Origin: a virus
Virus record (IMG/VR): IMGVR_UViG_3300037961_005106
Span: 1-64,000 of that record
Length of the DNA stretch: 64,000 nt
Direction: 5' to 3' (one strand)
Every line of letters starts with the position of its first letter. The first letter of the stretch is position 1. Below the pieces are notes generated by a model. The model had not been told where the DNA came from. It searched no databases and saw nothing but the letters and a program-made list of their open reading frames with translations. Made by a program: the position numbers and the translations under genes. Below are positions 1 to 64,000 of this stretch, one piece after another.

Positions 1-2
1 CT

Positions 3-1898
3 TCACCTGGATATAAACTTTCAGTCTTAACAACAGGTACGACTGATACTTCTCTGCACCTAGCAACAACCGGTGGTGCTTCTGCCAATGGAGATGCAAC
101 TAACTCAGTTAGATTTACTGGTGGTACTAACACAAGATGGGCAAACGCAAAATACGAAGCTTTTAATCATATATTTCATGCAAATGGCGTAGAGAAGATG
201 CGCCTCGACAGCTCTGGAGCGTTATTGGTTGGGACGACCAGTAAACCTGATGTTGGCGCTACTAAAAGTGTTCAGGTGGTGAATACAAGTACAGCAACTT
301 TGAGCCTAGGGCGAGATGACGCAACAATTAGCGCAGGGAACGATATTGGAGCCATAAGGTTTTGGGGTAATGCCGGTAGTTCGTATCAACAATGCGCTGA
401 AATTCTTGCAGAAGCGGACGGAACGCACGCAAACAACGACAAACCTTCACGCCTAGTCTTCTCCACTACTGCGGATGGAGGTAGCAGCCCAACCGAGCGA
501 CTGCGTATCGACAGCGCGGGACGAGTTGGTATCGGAACCACAACTGCTGAAAGTGACTTACATGTAAAAAAGGCTTCTGCTGGTTCATCTGCTATTCGTA
601 TTCAAAGGAACGGTTCAGCTTCATCTAATGGAGATGAATATGGGGCGTTACTTTTTGAAGGCACCAGCTACAGTGGTGCAAAAATTTCATCTCATAGAGA
701 TCATGGTACTTGGGATGATAGAGGTGATCTGAGATTTAGCACTGGATATGGAAATGAAGTCTTTACAGAGCGGATGCGCATCGACAATACTGGTGTCGTA
801 AGGATTGGAGGTACAGATACTTATAACGGTTCTGACAAACTAACTCTTGTGAATAATAGTGGAAATTGCAGCCTAACCATTGACTCAACATCTTCAGGAG
901 AGTCATCAATTTTCTTGGCTGATGGAACTTCTGGCACAGAGGCTTATAGAGGATATCTACAGTACAAACATAATACTGATGCTTTATGTTTTGGCACGTC
1001 AGGAAACGAGGGGATGCGATTGCATTACAATGGAACGCTATCTATTGGCAAATCTACATCATCTGACCCTAATAGATATGTTCAAATCCATAATGCAGGT
1101 GCAGCATCCTCTGCTTATTTCCAGTCAACAAATACAGGCACAGGCTCTGGCGCTTCTGACGGTATTGTCATGGGAATGGGCAGCGGTACTGATGCCTACT
1201 TCTGGAATTATGAAGGTGGCTTCATCGCTATGGCTACTTATGGAACTGAGCGAGTACGTATCACTGCTAACGGATTCCATAAACGTACTTGCACAAACGA
1301 TTATTATGGGGTTACCTCTAACTACCACGAAGATCGGCAAAGTACTGCAAACTGGACTACCTGTGTGACGAATACACATCAAACTTCGCCATATGGTGTT
1401 TTAATTGCTTATCCCAATTCTGCTCCTAACAATACAACAAATCAATTTTTATATTGCGCAGACAGTAGTGCACTTCGAGCTACTATTTATGCGAACGGAG
1501 GTCTTGTTAACTATCAAAGCAATAATGGCAATTTATGTGATGAACGCGAAAAGAAAAATATCGTTTCCAGCAATTCAAAGTGGAATGCTGTAAAGCAATG
1601 GAACATTAAAGAATTTCATTACAATGAAGATACTGACAGTGATGATAAGCGTCTTGGCGTTATTGCTCAAGAAGTAGAGCAAGCATCTCCAGAGCTTATT
1701 GTTGATTGGGTAAAGCAAAGAGCTGAAGAAGCTGAACTTGACGAAGATGGCATTGTTGTAAAGCCTGCAAAGGAAGAGATTCTGCGCAAAGGCGTTAAAG
1801 AGCAGCAGATGATGTGGATGGCAATCAAAGCATTGCAGGAAGCACAAGATCGTATTGAAACCCTAGAAGCCGAAGTCGCGATATTAAAAAATAAATAA
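3..1898 (+). CDS. Tail fibre/spike protein with C-terminal intramolecular chaperone (peptidase S74-like); 5'-truncated by window edge
   Basis: Frame is open from position 3. Repeated ERLRIDSxG motifs typical of marine phage fibres. C-terminal CDEREKKNI...GVIAQEVE...coiled-coil chaperone pattern. Confidence 0.85.
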   Translation, partial: SPGYKLSVLTTGTTDTSLHLATTGGASANGDATNSVRFTGGTNTRWANAKYEAFNHIFHANGVEKMRLDSSGALLVGTTSKPDVGATKSVQVVNTSTATLSLGRDDATISAGNDIGAIRFWGNAGSSYQQCAEILAEADGTHANNDKPSRLVFSTTADGGSSPTERLRIDSAGRVGIGTTTAESDLHVKKASAGSSAIRIQRNGSASSNGDEYGALLFEGTSYSGAKISSHRDHGTWDDRGDLRFSTGYGNEVFTERMRIDNTGVVRIGGTDTYNGSDKLTLVNNSGNCSLTIDSTSSGESSIFLADGTSGTEAYRGYLQYKHNTDALCFGTSGNEGMRLHYNGTLSIGKSTSSDPNRYVQIHNAGAASSAYFQSTNTGTGSGASDGIVMGMGSGTDAYFWNYEGGFIAMATYGTERVRITANGFHKRTCTNDYYGVTSNYHEDRQSTANWTTCVTNTHQTSPYGVLIAYPNSAPNNTTNQFLYCADSSALRATIYANGGLVNYQSNNGNLCDEREKKNIVSSNSKWNAVKQWNIKEFHYNEDTDSDDKRLGVIAQEVEQASPELIVDWVKQRAEEAELDEDGIVVKPAKEEILRKGVKEQQMMWMAIKALQEAQDRIETLEAEVAILKNK

Positions 1899-1930
1899 TA
1901 CTGTTAAACTAGTAAAAAAGATTTAGTTAA

Positions 1931-2263
1931 ATGGCTGACACTTATACCTGGTCTATTAATACTTTAGACCGTAAACTTTCTGATGGTGTTGTTTACACTG
2001 TTCATTGGAATCTTTCTGCATCACGTCCTAGTAAAGAAGTAAGTGGTGAACCTTATACTGCAGGCGTTTATGGTACACAAGGATATTCAGCAGATCCTTC
2101 TGATCCAGGATTTATTCCTTACGAAGATCTTACGGAATCTGATTGTATCGGCTGGGTACAAGATTCTTTAGGCGAAGAAAGTGTTGAGTCTTTAGAAGCA
2201 TATCTTTCAGCTAATCTTGATGAACAAGAAAACCCTACAGAAGCTGCAGGTGTACCTTGGTAA
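1931..2263 (+). CDS. Small acidic tail-fibre-associated protein
   Basis: TWSINTL...VHW...FIPYEDLTE..CIGWV...GVPW pattern commonly follows phage fibre genes. Confidence 0.65.
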   Translation: MADTYTWSINTLDRKLSDGVVYTVHWNLSASRPSKEVSGEPYTAGVYGTQGYSADPSDPGFIPYEDLTESDCIGWVQDSLGEESVESLEAYLSANLDEQENPTEAAGVPW

Positions 2264-2313
2264 TAAACCATAGTTTTTAGGCGTTAAAATAGAAGATATT
2301 AGACTGCGTAGAA

Positions 2314-4038
2314 ATGAGTACCATCAGAGTTGTTAATCTCCAGCACACAGATGCAACGGAGCCAAATATCGTATTGCAATCTGATGGTACTTCTGTTTTT
2401 GCCAGCGGTATTACGATTTCAGGCGGAACTAATTTAACTGTTAGTGGCACAGCAGAGTTTGCTTCAGGAACAGTTAGTGCTCCAAGTATTACATTTATTG
2501 ATGATAACAATACTGGTATTTATGAACCTGCAGCAGATACAGTAGCAATTACAACTGCAGCAACTGAGCGTTTACGTGTTGATAGCTCGGGAAATCTCCT
2601 TGTTGGTTTAACTACAGCAGTAGGCATTGGCGGAACTCCTGCTGATCTCAACAGTACTGAAATAGGCAGAGGCTATATCAACATTAGTCGTGATGATACG
2701 CAAGCTGCTGATCATATTCGATTCGGCAAGAATGGAAGCGTTGCTAGCTCTATTGGCACAAGTACAACAAACTCGTTAACGTTTAAGATTGGCACAACCG
2801 AGAGACTCAGAATAGACAGCTCGGGAAATGTAATAATTGGCAGTACTACAGCAGCATCTAATTGCCAGTTAACAGTTAGAAACGCTAATGCTCAACTTGC
2901 TCTGTATTCGACTCCTGGTGGCCTTAGTGTGCTTCATATGGGAGACACTGACAACCATTCTGATGGACAAATTTTATACGACAACAGTAGCGGTTACATG
3001 AAATTTGTTACAAGAGACAGTGAGCAGATGCGTATCGACAGCTCGGGTCGGTTGCTGGTGGGAGCAACAGGCGCAACTCAGTCATACATGACTCTTAGTT
3101 TGAAAGGCAACGGCGCATCATCTACTAATCAAGCCACCATTGGGCTCTCAAAAGGAGCAACTCCAAGCGGTACTGATCAAGAACTTGGTCGAATTGAGTT
3201 TTTTGATCCAGGTGGTAATCCAGGTGGCCATATTGTTGCTATTTCAGAAGCAGCATGGACAGCTGGATCTAGTCATCCAACTGGGTTGAAATTTGCTACC
3301 ACAGCAAGTAGCGCCGCGTCATCAACCGAGCGGATGCGCATCAGGTCAAATGGTGATGTAATTGTTGGTCCATACAGAGCACCTGGAACTTACGGCACTG
3401 TCGCTCAAAATATCCCGTATTCAATTAAGGCAGCACCTTACGGATGGGCAAATGGAAGCGAAATTGCAGCCATAAGTATGGGTTCTCATAATGGAACTGG
3501 ACAAGATGATGGGCAGATTGTATTTAAAACAGCCGCAGACGTACACTCAAGTTCTACTGGCCTACAAGAACGTGTTCGCATTCTTTCAACTGGAGGAATG
3601 ACATTCAACGGTGATACTGCACAAGCCAATGCACTAGACGATTACGAAGAAGGTACTTTTACTCCAAATGCCTTTGGTGCAACAACAATTGGAAATACAA
3701 CTTACGGTCTTCAATTTGGCGCTTATGTAAAAGTAGGCCAATTATGCCATATTCAGATTCGTCTTCAAGTGAATAGCATGACTGGGACCGGAAACTTACG
3801 TATTGGAGGTTTACCTTTCACAGCTATGAATGACCTTCAAAGAGGGTATGGATCTATGGCTATCTCATACGTAGATAATTTAACCATGCCAGGATCAGGT
3901 ACTCAATATGGCGGATTTACAGAATATAATCAAACATATATTAGAATGATGGGCATTACGCCAACCTCAAATATTGCCCCCATCCTTACTGATAGTTCTT
4001 TTGTTATCCTTATGAGCGGAACTTATAAAACTACTTAA
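2314..4038 (+). CDS. Tail fibre protein
   Basis: GTVSAPSITF..D.NTGIY N-terminal module, ERLRIDSSG repeats, C-terminal ALDDYEEGTFTP domain. Confidence 0.85.
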   Translation: MSTIRVVNLQHTDATEPNIVLQSDGTSVFASGITISGGTNLTVSGTAEFASGTVSAPSITFIDDNNTGIYEPAADTVAITTAATERLRVDSSGNLLVGLTTAVGIGGTPADLNSTEIGRGYINISRDDTQAADHIRFGKNGSVASSIGTSTTNSLTFKIGTTERLRIDSSGNVIIGSTTAASNCQLTVRNANAQLALYSTPGGLSVLHMGDTDNHSDGQILYDNSSGYMKFVTRDSEQMRIDSSGRLLVGATGATQSYMTLSLKGNGASSTNQATIGLSKGATPSGTDQELGRIEFFDPGGNPGGHIVAISEAAWTAGSSHPTGLKFATTASSAASSTERMRIRSNGDVIVGPYRAPGTYGTVAQNIPYSIKAAPYGWANGSEIAAISMGSHNGTGQDDGQIVFKTAADVHSSSTGLQERVRILSTGGMTFNGDTAQANALDDYEEGTFTPNAFGATTIGNTTYGLQFGAYVKVGQLCHIQIRLQVNSMTGTGNLRIGGLPFTAMNDLQRGYGSMAISYVDNLTMPGSGTQYGGFTEYNQTYIRMMGITPTSNIAPILTDSSFVILMSGTYKTT

Positions 4039-4095
4039 GCCCGCGACTGGCTTTAAACTAAAACCTAAACCTGTTTTTATCGGAGATAAATCCTA

Positions 4096-4344
4096 ATGGC
4101 TTTTACAGAATCTTTTGAATACAAACTAGAAATCATTCCTCCTTCCAGCATTATTCAATGCCGCCGCGCTGACATCATTAAAAAAGATGGTGTTGAGGTA
4201 GCACGTTCATATCACCGGACAGTTTATAGTCCTGGCGATGATGTGTCTGAAGCGCCGCAAGAAGTGAAAGATGTTGCTGGTGCTCTTTGGACAGCTGAAT
4301 TAATTGAAGCTTACAAAGAAAGCCAACAAGAAAGCTCTGTATAA
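4096..4344 (+). CDS. Tail-fibre-associated small protein (chaperone-like)
   Basis: Follows the DDYEEG-type fibre; IQCRRADIIKKDGVEVARSYHR pattern; GGAG Shine-Dalgarno. Confidence 0.65.
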   Translation: MAFTESFEYKLEIIPPSSIIQCRRADIIKKDGVEVARSYHRTVYSPGDDVSEAPQEVKDVAGALWTAELIEAYKESQQESSV

Positions 4345-4392
4345 AAAGCTGCGGAAACCTGATTTATAATTAGGAAAAAGTAACGTAGTAAA

Positions 4393-6651
4393 ATGTCGGG
4401 TACCTTAAGGCTTCGTGGTGCAACTTCTGGTTATTCTGAACTGCAAGCTCCTGCGGTAGCAGCAGATCAAACCTTTGTTTTGCCTTCTACAGGTGGTACC
4501 CTTCTTACTACGGATTCACCTGTTCCTAAATTAACTTTACAATTAGGTTCTGCATCTCAGCCTTCTCTTACTTTTCAAGGTGATACAGATACTGGTTTAT
4601 TTTCTGCTGGTGCTAATACTCTTAATTTAGTTACAGGCGGTAGTAATCGTTTAGTTATCGATAGTTCAGGACGAGTTGGCGTAGGCACCTCGTCTCCAGG
4701 CACTAAGTTACAAGTCAATGGTGACGTAAAAGTAGTTAATACAGGAATTACTTATCTACAGCCTAATACAGTTTCTGCTTTCCAGACGTATGAATCATCT
4801 GGCCCAGTAAAAATCGAGCTACTTAATAACGGCAGCATCAATGCGGCTGGTGATTTATTCAAACTCTATTCAAATGGCTCAATCGACTTATATAGGCAAA
4901 CCACTACAGGCACCAATGGACTGCTGACCTTTCACTCTGATCTTGGTGGAACGCGTACTCAAAAAGCAATTATTAAAGCCGACGGCTCGGCAGAGTTTGC
5001 TGGTCCTATCACTATCTATGATGCTTTAGCCGTCGCAGCGTCTGATTCATCATTTATTATACGAAATCCAGGTAACACAGCTGATGTAGCGACCATTGAT
5101 GGAGCAGGTTCGGCAGAGTTTGCTGCAGACGCCAAAATCAACACCTTAACAGTTGGCCTTGGTGCAAGTGGTGTTACAAACAACACAGCCCTTGGATATA
5201 ACGCTCTCGCTGCAAATGTCAATGGCGGAGGTAATCTGGCCTTAGGATATGCAGCTCTTGCACAGAATACTAGTGGCGGAAATAATACAGCCGCAGGTTA
5301 TGGTGCATTAAATAGCAACAGTAGCGGCGCTAATAACGTAGCTATTGGTTTAGCGGCATTAGAAAGAAATACTTCTGCAAGTAACAATACCGCTGTAGGA
5401 TTATCTTCATTAGCAAATAATACTACAGGCGCTAATAATACTGCAGTTGGATATTATGCAGGTTACACCAATACAACCGGCACCTTAAACACTTTTATTG
5501 GCCGAAGCGCTGCCGCTTTTAATACTACTGGCACTCAAAACACTGCATTAGGTTATCAGGCGTTATACACCAATAGCACTGGCGGCAATAATGTAGCTAT
5601 TGGATTACACGCTTTATATTCAAGTACCACAGTAAATGCAAATGTTGCCATTGGCACTAACTGCATGAAGTCAGCTACAACTGCCATATACAATACTGCC
5701 ATAGGTTATAAAGCACTTGAATCAATTACGACTAGTAGTTATCACACTGCAGTTGGTTACGAGGCTCTTCTTAATAACGGCAGTGGCCAGATTAATACTG
5801 TGGTTGGCTTCCACGCAATGCGTGCAAATACTTCAGGCAGCTTTAACACAGGCTTGGGTTACGCTGCACTGGTTAGTAACCATACAGGCCAGAGAAATAC
5901 TGCCGTTGGATATCAAGCACTAAATGATAATACTAGTGGCAGTTACAACACCGCTGTTGGAATGTATTCCCATTACTACGCCACTACCGGTGATGGCAAT
6001 ACGGCCCTGGGATACACTTCATTGCACAACTGCACAACATCTAATTACAACACAGCAATAGGTTATCAAGCTCTTTATCAAACAACGACTGGCTCACAAA
6101 ATACTGCTATTGGACTTAGCGCCGGTTATGCAGTCACAACGGGAAGCTGCAATACTCTCATTGGTAGATCGGCACTAGAAGGTCTCACCACCGGCTCTGG
6201 CAATATTGGATTGGGTAATACTGATGCAGGAGGCAGTTATAACCCAACATTTTATGTAACTACAGAGAGCAATCGTCTTGTCTTAGGACACAACGGGATT
6301 ACCAATGCTTACGTTAAAGTCTCCTGGACAGTTACATCAGACGAACGCGATAAGATGAACTTCGCTTCAGTTCCTCATGGACTGGACTTTGTTAATCAAC
6401 TCAAGCCAACTGCTTTCCAATTCAAGGTTGATCGTGATACTGAAGAGCCAAGCGGTGATGTTCGTTATGGCTTCAAAGCGCAAGACATCCTTGCATTAGA
6501 AGGAGACAATCCTGTTATAATTGATGCAGAAGATCCTGATCACCTAAAATATAAAGGTGAGCATCTTGTACCTGTATTAGTCAATGCTGTACAGGAACTG
6601 ACTAAAATGGTCAAAGAGCTACAAACTGAAATTGAATCACTTAAAGGTTAA
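4393..6651 (+). CDS. Tail fibre/adhesin with ~14-aa N-T-A-x-G-Y-x-A-L repeats and C-terminal S74-like chaperone
   Basis: More than 20 tandem 14-residue repeats (YadA-head-like beta roll); SDERDK...YGFKAQD chaperone motif. Confidence 0.85.
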   Translation: MSGTLRLRGATSGYSELQAPAVAADQTFVLPSTGGTLLTTDSPVPKLTLQLGSASQPSLTFQGDTDTGLFSAGANTLNLVTGGSNRLVIDSSGRVGVGTSSPGTKLQVNGDVKVVNTGITYLQPNTVSAFQTYESSGPVKIELLNNGSINAAGDLFKLYSNGSIDLYRQTTTGTNGLLTFHSDLGGTRTQKAIIKADGSAEFAGPITIYDALAVAASDSSFIIRNPGNTADVATIDGAGSAEFAADAKINTLTVGLGASGVTNNTALGYNALAANVNGGGNLALGYAALAQNTSGGNNTAAGYGALNSNSSGANNVAIGLAALERNTSASNNTAVGLSSLANNTTGANNTAVGYYAGYTNTTGTLNTFIGRSAAAFNTTGTQNTALGYQALYTNSTGGNNVAIGLHALYSSTTVNANVAIGTNCMKSATTAIYNTAIGYKALESITTSSYHTAVGYEALLNNGSGQINTVVGFHAMRANTSGSFNTGLGYAALVSNHTGQRNTAVGYQALNDNTSGSYNTAVGMYSHYYATTGDGNTALGYTSLHNCTTSNYNTAIGYQALYQTTTGSQNTAIGLSAGYAVTTGSCNTLIGRSALEGLTTGSGNIGLGNTDAGGSYNPTFYVTTESNRLVLGHNGITNAYVKVSWTVTSDERDKMNFASVPHGLDFVNQLKPTAFQFKVDRDTEEPSGDVRYGFKAQDILALEGDNPVIIDAEDPDHLKYKGEHLVPVLVNAVQELTKMVKELQTEIESLKG

Positions 6652-6653
6652 TC

Positions 6654-6881
6654 ATGGATGAGATGGAACTGACTGCTGAACAGATCGCTCAACATTACTC
6701 TGCTGCTTTGGATAGCGTGGATTTAATCAATGAGCTGATGGCTCTTGAATCACGTGATGAAGAAGAGACAGCAACAGTAGATCGTAATGTCGAACATCTA
6801 GAAATTATGGTTGCAAAAGATTATTGGACGACAGAGGACTTAACTCCTTTCAATGATGCTATTGCAGCGGGCAAAGGTTAA
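6654..6881 (+). CDS. Small acidic fibre-associated protein
   Basis: Directly follows the fibre gene; RNVEHLEIMVAKDYWT motif. Confidence 0.6.
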   Translation: MDEMELTAEQIAQHYSAALDSVDLINELMALESRDEEETATVDRNVEHLEIMVAKDYWTTEDLTPFNDAIAAGKG

Positions 6882-6950
6882 ACATCAGTGATAACCGTAT
6901 TGCAACTTTAGAAAATAACTGATATATTGTTTAGGTAATAACTACTGACT

Positions 6951-7136
6951 ATGGCCTGCAAACAATCTGAATTGGTGTCTGCTATTAATTCTTTTGGTGC
7001 TGCACGTTCAACCGGAGACGCAAATCTTGTTGCATTTTCTGGACGACTTATTGGCGAACTTCTGGAAACTCTTACGTTTGAACCAGAAAGTGACCCCACT
7101 GAAGAAGGAGAAACCAGTGACGATCAATCTGAATAA
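6951..7136 (+). CDS. Hypothetical protein
   Basis: ORF track; colinear with the late genes. Confidence 0.55.
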   Translation: MACKQSELVSAINSFGAARSTGDANLVAFSGRLIGELLETLTFEPESDPTEEGETSDDQSE

Positions 7137-7797
7137 AGCAGCAAAATACTACAAGGAATTATCTCATCAGATCGCAGCTTGGAACTATTTAGAATCCAAG
7201 ATTCCTGATGAGATCCTTGATGAGTTTGCAGAAATTTATCGTGCTGGGCCAGCTAATCCCAGTACTAAAGTCATTACGCCACAAATTTGTCAGCAGTTAA
7301 CAGGCTATGCTGCGAATAAATTTGACCATACTTTTTGTGGCGACTTTAATAAGCTACTAATGGCTTCTGGCTTTGATAAGCATACAGAAGCAATGTGTAT
7401 GCTTATTGCCAACCTTCTCCATGAGACAGGTAATTTTCGCTGGATGTCTGAAATAGCAGACGGAACAGCCTACAACAATCGTTCTGACTTAGGTAATGGC
7501 CCTAATGACGGACCAAAATATAAAGGAGCAGGTGTACTAATGCTAACCGGTAGGTACAATTACTCACGGGCAGCAGAAGAGTTACATGACCCTTTAATTC
7601 TTGAACGCGGATGTGAATATGTCACTGCACATTACCCATTCCGTTCTGCTTTACCTTGGATTAAAGATAATAACCTGCTAAACATTTGCCTTACAAAAGG
7701 CTTTGATGAGTGTTGCTATAGAATTAATGGGGGTTGGAACGGTAAAGCTGACCGTGACAAAAAATATGAAATCACCAAAAACGTCTTCGGAATTTAA
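7117..7797 (+). CDS. Endolysin, glycoside hydrolase family 19 (probable GTG start at 7117)
   Basis: HETGNF..MSEI...DLGN...GPKYKGAGVLMLTGRYNY and INGGWNG..DR GH19 motifs; AAGGAG upstream of GTG. Confidence 0.85.
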   Translation: MTINLNKAAKYYKELSHQIAAWNYLESKIPDEILDEFAEIYRAGPANPSTKVITPQICQQLTGYAANKFDHTFCGDFNKLLMASGFDKHTEAMCMLIANLLHETGNFRWMSEIADGTAYNNRSDLGNGPNDGPKYKGAGVLMLTGRYNYSRAAEELHDPLILERGCEYVTAHYPFRSALPWIKDNNLLNICLTKGFDECCYRINGGWNGKADRDKKYEITKNVFGI

Positions 7798-7869
7798 CAC
7801 AGCAATTGTTTTCTTCCTGGCGCAATGGGCTTTAATTTCAATTGCCCTCCTCTTTAACGCTATGATTAA

Positions 7870-8025
7870 ATGAAAAAAGAATATAAAAAAAGAGTTAATG
7901 TTTGCTGGGAGATTGGAAAAGAAAGAAAATGTGAGACAATGTCTAAAGAAGACGCTTATGCACTACGTGACTGGCTAGACAAAAACAATGGTTTTTGTTT
8001 CTGGTTTCAGGCACTAGAAGATTAA
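7870..8025 (+). CDS. Hypothetical 51-aa protein (MKKEYKKRVNVCWE...)
   Basis: Manually translated short ORF. Confidence 0.55.
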   Translation: MKKEYKKRVNVCWEIGKERKCETMSKEDAYALRDWLDKNNGFCFWFQALED

Positions 8026-8031
8026 TTACCC

Positions 8032-8193
8032 ATGGACAACGAAACTTTTCAAGAGTTATACGAATTACTAGAGGATACCCTTGGGTATTTTGCAGATGAA
8101 AACACTACATCTGAAAAACTTAATTGGTTAGCAGTCGAAGCAATTGCTAAAACAAAAAGGATTGAATTAGGAGTCACTCATCCTTGCGATTAA
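8032..8193 (+). CDS. Hypothetical acidic protein, ~53 aa
   Basis: Manually translated short ORF (MDNETFQELYELLE...). Confidence 0.5.
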   Translation: MDNETFQELYELLEDTLGYFADENTTSEKLNWLAVEAIAKTKRIELGVTHPCD

Positions 8194-8350
8194 AAAGTCC
8201 ATAAGGATCTTCTACTGATCCAGTCGGACCTTTAAGTTCTACTGGTTTCCAATTGGTTTGGTTTTTATATTGATCAACAGACTTTGTAATACGATGATTT
8301 GTCAGCGCTAAATTTTTTCTGCGCTCAAGCTCATCTTTAATTCTTTGTTT

Positions 8351-8416
8351 ATCACTCCGTAATGACCACTGTGCAATAAAGACAGCATCATCAGGAGTGA
8401 TTCCTTTTACTTTTTT
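8351..8416 (-). promoter_or_regulatory. Candidate -1 programmed ribosomal frameshift signal
   Basis: Slippery heptamer A_AAA_AAG (8416-8410), 8-nt spacer, long stem-loop 8401-8351; -1 frame open for 78 codons. Confidence 0.7.
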
Positions 8417-8553
8417 ACTGACGGCTTAAGGTTTAATACAGCCTTAAGTGCAAGTTGAATAATGCTGTTATCTTTTAAAGGAGATAACGCAATGATTTCA
8501 GATGCAGCAGCAACAACGATCCAAGTAATAGGATTAGAGAGAAGTTCGTGCAT
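8407..8553 (-). CDS. 48-aa membrane protein (holin-like); likely extended to 8174 by -1 frameshift
   Basis: MHELLSNPITWIVVAAASEIIALSPLKDNSIIQLALKAVLNLKPSVKK*; hydrophobic N-terminus; ends on A_AAA_AAG TAA. Confidence 0.7.
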   Translation of the reverse strand: MHELLSNPITWIVVAAASEIIALSPLKDNSIIQLALKAVLNLKPSVKK

Positions 8554-8578
8554 GTTTACTTCTGTAAGTAATTACATT

Positions 8579-9313
8579 CTACCTGTCAAATTTTTCCTGA
8601 TCATCAACAGGTTTAAATAATTTCCAATTATATTTTTTTTGTTGTTCAGTCTTTGTTTCCCAAAAATATTCTTCTGACTCACCGAGTCGTCCCCACTTTG
8701 CATTAGGAGATTCAACTTGTAAGTAGCGAGTTGAAACTAAAAAGTCTGGTGTTTTAAGAGCTTCAGGTGACAAAGAAGGGTCAGTGATACGGCATCTGTT
8801 GTTTGGGTAGAGAGCGATCTGACCGGTTTGCAATGCAATAACGTTAAAGGACTTGTGTTCATCCGGGGTTTCGGCGAAAGATAAATCAACCCTAGAGCGG
8901 TCCCCATTAAAGCTGTCAATAGTAAACAAGTATTCCCCAGGGAAAGACCCGTTTGTTTTGGTTCTGATTTCCCAGCCCATTGTGTAGGGAAGATTTTTTT
9001 CCAGCGTGGTAATGTCATAACTAAAACAATTCCAAAATTGAAGTTCTTCTAAGGGTAAATCAGGAAGAGGTGCTTGTGGTTCTTCTGGTGAATCGGAATC
9101 CCACAATAAAAAAGCAGAGATAGGAAGCTTGTCATACAAAGCTCCGTACTCTGGAAGAAAAGTTTCAAAGTAAAAAACACGGCCAGGGAGAGACTTAATT
9201 GATGTCCAATAGCCCAGGACATATTCTCCGTGCCCGTCTCTAAGATCTCGTAAATACTCCTTACGAACCCAAACTTTAACTGGGGGTACATTCGTAATTA
9301 AAGAAGCCACCAA
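8579..9313 (-). CDS. Conserved marine phage protein of unknown function
   Basis: 244-aa ORF with VWVRKEYL..., GALYDKLPISAF, EHKSFNVI and YPNNR motifs. Confidence 0.7.
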   Translation of the reverse strand: MVASLITNVPPVKVWVRKEYLRDLRDGHGEYVLGYWTSIKSLPGRVFYFETFLPEYGALYDKLPISAFLLWDSDSPEEPQAPLPDLPLEELQFWNCFSYDITTLEKNLPYTMGWEIRTKTNGSFPGEYLFTIDSFNGDRSRVDLSFAETPDEHKSFNVIALQTGQIALYPNNRCRITDPSLSPEALKTPDFLVSTRYLQVESPNAKWGRLGESEEYFWETKTEQQKKYNWKLFKPVDDQEKFDR

Positions 9314-9469
9314 CTAGACATCGTATTCTTTGCATTCTACCTGCCAAGGTTCCTTTTCGCAGTATTTTTTAAACAAAGTAGTAGGATTTTCTTTTTTTTC
9401 TTTTGCTTTTCCCTTCCAATAATCACCAATTAAGTCTGTAGGTTGCTTTACTAAAGGCTCAGTAGTCAT
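9314..9469 (-). CDS. cp12: CP12-like Calvin-cycle inhibitor (C-terminal Cys pair only)
   Basis: 51 aa ending ...NPTTLFKKYCEKEPWQVECKEYDV*, i.e. the C-x8-C-x-x-Y-D CP12 C-terminus. Not in the ORF track. Confidence 0.65.
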   Translation of the reverse strand: MTTEPLVKQPTDLIGDYWKGKAKEKKENPTTLFKKYCEKEPWQVECKEYDV

Positions 9470-9498
9470 AATTAAAAAGACACAATTACATTGTAATG

Positions 9499-10476
9499 CT
9501 AAGCAACATTTGTATAGGTAGCAAATATTGCAGGAAATTTATCATCCATTGAGTGGTCTCGTTGCCATGCTTCTTTCCATTGTGTTAGTGAATGTTCGTG
9601 AGTGGTATCAATCCAATTTTCTGTTGCATCTAATAAAACACGACCAATTGCAATGTCCCCTGGATCAGGACCAATCAACCAAGACAAAGGGTTACCATCT
9701 GTATTAGCATAATCAACTTGCACTACACCATTAGGATCGACAATTGTACATAAATCTTCTGTAAAACCATTTAAAGTACTTAAAGTAATTCCTGATGTAA
9801 CAGTATTAGGTACAAATTCAACAACAGCAGAATTAAGATCGTTCTCTGTAATTAGATAAGTAATTTCTGAAGTGTCTTCACAAAGGAAAAATAATTCATC
9901 TTGTGGTGTTTGAAATTCAACAACAAGACCTACACCGTATTGAAAAGCTTCATTTCGTTCTGCTGAAACACAAATAAGATAATTACCAGCACCCAAAGGG
10001 AAGTATCGATCATCCCCTTCATCAGCCCGTGTTGCACTAGATGTATTGTATAAATCACTCTGGGCAGCCATAACTTGGCCGGTATAGCTATTACTAAATG
10101 AAGTATGAAAGCCATCACGACTAGCTGAAACTAAAGCTGAATCCGCTTGAAAAATATTCCTTCCTTGTATGGGATTTTTATTTTGATCATAAACACTAAT
10201 AGAATAACGAGTCGTAAGAGGAGACTTCCTAGTAGATAAAGTTGAATTACCTGTTGTTAAAGCAGAAGATGCTTTAAACAAAATAATCCATGCTTCTGAA
10301 GCAAGTGTTACTTGAAACCAATGGTTATATGTTTCTCGACCATAACCTCCTGTAATAATTTCATTCTTAGCACCAAGGCTTCCTTTTAGCATCCGTAAAG
10401 ATGTAGTACTAAAAGTCCCTAGATTTAAGGGGTTGTTTTGTGAACGTTCTCTTTGAGGTATGTTTGTATTGGCCAT
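9499..10476 (-). CDS. Hypothetical protein, possibly virion-associated beta-rich protein
   Basis: 325-aa ORF; NPLNLG...NHWFQV...LGAGNYLICVS resembles PPC-like beta domains. Confidence 0.5.
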   Translation of the reverse strand: MANTNIPQRERSQNNPLNLGTFSTTSLRMLKGSLGAKNEIITGGYGRETYNHWFQVTLASEAWIILFKASSALTTGNSTLSTRKSPLTTRYSISVYDQNKNPIQGRNIFQADSALVSASRDGFHTSFSNSYTGQVMAAQSDLYNTSSATRADEGDDRYFPLGAGNYLICVSAERNEAFQYGVGLVVEFQTPQDELFFLCEDTSEITYLITENDLNSAVVEFVPNTVTSGITLSTLNGFTEDLCTIVDPNGVVQVDYANTDGNPLSWLIGPDPGDIAIGRVLLDATENWIDTTHEHSLTQWKEAWQRDHSMDDKFPAIFATYTNVA

Positions 10477-10491
10477 CCACCCATGCAGGCT

Positions 10492-11271
10492 TTATTCTCC
10501 ATTGTACTTCTGGGAAATGTCTACATCTTGAGGATTTAAAATAGTAGGACGATAAGACATTGCAATTAAGTCTTCAATAGGAAGATTATGCCGATGACGC
10601 TTTGCCATGAGTAATAATTTCTTTGGGTTTAATTCAAGATCTAAATAATGAAAGTCTTTTAATACATCTGCTCGATTCCAGCTGGAGCACATATGCAATG
10701 GATTACCACACCATTTATTACGACACCGCCGACTCACTCGCATACTACCAACATCACCCCAGGTAAATGTATAAATTGCTTTATGGATACTGACACGATC
10801 AGTGCGGCGATCCATTTGACCAGTGCGATAAGAAGGAAAATTAATTCTTTTTGGTGTTTTATATTCCCTGTAAAGATCATCTTCTAAATGAATGGGCCAA
10901 CACTCTGTTGGTTTTTTAATTTCTACAAGACTTAAAACTTCTCTTGCATCTTGTTGGTAAATGTTATGTAAGTAATTAATGTCTAAACCACAGATGTTCC
11001 CCTGGATGCGGCGCACACAGTGGTAACACCAATGCTCTTGTTTATCTCTAATTTGATGCCCCAAAGGACAAGAGAAACCTCTGTAATAACCCAAAGCCTC
11101 CAGGGTCTCGTCCTCTTCATCAGGAAGGTACCTAAAATTCAGGCCATCCAGGATGCTTTTAGCTCTGTATTTGCGGTTGGTGAGGGTGTTTGCCATGGTT
11201 AGGGCGGACTTTGGTGTCTCAGGGCGGACTTTGTTTTCGATGTAAATCGACTGCGGCGCAGTGGATCTCAC
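10492..11271 (-). CDS. Zn-binding HNH/His-Cys-type nuclease-like protein
   Basis: CPLGH..R...WCYHC, ECWP, and HKAIY...G.V....V.RRCRNKWCGNPLH motifs. True start may lie downstream (~11196). Confidence 0.55.
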   Translation of the reverse strand: MRSTAPQSIYIENKVRPETPKSALTMANTLTNRKYRAKSILDGLNFRYLPDEEDETLEALGYYRGFSCPLGHQIRDKQEHWCYHCVRRIQGNICGLDINYLHNIYQQDAREVLSLVEIKKPTECWPIHLEDDLYREYKTPKRINFPSYRTGQMDRRTDRVSIHKAIYTFTWGDVGSMRVSRRCRNKWCGNPLHMCSSWNRADVLKDFHYLDLELNPKKLLLMAKRHRHNLPIEDLIAMSYRPTILNPQDVDISQKYNGE

Positions 11272-11317
11272 GTGAGTCTTATCATTCTCACCCCCTATTT
11301 ACTCTTATTATAGTAAA

Positions 11318-11421
11318 AACGACCTTTTTGGGCGACAGTTTTGGGCGACAGTTTTGGGCGACAACTTTAAAGCCCATTCACCCCAAAGTGTCACCCATTA
11401 ATGTACCCCAAAAAGGTCGTT
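11318..11421. repeat. Origin-like iteron/inverted-repeat array
   Basis: Three 13-bp direct repeats TTTTGGGCGACAG (11326-11363), oppositely oriented degenerate copies (11377-11413), bounded by a perfect 15-bp inverted repeat (11318-11332 / 11407-11421). Confidence 0.75.
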
Positions 11422-11573
11422 ACACTAAGACTAAGAGGTTTAGGGGGGTCGAGATCCGCCCTAATAGCTGGAACCCCTTTTCTCGCAATGGATTACAGCA
11501 GGGCTGAGATTGAAATGAGACAATCAAACTCCGCCCACCCAAAAAAATTGGGACCCAAAAGGCCCCAAAAAGT

Positions 11574-12824
11574 TCACGCTGTTACCGGAGTTTTCTTTCG
11601 CCGCTTGGGTTTACGTACAACAGGCTTATCCACCTCCACAGGATCCTTTAACGTTTCCTCAAACACCTCGTTGAACTGTTCTGCGATGGTGTCCCATTGG
11701 TATTTGGGATCTGTAGCACGTTCATAACAAGCTTGACCAACGTCACTTAACTTTTGACGGTCTTCGTATAGCTCAACCAAGATTTCAGTCAAGTGCTCAG
11801 CGCTAGGCACTGGCATGTCTCGGTTGTAGTTCATGTCTACATCAATGAAGCAGTTGTCAATCAGAGGTGCTGCTCCCTCGAAGATCTCCTTACAAGACGT
11901 GTGATTAGGCACCACCTGAGCCACACCACAGGAAGCATGCTCATGGTTAACTAGACCATGACCTTCTCCTTTGCAGGTGTTTACACCAACATCACAGGCG
12001 TTATAGATGATATTGAGTAAGCCAACGTCAACAGAAGGAGGCTGAGCAGTATCAGTGGTCATGATGATACGTCCATTAGGATCAAGCCCACGCTTTCTCA
12101 TCTCACGACCAAAGAGATTCATGACATCCCAACCTTGGTCTTTTTTACCCATATGCAAGTAGAGCTTGGTATCAGGACGCCCAATAGCAAACTCAGCAAA
12201 AGCATCAATGGTAATGTCGATCCGTTTGCGAGCCTGGTTCCGATTGCCATTAAAAACAATAAAACCTTCTTCTGCCAGATTTAATTTCTTACGACACTCA
12301 ACCGTATCCATAGGGAAGAACTGACCGTCCGTAACACCATGTGGGATAACAGTAACAGGCTTCGCAATCCCAGCCGAATGAAATTCGTGAGCACCGAATT
12401 CTGTGTAAACAACAATGCCATCCCAACTATTAGCGTAATCAGTTAAGCAACCAGTCCAGCCATAGCTGTCCATTGGCATATAAGCAACAAACTTAAACTT
12501 GCCAGCATCGTGATAGTCCTTGATTTTGCTATAGATCTGGTTAACAATCCATGCATCATTGTTAACGAAAATCAAATCAGGCTGTTCTTTCTCAGCTACT
12601 TCACGAATGCGCTGCACACCAAACGGTTCTGTTTGGAAACGGTTAGATGAAGGATACATTTTGAATTCTGATTGGAATTCATTAGCATCACCCCACCAGT
12701 TATTACCTAAGATGACAATCTCATAGCGATCTTTAAGCCTGGTAATCAGGTTCTCAGTTACCCGTGCAAAACCAGTGCGGGCAACGATGTCACCCGACCA
12801 TAAGATCTTAGGTTTTTTAGACAT
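11574..12824 (-). CDS. Glycosyltransferase, GT-B fold (GT4-like)
   Basis: TGFARV, IPHGV, NRNQARKRID, and YNACDVGVNTCKGEGHGLVNHEHASCG motifs. Confidence 0.85.
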   Translation of the reverse strand: MSKKPKILWSGDIVARTGFARVTENLITRLKDRYEIVILGNNWWGDANEFQSEFKMYPSSNRFQTEPFGVQRIREVAEKEQPDLIFVNNDAWIVNQIYSKIKDYHDAGKFKFVAYMPMDSYGWTGCLTDYANSWDGIVVYTEFGAHEFHSAGIAKPVTVIPHGVTDGQFFPMDTVECRKKLNLAEEGFIVFNGNRNQARKRIDITIDAFAEFAIGRPDTKLYLHMGKKDQGWDVMNLFGREMRKRGLDPNGRIIMTTDTAQPPSVDVGLLNIIYNACDVGVNTCKGEGHGLVNHEHASCGVAQVVPNHTSCKEIFEGAAPLIDNCFIDVDMNYNRDMPVPSAEHLTEILVELYEDRQKLSDVGQACYERATDPKYQWDTIAEQFNEVFEETLKDPVEVDKPVVRKPKRRKKTPVTA

Positions 12825-12855
12825 TAGATCAATAAAACTGACCTAACTATAACAA

Positions 12856-15468
12856 TTATTCTGGTTTATTTGGTAAGTGTTGTTTATACCCAACGTCAAT
12901 TTGCCCATAAAAATCTTTATACCGATCAGGATTTTCCCCTAGATCAATCAAAGAAGGGTAACTTTCAAAACGTTGATTGCCACTACGAATAGCAATATTA
13001 AAGATGCGTAATCCTTTTGTATTGCGTTTGGCGTACACATTAAGGTGTAGTTGATGATTGAAGATGTCCATCAACAATGACTCGAAACGAGAGCGAGACA
13101 TGATGTTGTTATTGGAATTCATACAGAACTCGCAATAGCTGGCGTACAACCATTCACTTGTTTTGGCATAATGCGTAGAGCTTCCTTGAGGAGCAAATTT
13201 CTTAAAACCAATTTGAGCTGAGGTATTTAATTCAAATACCAAGCAATGATGCATCCAATCTTTAACAGGATTGGACTTAAGTTGCTGATCAATAGTGTAA
13301 TCAGCGAAGAACTCCACATTTTTATTTGTCTCCATCAGGTATTCACGCATCTGATCATGGGACATATCAAGCAACCAGTTCACCAAACCAGGGAGCAATG
13401 GAGCGAACTCACCGAAAGCATTACCTTGATCATCCATGTCGATCAAAGTTTTTTGTTGTTTTGCTGTGCCTCTAAACGGATTGTTAAAAGGAATTGTTAA
13501 GCGACGACGTGCCAATCCAGAAGTTGGATCAGTTGTCTGAATAGGTTCGTTAGCAGTGATCATGCAAAGACCATCAAATTTAAATGGTTTCTGCTTACCA
13601 ACCTGGTATTTATGCTCATTACGCAGGAGGTCACGACCAGTCAAAGCTTTCAAAATAGAAACACTTCCGCCATAACGTTCAACGTCATTGAACAAAAGTA
13701 GTTTCTTTTTATACAGGTTTGCCGTTTCAAATCTATTTTTCTCAAGGTGTTCCAAGGTTGAGATCGTGGTGTTTTCGTCCCCCACTAGTGCATTACATAA
13801 GTTGGCATAGGTAGATTTACCTGATTTACCAGGACCCACAATCTCGACAAACTTTTGGATATCAGATGCTCCCATTAAGACAGCACGTAACCAAGCACGA
13901 AGAACTTGCACTCGTCCCCAGTCTCCATCTTGTGTGAACTTCAACCATTTAATAATTGCCTCACAATCTGCTGTCGGATTGTAGTCATAAGGGAGCAGTT
14001 GAATTAAGTAATACTCCCTTTGGAAAGGCATCAAAGCAAGACTACCTGCATCTAAGACACCATTTTTAAATAGTAAAAGATTTTTATTTTCATTCCATTC
14101 ATCGAAAGAAAGCTGCATCTTCAACATGGAATACATGTCGTTGATCAGCCGAGGACCAAAACCCCGTGGCAAATGCTCTTCTTTAATCAGATCAAGTTTA
14201 TTGTAAATATCTGCCTTTGCCTCTAGTTCATTTAAAGGTGACCAAAGACCAGGAGATTTGATCCCATACATAAAGAATTCATCATGCCCTTGAGAAAACA
14301 AAAAGTTTCCCTGGTACATACCCATGAGAATACTGATGAGAAAATCATCAGATTTATTTCGTTTTGCCTTCTTGTCTTCTTTTGTTTCTTGAATTGGTGT
14401 GTTGAGTTGTCGTTTACGTGATGGAGCCTTAGGCGTAAAAGATGATTGCATTGCTTGCTTTTCAAATTGTTCTAATTGTTGAACGGCAAATTCAAGAAGA
14501 GTATCGTCAACATTCAATCCTTTATAGGCTTGATCAGGAGTCCAACCGTTTTCTTTTGCCAGATGGAAGAGAGAACCAATCCCTCGACCACCGGCTTTTG
14601 AAAACGACAACCAACGACGATGGCATTCACCTTCTTTGTATTTACTAGATTGTTTAGACCAGTCATCCCAAGGATCTAGAAGTGTATCATCAACAGAATG
14701 TAAAGATTGTCCGATCGTAATCCAGATATCGTAGTCATCAGCAGCCTCTGGAGGCATTGCCCACATTGCTTCAACTGCTTCTTGAATCGTACGTTCGATT
14801 GAAATAAAAGAATTGATAGCAAAATTTGGCCCAAAAACACGGGTCGTTTCTTCTTGAGGAGCCCCTTGTTTTTTGTTCTTAGCTTTGATTTCAGAAAGGA
14901 TCCAAGCTGGCAGCTCGGTAATCTGGTTAACAAACGTAAAATCTTCTTGCTCTTTTGTGTAATAACCTTCAGTGTCTGGGTGCGAACCCATCAAAACACC
15001 TTGATGACGCTTCCAAAGTATTTCAAGTTTTTCGCGATTACCCTCTGCATGCCAGCAATATTTATTGCGGATGAAATGATCCCATGTGTCTTTGGATACT
15101 TTGTAGAGTTTACGCTCACGACCTTCACGACCAGAACAGATTGTCAGAGTTGCAGGCAGTGCTTCATTTACAGGGCACCCGGCTAGCTCCTCAATTTTTT
15201 TATAAACGGTAGGACCATCAATATCAACCCAAACAAAACCGTAAGGTTCGTTATAAACCGGACCACCTAATAGGCCAACAGCTTTGCAAAGACCTTCTTC
15301 GATTTCATGAGCAATGTCATTGACTGTAAATGGTTTGTTTTGCCAGCCTGTTTTGTATGGGTTTTTATTTTCTCCTAAAGGGGTCAACGGCCAGTCAACA
15401 GGTATTAAGGAAAGATTAATTTCGCCGGGCTTAAGCGCATTGAAATTTTGATTTGACATCAGGCTCAT
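12856..15468 (-). CDS. Primase-helicase: prim-pol domain + PriCT-2 + D5/P4-type SF3 helicase
   Basis: WPLTPL..KNP and VWVDIDG (prim-pol); DDYDIWITIGQSLH...WDDWS (PriCT-2); Walker A GPGKSGKST; ITANE..., LARRRLTIPF. Confidence 0.9.
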   Translation of the reverse strand: MSLMSNQNFNALKPGEINLSLIPVDWPLTPLGENKNPYKTGWQNKPFTVNDIAHEIEEGLCKAVGLLGGPVYNEPYGFVWVDIDGPTVYKKIEELAGCPVNEALPATLTICSGREGRERKLYKVSKDTWDHFIRNKYCWHAEGNREKLEILWKRHQGVLMGSHPDTEGYYTKEQEDFTFVNQITELPAWILSEIKAKNKKQGAPQEETTRVFGPNFAINSFISIERTIQEAVEAMWAMPPEAADDYDIWITIGQSLHSVDDTLLDPWDDWSKQSSKYKEGECHRRWLSFSKAGGRGIGSLFHLAKENGWTPDQAYKGLNVDDTLLEFAVQQLEQFEKQAMQSSFTPKAPSRKRQLNTPIQETKEDKKAKRNKSDDFLISILMGMYQGNFLFSQGHDEFFMYGIKSPGLWSPLNELEAKADIYNKLDLIKEEHLPRGFGPRLINDMYSMLKMQLSFDEWNENKNLLLFKNGVLDAGSLALMPFQREYYLIQLLPYDYNPTADCEAIIKWLKFTQDGDWGRVQVLRAWLRAVLMGASDIQKFVEIVGPGKSGKSTYANLCNALVGDENTTISTLEHLEKNRFETANLYKKKLLLFNDVERYGGSVSILKALTGRDLLRNEHKYQVGKQKPFKFDGLCMITANEPIQTTDPTSGLARRRLTIPFNNPFRGTAKQQKTLIDMDDQGNAFGEFAPLLPGLVNWLLDMSHDQMREYLMETNKNVEFFADYTIDQQLKSNPVKDWMHHCLVFELNTSAQIGFKKFAPQGSSTHYAKTSEWLYASYCEFCMNSNNNIMSRSRFESLLMDIFNHQLHLNVYAKRNTKGLRIFNIAIRSGNQRFESYPSLIDLGENPDRYKDFYGQIDVGYKQHLPNKPE

Positions 15469-15638
15469 TGTTCGATCTTTACTCTAAAACTTTTTGAAGA
15501 ATTTGTTGTAGTTTTTGCTATTTCATAAGCATGTAGATGTGCTTCAGTAGGCAGCAGAAAGCAGTCACCATCACTAGCCGAAGCCATGGTGTGAAGGATA
15601 TGAGCAATCCACTGGCCCATTTGGATCTTGTGGACCAT
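15465..15638 (-). CDS. Hypothetical 57-aa protein coupled to primase
   Basis: Manual translation MVHKIQMGQW...; ATGA overlap with the primase start. Confidence 0.55.
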   Translation of the reverse strand: MVHKIQMGQWIAHILHTMASASDGDCFLLPTEAHLHAYEIAKTTTNSSKSFRVKIEQ

Positions 15639-15736
15639 GAGATAGATTGTTTTTGTGTTTCCTTATCTTAGTTGAATGAAATCCAAAAAGACCTGTAAAT
15701 ATTTTGTCTTAAAATAAGGATAAAGAATGACAAGTT

Positions 15737-17029
15737 ATGGCTTACAATCCCAATCCTCCCTTTAATCCTTCTGATTATGGCAATAGGCCAGGGGGTATTG
15801 ATTATGACAAAATGAAAGAAAGTTTACAAGATGTAAGAGATCAAATTGCTAGTCTTAATACACCAATTAGAGATACAGGTGCAGCATTAGAAGGACGTTT
15901 GCACGGTCAACCTACTTATGGAGAGGGAGTACCTGGCTATCAGTCAAGAGTGAAAGATAAAAGTGAATATGCAGCTAAAGGAAACTATAGTTTGCCAGAC
16001 TATGCACAAAAAGCATTAGATGAAAATACTGCTTATGTGGATATGTATAGACAAAGTCTCGCCGGAGTAGGCGACGATGACAGTAGTGGAGGTTCCCCTG
16101 GAGGTGGAAATAACGAAGGCAACCAAGATGACAAAGGAGGCAAAGGCGGTAAAGGCGGTAAAGATGGTTTGAAATTACCTGACTTAGATGAAACTGGTGA
16201 AGTTCCTTCTTTTAATACACCAAAACGTTTTTTAGAGGGAAAAAGCGGAGGGAAGGATACGCCTGACTTTAATAAGAAACCTAGTTTTGATGGAAGAAGT
16301 TTTGACGAATTTTTAAAATTAGCCAAAGGAGAAGGAGGGCATTATGGAAAAGATGGGCAAACAGTAAATGAACTTATGGGTGCAAGTAATAACCCAGAAT
16401 TAACTAAGCTATATAGCAAACTAAAAGATAAAGGCATGTCAGAAGATGACATGTTTAAAGCAGCTCAATATGCTGGCTTAACCAATATTAGAACTGGTAA
16501 AGAAGGAAAGAGTGATTATAAACAAATGGTTAAAGCTTTTGAAAATGATTTTTATCAAAATCAAAAATCAGGAGGAGGAGATAGACCCGGAGCAAGTAAG
16601 AAAAATATGTATCAGTGGTATTTAGATGAAGGAGGAGAAGACAAAGGTATGAACAAAATGTTAAGGCGTTCAGGTGTTAAAGATTTTGATTCAGGTAAAG
16701 ATGGAGCAACATTTGCTACTTATTTAACTGAACAATTAAATCGTAATGCTACAGCTCCAAACATTGGGATGGATAAAGCAAGAGAAGCCTTTGGTAAAGG
16801 GTTTGGCAAAAAGGATTATAAAGCTGCTCTGGACTATGAAGGGCAAGATAAAAAATATATTAAAAAGTATTTAAAAGATTATGCAGAACGAGGAGGAAAA
16901 GTCTCGAACAAAGTACAAGCTTTATTCCCCAAAGCATTTCCAAATAGCCCATCAAACCTAAGCAATCTCTTTGGGGTAAGCCTGGGAGATTTTGGGAACC
17001 AAAGCAACATGGGACCTTTTGCCCCTTAA
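15737..17029 (+). CDS. Gly/Lys/Asp-rich hypothetical protein
   Basis: 430-aa ORF preceded by a TAAAAT -10-like element. Confidence 0.7.
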   Translation: MAYNPNPPFNPSDYGNRPGGIDYDKMKESLQDVRDQIASLNTPIRDTGAALEGRLHGQPTYGEGVPGYQSRVKDKSEYAAKGNYSLPDYAQKALDENTAYVDMYRQSLAGVGDDDSSGGSPGGGNNEGNQDDKGGKGGKGGKDGLKLPDLDETGEVPSFNTPKRFLEGKSGGKDTPDFNKKPSFDGRSFDEFLKLAKGEGGHYGKDGQTVNELMGASNNPELTKLYSKLKDKGMSEDDMFKAAQYAGLTNIRTGKEGKSDYKQMVKAFENDFYQNQKSGGGDRPGASKKNMYQWYLDEGGEDKGMNKMLRRSGVKDFDSGKDGATFATYLTEQLNRNATAPNIGMDKAREAFGKGFGKKDYKAALDYEGQDKKYIKKYLKDYAERGGKVSNKVQALFPKAFPNSPSNLSNLFGVSLGDFGNQSNMGPFAP

Positions 17030-17032
17030 GAA

Positions 17033-17881
17033 TTAAATATTATCAATGTCGTAAACAATACAGTTGTCGATCTGGTTGTAGTATTCAGCTACAACCTTTA
17101 ACCATTTCTGTTGGCAGCTATCAAGATGACGACGCGAGATTTTAAACAATTGCGTGTCTTCGGGTGTCGAGACAATGATAGCGGCTTGCTGTACTTTCAT
17201 ATTAAGTGTCTGCTCGATTCCGAGAGCATAAGCTCCGAGTTGAAGACAGCACTTTTGGAATTTCATATAACCACCGAGTCTGGCCCTCCATTCGGGGGAA
17301 CCCTTTTCTAATTCTTTAGGCCACCAACGACAGTAAGGTTTCACACTAGTCTTAAGATCAGCAAGCGTTAGTTTGTTGCCAGCAACTCCAATGATGTCAG
17401 GGCTACCAACCCATGGTCTCTCTTCCTCGTCCCGCCCCCACACACGCCCAATACCATCTTCGGATAAAGCGAACTGGTGGTCATCCCTCAAGGGTGTTTC
17501 TGCCCAAAGGACTTCTTGAAATTGTCCGAGAATCTCAGGCATACCAGTCCAAAATTCTTGATACTCCTGAGGAACGTCAACGTCTTCTTTCTTCAGGAAC
17601 ATCTCCATACAGCTATGTATCGCAGTACCACGTTCTGCTGCAGCTTCTTTCACGCCAGGGTTCTGTTTTGCCCACATCTCTAACTTCTTCTTATTGGCTT
17701 CAGACGCTGTCTCAGAAATAATTGTAGTAACAGAAGCGGCTGGGCCTGTTTGAAATGGGGTTTCGTAATGACGTTTACCGTTAATTGAAACCCTAGCTGG
17801 CTTTGAATTTAAATCAAGAAAAGTTTCTGGATCTTCGTTGAATAGTTCGTAGACAGTTGCAGATTTATCCGTATCAACCAC
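17033..17881 (-). CDS. PD-(D/E)XK exonuclease (Cas4/RecB-like phage nuclease)
   Basis: SVTTII...RGTAIH...E...GSPD...LADLKTS...QLGAYA motifs. Confidence 0.85.
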   Translation of the reverse strand: MVDTDKSATVYELFNEDPETFLDLNSKPARVSINGKRHYETPFQTGPAASVTTIISETASEANKKKLEMWAKQNPGVKEAAAERGTAIHSCMEMFLKKEDVDVPQEYQEFWTGMPEILGQFQEVLWAETPLRDDHQFALSEDGIGRVWGRDEEERPWVGSPDIIGVAGNKLTLADLKTSVKPYCRWWPKELEKGSPEWRARLGGYMKFQKCCLQLGAYALGIEQTLNMKVQQAAIIVSTPEDTQLFKISRRHLDSCQQKWLKVVAEYYNQIDNCIVYDIDNI

Positions 17882-17912
17882 GGTAAGTTGTGTATATTAA
17901 TTTAATTGTAGC

Positions 17913-18647
17913 TTGAAAATCATGGAGTGCTTGGATCTTATTGCTGTGCCAGTTATGGTTCAGGGTGAGAAATTAGTACGTCATTTCAAGACCATTGATG
18001 TTCCTACAAAGCGCTATTACGTCCTAGATAATTCAATGGGACTAGATCCGTCCGTAGATGAAGCCATCGATTGGATTTGTGATAACAAGCCAGAACACAT
18101 TAAAGAAATCGTTGTCGTTAGTAACAATCAAAACTCTGGGTACCCTGGTGCGGTGAACCAAATCATACGTGACAATACTGATTGTGACCACTGGATTGTC
18201 ACAGGCTTTGATTGGTGGGTAGCTAAAAACCAATATAAAACCCTACTAGAGGTGGATTTTAAAGAGGGGGTATTTTTAGGAGTAGGTATTGACGACATGT
18301 GCGGGTTTATTTTTACGCCAGCCCTTATTGAGAAAGTCGGACTGCTTGATGAGAATTTCTTTCCTGGTTACTTTGAAGACAATGATTACAAACGTCGGAT
18401 TCAGTTAGCTAAAGCCGACGTCATACACCTGCCTTTATTCAATACACACGACAGATCGAGCACTTTAAATAGCTCAAGCAAATTCAAAAAGAAAAATCAA
18501 TATACATTTCAAGAAAATTATATGTATTATGTAAACAAATGGGGCGGAAAACCCGGCCAAGAAAAGTATGAAACTCCCTTCAACAAAGGATTACCCATCA
18601 ACTACTGGGCGTTCAATCCCGCACGTCGAGAAAAACTCCGTTGGTGA
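17913..18647 (+). CDS. Glycosyltransferase family 2-like protein
   Basis: VLDNS, NSGYPGAVNQ, and VGLLDENFFPGYFEDNDY motifs. Confidence 0.8.
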   Translation: MKIMECLDLIAVPVMVQGEKLVRHFKTIDVPTKRYYVLDNSMGLDPSVDEAIDWICDNKPEHIKEIVVVSNNQNSGYPGAVNQIIRDNTDCDHWIVTGFDWWVAKNQYKTLLEVDFKEGVFLGVGIDDMCGFIFTPALIEKVGLLDENFFPGYFEDNDYKRRIQLAKADVIHLPLFNTHDRSSTLNSSSKFKKKNQYTFQENYMYYVNKWGGKPGQEKYETPFNKGLPINYWAFNPARREKLRW

Positions 18648-18648
18648 A

Positions 18649-19791
18649 ATGATTTTATTAAACTTAGGTGTTCAACCTTTGGTTAATAACCTTTGTAAAT
18701 CAAAAGAAGCTGCGCTTAACGCCAAACAATATCAGCTTTGCGCCACAATTGATGATGATCTTTTGGTCAAACTAGATACAACAGTACCTAGTGATGAACT
18801 ATACAAAGATTATTTGTATCACTCTGGCGTAAGCATGCCTTATACCTATCATTGCCGGGAACTGTGGCATGATATTAAACACCTACGACATCAGACCATT
18901 ATTGACATCGGTGGCAATGACGGTACGTTGCTTAGTGCTTTTCAGTCACAAACAAAAGAAAAATTAAATTTATATAATGTAGACGCTAGCGCTTCGTTTA
19001 AAAAAGAAAACGAAACAAAGGGTATTACTTACGTCAACGATTACTTTAATAAGGATACAGACGTACCTAAAGCAGACCTTATTACATCAACAAATGTTTT
19101 TCAGCACACTCCCAATGCTGAAAAGTTTGTTGAAGGCATTGCTGAAAAGCTTGACGGCACCTGGATTCTTGAGTTTCCTTATACATTACGTACGATTCAA
19201 ACACTTCAGTTTGATCAGTTCTACCACGAACATTATTACTACTGGATGGTCAAACCTCTAAAAAAATTATTATCCCAATTTGGTCTTAATATCTATCATG
19301 CAGAAGAAGTAGATATCCATGGGGGATCAATGCGTTTATGGATTACTAACAAAGAATTTTATGCTGATACAGAAGCAGCAGAAAAATTTATTGCACAAGA
19401 AGAAGCCTACGATTATAAATCTTTTTACAGCCAGTCCTATCGAAAAATTATTGATGACAGTGTTTTCTTAAACAAACTAGAAGGCAAGACAGTTTTCTTT
19501 GGGGCAGCAGCAAAAGGTTGTGTCTATTTGAATGCACTGCAAAAGACAGCAGAGAATGGTGAGTATGTTGTTGACGACACACCAGAGAAGCAAGGTAAAT
19601 TTGTACCTGGTACTGGCATGAAAATCCATAGCCGTACGTTCATGCTGGAAGATGAGCCAGATAATGTTGTGATTTTGGCACACAATTTTGCCGGTTACAT
19701 TACAACAAAGTTACGCCACGATGGATATAAAGGTAAGATCATTACAATGATGCCGGACATTTACATCGACGAAGTACAGGATCACCAATGA
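18649..19791 (+). CDS. NDP-sugar C-methyltransferase family protein
   Basis: LGVQPLVN, YLYHSG, IDIGGNDGTLL, FDQFYHEHYYY, IHGGSMR, FGAAAKG, DDTPEKQGKFVPG. ATG at 18649. Confidence 0.85.
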   Translation: MILLNLGVQPLVNNLCKSKEAALNAKQYQLCATIDDDLLVKLDTTVPSDELYKDYLYHSGVSMPYTYHCRELWHDIKHLRHQTIIDIGGNDGTLLSAFQSQTKEKLNLYNVDASASFKKENETKGITYVNDYFNKDTDVPKADLITSTNVFQHTPNAEKFVEGIAEKLDGTWILEFPYTLRTIQTLQFDQFYHEHYYYWMVKPLKKLLSQFGLNIYHAEEVDIHGGSMRLWITNKEFYADTEAAEKFIAQEEAYDYKSFYSQSYRKIIDDSVFLNKLEGKTVFFGAAAKGCVYLNALQKTAENGEYVVDDTPEKQGKFVPGTGMKIHSRTFMLEDEPDNVVILAHNFAGYITTKLRHDGYKGKIITMMPDIYIDEVQDHQ

Positions 19792-21095
19792 AATATGCAG
19801 TGTTTTATCATGTCTTCCCAGGTGATAACTGGGAGGACATGTATCTAGAACAATTAGGTGCCCTCCTTGCAAGTAAGCTTTATGAACAACTGGATCATTT
19901 CTACATTGGGTTTAACGGCAGCCTTGACTTATTGTCTCTTCCAGGTAAAGCTATTGCGTGCGAGAATCAGAATAAGCAGGAGGAGACTGAGACGTTAGAA
20001 GCACTACATCAATGGTGCAAAGAGAATGATGATGCCGCTGTGCTGTATATGCACACTAAAGGTGTATCACGTCGAACACAATACACTGATGACTGGCGTC
20101 ATCTAATGGAATTTTTCTGTATTCATCAATGGGAAGAATGTCTCAATCGTCTTGTTTTAGGTGATACTGCATTGAAACCACCGTCAGATGTAGTCGGTGT
20201 TAACTGGCAAGAACAAACATCAATGGGTTATCACCCTCATTTCTCTGGTGGTTTTTGGTGGGCTAAGTCTAGTTATGTAGCTGGGTTATCAGATGAATAT
20301 CTAAAGCATCCCAATCGTTATTGGCGAGAGTTTTGGATTGGTACAGGAGAACCTATTGCTAGTAATTTGTGGGAAAGTAATTTAAATCGTATTGATAAAG
20401 CGATGCATTACACACAACCTTATGAGAAAAAATTGTATAGTAATAGATATTTAAACGAACAAGTGATGAAACAAAGAAACAAGTGGGAGGAACCTGATAC
20501 TGGCCTTGTCAAACTGATTGACAATTTAAATGTTAACGGATTTGAAGTAGCTGGAGGAACAGATAAAAATACAATCCATAACTACACAGGTATTTATGCA
20601 GAATTGTTAAAGCCTTATCGTGAGAAACAACGAGGCACTCTGTTAGAAATTGGCGTACAACATGGAGGATCTTCCTTGTTGTGGCATGAATATCTACCCC
20701 AGTTTTATTTGTTCCTTTCAGATATCCAGGATATTGTTCCTGATTCTATCTGGGATCAAATGGACCCTGATCGTTATGACTTCTATCAAGGTGATGCATA
20801 CAACGGAGGCAGCTTAAAAATGTTTTCTGATGAATGCGCAGAAGGATTTGATGTGATTATTGATGATGGACCACATACATTACAGTCACAAGTATTTGCT
20901 GTTGAGCATTATTACCCAATGGTTAAACCTGGTGGTGTTCTAATCATTGAAGATATCCAAGATATTAATCATGTCGATGTATTAACCGAAGCTGTACCAG
21001 AAGAAGAACGTAACAACATAAGAGTTTATGACAACCGCCCTAGTCGTGGTCGTTACGATGACATTATTTGGGCTATAGTTGCACCAGCCCGATAG
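19788..21095 (+). CDS. Fusion: putative glycosyltransferase-like N-terminus + class I SAM methyltransferase
   Basis: LYMHTKG and HFSGGFWWA N-terminal motifs; TDK...HNY, LEIGVQHGGS, IIDDGPH, GGVLIIED. Confidence 0.8.
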   Translation: MKYAVFYHVFPGDNWEDMYLEQLGALLASKLYEQLDHFYIGFNGSLDLLSLPGKAIACENQNKQEETETLEALHQWCKENDDAAVLYMHTKGVSRRTQYTDDWRHLMEFFCIHQWEECLNRLVLGDTALKPPSDVVGVNWQEQTSMGYHPHFSGGFWWAKSSYVAGLSDEYLKHPNRYWREFWIGTGEPIASNLWESNLNRIDKAMHYTQPYEKKLYSNRYLNEQVMKQRNKWEEPDTGLVKLIDNLNVNGFEVAGGTDKNTIHNYTGIYAELLKPYREKQRGTLLEIGVQHGGSSLLWHEYLPQFYLFLSDIQDIVPDSIWDQMDPDRYDFYQGDAYNGGSLKMFSDECAEGFDVIIDDGPHTLQSQVFAVEHYYPMVKPGGVLIIEDIQDINHVDVLTEAVPEEERNNIRVYDNRPSRGRYDDIIWAIVAPAR

Positions 21096-21153
21096 TCGAA
21101 GGGCTTTAACTTCTAGTACAAGATGTTCAAGACGGGACGGTTAAGGAATAAAT

Positions 21154-21178
21154 AGCGGGCTAGTCACCCGCTTTTTTG
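21154..21178 (+). terminator. Intrinsic terminator
   Basis: AGCGGG-ctagtca-CCCGCT followed by a T-run. Confidence 0.75.
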
Positions 21179-21206
21179 TTATCATTTAGAAAAGTAAATA
21201 CTTTTA

Positions 21207-21467
21207 GTGTCTTCTCGTAAACGTAATCTTAAACATCGGTATGGGATTACAGAACAAGAATATGATGAAATGGCAGCCGCACAAAATCATTGCTGCAAGA
21301 TTTGTAAGTGTAAACCAATTAAATCTTTGTACGTAGACCATTGCCATAGCACTAATAAAGTGCGTGGTCTTTTATGTCACAATTGCAACGTAGCTTTGGG
21401 CCATATGAATGATGACCCAAAACAATTATTAAATGCAGTGGAGTATCTTAGTTCTTGCGTAGCGTAG
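21207..21467 (+). CDS. Endonuclease VII-like (HNH) protein
   Basis: YGIT..Y..M...Q...CKIC...VDHCH....VRGLLCHNCNVALG. Confidence 0.85.
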   Translation: MSSRKRNLKHRYGITEQEYDEMAAAQNHCCKICKCKPIKSLYVDHCHSTNKVRGLLCHNCNVALGHMNDDPKQLLNAVEYLSSCVA

Positions 21468-21987
21468 CTTTAATCATCCAAGAAGATTTGAATGCATCTT
21501 CGATAAGTTCCCCACAATAATTTTCAATGTCGTAAGCTTCTTGCTTAGCCGCTAGCTTGGCAACCTTTTTGCAGTTCATTCCAAACTCTTCAAGGTTCTT
21601 ATAATAGACATAGAGCATTGATCCACCAGCATATGAATCAATATGATCAAATTTTTTATACGCACTAAACAAACCTTTGCAACACATTGGCATCATGAAA
21701 TCAAGAGAGCGCACCAATTCGCCAAGGCGATCCAGTTGTTCCTGGTGCTTCTCATATTGTTTCTTGGTGAACTTATGCACACCAAAAAAATTAGCTGCTT
21801 CGTAGTTGAAGTGTATCAAATGAGATTGCAACATGAGGTGCGCCACCTCACTAGAAAGATTGATGAGTTCATTGGCAAGTCTTCCTACGGGTTCACGCTT
21901 ACTCTTGGGCTGTGGATCATTGGATACTGGATCCTCTTGCCGCTCTACAGTTTGTTCAGGTTGTTCCAAAGGGATTCCACTATACAT
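21448..21987 (-). CDS. dps: Dps/ferritin-like protein
   Basis: HLIHFNYEAANFFGVHKF...Y......DRLGELVR matches the Dps H-W-N...F..LH..D..AER pattern. Confidence 0.7.
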   Translation of the reverse strand: MYSGIPLEQPEQTVERQEDPVSNDPQPKSKREPVGRLANELINLSSEVAHLMLQSHLIHFNYEAANFFGVHKFTKKQYEKHQEQLDRLGELVRSLDFMMPMCCKGLFSAYKKFDHIDSYAGGSMLYVYYKNLEEFGMNCKKVAKLAAKQEAYDIENYCGELIEDAFKSSWMIKATLRKN

Positions 21988-22198
21988 AGCCCAGCTATTA
22001 TATTGTTGTTTTCTATTCTACTAAGATAGATATGGAGGAGTTACGTGAGTTATTAGAAAAGAATGAAGACGATTACTTTCTTCTTCCACACTATGGATTA
22101 ATAGCTGATTGGTACCAAAGATATTGGCAGCTACATGAAGTTGTAGCAAAACATATAGAATATAATGAATATTACATACCAGACAATATAGAAAGAGA

Positions 22199-22420
22199 TT
22201 GAATCTATCGCAAAAAGAAAAGGTACTTTTAAGTTTTTTAGGAGTAATTTTTGCGTCTCAATTATTTTTCTTGGGTCATTCTTTGTTCTATTGCATGGAC
22301 CATGGCGGTCTAAAGGCATGCCCAGAAATGGGTAAAAGATTAGAGATGACATTTGCTGGACAAGTGGCTACTGTGTTAGCTCTCATTACAAACATCGGAA
22401 CCGGGAGGTCTAGTAAATGA
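22199..22420 (+). CDS. Small membrane protein
   Basis: Two hydrophobic segments flanking a Cys pair. Confidence 0.5.
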   Translation: MNLSQKEKVLLSFLGVIFASQLFFLGHSLFYCMDHGGLKACPEMGKRLEMTFAGQVATVLALITNIGTGRSSK

Positions 22421-22534
22421 AACCATTAAAACAATATAAAAAATTACAAACACTTAATGTAAAAGCTGAGCGTTGTTTATCGAGAGAAGAAGCTCAACGG
22501 CTTATTCGTAAAGCAGACAAGGCTCAACGTAAAC

Positions 22535-22717
22535 TTGACTTTGCTAATTACTGTGGATCAATACACAAGGGACAATTGGGAGAAAATTAAAACCCACCTT
22601 GAAGCGGTGGGTCAAACAAACAATATGTTTTATAAAAGAGCACAAGCTATTATTAATGATCAGTCTGATCCTTTGAAGCACCCGTCACTAACCACTGAAG
22701 ATCAAGAAGAGTCCTAA
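22535..22717 (+). CDS. Conserved cyanophage hypothetical protein
   Basis: DNWEKIKTHLEAVGQTNNMFYKRA...DP pattern. Confidence 0.55.
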   Translation: MTLLITVDQYTRDNWEKIKTHLEAVGQTNNMFYKRAQAIINDQSDPLKHPSLTTEDQEES

Positions 22718-23608
22718 GTTCAGCGTTGTGCCAGGCAATTTGTTTAACAATAGCTTCATTTAAAGCATCATAAATTTCTTGTGCGGTAAACATTTCTGTT
22801 GCCCCACAGATGATGTCTTCAAAGTCAGAGACAAGATCATTATTAATCATGGAGGGTAGCCATAAACTGCTCTCCTTTTTTTAATTCCTCCATGTTAATG
22901 AATTGTTCAATCGCATTTAAACGATCGAAATACATTTGACGACAAGTAGGACCAGCTTCTTTTAAACAGAAGTCTTGCCAAAGTCCAGTGTAAACACCAT
23001 GAAGAGGATGGTCTTTTGACTCACGCCCAGAGCACTTGTACATGTGTGCCATAAATGTTACTCTTTGCTGTTGCTCAGTAACATTCCAGCCCTGAAGGTA
23101 GGAAGTGTCCATCATTCACCAATTACTTCAACTGATTTTACATCGGTGAACAAGCCTTGCACGGTACCATTTCGCATTTCCCATAAAGAATCAATTAAAT
23201 CATCATGGACAATCTCTGCAAATTCTTTAGCGGTACGTCCTTGAAAAGGATCGTATTCAATTTCAATATCAACAGAGAATGTAATCTGAGCGATAGGTTT
23301 GGTCACTGATCAGTAAGTTACTTTTTAAAATTATATTACTTATCTAGTAAATGTTCTAGGTTATTTACCTTGGAATCTTGATAGTAACCTAAACGTGATT
23401 GAATGATGTTGACATAGTTAATAGCAGCATCAACAAGGTCTTCAGCATCAAGAGAAGAAGAGACGTGCTCATTAGCAAGCAGGCCAGCCACTAACGTGGT
23501 GACCTGCCATTCAAGCTTGTTACCAATTAAAGCCGGGAGAGGAGTGCCACCTTTCGTAAAATGATCGAGGATGTAGTAAATATGTTCCTCGTAATTTTTT
23601 GAATTCAT
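22653..23608 (-). CDS. Run of four small hypothetical genes (22653-22850, 22843-23115, 23112-23306, 23336-23608)
   Basis: Overlapping/coupled ORFs on the early strand. Confidence 0.6.
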
Positions 23609-23623
23609 GACACTCCTTTTCGA

Positions 23624-24070
23624 CTATCCTACCGCAACTTGCATGTAATACCAGTAAGCATTAGCTGCATTGTTGTGATAGCGCTTGGCCTTCATTAGCT
23701 TTAGTTTGTGTTCTCGAAAGTCATCTACCTTACTGTCGTTGTAAGGAACTTCCTGTTCGTTTTCCAAAGCAATTTCTTGATCAACAATTGTAAGTTGAAG
23801 ATCAATATCTTCTACTGCTTGGCGTGAACACTGCATACGCAACTCAGCATCTTTAATGTTTTTAGGTACATCAAGATTTTGATAGAAGCTTGCTTGTAGA
23901 TTTGGATGGTGTTTGATCCAGGATGATTCGAGTTCTGATGGCATAGTTTGGTACGATTTTGACTCCCGTGGGAAGTAGTTCACCTTTTTCGTAGGCGTTG
24001 AAAATGGCATCTGGATTAGGTATGGTTTCAAATTTAACCTTTTCGTCAGTGTACAAAACATCCCCATCAA
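23624..24070 (-). CDS. Hypothetical coiled-coil protein (true start probably internal)
   Basis: ORF track; N-terminus overlaps the upstream gene. Confidence 0.55.
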   Translation of the reverse strand: MMGMFCTLTKRLNLKPYLIQMPFSTPTKKVNYFPRESKSYQTMPSELESSWIKHHPNLQASFYQNLDVPKNIKDAELRMQCSRQAVEDIDLQLTIVDQEIALENEQEVPYNDSKVDDFREHKLKLMKAKRYHNNAANAYWYYMQVAVG

Positions 24071-24542
24071 TGTTTGTACAATCAGTTAAGGTTGTGGTCT
24101 TCTTCACCATAGCGTACTTGGTACGTTCGTCAGCAGACCAGTCATCAACAGCACTAGAAATTTCTAATTTATCTTTGACGGGTGAAATAGTAAATTCATA
24201 ATCTTTACCTATGAGCTTATTGTCTTTTGCAAAACCTCTACGCCTTAACTCCATAAGCATGGAACGCATAGAGTTAACTTGTGCTTGATGATGTTTGATT
24301 GCATCATCAATTTCCTTTTTAATTTCTTTGCCACGTTCTACTGCAGCTTCATTCTTTTTGATTTGATAGTAAAGACCATCAATTTTTCTAGAACGAAGAA
24401 GAGAACAAGCTTCTAGTTCAGCAAGAACTAACTCTTGAGATTCAGGTGTAAGAAAATCAAAGCTACTTTTTAATGCAGCATGATGTTGATACAACTCAAA
24501 TGTATTGAGCTTATCAAGTTTGGTTGAAGTGATCTGAGTCAT
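23871..24542 (-). CDS. Siphovirus Gp157-like protein
   Basis: KIDGLYYQIK coiled coil followed by a ...PNPDAI...GE.LPTGVKI C-terminus. Confidence 0.65.
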   Translation of the reverse strand: MTQITSTKLDKLNTFELYQHHAALKSSFDFLTPESQELVLAELEACSLLRSRKIDGLYYQIKKNEAAVERGKEIKKEIDDAIKHHQAQVNSMRSMLMELRRRGFAKDNKLIGKDYEFTISPVKDKLEISSAVDDWSADERTKYAMVKKTTTLTDCTNIDGDVLYTDEKVKFETIPNPDAIFNAYEKGELLPTGVKIVPNYAIRTRIILDQTPSKSTSKLLSKS

Positions 24543-24652
24543 GAGAAGAAAGAAGTGACATAGTTAATAGCAAAAGCACAAGCTGCTCCCATAGCTGCAT
24601 ACGCAACTTCACGGAACAAATCTGTAGCTACACCAAGAACGAAACCAAACAT
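24539..24652 (-). CDS. 37-aa hydrophobic peptide
   Basis: MFGFVLGVATDLFREVAYAAMGAACAFAINYVTSFFS*; lies right after a motif-A hairpin; ATGA-coupled to the next gene. Confidence 0.55.
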   Translation of the reverse strand: MFGFVLGVATDLFREVAYAAMGAACAFAINYVTSFFS

Positions 24653-24698
24653 TGAATGAAATGATAAAGGGTTGACGCTAGGGCTTACGCAAAGCTGC

Positions 24699-25634
24699 CT
24701 AGTTTTTTTTATTGAAGAAAGGTTTAAGTTGAGTTAATGCTGGAGCAGGGAAAGGAATGAATTCGTTTTCAAGCATAGCTTCAAACAAAGACCAAGCATC
24801 GTGTTGGCTATACCTTGTATCTTTGCGATACAGCTTCCACTTATTAAGAGGAGCCATTTGGCCAGACGTTGTGTAGAGAACTTGGAACTGACCAAGCTCT
24901 TGTCCTTCCCCTGGAGGAGCATACGACCAAGCTGTTGCCTTCTGACTCATCGTGCCACGTGCTGAATCAAATAGAGCAGCCCGTTTAGAAAGGAGTTCTC
25001 GCCAACGATTGATCCAAGTCAAGTGTTTACATGTAGGCTCATAGCCAGGGATTTCGGCTTGGATTTCTTTTAGGTGTAACTTTTGTTGCAAGAAAGAACC
25101 ACAAGAACATTGAGGAGAATGATCTGGTTCAGTGGCAACTTCATCTGAATCATCAATACTTAAGGGAGGATTTGGATATAAGACACCATCAGGTGCAACC
25201 AAATAGCCAAAAGAATAATCAGGATTTTCTAAGAAAGCTTTCATGCCTTCTTCGTTTTGAATGTGATCAAGTTTATCTCCCCAACGTTGTTGCATAATTG
25301 ATTGAGGTAAACGATATGATCCTTGAAATTGATAGTTCCAACCTTTGAATAAGACATAACAGTTGTTACGCCAAAAGCTTGGCCCCTTTAAATCAGGCCC
25401 AAGATATGAAAAGAAGTCAGGACAACGTGAACGAAAATCTTTGAAAGAATCTTTTACTTTTTGTTTGTCATATTCTTTTTCGGTTCCATCATTGTAAACA
25501 ACAACCAAGTTGTTATCAACCATACAAATAGCAGAGATATCTGTATCATCAAAGTCATCAAAGGCTCTTCTAATATTTGAACGGGAATAAATAATAGATT
25601 GACCAGAATTAAGTTGTTCAATAGTTGAAGTCAT
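24699..25634 (-). CDS. SWIM zinc-finger protein
   Basis: CSCGSF...x(n)...CKHL SWIM signature. Confidence 0.7.
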   Translation of the reverse strand: MTSTIEQLNSGQSIIYSRSNIRRAFDDFDDTDISAICMVDNNLVVVYNDGTEKEYDKQKVKDSFKDFRSRCPDFFSYLGPDLKGPSFWRNNCYVLFKGWNYQFQGSYRLPQSIMQQRWGDKLDHIQNEEGMKAFLENPDYSFGYLVAPDGVLYPNPPLSIDDSDEVATEPDHSPQCSCGSFLQQKLHLKEIQAEIPGYEPTCKHLTWINRWRELLSKRAALFDSARGTMSQKATAWSYAPPGEGQELGQFQVLYTTSGQMAPLNKWKLYRKDTRYSQHDAWSLFEAMLENEFIPFPAPALTQLKPFFNKKN

Positions 25635-25665
25635 GGTTAGAATGAGTTAAATTAAATTAGATTAA

Positions 25666-25872
25666 ATGGCACTGAGCTTTGAATCAAGTCCAGAAGAAGA
25701 GTTCTGGAGTGTACGAATGAATCGTCACATTGAAGACTGTAGCTCAGTCAGTGAATTAAAGCAGATCGCTACGTTGCTTGTCAAGCTTGCAGCGACCCGC
25801 CAGTGCGTGATCAAAGGTCTAGTAAAAGAATCACTAGACCGTATGGAATCAGAATTTATTATCGGCTCCTAG
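25666..25872 (+). CDS. nblA: NblA-like phycobilisome degradation adaptor
   Basis: 68 aa; S-x-E-E-E-F...I.....ELK.....L........IKGLVK helix-loop-helix pattern of NblA. Confidence 0.6.
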   Translation: MALSFESSPEEEFWSVRMNRHIEDCSSVSELKQIATLLVKLAATRQCVIKGLVKESLDRMESEFIIGS

Positions 25873-26838
25873 ATCATCACGAGATGAACTAAGAACTTGA
25901 ACTTCTGTTACTCCAGCACGAGATTCAGGAAGAATGTTTACTCCTTCCTTAATCCCATACGCCCCATTAAGACGACTAGCATCTTGCTTGGCATGTTGGT
26001 TAATGTAGTCATAGTACATCTCTTGGAATTTCCAAGTCGATTCACGATCTTCATCAGGAATGGAAAGCTTATCGAGAGAAGATAAAGCTACTTCCTGATT
26101 CTGATATTCAGGAATGTCAAATGATTCAACAGCGCAAATTTCAACGTTGTTGTTACCACGCATATCACCAGCAAGAGTGGGGCAAAAGACAGTTGTTGCG
26201 TGAAACTTCTCATTGAAATTTAAAGGCACTTCAGAATCCATGGCACGAGAAAGACACTTTGACATTTCTTTCTCATACAGTTTGATCTTCTCAGATAAAT
26301 CTGTACCATTAAGACCTTTAAGCGTTAAGACCATAGGGATCTTATGCGCACGTTTATTTTCTTTGGTAAGAATGTAAACAAGGTATTTAGTACGTACTGC
26401 ATACTTACGCTTGTACATTTCATTCTTACTATTAGCAAGATCAGAAGCAGTTTTATCTGCATCCCAAAGTTCTTTAACGTCAGGATCGTTAAAGATTCCA
26501 ATTATCTGACGCATGCCAGATGTTTCTTCGATCATTAATGGTGAACGAAGGAGGATTTGGAGTCGTGGTGATTGGAGGTTGAGGCCGAGTTCTTTGCTGG
26601 TGTTTGGTGGCATGCCAAATGCATGCTCGTAGTCAAAGATAATGGAGCCTTTGTCAAAGTCACTGGGATCTGCAGTCCAACTGCAAGAGTCAAGATCTGT
26701 GTTGCGAATAAACCAACCACGTTTCTTTGATTTGTTGAGAGGTTGAATAGTAATTAAATTTTGGTATCCAGAAACAAATTTTTTGTCGCTGAATAAAGCA
26801 AACGAATCAATGTTGCGTTTAGCAAGAGCGCTTGTCAT
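25849..26838 (-). CDS. Conserved cyanobacterial/cyanophage protein (DUF5895-like; possibly recombination)
   Basis: PRLQIL.RSPL...RTKYLVYIL...N...H.IP..LTLKG; adjacent to SSB. Confidence 0.5.
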   Translation of the reverse strand: MTSALAKRNIDSFALFSDKKFVSGYQNLITIQPLNKSKKRGWFIRNTDLDSCSWTADPSDFDKGSIIFDYEHAFGMPPNTSKELGLNLQSPRLQILLRSPLMIEETSGMRQIIGIFNDPDVKELWDADKTASDLANSKNEMYKRKYAVRTKYLVYILTKENKRAHKIPMVLTLKGLNGTDLSEKIKLYEKEMSKCLSRAMDSEVPLNFNEKFHATTVFCPTLAGDMRGNNNVEICAVESFDIPEYQNQEVALSSLDKLSIPDEDRESTWKFQEMYYDYINQHAKQDASRLNGAYGIKEGVNILPESRAGVTEVQVLSSSRDDLGADNKF

Positions 26839-26914
26839 AGTGAATTCGTAGTGTGTTCGGTGTGTGAAATCTGGGCCTTACCTCTATAGAGTGCCCAGAT
26901 GTGTGTAGCTTAGC

Positions 26915-27778
26915 TCAGAATGGTTCCTTTGAGTCGTTGATGTTTAGATTGTTGTCGGGCAAAGGAGGTAAACCATTTGTGTTTGCTCCCCATGGCTCAG
27001 CAATTGCCATTGGTTCTTTAGGTTCCGCAATAGCTGCCTGATGAGGTGACTCAGGTGTTGTTGATTCTGCAGTGCGTCCACCCCATAAAGATTTAGGTGC
27101 AGAGTCATTAGCAATTGTTGTTGTTGATTTGATTGCGTTAGAAGTAACATCAGTCTTAGGTGCCAATGTCATTTGTTTCATTTGAATCTTTGTGTTGTAC
27201 CGTTGTTGTTTTGAATTGTGATCAAACCAACTATCAGTTACAAGCTGCCCCTGGATGGTAATACCAGTTCCTTTCTTGCAAAGATTAACCAAAAGCTCTG
27301 CCGGTTTAAAAGCATCATCAACTTTATTCATTGATGTGAAGTTAAACAAGTCAGCAGCCATTTTGCCCTTGGTAACAGTCATACTCATATTGGCAATCAT
27401 CAAACCACTGTCAGTTGTTTTGAATGTCATTGGATTAGTAACATCAGGATCTTTTGCAATCCGGCCTGTCAAGATAACTGAGTTATAAATAGGGAATGAA
27501 TCATCAACAACAGCAGGGTTACCACTGTGTAAAGAATGCTCACGTGCTTCTAAATCATGATGCAGTTTTGCACCATAGATAAACAAACAAGTTCCTGCTT
27601 TGATTAGTGAACGCCAGCGAGCCTGGTCCTGATAGATGTGATAGTACACCTCTGTTGGTGCTTTATTTGCACTAACAGGAGGCAGTTGTACTTTTACTTT
27701 CAAAGCAGTACGAGAGGAATCCAAATAGATTTCTTTCGGTTCTTCAGTCGCTTGAGCACAAACAAAAACTTGATTCAT
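26915..27778 (-). CDS. ssb: Single-stranded DNA-binding protein, apparently two tandem OB folds
   Basis: MNQVFV..A...P and NSVILTGRIAKDP...KKG..I.I.GQL..DSW; C-terminal EPF tail. Confidence 0.8.
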   Translation of the reverse strand: MNQVFVCAQATEEPKEIYLDSSRTALKVKVQLPPVSANKAPTEVYYHIYQDQARWRSLIKAGTCLFIYGAKLHHDLEAREHSLHSGNPAVVDDSFPIYNSVILTGRIAKDPDVTNPMTFKTTDSGLMIANMSMTVTKGKMAADLFNFTSMNKVDDAFKPAELLVNLCKKGTGITIQGQLVTDSWFDHNSKQQRYNTKIQMKQMTLAPKTDVTSNAIKSTTTIANDSAPKSLWGGRTAESTTPESPHQAAIAEPKEPMAIAEPWGANTNGLPPLPDNNLNINDSKEPF

Positions 27779-27833
27779 GATTTTAAAGTTGGATCAGAAA
27801 AGCTAGGACTTACATCGTAAGAATGCCTAGTAA

Positions 27834-29696
27834 TCAGTGTGTATCGTACCAGGTATAACCAGTCTTGGCATCACCTTCAATCTTGCATTGAAAGTTAAAT
27901 GCTTCACCAGCAGCAGGAAAAGCATTCAAAGCAAGACGAATAATTTCATTTTCAATGCCTGGTCTACAGCTCAATTGAATTTCGTCATGAATCATTCCGT
28001 GTTGATGCCAGTCTTGTCCATAGACTAAGCCAGCACTACTGAGATTCTTATGGATATTAATGACAACTTGTTTCATTAAAATTGCACCACAAGATTGCAA
28101 CAAAACATTTAAAGCTTTGAAATCAGAGCGACAATAAAGAGGACGCTTATCTAAACCAAGAAGATAACCACGACCAATTAAATTCTCAGCAAGTTTATTC
28201 TTTAGTTTTTGTAATGCTGGCACACCATTCATGAACGATTGGATAGCAGCTTTGCCTAATTGTTTAAGGGCATCAGGATCCTTTTCATTAGGATCCACGA
28301 TGCTACCTGCCTTAAGAAATCCAGCTCCATAAAGAACTGCATAAAGAAGTCGCTTGCTAATATCTCTAGTTTCAACACCAAACTTTTCTTGGTTATAAGT
28401 ATGGATGTCTACTGAATCATCAGTAACCATTTGTCCATACTCTCCATCATCCCAGAATGCTAAATACCCAGCAAGACAACGTAATTCCAAGGCTTTAGCA
28501 TCAGAACCAATAAGGATCCAATCGTCAGGAGCATGAAATAATGAACGGCATTCCTTTCCATATGGACTATAAGCTGCGGGAATTTGAGCAGTATTTGGGT
28601 TGCGGTGGCTACACCGGCCAGTAATACAACCATTAGTAACCACGTCGCCGTGAATATAACCATCGGGAGAGACAAGCTTGATCCAAGCGTTGTTGCCATC
28701 TTTAATTTGACCTAACCGTTTCTTAAGTAACATGTATTCTGCCAGAGGTTTAGCTTCTGGATATGGAAGTTTTTCTAAGACATCGTCATTTAATACAGGG
28801 TTACCCTTCTCAGTTCTTGTCTCAGGAATCCAACCGTATTTATTCTTTAAACGCTGAACAATTTGTTGACGTGATCCTGGATTAAACTTCTCTATTCTTT
28901 TCTTACAAAAGGGTACGTCTTTTACATAGCCACGGGAAGCATTGTTTACCTTGGGAGTAAACCATTCCTCATGTTCAATTGGTGGAAAAAGATTAACTAA
29001 TTCTGTTTCGAGTTTTGTTTTGAGATGCTCAAGTTCATCCACAAAAGCAAGAGCTGCATCAATATCAAAAGGAAAACCTGATCGAATTTGTCTCTCAATA
29101 CATGATGCAAAGGTGTGTTCAAGTTCGAGACAAGTTGTTGCGATTGTTTGCTTTTGGATGTGCTCAAGTAGTTTTGTTGTGACATTGACGTCTTGAATAC
29201 AGTAGGACAACATCTCTTCAGAAAAAGCCGAGAAATCTTTAAAGTCGATCTTGTAGTCGGATAACCTGTAACCCCAAGCTTTGAGTGAAGCTGACCCTTT
29301 GAGTCCACCAGGCACACGTGTGTATGAATTTGTATCTGACTCAAGTAACTTTTCTTTCGGCCAAATGAGTCGTGTGCAGATGAGTGTGTCGATGACATGC
29401 TGTGTGTTTAGTTTGAAGTTGGGAGCTAGCTTTTGTAAGACAGGAATGTCGTAGAAAATTATATTGTGTCCGATAAGAGCATCGGCGCTATTGAGAGAAT
29501 CAATAGCATCATTAATAGTATCAGGCCCGTAAGTAAAAGTTTGTTGTCGTGTGACATCGTAGATAACGATGCAGAAGATTTTAGTAACATCATCATAGAG
29601 TCCGTCAGTTTCTATATCGAATACATACCATTTATCATTTAAAGAATTTGGCTTCAGGCTGAACTGATAACTCTTTTGAAGCGAGGTTACTGTCAT
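27834..29696 (-). CDS. polA: DNA polymerase family A, T7-like with 3'-5' exonuclease (Tyr at the E. coli 762-equivalent position)
   Basis: FDIETDG, GHNIIFYD, YCIQDV; motif A DAKALELR, motif B RDISKRLLYAVLYG, motif C HDEIQ. Confidence 0.95.
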   Translation of the reverse strand: MTVTSLQKSYQFSLKPNSLNDKWYVFDIETDGLYDDVTKIFCIVIYDVTRQQTFTYGPDTINDAIDSLNSADALIGHNIIFYDIPVLQKLAPNFKLNTQHVIDTLICTRLIWPKEKLLESDTNSYTRVPGGLKGSASLKAWGYRLSDYKIDFKDFSAFSEEMLSYCIQDVNVTTKLLEHIQKQTIATTCLELEHTFASCIERQIRSGFPFDIDAALAFVDELEHLKTKLETELVNLFPPIEHEEWFTPKVNNASRGYVKDVPFCKKRIEKFNPGSRQQIVQRLKNKYGWIPETRTEKGNPVLNDDVLEKLPYPEAKPLAEYMLLKKRLGQIKDGNNAWIKLVSPDGYIHGDVVTNGCITGRCSHRNPNTAQIPAAYSPYGKECRSLFHAPDDWILIGSDAKALELRCLAGYLAFWDDGEYGQMVTDDSVDIHTYNQEKFGVETRDISKRLLYAVLYGAGFLKAGSIVDPNEKDPDALKQLGKAAIQSFMNGVPALQKLKNKLAENLIGRGYLLGLDKRPLYCRSDFKALNVLLQSCGAILMKQVVINIHKNLSSAGLVYGQDWHQHGMIHDEIQLSCRPGIENEIIRLALNAFPAAGEAFNFQCKIEGDAKTGYTWYDTH

Positions 29697-29919
29697 TTTT
29701 GTTAATCCAATTGAGTATATTCATAGCACCTGTCTTGGTTGGAGAACAAAATGCTTTTGAAATTTGAGAGTCTTTTGTTATTGGAATTAACTCAAAGACT
29801 TTGGCATCAACGTTGGGAGTGATTGCATGAGGTATCCCTTTCAAATATGTAGTAATTAAGTACGACACAAAAAGAATTGCAGGACACATAAATAATACGC
29901 ATCCTGCAAAAAAGTGCAA
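29635..29919 (-). CDS. Hypothetical protein with N-terminal TM segment
   Basis: ORF track. Confidence 0.5.
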   Translation of the reverse strand: MHFFAGCVLFMCPAILFVSYLITTYLKGIPHAITPNVDAKVFELIPITKDSQISKAFCSPTKTGAMNILNWINKNDSNLASKELSVQPEAKFFK

Positions 29920-29923
29920 CTAA

Positions 29924-30694
29924 TTATTTTGAATATCCTGTCCAGGTTCCCTCACGTTTGCGTGCATTTAATGCAGCTTGCGCAGCAGATCCCTTGCGTT
30001 GAACACCATGAACAAGTAGAGCAAAGGGTTTATCACCAAAGCAATGACTATCATCATGGTCAATCTCTAAACCAAGATCAGCAGCTTCTTGTTCTGTATA
30101 AACTACATGAGCGATGCGCTTAAAGACATGCCCGTATCTGGAAAGGAGAGGATCGAGATTACCCCCAACTGAAGCAGTGAGAAACAGGTTAGAAGGAATG
30201 TCATCTTGATTGTTGAGCCAGTAGCTAAGTTGTTTTGTGTAGGCATAGAACTTAATTTCAGGGTGTTGACGAGCAACTTCGAGCCAAGCTTTGAAATAGA
30301 TTTCAGACCAGAAATCACCTGACTCATGGATGCGACACAAGTTATATTTAACTTTGTTTTTATTATGCTGCCATATGCCATATGCAATTGTATCTTCTAA
30401 TGCACCTTGAGGATTTTGTACGCCTTCGCCATAAAGAGTTTCTTTAATGGCATCCCAATTGTGCCAACGTGCATCGCGGCATGGTTTGCTACGTGCTTCA
30501 GACATTGCAGCAAAACATCTGTACTCCTCACCAGTAGCATGAGCTGATTGTGGCAAGTCACGAATCGTACCTGTAGTTCTGTCTGCAAAAGTTTTGCAAT
30601 GACCAGCATTAGGACAGGTGTAACCCGCTGGTAAAGAAAAGATTAGACGTTTACCAAGCTTGGCATTGCCTGTAGAGAACTTTAGGATGTGCAT
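29924..30694 (-). CDS. Gene product 88-family (radical-SAM-like) protein; start at 30694
   Basis: GNAKL...FSLPAGYTCP.A..C...CFA, RIHESGDF, FYAYTK. The ORF-track extension runs through a motif-A hairpin. Confidence 0.75.
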   Translation of the reverse strand: MHILKFSTGNAKLGKRLIFSLPAGYTCPNAGHCKTFADRTTGTIRDLPQSAHATGEEYRCFAAMSEARSKPCRDARWHNWDAIKETLYGEGVQNPQGALEDTIAYGIWQHNKNKVKYNLCRIHESGDFWSEIYFKAWLEVARQHPEIKFYAYTKQLSYWLNNQDDIPSNLFLTASVGGNLDPLLSRYGHVFKRIAHVVYTEQEAADLGLEIDHDDSHCFGDKPFALLVHGVQRKGSAAQAALNARKREGTWTGYSK

Positions 30695-30758
30695 GAGATG
30701 AAATGAAGTGGATTGAATGGGACTTACAACACACATTACTGTGTGTATGCCCATGAGT

Positions 30759-31184
30759 TTAACTACAATACTCTGTATTTTGTTCTCTTTGGTATTGAGT
30801 CATAATTCTTTTTGCTTTCCAAACAGCAGCATCATTAATAAATTTATCAAGGGTGCAACCAATTAAAGCAGCAGCTTCTCTCATATCTTTTAACTCTTGT
30901 GCTTCAAACTTTACAGTAACTTTAGTCTTTATTTCTTTAGCTTTTACCCAATCAATATTCTCTTTTACCCAATCATCAACTTCTTTTTTAACGTAATAGT
31001 TTGAGCCTTTGGAACCAGGGTTAACAGGCGAAGGAAAGATACCTTCTTTTGTCTTACGAATCAAAGTGAATCGTGACATTAGTGTCAAGTCAAGTACTTG
31101 TTGCGTTGTGTAAAAATTCGATCGCTCTTTCCCCCTGGGTATGGTTGAAGAAACAGCAGCGTGAAATTGATTTTCTGGAAGCAT
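30759..31184 (-). CDS. AlpA/excisionase-type HTH protein with C-terminal RHH-like segment
   Basis: TQQVLDLTLMSRFTLIRKTKEGIFPSP...EVDDW; then VTVKF...REAAA..G.TLDKFI.DAA. Confidence 0.7.
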   Translation of the reverse strand: MLPENQFHAAVSSTIPRGKERSNFYTTQQVLDLTLMSRFTLIRKTKEGIFPSPVNPGSKGSNYYVKKEVDDWVKENIDWVKAKEIKTKVTVKFEAQELKDMREAAALIGCTLDKFINDAAVWKAKRIMTQYQREQNTEYCS

Positions 31185-31212
31185 GATGGATTGATTTGGT
31201 CTAGGATAAAGG

Positions 31213-31265
31213 AACGTTCACCTCAGTGCGAGGCGCAATTCACTAGGCAAGGAACGGGGCCTAGG
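31213..31265 (+). ncRNA. Glutamine-II riboswitch (Downstream-peptide RNA)
   Basis: P1 CGUUC/GAACG, P2 CCUC/GAGG, CGCA junction, GGAACGGGG, pseudoknot CUAGG(31243-47)/CCUAG(31260-64); upstream of a YRG peptide. Confidence 0.85.
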
Positions 31266-31283
31266 CTTTAGCGGAGAACTCTC

Positions 31284-31427
31284 ATGCAACTCACCTACCG
31301 TGGGGTTAAGTACCAGGCACAGACTGGTTTGATGGCTCATCTTCTCAAAAAACATGAGGAAGAGTTACGTGCAAAAAAAGAATTAGCACGTGACAAAGAG
31401 TCCATGAAAGCAACCTCAGTCTTTTAA
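31284..31427 (+). CDS. DUF4278 'YRG' peptide (IF17/GifB-related), 47 aa
   Basis: MQLTYRGVKYQAQTGLMAHLLKKHEEELRAKKELARDKESMKATSVF*; GGAG SD. Not in the ORF track. Confidence 0.8.
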   Translation: MQLTYRGVKYQAQTGLMAHLLKKHEEELRAKKELARDKESMKATSVF

Positions 31428-31621
31428 GACCAAGGCCAGCTTAACTCAACGTCAGCTTGCCAGACATCTGGATCAATCTGACGTTCACTAACATATTGAT
31501 TGAATAGGCGTTTCATTTCTTCTAATGAGATGCCTATTTCTTTTGCTTTAACGGCTACATTAGTTTGCCCACGGTAGATAAGATCAAGAGCATCTTCCAA
31601 AGAGGTTACAGTCTTGTGCAT
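31424..31621 (-). CDS. Small HTH-like hypothetical protein
   Basis: NVAVKAKEIGISLEEMK. Confidence 0.55.
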   Translation of the reverse strand: MHKTVTSLEDALDLIYRGQTNVAVKAKEIGISLEEMKRLFNQYVSERQIDPDVWQADVELSWPWS

Positions 31622-32078
31622 CAGGAGTCATGTACTCAGGAATATCAAAATCACAACAGTCATTCTCTTGGTGATAATGCTTACAGTTTAAACATATAAT
31701 TGCTTTCTTGTTTAAATATTTTCCAGCATCTGCTTCAGGAAGTTCAATCGTTGTAATGCGATAATCACAAGCCTGGCATTGCTTTTGTCGTCGTCGATAA
31801 CCACTACCATTTAATCTGCTTTCAATAACTTTTAGAAAACGCCTCCCACAATTGGGACACTTTTCCATGATGGATGCTCTTGCTGCTTTGAGTTGATCTG
31901 CTGTTGGCATTACAAAAGGTTTACGAGAAAAAATACCTGAGCATTGTCGTGAACAAAAAATTTTAAGACGCCCACGTTTTATGTTTGCTTTATGCAACCA
32001 CTTTGAACGTTTAAAAAGTTTTCCACAACACTCACATTTCAGTTGAAGCTCACTTTTATTTAACAGAGTGTGTTCCAC
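31584..32078 (-). CDS. Multi-zinc-ribbon protein with NrdR-like N-domain
   Basis: CECCG..F...FCSRQC; CPNCG....VIESR....RRRQKQCQACDYRITTIE; CLNC.H...C...C. Confidence 0.7.
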   Translation of the reverse strand: MEHTLLNKSELQLKCECCGKLFKRSKWLHKANIKRGRLKIFCSRQCSGIFSRKPFVMPTADQLKAARASIMEKCPNCGRRFLKVIESRLNGSGYRRRQKQCQACDYRITTIELPEADAGKYLNKKAIICLNCKHYHQENDCCDFDIPEYMTPDAQDCNLFGRCS

Positions 32079-32734
32079 ATTGCCTCCGAAATAATTGGAA
32101 ACTGCTGCATAAAAATTGTTTTACATTTTTGAGCAATCTCTTTGTGTTCTTCTTGCGTACCGTTGGCGGTGCGAAGATCAATGTAATGAAGCCAAGAACG
32201 AAGAGTACCATTCATGTACATTTTTGTAGGGGCATTAGGCAAGACAGAACGAGCACATTCTTTTGCAATGCCGTCACTTAACATCTCTTGGTATAGATGT
32301 TCAGCATCTTCAAAGAGAACGCCAATGCGACGGTAATACTCAGAGACTTTAGGTTTACCTAAACGTTCTTCTAAATCATCAAATGATTTTTGACGATTCT
32401 TCAGATCTTGTGAGCGTAAATGTGGAATCAATGGACGACCAATTTCATTTGTATTGGCATAGCGTTGTGAAAATTCCTGGAATGAAAATGATCTGTGCCT
32501 TAATATTTGAGGACTAATTGTCCGTGTAGTGTGTACTTCTAAGCACATGTTGGCCATTTCAAAAGGAGACCAATGGCCATGTTTAATTAAATAACGTAAG
32601 AGCTTTGGACCTGTGTCCATGTTGTCTTCGTTTCTTGGAGCTGAGACTCTTGCAGTACGTACGATCATACGCTCTGCTTCATCAGTACGCCAAACTAATG
32701 AGACGGTGTGAGGTGAGAACATAGCGGATGTCAA
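32060..32734 (-). CDS. thyX: FAD-dependent thymidylate synthase
   Basis: HGHWSPFE, RHRSFSFQEFSQRY, KECARSVLP, LRSWLHYIDLR. Confidence 0.95.
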   Translation of the reverse strand: MTSAMFSPHTVSLVWRTDEAERMIVRTARVSAPRNEDNMDTGPKLLRYLIKHGHWSPFEMANMCLEVHTTRTISPQILRHRSFSFQEFSQRYANTNEIGRPLIPHLRSQDLKNRQKSFDDLEERLGKPKVSEYYRRIGVLFEDAEHLYQEMLSDGIAKECARSVLPNAPTKMYMNGTLRSWLHYIDLRTANGTQEEHKEIAQKCKTIFMQQFPIISEAMWNTLC

Positions 32735-33018
32735 TTGATTTTCTCTCGTTCATTCTTAACAACTGCGTCGATTGCTGCCTGATTAGGAGCTAAAGCAATA
32801 CGCATTGTCATATGCCATTCAGAAGAGGATGAACCATCCCATTGAATGAGGAGCCAAGGCATAAGAGTGCCCCTTGCATTTGATTTGTATTGAACTTCGT
32901 GGACAGTACCTAGCTTTGTTCTTGGAGGAAGAGCGCCTTTAATGTTGCTCATCATTGATCTAGGTTTGTGGATGACTCGGTCACCAACATTGAATTGAAC
33001 TTGTTTGCGTTTAGTCAT
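32731..33018 (-). CDS. Small SH3/KOW-like hypothetical protein
   Basis: FNVGDRV...GTV......IQWDG. Confidence 0.6.
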   Translation of the reverse strand: MTKRKQVQFNVGDRVIHKPRSMMSNIKGALPPRTKLGTVHEVQYKSNARGTLMPWLLIQWDGSSSSEWHMTMRIALAPNQAAIDAVVKNEREKIN

Positions 33019-33034
33019 TGAGAATTAGTATGCA

Positions 33035-33066
33035 GAGAAATACCCGGCTGCAGCAACAACCGGGTA
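33035..33066 (-). terminator. Hairpin, possible terminator downstream of the tRNA
   Basis: UACCCGG...CCGGGUA followed by UUUCUCU. Confidence 0.45.
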
Positions 33067-33174
33067 AGTAGTACACGCCCCTACCGAAGGATAGATCAGG
33101 TGCTAAGGCTGATCTGGACGTATCTTAGTGAGTGCAATTAGGTGGGTCAAGTTGAAAAGTATTAAGTTAATTGT

Positions 33175-33262
33175 TGGTAGGAGTGGCGAGACTTGAACTC
33201 GCACGGCCATAGTGGCCCACAGATTTTAAGTCTGATGTGTCTACCGATTCCACCACACTCCC
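33175..33262 (-). tRNA. tRNA-Leu (anticodon UAA), encoded CCA
   Basis: GGGAGTG acceptor, TGGTGGAATCGGTAGACAC D-arm, CAGAC-TTAAAA-TCTG anticodon arm, long variable arm, GTTCAAG T-loop, ACCA end. Confidence 0.95.
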
Positions 33263-33316
33263 AGGCTAGGACTTACACCAAAACTTTGTATTGGATGCCT
33301 AGACGGTTACCTTTGT

Positions 33317-36300
33317 TTACTCATCGAGTTGCCAGTCAAGATCTAATTCTTCTAAGAATTGAATCTTGTCATAGTCAGTACCATCAATAGGTGGTGGTAG
33401 ATCATCATGTTCTAGTGAAAAGCATGCACTACAAATCCCTGGGCCATACTCTGCAGGATGTGCAAGCTCTGGTGGATTGTAACAAGGAGCAAGTGTTTGC
33501 ACCATGTTATCAATTTGGGCAGTAGCAATCCAGTGAGTAGTTCCATTAGAGTCTGTTTGATCTAAATCAATGTCGTAAACAAGAAGAATAAGTTTCATTT
33601 GCGCACCGTAAGATGTTTAACCATGGTGTAACCCATAGATTTGATGTCAGTAGCTTTAGAAGCAAAGATTCCATTAGGCCCGTACTCCTCAAAGAGTTCG
33701 GGCCATGTGGTTAAGATCTTTTGCTGGTTACGTAAATCAGATCTACGGTAGAGAGCAGCAAGTCCTTTGACAAAACCGCCACCATAGGTTTCCATTCGAT
33801 CAAGAGTTTGATCAAGGTGTTGAGTAGTAATCATGAATTGAATTGAATGAACAGTGAGAGTCTAGGACTTACATGTTGGGGATACAATGCCTAGTAATAA
33901 GTATTTACTTAAAGGTATATAAGTATTCTTGGTGGCCCTCCGGGGGTGCAGGGGGCTTTATTGTTCCTTAATGTTTGCCAAGTATCTAGCATATGCTCCC
34001 CTCTTTGGGGCACGATACTTTCTATTCTGTGGCTGTGGCTTCTTAGTTACATAGACACGCTGTCCGTTTCGCATGTAGTAAAGACCTCCGCGTTTACCTT
34101 CGATGAGCTCAACGTTAGTAGGCAATGCGCTTACATGATTCAACGTCATTCGTTGTCAGACCACATGTCAGGTTTAGAGTTGTGCTCCGGCAGATCAGGA
34201 GTCCTGAAGTCTGGGAGCTCAGTCGATACTACATTACGGAAGCTGATTCCGGTACCGGGGAGCCCTAAAGATCCCCGGATGCCGTGTTCGCTAAGGTTTG
34301 CTGTGACTTGGAAGGGACCAACCTTGATTGTCTTGGAGTAGGACTTAACACCACGTTCAGTGATGTTGATGCCTGCAATAGTTTTGTCAAAGTTGATCAG
34401 TGATTTCTTTCGTGCCATGGTTTGTGTGTTGGAGTGAAGTGACAAAGAAGTAACTAGCTGTATCTCTATGATGTTTGATATGTACGTCAGTCTTGGAGCA
34501 TCTGATTCTTAACTCAGTGCCATCCGGTAAGATAACAAAGAGTGTTTGCTCAGGTAGTGCATCAATTGTTGGCATAGAATACAATGAATGATAAGGTTTG
34601 CTTATGTCCTGGATGTTATTTCCAGTACATTTGACGGATGTAATACCAAAGTACTTCTTCAGTTAAGCTGCACCCTGGGTTCTCCGCCAATAACTTAACT
34701 GCTTCGTCAAGTTCTTTTTGTGAACCATTGGCATAAGTAACGGACCATGCAACATCTTCCATGCGTTCCCATAAAGCTGTAGCTTCTGGGGTTAACTTGG
34801 AATGACGAGGTAGATCACGTCCTTTTGCTTCATAATGTTCACCATAAATGTCTTTAACTGTGTCCATAAATTAAGTTAAGTTGACATGAAAAAGCCTGGG
34901 ACTTACGCATGATAGCTGCCCAGAAGTGAGTTAGAGTCTGTTGTTAGTATCTAGCAATAGTGAGGCCGCTCGGTGGGATAGTGTGTTGCATACCCTGAGC
35001 CGAGGGTGGCCTGAGTTGCGGAAAGATTTCGACTGTCACAGATGCTTCCTTGGTTGAATAGGTCGTAATGTTTCGTGAGTTCGAGGCAACGTCTGATGCA
35101 TTGCTTTTTGGAGAAGATGCAGTGGGTGGCGATGGCTTGACCAACTTCGTACCACCATCCTCCTTCTTCTGGCCCACCGTACGCTTGGTAGACTTCGTGG
35201 ATTTTGATTGTCTTTGGGGCTTCACCACTAAAGCTTTCTGCCCAGTTGTATTGGTCAATCCAATATCTTGTTGCGCCTGTACGGGGGTAACGTTTGAGGT
35301 AGGCGTTTGCGAGGGCCATAGAAGAAGTGATAGAAGAGCAAGAATGTGATCGATGATGTGGTATTCAGTTGTGTTAGAACTTCCCATCAGGATGCTGTGA
35401 GATAAAGTTTTCGTAGTCAGGATCAATGCCTTCGGGAGGATCCATTTCCTCTCGCATTGCTTGCTCCTGTTGATAGGCGATGTCAGCAAGGATGTCAATC
35501 TCATCCTGCTTAATTTGTTTAGTGAGGCGGTCGAGTTCAGACATGGTTGACATGATGTTAAATTGAATGGGTATTAAAGACTGGGACTTACGTTGTTGAG
35601 GTACTCCAGGTATTGGCCTGATGTAATTCGACATACTGCCCAGTGCATTTTACTGAGGTGGACTACATGCATCAGCGTAGAGAAAACTACCGCTCCAGTC
35701 AGCCTTATGTAACGCAGCCGCATAAGAACTGTCGTTTAATAAGTTGTAACGTACTTGACGTATTGGAGAACAATAGGAGGCAGGCTTGTAAACATTCCCT
35801 TTGCTATCAATGAAGCACCATGTTTCAGTAGTAGGACCACCCAACATGTTCTTCCATGAGATTGTTAGCTCAAGTCTGATGTACTTTCTACCTTGGTATT
35901 GACGGAATGTAAGAGATTTCTCACGTTCCTTAACACCTTTTCGATAGTACTTACTGATGGCAGACTCAGTAAGGTTGTTGATGCGTTCTTGAAGGATTGA
36001 TGTTGTCATGATTAACAGGCAGGTCCATAGTATTTCTCCAGCCCCCTGGGACAGACCGGTGACTCATAGTTGAGTGCATAAGTGCCTGCACCTATCAGTG
36101 CTAGGCATGTAATGACACCAACAATGATGGGCGCTGTGAGAGGGGGACGGGAGTATGAATCGAGTGTGACGTACTTGTTCTTGCCAAGACGTACTGTGTG
36201 AATTGCCATGTCAAGTCTGCGTATTGAGTTTGAAGGTGTCAAGATGTTTAGTAATGAAACCAGAATCCCAGATAGTAGGTAAGCATTGCTCACTTACTGT

Positions 36301-36474
36301 TTCTTGGATGCCATCGACAATGGTCATGACACGACACCAATTAGTGTTCTTGTCAGGATGATGTGCGATAACGCAGGCAGTATAGTCATCTCCTTCTGAG
36401 AAGACCATCCACTTAAGTTCCTGGGCTTGTTTGATTGCCCATTCCCTAAGCTCACTAGTCGTTGGTGAAGTCAT
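33317..36474 (-). CDS. Cluster of small early genes (33317-33598, 33595-33834, 33958-34149, 34616-34867, 34951-35319, ~35374-35555, 36012-36210, 36211-36474)
   Basis: Tightly packed co-directional ORFs; no recognisable function. Confidence 0.6.
34146..34418 (-). CDS. DUF4236-like protein
   Basis: SKTIKVGPFQVTANLSEHGIRGSLGLPGTGISFR. Confidence 0.6.
   Translation of the reverse strand: MARKKSLINFDKTIAGINITERGVKSYSKTIKVGPFQVTANLSEHGIRGSLGLPGTGISFRNVVSTELPDFRTPDLPEHNSKPDMWSDNE
35650..36009 (-). CDS. Conserved cyanophage early protein
   Basis: GRKYI...CFIDSKGNVYKPASY..P...RYNL...ADWSGSFLY. Confidence 0.6.
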   Translation of the reverse strand: MTTSILQERINNLTESAISKYYRKGVKEREKSLTFRQYQGRKYIRLELTISWKNMLGGPTTETWCFIDSKGNVYKPASYCSPIRQVRYNLLNDSSYAAALHKADWSGSFLYADACSPPQ

Positions 36475-36650
36475 TTGGAATTGAATGAGGTGTACCCTGG
36501 GACTTATACACTGATGTGATGCCCAGGGTGTAGTTATAGTTACAATTTAGTTGTAAAGAGATGCATACAATTACTACAGTTGAATTAATAGAATGGCAGT
36601 AGCAACAGTTGTATGCATGCTCGGGATGAGTGCGTTAGGTGCTTGGTTAT

Positions 36651-37828
36651 TTACACCGCGTACTCGTATGTGAACTGACGCTCTAGTTGATGCCAAGCAT
36701 TACGACAAGCGTCATAGATCTCCTTGCGATTCTTATACACAATCACTGCTCCTTCCCAGGTAAGCTGAGTTAGCAGAATGATTAATGCAATCGCATGGAT
36801 AATTAACCACCGTAGTGGTTTATGTAGATGTCTACGGTAGAACTTACCTACCTGGTAGCCAGCATTGTATGTGTGACGAACGAGGTTCGCCATGAAGTTG
36901 AGGCAGAACAGAATAGCTGTGATGCTAAACAGTTCGCCGCCGATAGCGTAAAGACGTACGGCAGCAGTGATGAAGCTGTCAACATGAGACAGCAGATGAA
37001 GAGTAGTCATGAGTTTGAATTGAATAAAGGATTGTGCAGGAGTGAGTCCTGCAGAAAACCCCCGAAGGGGCTTAGTGCAGAAGTCATTTAGACATAAGAC
37101 TTTCTAGGTATTCACGTTCAAGGCAAATACCGTAGTTGTAGTAGTCTTTCATCTCTTCCCATAGATCTTTAACCCTGGTAGGCATCTCCATCAATGTACG
37201 AACATCGATGTCAATCCATTCATAGTTACCATCGAAGTTTGGCGTTGCAACGATGCCCCACTTTTGGAAGTGAAGCTGTGTTGATTCACCACCGTACCAA
37301 GCGATACGATAGATACGTTTGTCAGCATCGACAGGACGATCAGGTTGATAGATAAGAAGATCACGTTTGATAGACGGCCAGGTGGATGGGTCGTCAGTGT
37401 ATTCAGTCATTGGTTTGACTTAAGTTGAGTTGAACACAGGATGTAGAGTCCTGCAGAGAAGGGCCGAAGCCCCTCAGTGCAGAAGTCAGGTTACTTCCTT
37501 CTACCTTGATAGATTTTGAAAGCAAGGAAAGCACATGCAGCACCAACTGGTAGGCCGACTAAAGCAGCCATACCAATAATGCCAGCACTTGTTCCATAAG
37601 ATACAAGATCATCGGTAGATTTAGAGAGTTTGGTCATTGACCTAGATAGCGAATGTGCATACAAGCTTTAGCATCACCTACCCACGATGTTAACGTGACT
37701 ATGCGATGGTAATCAGGTTGAGCTCTGCAAGTCTCTATTGCACGTTGGTTCAGATGCTTCTGACCAGCAACAGATAGAAGACCTCCTAAACCTATGCCTA
37801 GAATTACAGCAAGGTACGACTTAGCCAT
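36651..37828 (-). CDS. Early genes 36651-37010 (membrane), 37084-37410, 37491-37637 (48-aa membrane), 37634-37828 (membrane)
   Basis: ORF track plus manual translation; three carry hydrophobic helices. Confidence 0.6.
37035..37488 (-). repeat. Structured RNA motif B, two copies (37035-37086, 37435-37488)
   Basis: UGACUUCUGCACU-[7-bp stem, cUUCGg]-UCUGCAGGACUC..UCCUG; inner stem covaries. Confidence 0.7.
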
Positions 37829-37846
37829 AGTTACAAATAAGAATGA

Positions 37847-37873
37847 AGAAAAAAGGGGACTTTACAGCCCCCT
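37847..37873 (-). terminator. Intrinsic terminator after the first four early genes
   Basis: AGGGGGC-UGUAAA-GUCCCCU followed by UUUUU on the - strand. Confidence 0.7.
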
Positions 37874-37880
37874 GGTTTGG

Positions 37881-38246
37881 TCAGGAAACAATAGATGCTT
37901 CAACAACTACTGCTTCAACATCTGGAGCACCATGGTGGCGTGTGTGTGCTTGTTGATACTTCACTTCACGCTCATCACGTGAGCGCTTATAGGTATCACC
38001 CTGTTCTGCTGAGCAGGTATGCACGTTGCCACGGGCACTGACATAGATGTAACAGTTATGTTCTTGTGACCACTGACCTTGATGATAAGCAAGGGCTTCA
38101 TCGTTGTACTCATAACCGAACTTGACGGTATGAGTTTTCTTGAAGCCATCCTCATCTGTCCAACAGGCTGAGAGCCTGGTGAGACGATCAGCTTCTTCTT
38201 CGATCATCTGGATGGAAGGAACCATCAGTCGCAATGCGTTAAGCAT
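37881..38246 (-). CDS. Early hypothetical protein (start MLNALR...)
   Basis: ATG just downstream of the motif-C RNA. Confidence 0.6.
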   Translation of the reverse strand: MLNALRLMVPSIQMIEEEADRLTRLSACWTDEDGFKKTHTVKFGYEYNDEALAYHQGQWSQEHNCYIYVSARGNVHTCSAEQGDTYKRSRDEREVKYQQAHTRHHGAPDVEAVVVEASIVS

Positions 38247-38260
38247 GAGTTGCGTTGAGT

Positions 38261-38338
38261 TGTGTGGTGCCCATCTCCACTGAGGGCAATAACTGGACCA
38301 GGGTTTGCACCTGGTCACCCGCTTTAACGGATCAGCTA
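38261..38338 (-). ncRNA. Structured RNA motif C, copy 3 (tRNA-elbow-like junction + pseudoknot)
   Basis: UAGCUG A UCCG UUAAAG CGGG U GACCAGG UGCAAAC CCUGGUC CAGUUA U UGCCC UCA GUGG AGAU GGGCA CCAC. Confidence 0.8.
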
Positions 38339-38565
38339 AGCAGCTTGATTGCATACTTGGCAATCTCTGCTGCATGTTCCCTGGTTAGTACCTGGGAGTG
38401 TCCGTCCTCCATCAGATTTCTAATCTGTTGGAAGACAATCTCGCCAGACTCTTCACGAGTAGGAACGTGAGTTTCCTCACGAAGGCGAGTGGGTAACCCC
38501 ATCTCTTGTGCTGCCATCGCATCAGGCGATGTAGCGTAAAGAGCGGAGTTGGTGTAGTTGGTCAC
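38332..38565 (-). CDS. Early hypothetical protein (GTG start)
   Basis: CAGGAG SD then GTG ACC AAC. Confidence 0.6.
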   Translation of the reverse strand: MTNYTNSALYATSPDAMAAQEMGLPTRLREETHVPTREESGEIVFQQIRNLMEDGHSQVLTREHAAEIAKYAIKLLS

Positions 38566-38580
38566 AGGTATTCTCCTGTG

Positions 38581-38659
38581 TGTGCAGTGCCTATCTCTGC
38601 TGGAGGCAATAACTGTCAGGGGCATTGAACCCCTGATGCCAGCCTTTACTGGTCAGCTA
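38581..38659 (-). ncRNA. Structured RNA motif C, copy 2
   Basis: UAGCUG A CCAG UAAAGG CUGG CA UCAGGGG UUCAAUG CCCCUGA CAGUUA U UGCCU CCA GCAG AGAU AGGCA CUGC. Confidence 0.8.
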
Positions 38660-38837
38660 AGGCAGCTAACTCTGCACGAGTTGGCAGTCCGGCTTCAATG
38701 TCAATTAAATCCTGTTCGCATTCAATGACAGTGTCACCCCCGTAGACGTACGGAGGCTGACCATCTTTCTCAGCCATCTCATTGAGAGTGGTTGGAAAGG
38801 TAAGGTCATAACCGGGAACCTTGTTGTTGGTGCTCAC
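38646..38837 (-). CDS. Early hypothetical acidic protein (GTG start)
   Basis: CAGGAG SD then GTG AGC ACC. Confidence 0.6.
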   Translation of the reverse strand: MSTNNKVPGYDLTFPTTLNEMAEKDGQPPYVYGGDTVIECEQDLIDIEAGLPTRAELAALADQ

Positions 38838-38850
38838 AGGTAACTCCTGC

Positions 38851-38928
38851 GTGTGCGGTACCCATCTCCGCTGTGGGTAAGAAGTGCCAGGGGGATTGCA
38901 CCCCTGGTCCCGCTTTAACGGATCACTT
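38851..38928 (-). ncRNA. Structured RNA motif C, copy 1
   Basis: AAGUG A UCCG UUAAAG CGGG A CCAGGGG UGCAAUC CCCCUGG CACUU CU UACCC ACA GCGG AGAU GGGUA CCGC. Confidence 0.8.
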
Positions 38929-39090
38929 GTTAAGCAGTTGCTGGTACCAACGGCGAGCCATAGCAACACTGCAACGTGCTTGTTGATCTCTTCCTTGCTG
39001 TCCTTTACGGACAAGCTTGGATACAAGTGCTTGATCTCCTTTGATCTCAAAGAAGTAAACAGCTTGTTTAGTCTCAAGTGCGTAAGACAT
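38923..39090 (-). CDS. First early gene, 55 aa (MSYALETKQAVYFFE...)
   Basis: Manual translation; its TGA stop lies within the motif-C copy. Confidence 0.6.
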   Translation of the reverse strand: MSYALETKQAVYFFEIKGDQALVSKLVRKGQQGRDQQARCSVAMARRWYQQLLNK

Positions 39091-39228
39091 GATGTTGAAG
39101 TGAATGGAACGTTGCTACGTTTAACGTCCAGCTTGACGGTTGTTGATCGCTACAATCTTTCTTGGACTTCAGCGCTAGAGAGCGCGAAATAACGAGTAAA
39201 AGGCGGCAAACAACAGATGGAAAGACTG

Positions 39229-39268
39229 TTTTCCACAGGATTGTGGATTAATTACTGAGTTTTCCACA
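39229..39268. promoter_or_regulatory. DnaA-box cluster
   Basis: TTTTCCACA at 39229-37 and 39260-68; 1-mismatch inverted box TGTGGATTA at 39242-50. Confidence 0.5.
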
Positions 39269-39633
39269 TGACAATTGAATTATTGTCTGTGAAATTCACA
39301 CTGTCCTCCTGACTTCCCACCCAATTCATTCCTTTCATATATACAAAGGCCCACCCTTATTTTTTTTCTATACGCATTCGCAGTCGGACAACGTGTGTGA
39401 GGAGTGTTAGGTAATTATTAACCCATTTCGGGTAAAAAGTTGGCGTTTTAAACAAAAAATAGGTTGCACAAAAAGTCGTCGTTTAGGTATCCCCCTGGTA
39501 ATAATTAGCCCAAACTTTTGTTATTAAAAACTATTGTTTTAATTTACTAATATAACTTTTCATATAAAATTTTGTAGCCCAAAACGTCGTCAAAACTGAC
39601 GTTTACCCCAAACAATTACCCCAAAGTTGCGGG

Positions 39634-39873
39634 TTACTTCCGTGCTAAATCTTTATATGCTTTAGCTGCTTTAGCTGCTTCTCCCATTTTTCCGGTATCA
39701 CCAATTTCACGGGCTAATTCACGCTTAGCACCCTGGGCAAAAGTCTGTACTTCTAGGGGTGTAGCCCCTTTATCAGCCATATCCTGCGCTGCAGTAGCAA
39801 TACCTTCCAGTGCAACACCGCGTTGTAGGTTTTGTTCTTTTGTAAGCGGGGCTTCTAACATGTTATCTGCCAC
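39634..39873 (-). CDS. Hypothetical protein
   Basis: 79-aa Ala-rich ORF. Confidence 0.55.
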   Translation of the reverse strand: MADNMLEAPLTKEQNLQRGVALEGIATAAQDMADKGATPLEVQTFAQGAKRELAREIGDTGKMGEAAKAAKAYKDLARK

Positions 39874-39965
39874 TTTTTATAGATATAGTCTATCTTAAGT
39901 ACAATTTTCTAAATTTTTCGGCTTAAAATAAGTTTATTAGTCAATAATTAGTTGATATTAAGTAA

Positions 39966-42329
39966 ATGGCTCTTTCTCCTGCTGATTTTGCCGCATATAG
40001 CCGTGCAACCGGTACTTCTTACCCTGAATCACCGGAAGAACGGGCTCAATTAGTTCCTGAAGTCCGTGCATTCCGTCAAAGGCAACTTCAACCGCCTGAA
40101 AAACAGGAATCAAACTCTCTTGCCTTAGGTCTTGGCATTGGATTAGGTCTTGCAGGGGTTGGTGGAGGTTTAATGACCCTGCGTGGACGGGCTAAGAAAG
40201 GAATTAAAGCAGATACTGCTGGTAAAAGTAGTGTAAAAATGACTGATCTTAGTGATCAGCAAGTACCAAAGTCTAAAACGCAAGTATATAGAGATGTAGC
40301 AGCTAAAGCTGAAGAAGATCTACCGCAAGTAACTCGTCCTTCTGGTGGTGTAGATGAATCAATGTTAGTTACTGATCCTGAAACGGGAGAAGTATATCGT
40401 CGTGGTGGAGATGCTTCGATTCGATCAAAACAAGCACAAGAAAATTTAAGTGATCGTGTTGATGAGCTTTTAGCAGAAGTCAGTGTTGGTGAAGCAGGTC
40501 AAATGCTTGCCGGACGTGAAGTAGCAGCAGAAGCTGGTCAAATGATGGGGACTGAATCAAGTCGTCAGTCAAACGTTGTCCGTCGCTTAGAAAAGGAAGA
40601 AGAAAGACAGGCAAAAAATATATTATCCGAATTGGCCCAAGAAACTCTGAGTCAAGCAGACTCCGAAAAAGCTGCTCGTATTGCACGTAATCAAGCAAAA
40701 GATAGAGCGCAAGTTTCTGACTATATGTCAGATGTACTTGAATCAGTTATTGATGAAAATTATCAGTACCCAGAAGAAGTTCCAAGTAACTTAATGGGTT
40801 TAGCACGTCGTGCCAAGCAAAATAAACTTACAGATAGCGATTTTAGTTCTATTCAGCAGTGGGCTCAGACTGAGTTTAAGAATGATCCAACTGTCTTAGG
40901 TGAAATAAATGAAAATTTATCTTCTCTTCCTAAAACATCAACCCTTACAGAAACGTATGAAGCTTTTGGTGAACCTGCAGCACAAGTACAAAACATTGAA
41001 GCTCTAAATACTGCTTCTGATCAAGCTGCTGCACCTATTGAACGTGCGGTACAAAGAAATGAAGATATTGATGTTAGTGCTGCTCAGTCTTTCTTGAATC
41101 AACAACGTGATAAGTTGCAAGCTAAAGGTTTATCTCCTACACGTGTTGAACGTGTTCTTGCTTCTAACCCTGAATTAATTGAAGCAGCAGAGTTATATGC
41201 AAGTACAGGTGATGAAGCAGTGTTATCTCGTTTTTCAGAACAACCTGCATCTCCTGTAACAGTTAAACCTAAGTCTGTACTGTCTTTAGATTCAGACGAA
41301 CTAGCAACAGGTTCTTTGTTTAAATCAGGAACTTTTGGTGAATTTGTAGATGACCTTGAAGGTAAAGACGTAGATTTAACAAATCGTATTTCTTCTCTTG
41401 GTGCAGAGCAGCAACAGCTTGCCGGACGCCGTAAACAATTAGAAGAAGATTCATTAATGATTAAATCTGCAATGGATCGTGAGCCTATTGATAAAGATGA
41501 TTACAGCCGTATGTATGGTCAGATGCAATATGAAATGCAGAATATGCCTGATCCCGCAAGTTTAAATGTAGACATTGGTGATGCAATGGCAGAACGAGAT
41601 CATGTACGCGCTCAATTAAAAGGTTTAAAAGAAGTAGGTGCTCAACAATTTTTAATTGATCAAACAGAAGGATCACGTGCATTTTATGAAGTTAATCCAG
41701 CCACTAATGAAATTATTCCTGAAACACTGGAAGTACGTGGTGGACGTAAATCAATCGAACAGAAAAAAGGTGGAGGTGGTCGGAATATAGCGGAGTATTC
41801 CGCTGGTGATCGTATAGCAGAAGAAGTGCGCAGTATTCAACAAGGAGGTCGTTTACGTGACTATGACGACACAGGTGCTGCTAAGCAAGTTTTTGAAGGA
41901 GATCGCACACAAACTGGTGGTCGCCTTGGTTTATACGGTTCAGAACGTACCGAGCGCAAAGGAGAACGTGCTACTGCAGGTCAACGTCCTACGCAAGTAA
42001 CAGAAGACGAATTAATTAATCAAGCATTAATGGATTCAAGAGCTGATGAACTAGGAATTCCCACTCCACCAGATCGCGATTTAGTTTTTGTTGATGAACA
42101 AAAATATCAAAAGCCTGACAGACAGAACCGTTTGTTAGATTCTGAAATTCTGCGTCGGACTGCTATTGAAGGTCGTAATCCACAATCTTCATTAGCAGGA
42201 AGAGCACAACGGCAAAGTCGTCCTAGAATTGCAGCATTACGTCAGGAAGCAACACGCAGAAAAGCTGCTGGTGAGCCTTTAATGTCTAAAGCAGAAGCTT
42301 TTAATTTCCTCAGTAACTACGCTAAATAA
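39966..42329 (+). CDS. Large helical protein, putative internal virion/ejection protein
   Basis: 787 aa; N-terminal Gly-rich hydrophobic segment; first gene of the late arm. Confidence 0.55.
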   Translation: MALSPADFAAYSRATGTSYPESPEERAQLVPEVRAFRQRQLQPPEKQESNSLALGLGIGLGLAGVGGGLMTLRGRAKKGIKADTAGKSSVKMTDLSDQQVPKSKTQVYRDVAAKAEEDLPQVTRPSGGVDESMLVTDPETGEVYRRGGDASIRSKQAQENLSDRVDELLAEVSVGEAGQMLAGREVAAEAGQMMGTESSRQSNVVRRLEKEEERQAKNILSELAQETLSQADSEKAARIARNQAKDRAQVSDYMSDVLESVIDENYQYPEEVPSNLMGLARRAKQNKLTDSDFSSIQQWAQTEFKNDPTVLGEINENLSSLPKTSTLTETYEAFGEPAAQVQNIEALNTASDQAAAPIERAVQRNEDIDVSAAQSFLNQQRDKLQAKGLSPTRVERVLASNPELIEAAELYASTGDEAVLSRFSEQPASPVTVKPKSVLSLDSDELATGSLFKSGTFGEFVDDLEGKDVDLTNRISSLGAEQQQLAGRRKQLEEDSLMIKSAMDREPIDKDDYSRMYGQMQYEMQNMPDPASLNVDIGDAMAERDHVRAQLKGLKEVGAQQFLIDQTEGSRAFYEVNPATNEIIPETLEVRGGRKSIEQKKGGGGRNIAEYSAGDRIAEEVRSIQQGGRLRDYDDTGAAKQVFEGDRTQTGGRLGLYGSERTERKGERATAGQRPTQVTEDELINQALMDSRADELGIPTPPDRDLVFVDEQKYQKPDRQNRLLDSEILRRTAIEGRNPQSSLAGRAQRQSRPRIAALRQEATRRKAAGEPLMSKAEAFNFLSNYAK

Positions 42330-42331
42330 TC

Positions 42332-42559
42332 ATGACTGAAAAGAAAAAGAAAACTAAGAAAGATAAGAAGTGGATTCAATCCGCAATCAAACGCCCTGGA
42401 ACGTTTACCGCTAAAGCAAAGAAGAAAGGAATTACTTCTGCACAGCTTCAAGCGAATGTGGAAAAGAATCCTGATGATTATGATGAGAAGACACGGAAGC
42501 AAGCACAGCTTCGTGAAACTCTTGTAAAATTAAACAAGAAGAAAAAAACTAAGAAATAG
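42332..42559 (+). CDS. Small basic protein (KWIQ.AIKRPG family)
   Basis: KKWIQSAIKRPGTFTAKAKKKG...AQLRETL. Confidence 0.65.
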   Translation: MTEKKKKTKKDKKWIQSAIKRPGTFTAKAKKKGITSAQLQANVEKNPDDYDEKTRKQAQLRETLVKLNKKKKTKK

Positions 42560-42561
42560 TT

Positions 42562-45500
42562 ATGCCACGCGATAGTCGCTTAAGTCGTCCTGAAGATTAT
42601 TTAGACGAAGTTTCTCTTTTCTTTCGTAAAGGAAGAAGAGGACCACGTAAGATTGATTATGAAGAATCTTTTCGTGCTAAATCAGATAAACCTCCTTTTG
42701 CTTTTAATCGTTTTGGTGTAGACGAGCTTAGAAATAAATTAGTTAGTAAGAAACCAATTCTTAATGCACGACTAGATTTTGTAAATGAAAATCCTGCTAA
42801 CTTTGAATTGTTTACAGGCTTGGGTCGTTTTGATGTAGGACGAACTAATAAAGAAGATCCTGCAGCTAGTCTTTATAGTTTTGATGAAGGCCGTGGTAAT
42901 ACAAAGTTAGATTTTAGACAATCACCAGAGTTTCAAGCAATTGGTGAAATGTGGCGTGAAAGATATAACTTAAGTCCTACTATTTCTCCTGGTGATCGAA
43001 TTAAAAACCCGATGCCACGTGCAACTAATCCTGACCCTAAAGGTTATTTGATGGCAACAGCAGAACAACGTGCAGAAAACGAAATGGAAGGCAACATGAA
43101 TATTGCACAGTTGTTATCTGCATCTAAAGGAGAGATCGCAGAAGCTGAAAGTAAAGGGGCTTAGAATTAGAAATAATAGTTATGAGTAGATGGCAGGCGG
43201 ATTACTAAAATTAGCAGGAAGTCTTTTAAAAAACAAAGGCTTAATGAAAGGTATTCGTAATGAAGCTTTAGTTAGTGGAGGACTTAATACTGGCGTTAAT
43301 CTTTTAACAGGTGCAGATCCTCTTACTGCATTAGCTTATGGTTTGTCTGACACGGTTCTTTCAGGAACAGCACAAGGAGCAGTCCGTGGTTTAAGAGGAA
43401 AAAAATCACGTTTAGAGTTACCAGCTAACGTTGCAGGTTCTGTTCTATCTGGGATACCCGTAGCAGCTATTGATCCTCGTATGAAACAAGAAGTAGGTAC
43501 ACCACCGCCCCTTATGGTTCCTGCTGACGCAGTCATTAACGATAATCAGGCTGCACAAATTGAACAACAAAATATTCAAAGAATGTTGTTAAATAATGAT
43601 TTGCTAGCAGGACAATATATGCCTGGGACAATGTTTCAGCAAATGGGTGGAAGCAATACGAGAGCAACTTTACAACAGTATTTAAATGATAAAGGGCCAA
43701 CTATAGAAATGGATCCTAGAGCAATGGCATCAATCGTGGGGCTTTAATTATGGGACTCCGTACAGACTATTTAAAAGGCTGGCAGAAAGCTGTCAGTGAA
43801 ATGGGAACAAGAGGAGATCGTGGCCATAGTGTTCTACCTATTACACAAGGAGCAAGAAAGTTTTACAAAGGTTTAGCTGATCAAGGGGTAACAACAGAAA
43901 CACCTGTTCAGCTTGCTGGTGCAATGGGTGCAAGGCTGTTAACTGATGTTGGAGAAGATGCAACGAGGCATTTATATTGGCGGTACAATCACCCAATGGC
44001 GCTTGCAGATAAATTAGCAGAACAAGCAATAGGCGATCGTCTTCTCAATTACACACCAACACAACGAGCAGCAATTTCTTTAGCTGCAGTTGGTGTTCCT
44101 GTTAGTGCTTCTTTAGGAACGTTTGATGCAACTAATATTGGTGAGTTAGGTCGTCCTAAAGGTTTTGCACAGACTTATGCAGAGCAAGGTTCAGAAGATC
44201 GACGACAAACAGGACAAATTGCACCAGAACTGTTAGATCGTTTTGTTTTAGGTCGTCAAGGTCGTCCTTTAAAGTTTGAAACAGCTAAAGAAGATATTCC
44301 AGATTTAACAAAACAACGGTATGCAAATTATATGGATTTCTTGTATAACGAAAAAGGACCTTTAGGTGTTGGCATTATTAAAGGAACGATGGAAAATTTA
44401 CAGGGAGAACCTGAAGCACGTATTGTTGGTTTTCCTGTTGGTCTTCAAGCTGTAGGAGCTTTAACGGGTGGAGCACTTGCCACCGGCGCTGCACTAAGGC
44501 AACAGACTCCAGAAACAGTCCCTGGAGGAATTGGGCCTAAACAACCAAGAACAATTAAAACCGAAGATACTTCTGAATCAGTTCCAGGTAAAAAATATGT
44601 AGATAAACAAGTGTATAGAGAAGGAGATACAAAAGTAAAAAGAGGCAAGAGTGTTACGAACAGAATGGGAAGCCGAACTGATTACATTGGTCCCAAGACA
44701 CGTACTCTTGCTCTTATGGGAGGAGCAGGAGCCCTTACAGGTGCTTTAGCCGGTAAGTTAGCCAATACTTTATTAGCTTCAACTGGTCAATCTGATTTAC
44801 CAACAACACAAGAGTATGGTATTAGTTGAGATAGAATTTAAGTAATAAAGATATTTGTTATTAAAGATGGTTGCCGGTAGAACAGATCCCAATCGTATCG
44901 CACAAGGAATGCCTTTAGCCATCGATGATCCGATGCTGCGTTTGCAAGGTGCATTTCGTAATCCACAACAGTTTGCTGATTATTATCGGAACACTGTTCA
45001 AAATGTAATGGAGCCTACTGCTAAACGGGCTCAAGTTATTCAAAATAGTCTTGTCAATAATCCTGGCCGTTATGGTGTAATGGCAGGAGCACTGCTCCCT
45101 GGTGTTGGCACTGCTATTGGTGAACTACAAGCTGAACGTCCTGTAGGAGCTGCAGGCGCTGTTGTTGGTGCTGGAGTCGGTGCTGGTCTTGGTTATGGTC
45201 TTGCCAGCATGTTGCCAGGTGGTTATGGAAAAGTAGCCAAGGCAGCGTTACCTGTAATTGGTGGTCTAATTGGAGCCCCCTCTGGTGCGCAGGGAGCCGA
45301 ATATGCTAAGCGTAAAATTACAAACCAACCGACAAAAGGTAAAGAAACTGAATTAGGCAGTCAACTTGCAGCGCGAGAAAAAATTTTTGGTCAAAATCTC
45401 AGTCAACTTGAGCGCACTTTAGGTGTTAATACTTCCAGTCTTAAAGATTTAACTCAGTTCTATATGCAAGCAGAACTAGAGCAGTTGCAAAAAATGAATC

Positions 45501-48500
45501 CAACGATTCAGAAGATGAAGAATGCTGAGATGATTCGTCAACAGGCGTTGATGAATACTCAAGCTAGTAACTACGCAATGCTGGGCACAGTAGCTACAGC
45601 AGGCCGTCTAGCAACTGGCGCACAGGCAGAAGCAGGTGCAAATCTACGCACTGCGTTAACTGCCGCTCCTTATGCTGGCAGTGTGCTGCAAGCACCCAAC
45701 ATTAGCTTTGGTTGAGGTTAACAATGACAAAATCAAGTTCTAGTTTTTACAACCCGTCAATGCTTGCAAACCCTTTATTTGAAGGGATTGATATGAACTT
45801 GGGTCTTCCTCAATTAGCAGGACAATATATAGATTTTCCTTTTAACAGTGAAGAAGATGATGACGATGATAATGAAAAAACTACAAATAAACAACGAACT
45901 CCAATGGAAGAGCTTCTCTATAAAATGTATGGAGATGCCCAAGAGGAAAAAAAATACTATCGTTCTCCAGAATATTTAGATGATATGTATAAACGAGCAG
46001 ATGATTTGAACGCAAAGCAAATGGCCCGTGCTCAGAAGTACGGTAAAGAATCTGCTTTCTATGGCTTTATGTACCAGGGTCTACCTAAGTTAATGGCTCA
46101 AGCAGCCTTCTCAAAATATGCGTTTGCACCAGAAATGGTCAAAGGTGTACGGGATGCTTATAGTCGTATCCAAGCAACTCCTGCTGGATCCACTCAATAC
46201 ATGGCAGTTAATCCAATGGGAGGTATTGGATAATGAATTTAAATCTTGATGCTATTGGTAGTTATTCAGGAATTGGTGCTAACACCAATTTAGGTGCAGG
46301 TTTTGGTGGAGGTTCTGGTATTGGTTTTGATACCGGAGGTTTTACTTTTGGAGATCCTCTTCCATCCGTAACAGGGGCTTTTGGAGGCGGCTCTGGAACA
46401 GGAGGAGGCGGCGGCTTTTTACAAGGTCTTGGTAACTTTTTTGGTGGCAATAACCTTGGTTCTAGTCTAGCTGGGCCTTTGTTATCAGGAGCTTTATCTC
46501 GTGATTATATTAATCAAGCAGCTAGAGGATATGGACAAAGTGCATATCAAGCAACAGGGATAGGAGCATTAGCAGGTAAGAATGCAGCCATCATGGACTT
46601 TGCCTTTGGCAATAAAAATGCAGATCGTGCACAACAACGTCGTTACGATGATTCTATATTTCAACTTAATCTGCAAAAAAGTAAGCCATTCCAAGATTTA
46701 GTTAATAAAGGAGTATTTTTGAATATAGCTTCGCAAGATGCCCCAGGAGCAATTCAACGTGCAAGTCGAGTTAGTCTATTTGGTTGACTTGGGTCTGCGA
46801 TAATTAGTAAATAATAAGATGTTAGTTAAATGGTTTTCGACTTTATAAAAGGAGCGATAGGAGGAGCGGGAGCAGGTTCGGTTTTTGGCCCCTGGGGAGC
46901 AGGTGTTGGAGCATTATTAGGTGGCGTTTCTTCCTTCGGAGGCGGCGGTGGTAGTGGTTCGTCAGGCGGAGGAGGAGGAGGAATTGATTTTGACGCTCTT
47001 CAAGACATCATTGCTCCCCCTGATTTTCTTTCTTCTTATACGGAAAATCAATTTAATGTTAAGCCTAGGCTTGGTCCAAAAGATCTGGAGAAATATGAAA
47101 AGGCAATGGATAAGGGAAAGATAGATAAATATTCGCTTTTAGGTTTGTATGATAGTGGCGGTTTAGATCCAAGTGATAAAGCTTATCGTAATATATTGAC
47201 AAGCACAATTGGTAGAGAACGTGGTGAAGAATTAGCGGACGTTATTGGTGGAACTATGCTTGGAGGAGGAACACCTTCTCGGGAACAAGTAAAAGACGCT
47301 TACAAGTATGCTTTAGTAACAGGTTCTACTGGTAGTCCAAAAGATGCGCAACAAGCTTTTGCATCTTATTTTGCACAAACTAATCCGGAACATAGAATGC
47401 CATCTTCTCAAGAACTTCTTGCTGGAATGAGGTATGGTCCTCTTGTCGGGACCAAAAGTGGAGTTAAGTTATTTGAAGGAACGCCAGGTATAGATAGAAT
47501 GTTTGATAGACAAGAATCAGCGCGAAGGTTCCGCGCTAATTCTTTAGCTTAACACTCAAGGTAAGTAACAATGAAGTTTCAAGATTTTATGGATAAATAT
47601 GGTGGTAAAGGGGGAACCAAAATCACCAGTAAAAGCATTAACAAAGCTAAAAAAGATGGTATTTCTGCTGATAAATTAAATAAATTTATTAATAAAGCAG
47701 AAAATAAAAACATCAAAACAAGTGTTCCCAAAGGACACAGTGGTGCGTATCTCACAGGAGGTGGAAGCTCTTCTTCTAGTGATGCTCAAGGGCGTACTTC
47801 TACAGAGATTGATTTAGGTGTTTATGAAGCAATGGCAGGTATTGATACTGCCAATCAAGACTTTTTAAATCAAGGTGCTTATAACAATGCTCAAATTATT
47901 GCTGGCATTCGTTCAGATGCGGATAAATATGTAGCTGATGCTCAAGCGGGTGCATCAATGTATGCATCAGACGCCAGTGTTGATATTGCAGGAATTACGT
48001 CATCAGCAGAAGAACGTTGGCGTAAGTATTTAGCTGACCAGCAACGACTTGGCGCAGAAAATGTAGCAACAATTCAAGGCGAATACAGCCTTTCTTTACA
48101 GAATATTGTTACTGCTGGTTTAAAAGACGTTGAAAAAATCCGTGGTGAGTTTGGTTTAGAAAGCGATAAAGTCCGTGGTGAATATGCACTTGAAGGAGAG
48201 CGCATCAAAGGTGATGCTGCACGTGATGTTGCATCAAGACAAAAAGATGCACAGATCTTCGGTTCTTTAATGTCAGGCTTCTGGGCTTGATAGTATTGAG
48301 CTATATTATAATTTTTATAGTTAACTAAAGACTTTTACAATGGCAAACGATCCGGGCGACTCAGGTTCCAATACACAGGATGCAGCGGTAGACCTGGAAA
48401 CGTTCCAGCAACTGCTTGACAAACTGGAAGGCTCTAAAAAGCGTCAACAACGTCAAAAGTCTGTTGAAGGACGCCGTGATATTTATTCACAGGGCTTAGC

Positions 48501-48787
48501 TTCAATGATGTCTAATTTCTGATCTACACTCATAGGTTATTTCAATGGCTGCTGTCGATAGTACTTACGCAGAAGATGATTACTTTGATCTTGACAAATA
48601 TCGTCAAGCTGCAGGAGTAGCCTATGAATTTAGTAAGAAGAAAATGGAAGATGCTGGTGAGCAAGAACGTGCAACAATAGGTAAAGGAGCACAAGAAAAG
48701 CGCACGACTAATGAGCAAATGCAAAAGTTCTCAGAAAAGGACGAAGCAAGAGATTACAACCAAGCACAGAAAGCTTACCGATTCTGA
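42562..48787 (+). CDS. Cluster of Gly/Ala/Gln-rich late proteins, putative internal/ejection proteins (42562-43164, 43190-43747, 43750-44829, ~44868-45715, ~45725-46233, 46233-46787, 46830-47552, 47571-48290, 48340-48522, 48545-48787)
   Basis: GxxxG glycine-zipper segments and coiled coils typical of pilot/ejection proteins; contiguous + strand operon. Confidence 0.55.
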
Positions 48788-49286
48788 TATCGACATTGAA
48801 GTTTTTCAGTGTTGGGTTGACAATTTAGATAGCGCAACGAAAGAGTCCTTCTGTTCTTTTGCAGAAGAGACTTTTTCTGCTATTCAGGTTTATTTGTATG
48901 CAAAATTTTTAGGGTATAACAGCAGTATTGTTGCTGTTGATTTATGGTTAAAAGATAATTTTTCCAAACCCGATCACTTAAAAGTTTTGTTAAACGAAAT
49001 TGAAGAGATGCAAGACGATATTAGAAAATTAAGAATTGATATTGAAAATTTTGTTATTAAAAGGGATGTCGGTGTAGCTCGAATTGCTGCAATGCAAAAA
49101 GAACTCCGTGGAACTATTTCCCAAGTTGATTCTTTTGTTTCTTCTCGTGACCGCAAAGGTTTATTAATGGCAGGAGCTGATCGTGCATTAAGAGAATTAG
49201 CTTCTATTTTTAAAGATGATCCTATCGAAGGTCCATTACAAGAAGCTTCAATGAGTGTGTGGGCTAGAATGCAGTTTGAAGATTAA
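48711..49286 (+). CDS. Helical protein, possible terminase small subunit
   Basis: Size and position upstream of TerL; function is inference only. Confidence 0.4.
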   Translation: MSKCKSSQKRTKQEITTKHRKLTDSDIDIEVFQCWVDNLDSATKESFCSFAEETFSAIQVYLYAKFLGYNSSIVAVDLWLKDNFSKPDHLKVLLNEIEEMQDDIRKLRIDIENFVIKRDVGVARIAAMQKELRGTISQVDSFVSSRDRKGLLMAGADRALRELASIFKDDPIEGPLQEASMSVWARMQFED

Positions 49287-49717
49287 TATTATGGAAGTAA
49301 ACACGCCCCCTTTTGATAAACAATCCGTCAACAATATGTTGGCTGAGATTGCTAAAAACAGGAGGTATAGTCCTGAGCTACCTTCTGCTCCCCCTCGACA
49401 AGCAGATCAAGAGGCTTTTCAGGATTTAATGAATAACTCTCCTGAGCAAACAGAAGGTCCTGGACCACAACCGTTTCAGAATTTATTAAACGAACAACCA
49501 CCTACACCTGAACAAGAAGAAGACGATGTCTAAAAAGAAAATGCCTCCACAATTACTGGAGCACTTTAAGAAAAAGAATGAATCAAAAGAAGGGAAAAAA
49601 GCAGAGGAATCTGCTGAGAAAGGATTGAAAGCAGCTAAAGCAGCTAAGAAATACAAAGACAAAGATAAAGACGAAGATAAAAAATAAGGTAGTATTTAAA
49701 CAGTAATAGTTTAAATA

Positions 49718-51244
49718 GTGCCTTCTCATCGTCACCTTGCTTATAGACGTAATGCTCAAGCTGCTGCTAAAAAGCATAAAGTACGCAAGAGTGACAAAGA
49801 ACAATTATTTGAAAAAGCTAGAGATGATTTTGGTTTCTTTTGTGAATATGTAGCGGATAAACCTCCAGCAGCACACCACAAAGAATGGCATCGTCAACTA
49901 GTAACAAATAACGATAGTTCGTGTCTTCTTAAGATTGCAGGACCGAACATTGACCTATTAGGCCCTAGAGGGTCTGCTAAATCGACTGTACTTGGCTTGT
50001 TTACTGCCTGGGCAATAGGTATTCATACGCAAGCCAAGAAGCCCTTACAGATCCTTTATCTAAGCTATACAGTTGATATCGCACGTTCTAAATCAGCAAC
50101 CATTAAACGTATTATTGAATCAAAAAAATATCAAGAAGTTTTCCCTACAGTTAAGTTGCTCAAAAATGTTACGAGTAATGAGTACTGGTCAATCGACCAT
50201 AAATTTGCTGGTATTGATGTTACAGGTGAAGAACAATTTACTTTATGTGCAGCAGGACTTAAAGGATCGGTGACTTCCAAACGTTCTCAACTTGTGATAA
50301 TTGATGACCCGATAAAATCTGCTTCAGATATTGGCAACCCAGACATCCGAAAGATGATGCAGGATAACTGGAATGCTGTGATTGCTCCAACAATGTTTGA
50401 GGGTGGTCGTGCAATTTGTCTTGGTACTCGCTTCCGTCATGATGACATTCATTCGACCACGTTCTGTCAGCAAAATAATTGGATGCAGATTGTTCTTTCT
50501 GCCATTTTAAATAACGAGGTGACCGGCGAGGAAGAGTCATATTGGCCTGAGATGTGGTCCCTAGACTATCTAAAAGAGAAGAAAAGGCAAGCCCCTATTG
50601 CTTTTTCTTTTCAATATATGAATCAAATTGTTAGGCAAAACGAACTTTCACTGGCACCAGAGCTTTTAGTTAAAGCAGAAATTGCTACTGAATTTGACAC
50701 TCTTGGAATTGGTGTTGACCTTTCTGCTGGCACTAAAGAAAAGAATGACTACACCGTAATGGTTCTTGGTGGTCGAATTGGCGATAAAATACATATTATT
50801 GATTACCGTAGGTTACGTGTAATGGGTAACCTAGAAAAATTAGATGCATTAAAAGAGCTTTTAAATGATTGGTCTGTGATCGGTCAACAACAAGATGGTG
50901 TTTACTTTCCTACATATTCAACTTGTGATATTTGGTCAGAAGCTGTGCAGTATCAAGCTTCTTTAGAGGCTGACTTTAAACGTATTTGCTTAAATAATGA
51001 GGGGCTTTATAATTTAATCTGGCATCCTGTTAAAGGTTTCCGTGCAGATAAATTAGCCAGGTTTAGAGGCATCATGGGAATGTTTGAGGATCGTAAAATA
51101 GTTTTTAACAGGTACCGTAACTTTACGACAATGTTTGAAGAGCTAACTAATTTTGGTGTTAGCAGTCACGATGATTGTGTTGATGCTTTAGTTTGGCTTG
51201 TAACAGGCTTAACACGCAAAGGAAAATTGCAATTGGATTACTGA
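49718..51244 (+). CDS. terL: Terminase large subunit
   Basis: Walker A GPRGSAKST, Walker B VIIDDPIK, LGTRF, nuclease GVDLS...DYT...HDDCVDAL. Confidence 0.95.
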   Translation: MPSHRHLAYRRNAQAAAKKHKVRKSDKEQLFEKARDDFGFFCEYVADKPPAAHHKEWHRQLVTNNDSSCLLKIAGPNIDLLGPRGSAKSTVLGLFTAWAIGIHTQAKKPLQILYLSYTVDIARSKSATIKRIIESKKYQEVFPTVKLLKNVTSNEYWSIDHKFAGIDVTGEEQFTLCAAGLKGSVTSKRSQLVIIDDPIKSASDIGNPDIRKMMQDNWNAVIAPTMFEGGRAICLGTRFRHDDIHSTTFCQQNNWMQIVLSAILNNEVTGEEESYWPEMWSLDYLKEKKRQAPIAFSFQYMNQIVRQNELSLAPELLVKAEIATEFDTLGIGVDLSAGTKEKNDYTVMVLGGRIGDKIHIIDYRRLRVMGNLEKLDALKELLNDWSVIGQQQDGVYFPTYSTCDIWSEAVQYQASLEADFKRICLNNEGLYNLIWHPVKGFRADKLARFRGIMGMFEDRKIVFNRYRNFTTMFEELTNFGVSSHDDCVDALVWLVTGLTRKGKLQLDY

Positions 51245-51468
51245 TGGAACAACTTATAGCACTAGGCATTGCAGCCGTATCAGGCGGCGGTTGGTTTGTG
51301 GGAAAAGTCTTTAGCAGAATGCGATCACTAGAAGATCGTATTGACCGTTTACCTCTTGAATATGTTTTAAAACAAGATTATATTCGAGAGATGGAAAGAA
51401 TGAATGATGAATTCAGTGAAATCAACACTAAGCTTGATAAACTTGTGGAAAAGATTCTTTCCAAATGA
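51244..51468 (+). CDS. Small membrane + coiled-coil protein
   Basis: MEQLIALGIAAVSGGGW...LPLEYVLKQDY...KLDKL. Confidence 0.6.
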   Translation: MEQLIALGIAAVSGGGWFVGKVFSRMRSLEDRIDRLPLEYVLKQDYIREMERMNDEFSEINTKLDKLVEKILSK

Positions 51469-51644
51469 GTTACTTTATTGAGGTTGAAGAACTGGAAAAT
51501 GGTGATTTATACATCCAAATTCCTGAAGAAGTTATTGAAACTTTAGGCTGGGAGCCTGAAACACTATTGTCTTGGGATATTAAAGGTGACGGGATTATTG
51601 TTCAACGTTTGAATGGGGAATCAGGTTACGAACAGGTAGAATAA
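51465..51644 (+). CDS. AbrB/MazE-like DNA-binding protein, 59 aa
   Basis: GDLYIQIPEEVIETLGWEPETLLSW pattern. Not in the ORF track. Confidence 0.65.
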   Translation: MSYFIEVEELENGDLYIQIPEEVIETLGWEPETLLSWDIKGDGIIVQRLNGESGYEQVE

Positions 51645-51662
51645 TTAAAAAGTTCTTAGCCA

Positions 51663-52294
51663 ATGGAATTAGCTTATAAATATATGAGTCAAATTCCCCC
51701 TAGAGGAAAGAAGAAGTTTGACGAAGAATTTATGTACACCTCAGAAGGTAACATCAGTTCTCCCCGTCCTTCTCGTAATGTCGCACCTGCGTCTTTTTTA
51801 GGACCAGGAAGTAAAGGTGCTGGCTTTGGTAATGTTTCTACCAGAGGTATCTAATGAATAGTTTAGTAGCGCAGCAGCAAGGATACACTTTTCCGATGGA
51901 TGAAATTCCTAGAACGTATTATCCTGGGCGAGGCTTTTTAAGTGATCAAGAAGCTTATCCAGAAAATCCTTTTTATCGACCACCCACGTATGGTGGCGGA
52001 ATGAATATTCCTGGTGCCCCTGGTAATGTTGCAGGAACAGGTGGGTTTACAAAGCTTCCTTATTATGGCGGCCCTACTAATCCAATGCTAATGCCTTATT
52101 ATCCAGGGCAAGATTATGGTGGTGTGCAACAGTTAACAGCCGATCCTAGTTATGCAATTCCGGGAGGACAAACGCCTTATAGAAGAGGGCCTTATCTTCC
52201 CTTTGAAGACATTCCAGAAGATAATGCACCTTTTATTCCAATCCCCAGGGCGCAAGGACTTCCTATGGGATTTCAAAATAAATTTGTAAGCTAA
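51663..52294 (+). CDS. Two Pro/Gly-rich hypothetical proteins (51663-51854, 51854-52294)
   Basis: ORF track; TAATG coupling. Confidence 0.55.
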
Positions 52295-52584
52295 TGGCAC
52301 AAGACGACTCTAAATATACAAAGCCAGGACTGCGTGAATCCATCAAGAAACGCATTACGGCTGGCAGTAAAGGCGGTAAGCCTGGTCAGTGGTCTGCTCG
52401 GAAAGCACAAATGGTTGCTGCTGAGTACAAGAAGAAAGGAGGTGGGTATAAAGGTGGTGAAGGTAAGAAACAAAAAGATCTAAAGAAGTGGGGCAAAGAA
52501 GATTGGCAGACTAAAGATCAATACGAAAAAAGTAAAGCAAAGAAAGCAGTCACAGCAGCTAAAAAAGCTAAGGAGAAAAAATAG
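52294..52584 (+). CDS. DUF5872-like basic protein, N-terminal half
   Basis: YTKPGLRESIK...GGKPGQWSARKAQ...YKKKGGGY...KWGKEDWQTK. Confidence 0.7.
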   Translation: MAQDDSKYTKPGLRESIKKRITAGSKGGKPGQWSARKAQMVAAEYKKKGGGYKGGEGKKQKDLKKWGKEDWQTKDQYEKSKAKKAVTAAKKAKEKK

Positions 52585-54114
52585 TGTCTTTATTTAATCT
52601 TGCTGGCAAATATAAAAGACTTTGGACTAAAGCAGATGAAGCGCTTGGCGGAATTTTACCCGGAGGAGGCGTACCAGTTAAATCAGAAATTTTGAATAAA
52701 CTAGATCCAAATGTAAACCTTGCCTATCGTTATATGACTGGTATGGGTATAGATGATTTGGAATTATCACCTGAGTTTAAACAAGGTGCTGTTAATTTAG
52801 CAATTAGTCCAGGTCCAGAAACAACTTACATAAATCTAGACGGTTCAATTGCTTACAAAGAAAGGGCAAATAAAACGCCGGGTGAAATACAACCAGGTGA
52901 AACAAGAGCTGTTAACTCATATAGAGCGGCAGGAATGCTTGCTCCTTATTGGGATACTTTAGGCGGGCCTTTTGGTGGGGTGCGTCCTTTAGACAGAGAG
53001 CGTGAAGCAGCACCTTATCGATACAGCTTGGGACGTTATAACGTAACAGGTAATCCTGATTCTTATACAGTTACTGATACATATGATTTTATTAATGAGT
53101 TTGAAAACCCTGAGCTAAGCACACCGGGCAGAAAACCTTGGAGAGCATTGGGAGAAACAGTAGCGGGTTTCATGGATCCAAGTCGTTTTGTGCGTGCTTA
53201 TTTATATTCAAGAGATCAACCACCTAAACCCATTCCTTTGGAATTCACTGTACCCAGGGAGAAAAGACCATGAAAAAACAAATAAAGGACTTAAAAAAAA
53301 TTAAAAAACAGTTGCATGGTAGCGCTAAAATGCATAAAGCACAAGCCAATAAGATTGACAGCGTTATTAAAGTCGCTGGCAAATACATGGAGAAAAACTA
53401 ATGTCTTACTTATCTGAACTAGAGAAAATTTCTAAAATCCAAGACAAATTAAAAGACAACAAGGAAAGAGCAGATGATAATTTGCTCGTTGCTGGTTTTG
53501 TTAAGCAAATGAAACCAACAAAAGAAAATATCAAAAACGAGAAAGAAGCAAAAAATCTTTATAAAGATATTGATAATGCTCTTAACGATTTAAAAGATAC
53601 AAAAAAAGATATTAAAAAAGCACAAGGAGGAGGAAAAGAGTCAAAGAAGTTAGCGAAACGTTTTGAAGGATTTTTAAAATCAGGGAAATTAGATAGAGCT
53701 GAAAATCTTCTAGGGTATATTGACAACAAACAAGGTGTTGATATTTCTCCTTACTTATCTAAAAACTTTGGCAAGATTGCAGGCAAATCAGGCATTGATT
53801 TAAAAATGAATTTTGATATGCCGCAACAACAACTAATTGCACAAGCAGATTTAAGCAACCCGCAAAAAAATTATTTTGACGCTCTTTCAAACCCTGTCAA
53901 ATTTATTGACGACGTTAGGGGTTTAGTTGATAAGTTAAACCAACAAACTAGAGATAAAGAACAATTCATTCAAGATACTCTTGGACCAGGCAAGAAAGAT
54001 CAATCGGCAGCCTTTGGCGATTTGTTAGCAGGAGGCAGCTTTAATAATTTTTCTACTCCTACAGTAGATCCATCTTCCTTGGCAGGAATTAACTTTGATT
54101 TCTCTTATGCATAA
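52584..54114 (+). CDS. Hypothetical late proteins (52584-53273, 53270-53401, 53401-54114)
   Basis: ORF track plus manual translation. Confidence 0.55.
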
Positions 54115-54130
54115 CGGAGACGTAACAAGG

Positions 54131-54340
54131 ATGGCAGATAAAGCAATTCAAAAAGACGGTACGACTAAACGCTATCTTCCTAAGAAAGCATGGGCCAAGC
54201 TTTCCAAAGAAGAAAGAGAAGATACTGATCGCAAGAAACGAGCCGGTTCTCGTAAAGGAAAACAGTTTATTCCTAACACAGATAAAGCTAAAAAAGCAGG
54301 CAGAGCTGCTAGGATGTATAAACAAAAGGGCAGTAAATAG
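54131..54340 (+). CDS. DUF5872-like basic protein, C-terminal half
   Basis: DGTTKRYLPKKAWAKLS.EE...TDRKKRAGSRKGKQF.PNT. Confidence 0.65.
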   Translation: MADKAIQKDGTTKRYLPKKAWAKLSKEEREDTDRKKRAGSRKGKQFIPNTDKAKKAGRAARMYKQKGSK

Positions 54341-54344
54341 TTAA

Positions 54345-56669
54345 ATGGCTGACGCTAAAGCTCGTCTTAAAGAAATCATTGATGCTTACGTAGAGCGTGA
54401 TGGTGGAGCTGGTATCGATACCGGTATTGTTGCGTCACATATTGCCCAGATGAAACTCTTTGGTATCCGCCAAGGAGTTGAGTTTTTCCCGTCACAAGAT
54501 AACTTTGGTAATCAACGCAAAGACTTTATCGATAAAGTTGTCAAATATAACAAATTAGATACTCGTCTTGATTCAATATGGGATTATTTCCTGTGTGATG
54601 GAAAAGGACTTTTTTATATCCGGCCTACTGAGAATAATTATCGTCTCTATTATTTTCGTAGTCATGAGTATCGTTCTTATTACAACGTCGATGGTGAACT
54701 AGAAGAAGTTGTAATTATCTACAGTTATAAAGTCAAGAAACCAAACTCTGGTTTCCAAGATATTGGTACTTATAACTTAACTGGGGATCCAAACCAAACC
54801 CCTGGTCAGAAACGTTATATTCGTTTGTCAATTAAAGCAAACACAATTGAAGAGACACACTCAGAAGGCGAGATGTCTTTTGATAATGTCAATATTCAAA
54901 TGCCAGGCAAGACAGAAAAGTTTCCTAATACCTTGCGTTTTATTCCTTGTGTAGAAATCTTTAATAACCCGAAAGGGTTTTCTATGGAAGGCAGTGGAGA
55001 GTTTGATGCGTTAGCTAATCATATTGTTATTCACGATAGTCTTGTTCATAACATGCGAAAGAACTTACAGTTCTTTGGTAATCCAACATTACTATCTTCC
55101 CGTCCTAAAACTGACTTAATGGAGTCAGGTGGTGACGGTGCAGTACAGCGACCTTCTATTGCAGCAAACTCAGGCTTTACTAGTCCTGCAAATCTAAGTC
55201 GTTCTACCTTTAAACAAGATCCAATTAATCGTGGTGTAGATGGACAGATCCGCGTTCCACGGGTAATCGCCAACCTAGAACCGAATGATCGTGTGGGCTA
55301 TATAGTACCCGACGCCATCTCTGGTGACCAGAATGCATTTGTACGCCAATACAGAGAAGAGATAAGAACATCACTAGGCGGAGTTGATGAGCTGTCAATT
55401 TCAGCAGGTGTAACGGCAACAGAGTATAAGTCTCTTTTCGGTCGTGTGTCAGCAACTTCTAAAAAGAAAGCAAACGCAATTTATACCCATGGTTTATGCC
55501 GTTGTCTTGAATTAATTATTTATCAAGAGGAACAACTTTTTAAAGATACTCTTGCAGCAGCAGCAAAATTTGAAAAGCCTATTCCTCCACAAGAAGGAGC
55601 TTCTGCAGAAGAACTGCAAATGTATAACCAAGCATTAGCAGAATTTGACGCCCGCATGAAACAACTTATGATGGCGTGTGTACAAGCACAAATGATTCCC
55701 CCTGGTGTTAAAGGTTTAATTCCAGATGGTGATATTACAATGCTTTGGCGCTGGTTGGGTCCAGTTTATGAGGACTCAACACAAGATATCCTGAACAACT
55801 CTATTGTTGTAAGAAACTTACAGGAATTAGGAGTTGATAGCATAGAAGCACTGAAATATCTTTTCCCATCCAAAACAGATGAGGAAAGAGCGGAAATGCT
55901 TTCGGGCTTCCCGTTCAGGATGGTCAACGAATTACAGGGAGCTTATTCCCAGTTTTCTCGTTTAGTGGGGGGAATGATGCAGACCCCTCACCCACAAGCA
56001 CCAGATTTGCCCATGGCGGCAGATCCTCGTTTGGACTTAACTCCATATCTGTATCGAACCTTAGAAGCATTACAAAAGGAGATGAGTTATGCAGGACGCT
56101 ACCGTCCAATCGATCCCACAGACGAGCCCCCAAGCGGCAGTGGCTCCGAGCAACTACGTGGCGGCAGCACCGGCAGCACCGGCAGCTCCGACCCAAGTGG
56201 CTCCGACATCAGTGGGAACGTACTACCCCCAGGCAGTACCCCAGGCCGCACCGCAGGGACTTACCAGTTACCAACCAAGCCCGTCAGTATCCGCCCCCCA
56301 ATCCCAGGATTCGGCGGTACCCCAGGGCAATCCATGGGAGTCGGCATTCAACAAGGTGGTGAACCTGTTGGGAAGCCCGGTTCAATCCCCATTCCAGGGT
56401 CAACCGTCACAACCGACTCAGTACAGCCCGGCCAATTACGGAGCAACACAAGCCCAGGTACCGACCTCGGCACCATCGGCTCCGCAGACCTGGCAAACAA
56501 ACCAGACCTCATCCAGCAGCTCTTCCCAAACCTCCTCGATCAACTCCTTAGAGGACGTGGCGAATCTCCTGGAGTGGAGTCCGGAAAGCCGGATGGTGGT
56601 GGCGAATTACGGAACAGAGGCTCCGGCAATTCTAAATCAGTACGCCCTAAACCTGGAAGGAATGCTTGA
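54345..56669 (+). CDS. Portal protein (putative) with long G/S/P-rich C-terminal tail
   Basis: Size and position between TerL and scaffold/capsid; FIPCVEIFNNP...GSGEF motif typical of portals. Confidence 0.7.
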   Translation: MADAKARLKEIIDAYVERDGGAGIDTGIVASHIAQMKLFGIRQGVEFFPSQDNFGNQRKDFIDKVVKYNKLDTRLDSIWDYFLCDGKGLFYIRPTENNYRLYYFRSHEYRSYYNVDGELEEVVIIYSYKVKKPNSGFQDIGTYNLTGDPNQTPGQKRYIRLSIKANTIEETHSEGEMSFDNVNIQMPGKTEKFPNTLRFIPCVEIFNNPKGFSMEGSGEFDALANHIVIHDSLVHNMRKNLQFFGNPTLLSSRPKTDLMESGGDGAVQRPSIAANSGFTSPANLSRSTFKQDPINRGVDGQIRVPRVIANLEPNDRVGYIVPDAISGDQNAFVRQYREEIRTSLGGVDELSISAGVTATEYKSLFGRVSATSKKKANAIYTHGLCRCLELIIYQEEQLFKDTLAAAAKFEKPIPPQEGASAEELQMYNQALAEFDARMKQLMMACVQAQMIPPGVKGLIPDGDITMLWRWLGPVYEDSTQDILNNSIVVRNLQELGVDSIEALKYLFPSKTDEERAEMLSGFPFRMVNELQGAYSQFSRLVGGMMQTPHPQAPDLPMAADPRLDLTPYLYRTLEALQKEMSYAGRYRPIDPTDEPPSGSGSEQLRGGSTGSTGSSDPSGSDISGNVLPPGSTPGRTAGTYQLPTKPVSIRPPIPGFGGTPGQSMGVGIQQGGEPVGKPGSIPIPGSTVTTDSVQPGQLRSNTSPGTDLGTIGSADLANKPDLIQQLFPNLLDQLLRGRGESPGVESGKPDGGGELRNRGSGNSKSVRPKPGRNA

Positions 56670-57072
56670 TAGTGCAGTTGCTTGGGGACATGAAGCAACT
56701 GATACTCTCAAAGGTTATGCCAATTTTGCAGTGCAAGAGCACCAAGAAAATCTGGCTTACAACGAGATCCTGACCAATCCTGACGTTCTGTCTGATTACA
56801 CCTTGAAGTTCTTCGGTCCCGAAGGTCCTTATCCGGTGTATGAATCTGAGCAAGATTTGGAAACCCCTGGTTATCCTACCGCTCCTGTTCAACAGCCAGG
56901 CATGAATGTTGCTGGTCTTCCTGCTCCTCCAATGGCAGAAGCACCTCAAGCTCCCCAAGATTTCTGGGGTGCCTTTAAGCAACAAATGGATGTTGATCCC
57001 AGCCAAGCTTGGCGGATTATGAACCAGGCAGATCCTCGCGTCATGTCAAACAAACTGTTTGTTATGGAGTGA
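56089..57072 (+). CDS. Scaffolding-like protein (Q/P/S/A-rich)
   Basis: AGGAG SD; low-complexity N-terminus; upstream of the capsid gene. Confidence 0.65.
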   Translation: MQDATVQSIPQTSPQAAVAPSNYVAAAPAAPAAPTQVAPTSVGTYYPQAVPQAAPQGLTSYQPSPSVSAPQSQDSAVPQGNPWESAFNKVVNLLGSPVQSPFQGQPSQPTQYSPANYGATQAQVPTSAPSAPQTWQTNQTSSSSSSQTSSINSLEDVANLLEWSPESRMVVANYGTEAPAILNQYALNLEGMLDSAVAWGHEATDTLKGYANFAVQEHQENLAYNEILTNPDVLSDYTLKFFGPEGPYPVYESEQDLETPGYPTAPVQQPGMNVAGLPAPPMAEAPQAPQDFWGAFKQQMDVDPSQAWRIMNQADPRVMSNKLFVME

Positions 57073-57076
57073 TCTA

Positions 57077-57652
57077 ATGCAATTGGCAGGAAAATATTTG
57101 CAAAAAGCAAATGAAAAAATTAAGCCTATGCTTAATGACCCTCGCCAAGCAGCAATGGCTGGCGGCGCTGCTGCTGCTGGCCTTGCAACTCTAGGTAATA
57201 TTACGTCTGGGGAAGCTTCTCAAGAAGGCCCCGGACGTTTATTATTTGAAGCTGGAAATGCTGCTCTTTTGGGCAGTATGGCTGGCGCTGCTATTCCTTC
57301 AATGCGTAGGCTTGTTTCAAAACGCACTATTGCGCAAAATTTACGAGCTGACGATATGGGCAAAAGGGCAACTGGACAAGGTGTTGAACTTGGCGCTCAA
57401 TTTAGTTCCCCCGAAGGAGCTAAAATGCGTGAAGCTGCAAATACCTATATGGCTGGCATACCTTATGCACAAGGAGCTTTAGGCGCAGGAATGATTACTG
57501 CAGCAGGAGGTCTAGGCGGCCTATCAGGTGGTGGTTCAGCAAACTTCTATCAATCCATGGGAGTCCCTGGATTCCAAGGTGCGATTGATCCTGAATTACC
57601 TGGTTCATCTAATACGATGAACTCACGCCTTAACATGCGAGGTTATGTTTAA
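57077..57652 (+). CDS. Gly/Ala-rich late protein
   Basis: Start MQLAGKY... Confidence 0.55.
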   Translation: MQLAGKYLQKANEKIKPMLNDPRQAAMAGGAAAAGLATLGNITSGEASQEGPGRLLFEAGNAALLGSMAGAAIPSMRRLVSKRTIAQNLRADDMGKRATGQGVELGAQFSSPEGAKMREAANTYMAGIPYAQGALGAGMITAAGGLGGLSGGGSANFYQSMGVPGFQGAIDPELPGSSNTMNSRLNMRGYV

Positions 57653-57763
57653 AACAGTCTAATAAATTACAGACTGCTAAAATTTTCTTTAGATAGGGCA
57701 ATAGACTGCCTGAATCTTTCACCCGATTACTTACTTTTCCGAATATCTGGAGGATAAAAGAAA

Positions 57764-58927
57764 GTGTTTCTTGATAACGATTTTCCTAAAATCTTAGGCG
57801 CGGAATTATACCGTCCGCATCCCGCCTATGTCTGTGAAATGGCAGTTGAACCTGTCGTTGTACATGACTTTACTTCCCAGCCAGGCCAAACGGTCCAGCT
57901 TGATCGCTACAAGTTTTGGGGAGCACCTGGTACAAAGGATAGCCGTGAGCGTATTGCGGATCAAACAATTGGTACTGCTAATAGCCGCAACATCACTAAA
58001 GAGAAAGTGTTGGTTGTGCTGAAAGAGTACACAGGCCCTGCAGATCCGGGTGATCCGACTCAGCCTTCTACTTTTAAGATTGCTCGTGAGACTCTGATTA
58101 CTGCTCAGCGTTTGCTGCTTGATACCGGCAACCTGAACATGTTCCACCAGAGCATTGGTTCACTGACTCTGTTAGACGACTATAGGCGTTGGCGCGACCG
58201 CGTCTTTATTGACGAGCTTGCTAAAGCTGAAGCCAATGGTGCCGCTTCTTCTAGCCAAGGTGGTTACTACTTTGCTGGTGGTAAAGAAAAAGATGCTACT
58301 GGCCGTGTTTCTTACACTGCTGCTGAGTATGCTGACCAAATTCAACAGTTCTCTGTTCGCACTGACCTGTTAGAAGTTGTTAAGGACTTGCGTAAGCGCA
58401 ACGTGCCTACTTTTGCTGATGGCCTGTATCGCTGTATTTGCGATCCTGTCTTCATGCTGCACCTGCGTCGTGATCCTGACTTCCGCGAGATCGCCCGTTA
58501 CGCAGGCAATCCTGGTCAAGGCATGTACATGGCTAACCCCATGATGCCTAACAACTCCAGCTTCTACATGGGTCCTCAAGCTGGTCAGGGCTACTTCCTG
58601 GCTGGTGAGCCTGTGATGCCAACTGGTGTGCAATTTGAAGGCGTTAAGTTCTTCGAGTCAACCAACTTCCCCAACAAGAACGTCACCGCTTCATTCGATG
58701 CTGGTGCTAACTATGCATCTAAAGAAGTTGCCCAAGGTTTCTTCTTCGGTCCTCAGTCTGTTGGTGTTGGTATTGGCGGCCCTAACGCTCAGGTGCTAAT
58801 TAACAACAATGATGACTTCTCACGATTCATCATTCTGATTTGGCAGCTCTATGCTGGTTTTGAGATCTTGAACAAAGATTTCATCACTAATGCATTCAGT
58901 TTCGTCCAAGATGACGGTTCTGTTTGA
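57764..58927 (+). CDS. Major capsid protein
   Basis: 387 aa; GAGG SD; codon bias of a highly expressed gene; D.T..PGQTVQLDRY and GVKFFEST HK97-fold-like motifs. Confidence 0.8.
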   Translation: MFLDNDFPKILGAELYRPHPAYVCEMAVEPVVVHDFTSQPGQTVQLDRYKFWGAPGTKDSRERIADQTIGTANSRNITKEKVLVVLKEYTGPADPGDPTQPSTFKIARETLITAQRLLLDTGNLNMFHQSIGSLTLLDDYRRWRDRVFIDELAKAEANGAASSSQGGYYFAGGKEKDATGRVSYTAAEYADQIQQFSVRTDLLEVVKDLRKRNVPTFADGLYRCICDPVFMLHLRRDPDFREIARYAGNPGQGMYMANPMMPNNSSFYMGPQAGQGYFLAGEPVMPTGVQFEGVKFFESTNFPNKNVTASFDAGANYASKEVAQGFFFGPQSVGVGIGGPNAQVLINNNDDFSRFIILIWQLYAGFEILNKDFITNAFSFVQDDGSV

Positions 58928-58965
58928 TAAGAATAAAAGTCAAAATTATTAATTTGGAGAAATAG

Positions 58966-59721
58966 ATGGCTTATTTATCTGCCAAGAAAATTTATCCGGG
59001 TAACTTCAACGAGCCTTTAAACGGTTGGTACAAAAACATTGATACCAACGACAGTGGCTCTAACGACGCTTCAAACGGTGGTCCTACTTCAGTTCTTGCT
59101 AACCCCGGTTGGCAGTTCTATCAACTGCGTGGTTATGTCCCTGTGACTACCACCGGTTACACCTCTTCTGCCAGCGTTATCATTCCTTCCCCTTATCGGA
59201 ATGATGATACTCGCACTGACATCACTGGCATGGTTGTCTCTGCTGACACCACTCGCCCTGCTTATGTCTATCGCACAAACCTTTCCGTGGCCCAAGGCTG
59301 GGGTGATGGTCGTGTTGCAGAAAGTGGCTTGATGACCTCTGGTGCTACTCAAGTCGTTGCTTTCGGCCCTGCAGGCCCCGTGAGCACGTCTGGTGTTGTC
59401 GAAGGTGCCAACCTTGTTGCTGCCTCTAACAACATCGCTGCAGGCTCCGCTGGTTATGGTACTAATCCTTTCCAGAACATCACTGGCATTGTTACCAAAG
59501 AGTGGCTGTATGAAGAGTTGACTACGGATACCACCTTCGAGGTGTATTCCAAGGCAACAACCAACGCAACTGCACTGAATGGCGGCTTCTCCATTCACGC
59601 TGATGATGTTGCTGCTGGACGTACTGGTTACATCCTGGTTGAAGTTTGCTACATCCGTCCTGATACGGCTGTTGCTTACGCCGACATGGAACAGTATCTG
59701 CCTAACCGTACTGTTAGCTGA
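58966..59721 (+). CDS. Abundant structural protein (decoration/minor capsid-like)
   Basis: Follows MCP, same codon bias, beta-rich. Confidence 0.6.
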   Translation: MAYLSAKKIYPGNFNEPLNGWYKNIDTNDSGSNDASNGGPTSVLANPGWQFYQLRGYVPVTTTGYTSSASVIIPSPYRNDDTRTDITGMVVSADTTRPAYVYRTNLSVAQGWGDGRVAESGLMTSGATQVVAFGPAGPVSTSGVVEGANLVAASNNIAAGSAGYGTNPFQNITGIVTKEWLYEELTTDTTFEVYSKATTNATALNGGFSIHADDVAAGRTGYILVEVCYIRPDTAVAYADMEQYLPNRTVS

Positions 59722-59762
59722 TAATTAAGGTAATATAGGACCAGAGAGTTAATCTGGTCCTT

Positions 59763-60173
59763 ATGCTTTATCAGCACGTAAAAACAGGAGCGCGAGTTAA
59801 AGTTGTTAGTGAGTGGGATGATGGCGACTGGTTCATGATCGAAGATCAAGATGGTCGAGTCTTTACCGCTTACAAAACAGAAGTTGTACCAGACGAGAAG
59901 GCAACTAAAAAAGTTAAAACCCTTCAAGTCAAAGATGCAGCAGCGAAAGAAGAAGTTCGTAAGTTCCCTCCTGAGACACGCCTTAATATCAATTCAGCGA
60001 CCGCCCAAATGATTGCTGATCATATTAAAGGAATTGGTTTAAAGACTGCTCGCGAAATCAAGGATCTGCAACTTTCTTTGTCGGGTGAAAGATTCCATAG
60101 TTTGGATCAGTTAAAACAAATCAAACGTGTTGATTGGGATTCTGTTTTTGCGGCTGATTTGGTTAGAGTTTGA
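59763..60173 (+). CDS. Helix-hairpin-helix DNA-binding protein
   Basis: LNINSATA..I...IKGIG.KTA.EI...GERF.SLDQL. Confidence 0.8.
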   Translation: MLYQHVKTGARVKVVSEWDDGDWFMIEDQDGRVFTAYKTEVVPDEKATKKVKTLQVKDAAAKEEVRKFPPETRLNINSATAQMIADHIKGIGLKTAREIKDLQLSLSGERFHSLDQLKQIKRVDWDSVFAADLVRV

Positions 60174-60175
60174 TT

Positions 60176-60197
60176 AAAGCCCTTCGGGGCTTTTTTT
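60176..60197 (+). terminator. Intrinsic terminator
   Basis: AAAGCCC-TTCG-GGGCTTTTTTT. Confidence 0.9.
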
Positions 60198-60237
60198 ATT
60201 AACGCAAAGTATAATAAAAAAATACTGGCGGCTTACA

Positions 60238-60717
60238 GTGCAACTATCTGATTTTAATAAAAGTCGTGTTCGATATCATTTGGGATACTACGTTGTTAGT
60301 GTTCCAGCAGGTGATTATGCACGCCTGGAAGAGTCATTAAACTCTGTTCCAGATGCAGTGTTTCACGACAAAATTATTCTTCAGATTGGTCGTTGTGATG
60401 CTGCAGAAAAGAAAACCCAACTTGCTTCGTTTGAGGACACGTTCCAAGTACCAAGTACTAGGGTTGAAGGAATTATTGGCGACGTTGATCGTACCATTCG
60501 TTCCAGCAGTATTAAAGAAGCCCTGAAGCTTTGGGACGAGGTCTACATGTATGAGACCAACCGTCTTGCTCAGATTCTTTATGTTCCTAACTATAAGGAT
60601 CCTATGCAAGCCCGGTATCGCTATGAGCGATCAGGAGCTGAATTTATCCAGGCATTACCTGGCCCTGCTGATACTGCAATCGGCGCAAACATCTACCTTC
60701 ACGCTACGACTAGATAA
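60238..60717 (+). CDS. Putative head-tail adaptor
   Basis: LSDFNKSRVRYHLGY N-terminus; position in the structural module. Confidence 0.5.
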   Translation: MQLSDFNKSRVRYHLGYYVVSVPAGDYARLEESLNSVPDAVFHDKIILQIGRCDAAEKKTQLASFEDTFQVPSTRVEGIIGDVDRTIRSSSIKEALKLWDEVYMYETNRLAQILYVPNYKDPMQARYRYERSGAEFIQALPGPADTAIGANIYLHATTR

Positions 60718-60719
60718 TC

Positions 60720-61892
60720 ATGACTTCTTCTTATAATCCTATGCAATTTGGCGGAATTGGTGGACGACGTGTTCCAGCAGCACAGCCTTTTGTAATGCCT
60801 AGTTTCAACGCTCCCCCTGGGCCTTGGAACCAAGCTGTTCCTACTTCTGTTTCTCCTGCTTCCATTATTACTCGATCTGCACCTAAACAAGTAGTACAGC
60901 AAGGCGGTAAAACAGTATTAAAACAAGGAGCAAGAGGAGTAGGACGATTTCTTGGACCAGCAGTAGATCTTGGATATGGAGCATATGAAGCACAACAAGC
61001 AGCTAAAGAAGGTAGAAATCCTCTTCGACAATTAGCAAAAACAGCAACTGGAGCTGCCGCAGGAGGTCTTGCAGTAGCTGGAGGAGGAATGGTTGGGGTA
61101 CCCACTACTGGACCTGTTGGTGCGGCGGCTGCTATAGGTTTATACACACCTACTTCCCTGGGAGCAGAAGCTTTATTTGATGTTATGTTCCCAGAACAAG
61201 TTACTAAAAAAGATGATTTTGTATATGGAAGAACACCCGGAACATTCCAACCTAAAAAAAATGGGAAAGGTGTAGACTTCTTGCCCGGACAAGATGTTAT
61301 TGGGCCAGTACCACAACCACGCACAGGTAAAGGTGGTTTTGTAGTAGTACCTAAAAAAGAAGGTGGAGGAATTCGTTGGGATCCTAATTTTGATCAATCT
61401 TCTATTTATAAAAAAGAACCAGTTGTTCAAGAAACACTTCCTCCTTTTAATCCCAACCAAGACCTTCCTGCTTCTGCTGAACAGTCTGTTGATACTGCTC
61501 CTTTCCAGCATCAAATGGCTATTTATGAGCAAGGAAGGAATGCTGCTCAAACACAAGCAGAACGTAATCAAGTACGTGATTTAGGACTTGCTATTCATAA
61601 AGCACATAACCCACAGCTTTATAGCAACTTCCAAACACCAATGGCATCAGATCGAACCTTTAATCCTTTAATGGCTAATATGTTCCCTGATACTTATCCT
61701 CAAACAAGAGAAGCGTTTATTCAAGAACGTGGTGTACAAATGCCACAAACAATGACTAATGTTGATGCACGTAATGAACTTATTGAAGGTAATCGTTTAG
61801 AAGGAGAACGAATTGCTGGAGAGCTAGCTAGTAATTTAGAAGTACAAGATTTTATGAAGAAGTTCTTAAGCGCACAAACGGGGGCACAATAA
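60720..61892 (+). CDS. Gly/Pro-rich virion protein with hydrophobic segment
   Basis: ORF track. Confidence 0.55.
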   Translation: MTSSYNPMQFGGIGGRRVPAAQPFVMPSFNAPPGPWNQAVPTSVSPASIITRSAPKQVVQQGGKTVLKQGARGVGRFLGPAVDLGYGAYEAQQAAKEGRNPLRQLAKTATGAAAGGLAVAGGGMVGVPTTGPVGAAAAIGLYTPTSLGAEALFDVMFPEQVTKKDDFVYGRTPGTFQPKKNGKGVDFLPGQDVIGPVPQPRTGKGGFVVVPKKEGGGIRWDPNFDQSSIYKKEPVVQETLPPFNPNQDLPASAEQSVDTAPFQHQMAIYEQGRNAAQTQAERNQVRDLGLAIHKAHNPQLYSNFQTPMASDRTFNPLMANMFPDTYPQTREAFIQERGVQMPQTMTNVDARNELIEGNRLEGERIAGELASNLEVQDFMKKFLSAQTGAQ

Positions 61893-62524
61893 TGTCTACA
61901 ACACTAAGTAAAAAACAACTAGCAAAACTTTTGTTGCAAGGTGGTTTTACTGAGCAACAAGTACCAGCAATGTTAGAAATTGCTAGGCGTGAATCGTCAT
62001 TAAACCCCTTGGCTTTAAATCCTAATGCTGATACAGGAGACTTAAGCTACGGTTTATTTCAAATTAATATGCTTGGAGGCATGGGGCCAGAAAGAAGGAA
62101 AGCATTAGGTTTAAAATCTAATGAAGAACTTTATGATCCAGCAACAAATGTAAGAGCTGCTAAATATATTTATGACATGCAAGGTCCGCAAGCATGGTCA
62201 GTATATGACGCAACAGACCCTGCTTTTACTAATTTAAATTTTAATGATGATACTTCATCAAGGCAGGGAAATACCTATAACATTAATGTTGAAGCTCCTA
62301 AAGAAAAACCCAAACAAAAAAAAGATCCTTTTGAACAGTTATTGCTAGGGCAATTCTTTAATAATCCTACTGGTACTACTGGTCACCCTTTTCAGCAAAT
62401 GTTGGGAGCAATTCAAAGGCAAGGACAAGGACCAGGAACTGTATTTAAACAACTTCAAGACCAAGGACAAAAACTTGCAGATAATTTGCTCAAACAGTAT
62501 CAAAGCTTTAGTGGATTTAATTAA
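61892..62524 (+). CDS. Virion lytic transglycosylase (SLT-like)
   Basis: IARRESSLNP.A.N...SYGLFQIN...LYDP.TN.RAA..IY...G..AWS.Y. Confidence 0.85.
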   Translation: MSTTLSKKQLAKLLLQGGFTEQQVPAMLEIARRESSLNPLALNPNADTGDLSYGLFQINMLGGMGPERRKALGLKSNEELYDPATNVRAAKYIYDMQGPQAWSVYDATDPAFTNLNFNDDTSSRQGNTYNINVEAPKEKPKQKKDPFEQLLLGQFFNNPTGTTGHPFQQMLGAIQRQGQGPGTVFKQLQDQGQKLADNLLKQYQSFSGFN

Positions 62525-62561
62525 TAGTAGGATAAAATAGATAGATAAGACAGTAACGTAA

Positions 62562-63356
62562 ATGACAGCCACTAATACCAATAAGCAACCTGTGTTTGTT
62601 GATCGTCCGTTGCTGGCACGGACACGACTAACAAATCAAGTTGTTGGTAATAACACGGATCTTAATGTACAAGGTGGCCAAAGTCCTGGCTTACTTGTTG
62701 ACATGGATGCAACTTTAAGTTCAGACAACAATAGTGGCGGTGTTGTTGATTCAATTACGATTCTTCGTGATGATACTTCAAATGCTGTTCATACTGATTA
62801 CACCATTAATGCAGATACATCAGGCACCTTTATTGGTTTAACAAAGGGCCAAATTGTTTACGTAGAAAACACAGGTGTCTTAACAACTCCTGCAGAAAGT
62901 GGCCAAGGTTATTACACCTATACAGGTGACACAGCATTAAATGTTGTTAATACAGCTATTCATTTTTCTGGTGTTGCATCCCCCACTGCCTCAGGTTTTA
63001 CCTTTACTTCCTTAAGTGCAACGACTCTTCCCGCTGTTACATTCGTTGTCTACCACACTCGCGGTACAACAGTACCGATCCCTGGTGACGGTGACTATGT
63101 TCCTGTTTTTAGCAAAACTGTTCCTACTAATTCTGGTTTTGTTGATTGTTCGGATGTAATGCCTGAACTTGCAACACCGGTACCACAACAAGGTAATACC
63201 GGAGGTTTAGGACCGAGGACACCACTTAAGAATCGTGGTATTTATTTGCAGCGTGGAGATAGGCTTTATGTTGGTGTTCTTCAACGTGGTGTTTACAATA
63301 CTGCTTCTGGCTATATTCCTGGTGCTCACATTGTGGCGCAAGGCGGATACTATTGA
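62562..63356 (+). CDS. Structural (tail) protein
   Basis: TNTNKQPVFVDRP N-terminus, AQGGYY C-terminus; Thr/Gly-rich. Confidence 0.6.
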   Translation: MTATNTNKQPVFVDRPLLARTRLTNQVVGNNTDLNVQGGQSPGLLVDMDATLSSDNNSGGVVDSITILRDDTSNAVHTDYTINADTSGTFIGLTKGQIVYVENTGVLTTPAESGQGYYTYTGDTALNVVNTAIHFSGVASPTASGFTFTSLSATTLPAVTFVVYHTRGTTVPIPGDGDYVPVFSKTVPTNSGFVDCSDVMPELATPVPQQGNTGGLGPRTPLKNRGIYLQRGDRLYVGVLQRGVYNTASGYIPGAHIVAQGGYY

Positions 63357-63359
63357 TCC

Positions 63360-64000
63360 ATGGCAAAAAAGAATAAAAACACATTCGGTGGAGGTAGTTC
63401 TTTTGGACGCTTCCAAGGATCTGTTTTTAGTGGAGGTACACCAGAAGTAAAAAAATATAAAGTAGAACCTGTTGAAGGTGTTTTTGGTGGTTCAATACCT
63501 AACTCTTTATACACTGTTGAACGAGAAGCTACCTGGTCACGATGGCGTCGGGGTTGGGAGTTAGGTGCAGCAAACCTTGCAAACACGGCTTATGAATATC
63601 CATTTGAATATATTATTCCAACGACAACAGGAGCAGTTGATCAAATTGGAGCAAGAGAACCATTGATGTCAGGTGTCTTTAGAGGATTCCCAACAAAAAA
63701 TAAAGAGTTAGGTATTCACTGGGCGGGAAAGATTGAGCCTGGGAACCTACGGTTCGATCGTTTAACCGATAGTTCAGGAACATTACTAGCGATTTCAGGA
63801 GAGGTAAACAAAAATACTTTGTATTTAGGAGTACCACAAGACAATGAAAACTATTGGTACATGCAGCTAAGTGGCACGTTTAATACAGTTAATCCTGTAC
63901 CACCTCCACTGTACGTAACCTTTTCTGGTACAAATCAAACATTAAAACCAATTGTTGGGGATATTCTTGAAGATAAAATTATTACTGCTTCAGGACAAGC
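63360..64000 (+). CDS. Structural protein, 3'-truncated by window edge
   Basis: ATG at 63360; frame appears open to the window end. Confidence 0.55.
   Translation, partial: MAKKNKNTFGGGSSFGRFQGSVFSGGTPEVKKYKVEPVEGVFGGSIPNSLYTVEREATWSRWRRGWELGAANLANTAYEYPFEYIIPTTTGAVDQIGAREPLMSGVFRGFPTKNKELGIHWAGKIEPGNLRFDRLTDSSGTLLAISGEVNKNTLYLGVPQDNENYWYMQLSGTFNTVNPVPPPLYVTFSGTNQTLKPIVGDILEDKIITASGQ

Follow-up and report, generated by a model that had tools for sequence, protein, structure and literature searches.

We found that nine hairpins of the form CYRGG-CA-(variable stem-loop)-R-UAAG-N-CCYRG are placed among the early and replication genes of a marine cyanophage, and that the same motif is carried by hundreds of phage contigs, just upstream of tRNAs, guide-RNA arrays or gene leaders. 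Judging from sequence and position, a role in RNA processing or stabilisation appears to fit best. The reading we favour, with somewhat less than even confidence, is that the hairpin would be a cis-acting RNA boundary module in polycistronic cyanophage transcripts, fixing and protecting RNA ends. The analysed window comprises 64,000 nucleotides of the IMG/VR record IMGVR_UViG_3300037961_005106 and comes from a marine relative of Synechococcus phage S-EIVl with a genome of 79 kb.

The hairpins lie between positions 24678 and 36529, all nine on the minus strand and all nine intergenic, just as the initial annotation had described them. When at least 5 outer pairs were demanded, the window gave 9 matches compared with a mean of 0.36 and a maximum of 3 in 300 dinucleotide shuffles, and its plus strand gave no match to the hairpin pattern. 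A tenth pattern match (34340-34374) was taken as chance, since it is within an ORF and its outer stem is nearly absent. The copies and associated elements are:

36494..36529, minus strand: copy 1, with a 7-bp outer stem and the AUAAGU variant (31.4 bits; -15.6 kcal/mol, z -3.3); the ATG at 36474 of an 87-aa gene begins 19-22 nt downstream
35580..35644, minus strand: copy 2, with an apical domain of 46 nt; ATG 35552 (59-aa acidic protein) is 27 nt downstream
34895..34924, minus strand: copy 3 (41.4 bits), followed by a U5 run; ATG 34867 (83-aa gene) is 28 nt downstream
33862..33894, minus strand: copy 4; ATG 33834 (79-aa gene) is 27 nt downstream
33266..33302, minus strand: copy 5, ending 3 nt upstream of tRNA-Leu (UAA)
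33175..33262, minus strand: tRNA-Leu (UAA), directly 3' of copy 5
30717..30754, minus strand: copy 6, with an AUGGG/CCCAU stem and a GUAA apical loop, upstream of the gp88-like gene; this gene probably starts at ATG 30694, 22 nt past the hairpin, and an alternative ATG at 30754 falls within the hairpin
27803..27830, minus strand: copy 7 (43.2 bits), with the polA stop 3 nt upstream and the SSB start (27778) 24 nt downstream
26869..26900, minus strand: copy 8; the DUF5895 gene start (26838) is 30-32 nt downstream
24678..24702, minus strand: copy 9, the smallest, overlapping the stop codon of a 311-aa gene; a 37-aa ORF (ATG at 24651) starts 25 nt downstream
37854..37873, minus strand: intrinsic-terminator hairpin, GGGGG-CUGUAAAGU-CCCC followed by U6, whose loop resembles the motif minus its apical stem; given as context, not as a member
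39110..39135, minus strand: coremin-like knot containing GACGUUAAAC, about 29 nt upstream of the first early gene (ATG at 39090)

The apical part ranges from 8 to 46 nt and no two of the nine copies are alike in it, which bears out its initial description as freely varying; the GUAA loop and the copy 3 nt from the tRNA-Leu 5' end had been described correctly as well.

The outer stem covaries within the window (CUAGG/CCUAG, CUGGG/CCCAG and AUGGG/CCCAU), as had been noticed before. Across related copies, 90% of cells are paired and 67 cells are altered on both sides, and none of 500 shuffles was as strong. G-U pairs number 184 in sense folds versus 99 in antisense folds, and apical GNRA/UNCG loops 29 versus 1 antisense equivalent. 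Because both features favour the sense strand, the motif appears to fold as RNA on that strand, in agreement with the initial proposal. The internal loop, originally drawn as CA facing RUAAGN, is indeed conserved, but its pairing is better described in another way. In orthologous tRNA-adjacent copies C6-G22 is replaced by U6-A22, and this compensatory double change (C to U plus G to A) indicates that C6 pairs with G22; therefore, the loop would consist of an A opposite R-U-A-A, with one bulged base. MFE folds of two window copies also give the C6-G22 pair, a bulged N23 and A7 opposite R18-U19-A20-A21. The predicted fold thus has an outer helix of at least 5 bp (usually CUGGG/CCCAG), a bulged base, a C-G pair and the loop of A versus R-U-A-A; above the conserved loop come an inner helix, often with U.U at its start, and a free apical stem-loop. 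A7.R18 is a purine-purine pair in 90% of copies, and position 8/-9 is U.U in 58%. The smallest copies have 5+1 outer pairs and 2-3 inner pairs, several copies are thermodynamically weak (-4 to -8 kcal/mol), and the conserved halves of the motif are 7-68 nt apart across copies.

On the gene strand, the motif was found in 23 related contigs and in S-EIVl, a cultured isolate with two copies. It is present in every related contig having the early region, and relatives have between 0 and 10 copies each. Viral contigs contain at least 250 distinct copies, and the motif is also found in one integrase-bearing island and in two cyanophage lineages that are unrelated. These unrelated phage lineages have no protein and no nuclease gene in common in the fetched stretches that were compared. 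Apart from one integrase island, 302 cyanobacterial genomes contained no copies. The initial annotation had proposed a check in related phages and in Rfam: the motif proved to be conserved in the former with strong covariation, and in the latter the hairpins matched no family at the gathering threshold and gave no sub-threshold matches up to E 5. The motif is, in this sense, uncatalogued. Rfam matches in the window were limited to the tRNA and a Glutamine-II riboswitch.

What lies downstream of the hairpin is equally regular. Start codons follow it at a distance of 22-33 nt and are SD-less, and the leaders in between contain 6.6% G and are rich in UCAAY repeats, in keeping with the SD-less leaders reported earlier. 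Twenty-one unique copies sit 1-6 nt upstream of a tRNA, and about 28 of the 33 unique tRNA-Leu genes are preceded by the motif or its U-A variant. Pattern-search loci were chosen for having the motif, and context counts from them are therefore biased. In GC-rich phages, 5-nt-periodic GGYNN (VIPR-like) repeats begin a few nt 3' of the hairpin; these repeats agree with vrRNA as described in a preprint (10.64898/2026.04.26.720920). RNAs needing defined 5' ends start 1-8 nt past the stem. Since the motif precedes tRNAs and, in other phages, the non-coding GGYNN-repeat RNA, its role would not be purely translational, as had been argued initially. S-CBWM1-like phages have one copy in the 5' region of the major capsid gene, about 65 nt upstream, and this gene has a normal GGAG SD. 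There is no conserved promoter upstream of the copies, and a promoter scan gave fewer promoter-like sites than in shuffles.

The hairpin seems to be exchangeable for a different structure. In relatives, the orthologous SSB, gp88-like, DUF5895 and p79 genes carry at the same distance a knot containing GACGUUAAAC in place of the hairpin, and other early genes of this phage bear other modules at that distance. On both observations, the specific regulon suggested at first (SSB, gp88-like and DUF5895-like genes and the tRNA) is not supported. The string GACGUUAAAC is also part of the coremin Xrn1-resistant motif, GUCCGAAGACGUUAAACUAC (PMC10520033). Coremin (xrRNA-C of plant RNA viruses) resembles the hairpin in being a small module of about 28 nt. 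However, it features hp1 with a YGAD-type loop, the spacer GUUAAACUAC and a second hairpin, whereas the phage hairpin has none of these and lacks both the coremin sequence and a pseudoknot. Upstream of tRNAs the hairpin is seen and the knot never. Exonuclease resistance is putative for both knot and hairpin.

We compared the motif with a number of known classes. An intrinsic terminator was rejected, as a T-run of at least 4 within 10 nt of the stem is found in 23 of 263 unique copies (9%) and in two of the nine in the window, and a terminator scan picked none of the nine. The initial view that these are not canonical terminators is thus upheld, and its claim that U-tails are lacking holds for most copies, but those at 34895 and 27803 are followed by U4-U5 runs. 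Early RNase III sites of T7 (and early mRNA sites of SP82/SPO1) are likewise conserved hairpins with an asymmetric internal loop between early genes, and T7-type sites also lie a few tens of nt upstream of start codons. Yet T7 RNase III sites have about 20 bp as opposed to 8-9 bp in the smallest phage hairpins; these copies are too short and fall below two helical turns, so that a site of the T7 early type was rejected. The phage genome has no RNase III gene; the host has one. In T7, the processed hairpin remains on the upstream RNA as a 3' stabiliser. Chloroplast mRNA 3' inverted repeats and E. coli REP elements block 3'-5' exonucleases and stabilise upstream RNA without terminating transcription. 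They share with the motif the form of intercistronic or 3' hairpins, but work via helix stability or bound proteins and have no conserved loop of this kind. REPs are, moreover, host-chromosomal and tied to RAYT transposases, whereas the motif is phage-only; a REP/BIME-like element was rejected on the near absence of host copies noted above and on the absence of Y1_Tnp from the phage. In MALAT1 and MEN-beta, RNase P cuts a tRNA-like RNA whose 5' side directly adjoins a stabilising 3' structure. By analogy, the phage motif abuts a tRNA 5' end within a few nt, and the upstream RNA would keep it as its 3' end once RNase P has cleaved. The MALAT1 structure, however, is a eukaryotic triple helix and not a hairpin with an internal loop as in the phage. 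PeSL cassettes of T4-type phages and SAS of cluster K mycobacteriophages are also repeated short motifs in phage genomes that flank small early genes or stand at a fixed distance upstream of start codons, but PeSL contains a sigma-70 promoter and SAS is a linear sequence, in contrast to a covarying RNA fold with no conserved promoter. The UAA/GAN internal-loop motif was rejected as well: here the strand facing UAA reads C-A-N with an invariant C, and the G shares the strand with UAA.

If the hairpin is an RNA boundary module, the downstream RNA would be cut or trimmed in a way that depends on its kind: the tRNA by RNase P, the GGYNN-repeat guide RNA via its own maturation, and an mRNA leader, poor in G, by either RNase E or RNase J. 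The module would then halt exoribonucleases, capping the new 3' end of the upstream message, remaining as the 5'-terminal hairpin of the downstream message, or both, and each RNA would gain a defined, protected end. Since several copies are weak, we assume that the conserved loop either folds in a special, compact manner or offers a conserved host protein a place to dock. A host factor is preferred because the unrelated lineages share the motif but no protein in the stretches compared, which also leaves the phage-encoded binding proteins proposed initially without support. There are counterpoints. Several copies are too weak for passive barriers; a simple hairpin with such a loop, unlike a knot, has no known means of stopping a 5'-3' exonuclease; a host protein reading the loop sits oddly with the absence of host copies; and the tight start-codon distance could equally mean a translational role. 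It is tempting to go further, although this bolder version is doubtful, and speculate that the motif is a new class of compact RNA end-fixing fold of about 28 nt, which stops cyanobacterial exoribonucleases alone or with one conserved host protein. On this view cyanophages would punctuate their RNA with interchangeable signs, among them this motif, the coremin-like knot, tRNA-like elements and hammerheads, and so break up a single long transcript into mRNAs, tRNAs and VIPR guide RNAs that are each stabilised on their own.

Alternatively, the hairpin might be an active processing signal, whose internal loop is read by a sequence-specific host or phage endoribonuclease that cuts at or just 3' of it, much as Cas6-type enzymes cut CRISPR repeats and RNase III cuts the early sites of T7, thereby making the 5' ends of the tRNA precursor, guide RNA and mRNA leaders. 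The near-invariant loop in unrelated phages, the close start of RNAs that require defined 5' ends and the weak helices, which speak for protein recognition, agree with this idea, but no nuclease gene is common to the lineages in the fetched DNA, the RNase III objections apply here too, and host genomes offer almost no such sites; we regard it as rather unlikely. A helper of translation initiation, which would bound the unstructured SD-less leader and either shield it from structure further upstream or offer ribosomes a standby or recruitment platform, would account for the tight distance to the AUG, for leaders poor in G and rich in UCAAY, and for other module types at the same distance in this phage. 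It does not account for copies next to tRNAs and GGYNN repeats, or for the more distant capsid-gene copy with its normal SD, and is improbable. An element acting on host RNA polymerase during folding of the nascent RNA, by pausing, factor-dependent termination or put-like antitermination, is in our view quite improbable. Cyanobacteria lack Rho, which would suit this explanation, some copies with U4-U7 runs look like true terminators (L224, L239 and window copies 34895 and 27803), and the terminator at 37854-37873 has a motif-like loop. However, the U-run is absent in 91% of copies, nine terminators in one co-directional block without intervening promoters would block expression, the upstream regions are poor in promoter-like sites, as described above, and known put/nut sites occur once per operon, not at each junction.

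Two further explanations place the function in DNA, and we consider both very improbable. The motif could be a promoter for a phage-type RNA polymerase: in minimal copies the 5' half with the GUAA loop reads TGGGCAUCCGUAAGG, and the promoter of Syn5 RNA polymerase, if the first two transcribed bases are included, is TGGGCACCCGTAAGG, so that 14 of 15 letters (15 of 16 with the preceding base) are identical to the published promoter, with +1 being the G after GTAA; the short, fixed spacing to genes, tRNAs and small RNAs would also suit a promoter. But the Syn5 promoter is a fixed-length duplex needing a T7-like polymerase, and such an enzyme (PF00940) is absent from the complete 79-kb genome, whose large ORFs have no polymerase domains. 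The variable distance between the conserved halves would be intolerable for a contiguous duplex consensus, and the GUAA loop that causes the resemblance is found in only about 17 of 235 copies. A hairpin promoter of the N4 type, which goes with a giant virion RNA polymerase, was rejected because selection favours the sense and not the template strand and because the largest ORF (1093 aa) has no polymerase domain. The other explanation is a REP-like selfish or mobile hairpin spread as single-stranded DNA, any RNA effect being a by-product. Its patchy occurrence over unrelated cyanophage lineages and one island, and the variable copy number among relatives, would be expected from mobility. Against it, the phage has no Y1 transposase, the apical parts differ among all copies within a genome and hence show no trace of recent copying, orthologous copies are retained with compensatory changes, RNA-type tetraloops are enriched, and the hairpin keeps a fixed position with respect to the RNAs that follow it.

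How phages express their genes in cyanobacteria is poorly understood, the hosts lacking Rho and often SD sequences. Here, a short, sequence-defined RNA module occurs hundreds of times in uncultured cyanophages at tRNA, guide-RNA-array and mRNA-leader junctions. That it can be swapped with a look-alike of the exonuclease-resistant knot of plant viruses would point to modular setting of RNA ends and half-lives. Since the isolate S-EIVl carries the motif, this idea is directly testable. If confirmed, synthetic biology in cyanobacteria could use the module as a portable part for insulation or stabilisation, and it would also give a handle on the host RNase or protein that cyanophages may exploit.

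Under a rule requiring GGCA-N(n)-TAAGNCC and at least three further outer pairs, nine hairpins were found between positions 24678 and 36529, all on the - strand and none on the + strand; dinucleotide shuffles of the window gave a mean of 0.36 matches and a maximum of 3. The set of nine intergenic - strand copies described in the initial annotation is therefore present. The distance from the preceding stop codon ranges from -4 to 124 nt, and the next start codon follows 22-32 nt past the 5-bp outer stem. The only exception is copy 33266-33302 (-), whose end is separated from tRNA-Leu by 3 nt, as had also been noted at the outset. Another match to the pattern (34340-34374) is located inside an ORF and has no stem, and was taken as a chance occurrence. 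As for the gp88-like gene, its longest ORF begins at ATG 30754 (-), within the hairpin outer stem; the in-frame ATG 30694 (-), 22 nt past the hairpin, is the likelier start.

The virus record is complete (79,234 bp with terminal repeats), the window being its bases 1-64000. The closest isolate is Synechococcus phage S-EIVl, with 66% identity of the family-A DNA polymerase, and matches to the phage DNA come from marine metagenomes. No RNA dataset was listed as containing the stretch, and three metatranscriptomes of samples in which the phage DNA occurs yielded no usable coverage of this region. Small early genes occupy a - strand block running from ~39.1 kb down to 8.5 kb, which also contains ThyX, the gp88-like gene, polA, SSB, the DUF5895 gene and the primase-helicase. 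T7-like RNA polymerase, RNase III and Y1 transposase are all absent from the phage, and so is PF00940 (phage polymerase). The strand facing the early genes bears a Glutamine-II riboswitch aptamer (31212-31265, +), which at 43.4 bits exceeds the gathering score; a 47-aa ORF (31284-31427, +) is located downstream of it. Just 3' of tRNA-Leu, the stretch 33041-33150 (-) features a sigma-70-like promoter, TTGACC-17-TAAGAT, and, ~60 nt downstream, a strong hairpin that resembles a terminator, has a U-run and precedes a 95-aa gene; this arrangement may represent a small RNA or an attenuating leader.

A polA-based search gathered 23 related viral contigs, and the motif occurs on the gene strand in all of those that extend far enough into the early region. 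Complete relatives, searched over the whole record, have 4-6 copies each, on a single strand and clustered in the early arm; S-EIVl has two, at 41439-41475 and 40729-40784 of KJ410740. Across 56 distinct sequences, pairing holds in 90% of cells and both sides have changed in 67 cells, a result approached by no shuffle or slid register. Thus, the check for conservation and covariation in related phages, proposed initially, shows that the motif is kept and that its outer stem covaries. A pattern scan of viral contigs enlarged the set to ~260 distinct copies. Their outer stem is mostly CUGGG/CCCAG, with CUAGG/CCUAG, CUUGG/CCAAG and AUGGG/CCCAU as covarying alternatives. Position 7 (numbers refer to motif columns) is A in 90% of copies, and position 18 is G in 92% and A otherwise; the 7/18 pair is purine-purine (A.G, A.A, G.G) in 90%, not Watson-Crick. 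The first inner pair is U.U in 58% and Watson-Crick in the rest. The tRNA-Leu-adjacent copy reads GGUA...UAAAUCC in contigs L007, L008, L013 and L020; L014 and L018 have the orthologous GGCA...UAAGUCC, the apical stem being identical. The two changes together argue for a C6-G22 pair, which would leave N23 as a bulge and reduce the loop to A opposite R-U-A-A. RNAfold predicts the C6-G22 pair in two window copies.

Does selection act on RNA or on DNA? Folds of 235 unique copies have 184 G-U pairs in the sense strand vs 99 in the antisense strand. Their apical tetraloops include 27 GNRA and 2 UNCG compared to a single antisense equivalent, ~3 each being expected by chance; S-CBWM1-like copies have loops such as UUCG and GCAA. 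The bias in both G-U pairs and tetraloops (29 vs 1) means that selection is on the sense strand, as for RNA, and not, as for the hairpin promoters of N4, on the template strand, in agreement with the RNA-level structure suggested in the initial annotation.

The motif occurs in at least four settings: S-EIVl-like leaders, tRNAs, S-CBWM1-like phages and GC-rich phages. In S-EIVl-like phages, the leaders that follow the hairpin contain 6.6% G and abundant UCAAY repeats. Among tRNAs, 21 unique copies are positioned 1-6 nt before the gene (20 Leu-UAA and 1 Asn) and, if the U-A variant is counted, ~28 of 33 unique tRNA-Leu genes have the motif. About 20 loci are S-CBWM1-like, their capsid protein having 67% identity with the one of Synechococcus phage S-CBWM1; they carry one copy ~10 nt past a stop codon and ~65 nt ahead of the capsid gene, whose SD is an ordinary GGAG. 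The isolates S-CBWM1 and S-TIM5 have no significant motif copy, and the minimal hairpin had no BLAST match among isolates. GC-rich motif-bearing phages encode a lambda-type terminase and portal, and their hairpin is 3' of a 196-aa gene. GGYNN repeats start a few nt after the hairpin and show strong 5-nt periodicity (up to 14/16 in phase); the hairpin followed by GGYNN tracts and structured tails is found in GC-rich viral contigs L158, L146, L172, L185, L197, L250 and L263. These repeats and tails agree with the published description of VIPR guide RNA (10.64898/2026.04.26.720920), and the 196-aa gene, which belongs to no Pfam family, could encode the Vipr protein. All checked cases are co-directional; none has the convergent or divergent gene arrangement needed to tell a 3' from a 5' role.

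In relatives, the hairpin before orthologous genes can be replaced by a coremin-like knot, at similar distances to the AUG. In the knot, a four-base stem and a loop are followed by the stem complement and then WUAAAC, and its GACGUUAAAC belongs to the published coremin motif (PMC10520033). The exchange is seen at the following genes:

Unique orthologues preceded by either module
SSB: hairpin 7, knot 16
gp88-like: hairpin 8, knot 24
p79: hairpin 6, knot 3
DUF5895: hairpin 4, knot 5

The window itself has a knot before its first early gene, and the next early genes are preceded by other module types, namely a UUCG hairpin pair and tRNA-like elements:

39110-39135, - strand: coremin-like knot with GACGUUAAAC, ~29 nt ahead of ATG 39090, where the first early gene starts
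38250-38930, - strand: three structured elements of ~80 nt each between the first early genes, with a 7-bp stem and a 7-nt T-loop-like loop
37044-37086 and 37446-37488, - strand: a pair of long hairpins, 81% alike and with loops of the UUCG type; a stop codon comes immediately before each of them and an SD-less leader after it

Taken together, the exchange at orthologous genes and these other module types indicate that the hairpin is one among several swappable modules before SD-less leaders. Position before tRNAs and GGYNN repeats was seen for the hairpin only.

What the settings share is a co-directional transcript junction, after a coding region and before an RNA needing a defined start. 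We therefore infer that the hairpin is an RNA boundary module, serving to fix and protect the ends of RNAs. The downstream RNA would be freed by RNase P or another cut, leaving the hairpin to cap the upstream 3' end; before mRNA leaders it might in addition stabilise the 5' terminus, as would the knot whose place it takes. A dedicated endonuclease site, with the hairpin cut by a specific enzyme, suits the same contexts and fits too, the sole difference being who cuts. A purely translational role fails, as it is contradicted by the tRNA, repeat-RNA and capsid contexts, and so does a terminator or antiterminator, since U-tracts are missing and there are too many copies per operon. The Syn5 promoter is strikingly similar (14/15 letters, +1 and +2 included), but this similarity is confined to copies with the GUAA apical loop, the spacing varies ten-fold and the phage has no such polymerase. 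The idea of a REP-like selfish element lacks support, there being neither a transposase nor signs of recent copying. A sigma-70 promoter upstream of the hairpins was rejected: -10/-35 elements are not conserved in the profile of 56 flanks or in the promoter scan, and the weak A signals in these flanks are due to stop codons. A pairing between the UAAGU bulge and leader ACUUA was dropped because its enrichment is modest (24 observed vs 11 expected), far below that of UCAAY repeats.

Several copies fold weakly (-4.3 to -7.6 kcal/mol); given the near-invariant loop, the boundary module must be assumed to adopt a special fold or to bind a protein. No RNA-binding or nuclease domains were found among the small early proteins, and neither the 787-aa ORF at 39966-42329 (+), which is the first gene of the rightward arm and has a poor stored model, nor the other large ORFs have a relative in Pfam, PHROG or Atlas. 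Comparison of the fetched stretches did not reveal a protein common to the unrelated motif-bearing lineages, so that a host factor or a self-contained fold seems more likely than a phage protein to be behind the conserved loop.

In cellular genomes (151 mixed cyanobacterial and 151 Cyanobiaceae), the only convincing copy is at a Cyanobiaceae integrase locus; the filters were strict and few candidates were scored, so the host result extends only to the genomes searched. This copy (L270, 1501-1529, -) is 7 nt after a tyrosine-integrase gene and thus resides in an integrated element. Another 121 bacterial-genome matches were dismissed as chance, as inner pairing occurs in 8% of them vs 81% in viral contigs. 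The half-site GGTAAGTCC doubles as the coding sequence of the Walker-A Gly-Lys-Ser, as at L043, L090 and further bacterial loci, which accounts for chance matches in bacterial genomes; several of the 121 encode it. The motif complement GGGACTTAC, considered for host stable RNAs, showed no enrichment in three Cyanobiaceae genomes.

No Rfam family contains the motif; the comparison with Rfam called for initially left the hairpins unmatched at both gathering and permissive thresholds. No published description was found in the literature searched on the motif itself, cyanophage intergenic stem-loops and S-EIVl. Intercistronic stabiliser or processing hairpins are an already known kind of element. 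What is new is the fixed A/RUAA loop, its spread over unrelated cyanophages, the position of the hairpin before tRNAs and VIPR-like repeats, and its exchange with a coremin-like knot.

Follow-up and report, generated by a model that had tools for sequence, protein, structure and literature searches.

The early genes of phage T7 are reportedly separated, after Dunn and Studier, by RNase III processing sites. tRNA-like processing signals are known from the mitochondrial tRNA punctuation model and from the cleavage of operon mRNAs by RNase P, and in Gram-positive bacteria and their phages 5′ mRNA stabilizers, exemplified by the SP82 and aprE leaders, use a structure or a bound ribosome close to the 5′ end to prevent 5′-to-3′ decay by RNase J. 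The 5′-to-3′ exonuclease of cyanobacteria is likewise RNase J. In beny- and cucumoviruses and other RNA viruses, the coremin motif (xrRNA-C) stalls Xrn1 and scanning ribosomes, and its hp1 loop follows the consensus YGAD or YGNNAD (PMC6546385, PMC10520033). T4-type PeSL cassettes are short composite motifs repeated between variable small early genes (PMC2839356, PMC4122927).

The window analyzed here is the whole 64,000-nucleotide stretch covering positions 1 to 64,000 of the IMG/VR record IMGVR_UViG_3300037961_005106, from a lake cyanophage with a complete genome of 79,234 bp, whose leftward arm carries the early and replication genes. Along the minus strand of this arm, one K element is followed by three C elements, a terminator, two B and nine A elements (Table 1). 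A sequence-only reading had listed this series and stated that the families never interleave; all the elements are present where it had placed them, and the absence of interleaving is true in this genome.

Like the T7 sites, these elements place hairpins at almost all junctions of a polycistronic early message that the host polymerase makes, and in both cases structured ends would stabilize the pieces left after cutting. However, T7 has one hairpin family and its own polymerase, whereas four families occur in this phage. Similarly to PeSLs, the elements are short composite motifs recurring between variable small early genes, but PeSLs carry a sigma-70 early promoter, whereas A, B, C and K are without promoter consensus and what they conserve is covarying RNA pairing. 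The SP82 and aprE stabilizers are single elements at the 5′ end, in contrast to repeated families inside an operon, and there is no sequence likeness between them.

Table 1. Elements and neighboring features of the leftward arm (window coordinates)
Feature	Position	Strand	Evidence or remark
K, H-type pseudoknot, leader of first early gene	39114..39138	-	conserved block and compensatory variants
C1	38845..38932	-	R2 score 81 bits; covariation
C2	38573..38662	-	R2 score 66 bits; alignments A3 and A7
C3	38253..38342	-	R2 score 77 bits
Canonical intrinsic terminator after last C-block gene	37847..37873	-	-14.1 kcal/mol, z -3.2
B1	37432..37490	-	-24.6 kcal/mol, z -4.1; relatives
B2	37030..37088	-	-23.7 kcal/mol, z -4.7
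A1	36494..36529	-	R1 score 34.7 bits
A2, long insert in upper hairpin	35578..35646	-	R1 score 25 bits, full length
A3	34893..34926	-	R1 score 44.5 bits
A4	33859..33897	-	R1 score 31.5 bits
A5, ends 3 nt before tRNA-Leu(UAA)	33263..33305	-	R1 score 32.9 bits
tRNA-Leu(UAA)	33175-33262		follows A5
Sigma-70-like promoter match, single	33150-33122		within A zone
Terminator-like hairpin, UUUCUCUGCA tail like B 5′ half, inside A zone	33041..33066	-	
A6, lower stem CAUGGG/CCCAU	30714..30757	-	R1 score 16.7 bits; full signature by eye
UGCAC-U6-GCAGGA...UCCUGCAA hairpin, U-rich tail, upstream of DNA polymerase gene	29877..29924	-	
A7, between DNA polymerase and SSB genes	27800..27833	-	R1 score 44.8 bits
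A8	26868..26901	-	R1 score 41.4 bits
A9	24675..24705	-	R1 score 36.3 bits

Structure of the four families

The A element is a hairpin of 8-13 bp with an invariant CA/GUAAGN internal loop, and a covariance model retrieved exactly nine copies, all on the minus strand, both in the window and in the complete genome. In the A alignment 90% of cells were paired vs 78% in shuffles, and double changes amounted to 61 vs 17; the bases of the lower stem and loop were mostly invariant while the adjoining pairs covaried. Across 24 related loci all matches (61/61) lay on the transcribed strand, the stability of single sequences was ordinary (z -0.72), and the arrangement of an A followed by a tRNA recurred in relatives. 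A scan of genome_contigs with the A pattern gave more than 120 matches in unrelated bacteria and was uninformative, since a pattern of 18 fixed bases with a gap of 31 steps was estimated to match 596 Gb about 500 times by chance. The possibility that A is a promoter was rejected, as GTAAGT and TAAGTC agree by eye with TATAAT at 2/6 positions and miss the key A2 and T6, and stems that covary and differ in length are not what a promoter would show. A k-turn, an 11-nt tetraloop receptor and a small ribozyme were also dismissed, by eye, on strand order or size.

The K element, CGUC-AA-GCUG-GACG-UUAAAC-G-UAGC, forms helices P1 (CGUC/GACG) and P2 (GCUG/UAGC) with the spacer UUAAAC. Distant relatives conserve this block ahead of their first early gene, with CGCC/GGCG and GCUG/CAGC as compensatory variants, AGAC/GUCU and GGAC/GUCC being further compensatory variants of P1, and the loop AAGCUG of the window is replaced by CUNNNNAU in most relatives. 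The fold of the single sequence was unremarkable (z -0.72), and this value, together with a drawn hairpin that is not kept in relative G004, had suggested an unstructured conserved sequence box. This was overturned by a non-circular test on copies picked by P1 and spacer alone, in which loop-to-tail pairing of at least 4 bp was present in 75/75 copies vs 50% with tails swapped.

K shares 10 bases with the plant-virus coremin element; GACGUUAAAC and the preceding hairpin are common to both, the coremin counterpart being GUCCGAAGACGUUAAACUAC (PMC10520033). Both are found in RNA that is untranslated or intergenic, frequently more than once in a genome, and the 4-bp P1 is within the 3-5 bp of coremin hp1. 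In the 10-nt coremin spacer GUUAAACUAC, (G)UUAAAC is identical, and the last bases differ and pair with the loop in K. However, neither K loop follows the hp1 loop consensus. Moreover, coremin has a downstream hp2, whereas K is without a conserved hp2 and its tail pairs back into the hp1 loop as a pseudoknot; unlike coremin, K belongs to a virus whose host is a bacterium without Xrn1.

The C element folds into a three-way junction that is tRNA-like and precedes either a pseudoknot or a hairpin, with compensatory changes at 13/17 pairs and a pseudoknot that is 99.5% paired and covaries in both helices. Copies of the pseudoknot type precede a covarying hairpin that pairs the GG of the Shine-Dalgarno (SD) sequence and the start codon. 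C1 comprises the three-way junction, the pseudoknot and an SD AGGAG/GUG-start hairpin, with the upstream stop UGA within helix P0; C2 has the same architecture, with UUCAAUG as P2 loop and the upstream stop UAA in the P1 loop; and C3, of which relative L003 has an identical copy, has the junction and pseudoknot and then a leader without an SD sequence. The upstream stop UGA belonged to the conserved motif in 32/48 copies. P0 and P2 stack over about 13 bp, and P2 carries a 7-nt loop, UGCAAAC or UUCAAUN, with a G-C closing pair. When compared with the T-loop consensus UUCRANY, UGCAAAC occurred in 25/48 copies besides UGCAAUC and UUCAAUN, position 2 being mostly G and not U. C resembles a tRNA in its acceptor-like helix on a 7-bp arm, its T-loop-like 7-nt loop, its small D-arm-like hairpin and its separation of cistrons; however, it is devoid of an anticodon arm and a 3′ CCA, and was unrecognized by tRNA models (ARAGORN and Rfam tRNA), whose sole call was the tRNA-Leu in Table 1.

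The B element combines a long, irregular hairpin with a second, short hairpin. In B1 the irregular hairpin has a UUCG tip and about 16 bp, and is followed by UUCUCUGCAGG and an alternative 3′ hairpin GCAGGA/UCCUGU. B2 follows the same design but exchanges the inner stem (GCCCC/GGGGU), and its upstream stop is the UGA conserved in the motif, as was observed in 21/35 B copies. A T7-type RNase III site is an irregular helix of about 20 bp, and with its approximately 16 bp and two internal loops only B nears that length, A and C being unlike an RNase III substrate. After its GC-rich tip B has the sequence UUUUCU, but it remained below the terminator criterion of the hairpin scan. The terminator at 37847-37873 (8-bp stem, GUAA loop, U6) agrees with the intrinsic-terminator criteria of a GC-rich stem-loop and a U tract downstream of a stop codon, confirming the sequence-only reading at this point, although the arm has three terminator-like hairpins and not one. 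The two located in the A zone, at 33066-33041 and 29909-29877, bear parts of the B sequence (UUCUCUGCA; UGCAC-U6-GCAGGA...UCCUGC), and the one upstream of the DNA polymerase gene, which resembles B minus the GC-rich tip, is also found in L002 and L004. These three hairpins would fit ordinary read-through or attenuation as well as an RNA-only program.

Compensatory base changes were found in all four families and all copies lie on the transcribed strand; on this comparative evidence, the elements are genuine sense-strand RNA structures at gene junctions, that is, intercistronic modules. In an Rfam 15 scan A, B, C and K had no match even at E up to 5, tRNA and Glutamine-II being the only families that reached threshold. 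A and C were not found in 151 sampled cyanobacterial genomes, in a search with strict filters and few scored candidates, and within this scope host mimicry by either was discarded. Phages of the S-EIV1 type are common in both lakes and seas, yet almost none of their early genes is known. Four uncatalogued folds backed by covariation, found at nearly every early junction and conserved in order, point to a layer of post-transcriptional control undescribed for cyanophages.

Transcription machinery and placement at junctions

The search for a T7-type RNA polymerase (PF00940) found no match in the complete genome, a weak negative, since the same search matched 0/14 control genomes, and no sigma-70 region 2 or region 4 domain was detected in the complete genome. 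To this extent, the claim that no RNA polymerase or sigma factor is recognizable is borne out for the T7-type and sigma-70 proteins over the whole genome. The large ORFs that could be named encode a primase-helicase, DNA polymerase, terminase, portal, tail fibers and methyltransferases. The 787-aa product of the first right-arm gene was set aside as a hidden polymerase, being without any Pfam or PHROG match; its Atlas model was poor and yielded no usable neighbor, and, of its 225 homologues, the 120 among the matches listed had unnamed or generic names only. Promoter-like matches were rarer than in shuffled sequence (21 observed vs 34 expected), and the promoter scan of the region revealed none at A, B, C or K junctions.

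Each module starts either on the upstream stop codon or a few bases from it, and ends about 30 nt ahead of the next start. For 236 unique A copies, the medians were 8 nt past the stop and 30 nt (IQR 26-33) before the start, and most junctions are too tight for a separate promoter. The spacer between A and the start contained 7.9% G vs 22% in the background, and an SD-like core was present in 23/215 of these spacers, so the leader is mostly without SD.

In relatives K occurs in 3-6 copies per genome, also at internal junctions. At the junctions that precede the orthologous 276-aa gene, the SSB gene, the 329-aa gene and some others, A is present in G000-G002, and K is mostly present in G003-G005 and S-EIV1; for example, the A7 junction has K instead of A in G004, G005 and S-EIV1. 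Since either may occupy the same orthologous junctions, comparison of these genomes shows A and K to be interchangeable and, as judged from sequence, A and K, at least, do the same job. The two also interleave in related phages of the lineage; they are not separate tiers. This replacement of A by K is a natural experiment on functional equivalence.

A possible role in mRNA shielding

Quite possibly, the modules shield and insulate segments of one long message, and this is the reading preferred here. The leftward arm would be transcribed by the host RNA polymerase into one or few long messages, with junctions filled by compact RNA modules serving as mRNA punctuation. Once the long message has been cut, or attacked from the 5′ side, the fold before each cistron group would halt exonucleolytic decay, and it would also insulate downstream translation from upstream events. 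Through the decay block and the insulation, each segment is proposed to acquire its own stability and yield.

Covariation, strand, placement, the exchange of A and K and the likeness of K to coremin were counted in support of shielding, as were the undetected phage polymerase and sigma factor, the blank Rfam scan and the failure to find A and C in the 151 cyanobacterial genomes. On the other side, A has no sequence likeness to coremin and is of ordinary stability, K departs from the coremin loop consensus and second hairpin, and the SD/start-codon hairpin downstream of C looks more like translational control. Near-invariant loop bases in A would be needless for a pure shield and suggest a specific partner. 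To our knowledge, no RNA fold is known to resist the RNase J of cyanobacteria.

By analogy, K, A and perhaps C might be bacterial counterparts of xrRNAs that stall RNase J at defined points of the operon, with the order of families setting message lifetimes and early timing determined by folds alone, an extension of shielding that is itself distinctly unlikely. If true, promoter-proximal, middle and replication messages would differ in lifetime through the order of the families, in a phage with neither polymerase nor sigma factor of its own. Folds that block RNase J would constitute the first analogues in bacteria of the RNAs by which eukaryotic viruses resist exonucleases, and could supply portable tools for stabilizing or insulating genes in synthetic operons.

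Order of the families and alternative readings

Comparison across the lineage shows the K-C-B-A order to be a conserved architecture, and C and B to be restricted to promoter-proximal small genes. C, then B, then A was kept in 22/22 related viral contigs bearing at least two of these three families and in five of seven mapped genomes, those five having both C and A. Whether this order survives gene turnover was answered by the order-keeping relatives, in which the DNA polymerase is only 63-88% identical and the small genes between motifs differ. The sequence-only reading had inferred that cis RNA structures may time the early and middle genes. As a cascade, the families would be different switches for processing, read-through or stability, and their order along the operon would assign genes to immediate-early, delayed-early and middle classes with no phage polymerase involved. 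The conserved order, the confinement of C and B, the undetected polymerase and sigma factor and a canonical terminator that follows the C block and leaves no promoter space ahead of the next gene all favor such a cascade. However, it is unlikely, given that common descent of a syntenic arm predicts conserved order too, that one additional A precedes the C block in 6/22 multi-family contigs and likewise in G004, that the terminator, also found in G001 and G003, is missing from some relatives and is not universal, and that A and K are swapped and interleaved. From that interpretation, the real RNA structures, the undetected polymerase and sigma factor and the conserved order stand, while three temporal classes set by three families are hypothetical.

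Somewhat less likely than the cascade is that the modules are operators for trans-acting phage or host proteins, such as a translational repressor or activator on the CA/GUAAGN loop of A, or a tRNA-binding enzyme (RNase P, a tRNA-modifying or a CCA-adding enzyme) on the T-loop-like arm of C. The invariant lower stem and loop of A amid covarying pairs, the resemblance of the P2 loop and the P0/P2 stack of C to an acceptor/T minihelix, and the covarying SD/start-codon hairpin after C copies of the pseudoknot type would suit such partners, but no candidate binding protein was identified and C failed the tRNA models. Moreover, A lies 26-33 nt ahead of the start, where a bound protein would not obviously block ribosome entry, and its exchange for K, which looks unrelated, speaks against a partner that reads the sequence.

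It is improbable that the modules act on transcription, with B and the other hairpin-plus-U elements as attenuators and K as a nut/boxA-like read-through site for the host polymerase. The three sense-strand terminator-like hairpins, the UUUUCU after the B tip and the single, nearly sequence-invariant K that distant relatives have at the head of their arm are compatible with this idea; however, A and C are without a U tract, B misses the terminator criterion of the scan, and several K copies per genome at internal junctions are unlike a single loading site. Equally improbable is that the repeats are recombination boundaries, at which small genes are swapped and the RNA fold is secondary, as in the documented precedent of the PeSLs (PMC2839356, PMC4122927): the genes between conserved motifs do vary among relatives and the stop codon built into C and B would let cassettes end in frame, but the motifs have no promoter consensus, their strand orientation and distance to start codons are strict, and compensatory changes show selection on RNA pairing and not on DNA identity.

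Genome layout and element inventory

The complete virus record comprises 79,234 bp with direct terminal repeats, and its first 64 kb, the window, are syntenic with Synechococcus phage S-EIVl (KJ410740). The leftward arm carries small unknown genes, thymidylate synthase ThyX, DNA polymerase A, SSB and a primase-helicase; structural genes occupy the rightward arm, from 39966 onwards. The element inventory proposed in the sequence-only reading was confirmed by minus-strand reading, repeat finding and covariance models. In fact, R1, the covariance model of motif A built from 23 copies, matched exactly nine A elements in both the window and the whole genome, all on the minus strand.

RNA elements and terminators of the early arm
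Feature	Position	Strand	Remarks
Motif A	24675 to 36529	-	nine copies; R1
Second terminator-like hairpin	29909-29877	-	in the A zone; absent from the sequence-only reading; carries a fragment of B sequence
Terminator-like hairpin	33066-33041	-	in the A zone; absent from the sequence-only reading; carries a fragment of B sequence
Motif B	37030-37490	-	two copies
Canonical terminator	37847-37873	-	
Motif C	38253-38932	-	three copies
K, small pseudoknot	39114-39138	-	CGUC-AA-GCUG-GACG-UUAAAC-G-UAGC

About 500 nt of non-coding DNA lie between K and the first gene of the leftward arm, which codes for 79 aa (39634-39873, minus strand) and is kept in 7/7 mapped genomes. This stretch upstream of K presents two direct copies of GTTTTCCACA (39228-39284), one of them inside the palindrome TCCACAATCCTGTGGA, and the site looks like a putative operator near a presumed early promoter.

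Folds of the four families

The folds of A, B, C and K are real. Motif A follows the pattern CURGG-CA-[variable hairpin]-GUAAGN-CCYAG, and in 56 distinct copies taken from relatives pairing was seen in 90% of the cells, versus 78% after shuffling. At the third position of its lower stem G-C, A-U and U-A pairs alternate, and covariation is also present in the upper stem; the remaining lower-stem bases and the CA/GUAAGN loop are nearly invariant. Motif B consists of two hairpins: an irregular one of roughly 16 bp, GC-rich at its tip (z about -4 to -5), and downstream of it a short one, GCAGGN/N'CCUGC, in which the sixth pair covaries. Motif C is a three-way junction (P0, 6 bp; P1, 4 bp; P2, 7 bp) with a UUAAAG-type loop on P1 and a T-loop-like UGCAAAC loop on P2, and compensatory changes were found in 13 of its 17 pairs. 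Two forms occur downstream of C. In one, an H-type pseudoknot with covariation in both helices (99.5% paired), between which the linker is one base long, precedes a hairpin in which the GG of the Shine-Dalgarno (SD) sequence and the GUG/AUG start are paired; in the other, a simple covarying hairpin precedes an SD-less leader. For K, 75 unique copies were selected by P1 and the spacer only, and the loop could pair with the post-spacer bases over at least 4 bp in 75/75, versus 50% when tails were swapped among copies.

In this genome, the hairpins 3′ of the C pseudoknots lie at 38834-38860 and 38563-38590 (minus strand), where CA(C)AGG pairs with CCUGUG and buries the SD GG and the GUG start; relatives present compensatory forms, CGG/CCG and UGG/CCA with AUG. 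The two small proteins encoded between the C copies (38646-38837 and 38332-38625, both minus strand) share GLPTR and may be paralogues derived from tandem duplication of gene plus motif.

Placement at gene junctions

The four families all lie between cistrons, as modules of the sense strand. The 61/61 R1 matches at 24 related loci were on the transcribed strand, and among 236 unique A copies the stem lay a median of 8 nt after the upstream stop and 30 nt (interquartile range 26-33) before the next start. This A-to-start spacer contains 7.9% G versus 22% in the background, with an SD-like core in only 23/215 cases. Moreover, the UGA of the conserved motif doubles as the upstream stop codon in 32/48 C and 21/35 B copies, and one A copy ends 3 nt ahead of tRNA-Leu in this genome as well as in relatives.

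Order in relatives and exchange of A and K

The order was surveyed in seven mapped genomes, whose DNA polymerases are 63-88% identical to the one encoded here, and in 80 further viral loci retrieved by the A pattern. The C-B-A order on a single strand was observed in 22/22 loci carrying at least two of these families, with one additional A ahead of the C block in 6 of the 22 and in genome G004. As the small genes between the motifs frequently belong to different families across genomes, the order survives gene turnover, the check that the sequence-only reading had asked for.

When K is included, the order reads KCCCBBAAAAAAAAA in this genome, KCCCKKAAKAAAA in G002, KCCCCBKAAAKAKKK in G003, KACCCCBBAAAAAKKK in G004 and BBAAAKKAKKK in G005. 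Orthologous junctions, for example those upstream of the 276-aa gene, SSB and the 329-aa gene, hold A in genomes G000-G002 and mostly K in G003-G005 and S-EIVl; the last, a phage of Synechococcus PCCC-A2c, carries C, A and K. A and K can therefore replace each other and are interleaved, and only C and B are position-specific.

Search for a phage polymerase

The premise that no phage polymerase is encoded holds at the level of sequence families. PF00940, PF04542 and PF04545 gave no match in the whole genome, the PF00940 result being a weak negative because none of 14 control genomes matched, and no large ORF presented a polymerase-like Pfam or PHROG match. Four large ORFs (787, 550, 1093 and 430 aa) are without assignment. 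The 787-aa gene (39966-42329, plus strand) is the first of the right arm, and its product had no Pfam or PHROG match and 225 homologues, the 120 listed bearing no name or generic names only. Many of these 120 span no more than about half of the protein, pointing to a modular make-up.

Possible functions

The coremin motif (xrRNA-C), GUCCGAAGACGUUAAACUAC, of plant RNA viruses (PMC10520033) stalls the 5′-to-3′ exonuclease Xrn1 and scanning ribosomes (PMC6546385, PMC10520033). K presents the same GACGUUAAAC and preceding 4-bp hairpin; however, its loop breaks the YGAD/YGNNAD rule and its tail forms a pseudoknot instead of a second hairpin, which rules out membership of the coremin family. The likeness between K and coremin, the placement before unstructured leaders lacking an SD sequence and the A/K interchange together favour, as the best-supported though still tentative reading, that the modules shield and insulate segments of the message. 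Not every feature favours this reading: the arm of C that resembles tRNA points to RNase P or a different partner that binds tRNA; B, by its length, to RNase III or, taken together with its U-rich 3′ side, to attenuation; and the invariant A loop to a specific partner. The interpretation given in the sequence-only reading is partly supported: RNA-level punctuation is well founded, whereas the three-tier temporal cascade is still a proposal, one that the A/K interchange and the extra terminators weaken.

Novelty and further elements

A, B, C and K matched no Rfam 15 family, not even with E values up to 5. In 151 sampled cyanobacterial genomes, scanned for A and C under strict filters, no copy was found, and the searchable literature yielded no description of the motifs. 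They could belong to the set of 10,006 unnamed RNA candidates derived from IMG/VR (PMC10690425).

A sigma-70-like match (TTGACC, 17 nt, TAAGAT; 33150-33122, minus strand), absent from the sequence-only reading, follows tRNA-Leu. The leader behind it, about 100 nt long, contains two hairpins and closes with a terminator-like stem and UUUCUCUGCA directly before a 95-aa gene; the region 33020-33150 (minus strand) may be a promoter of its own, equipped with an attenuator. The plus strand at 31212-31427, antisense to the early arm, carries a complete Glutamine-II (Downstream-peptide) riboswitch, which scored 43.4 bits against a gathering score of 33, with a 47-aa ORF downstream of it.
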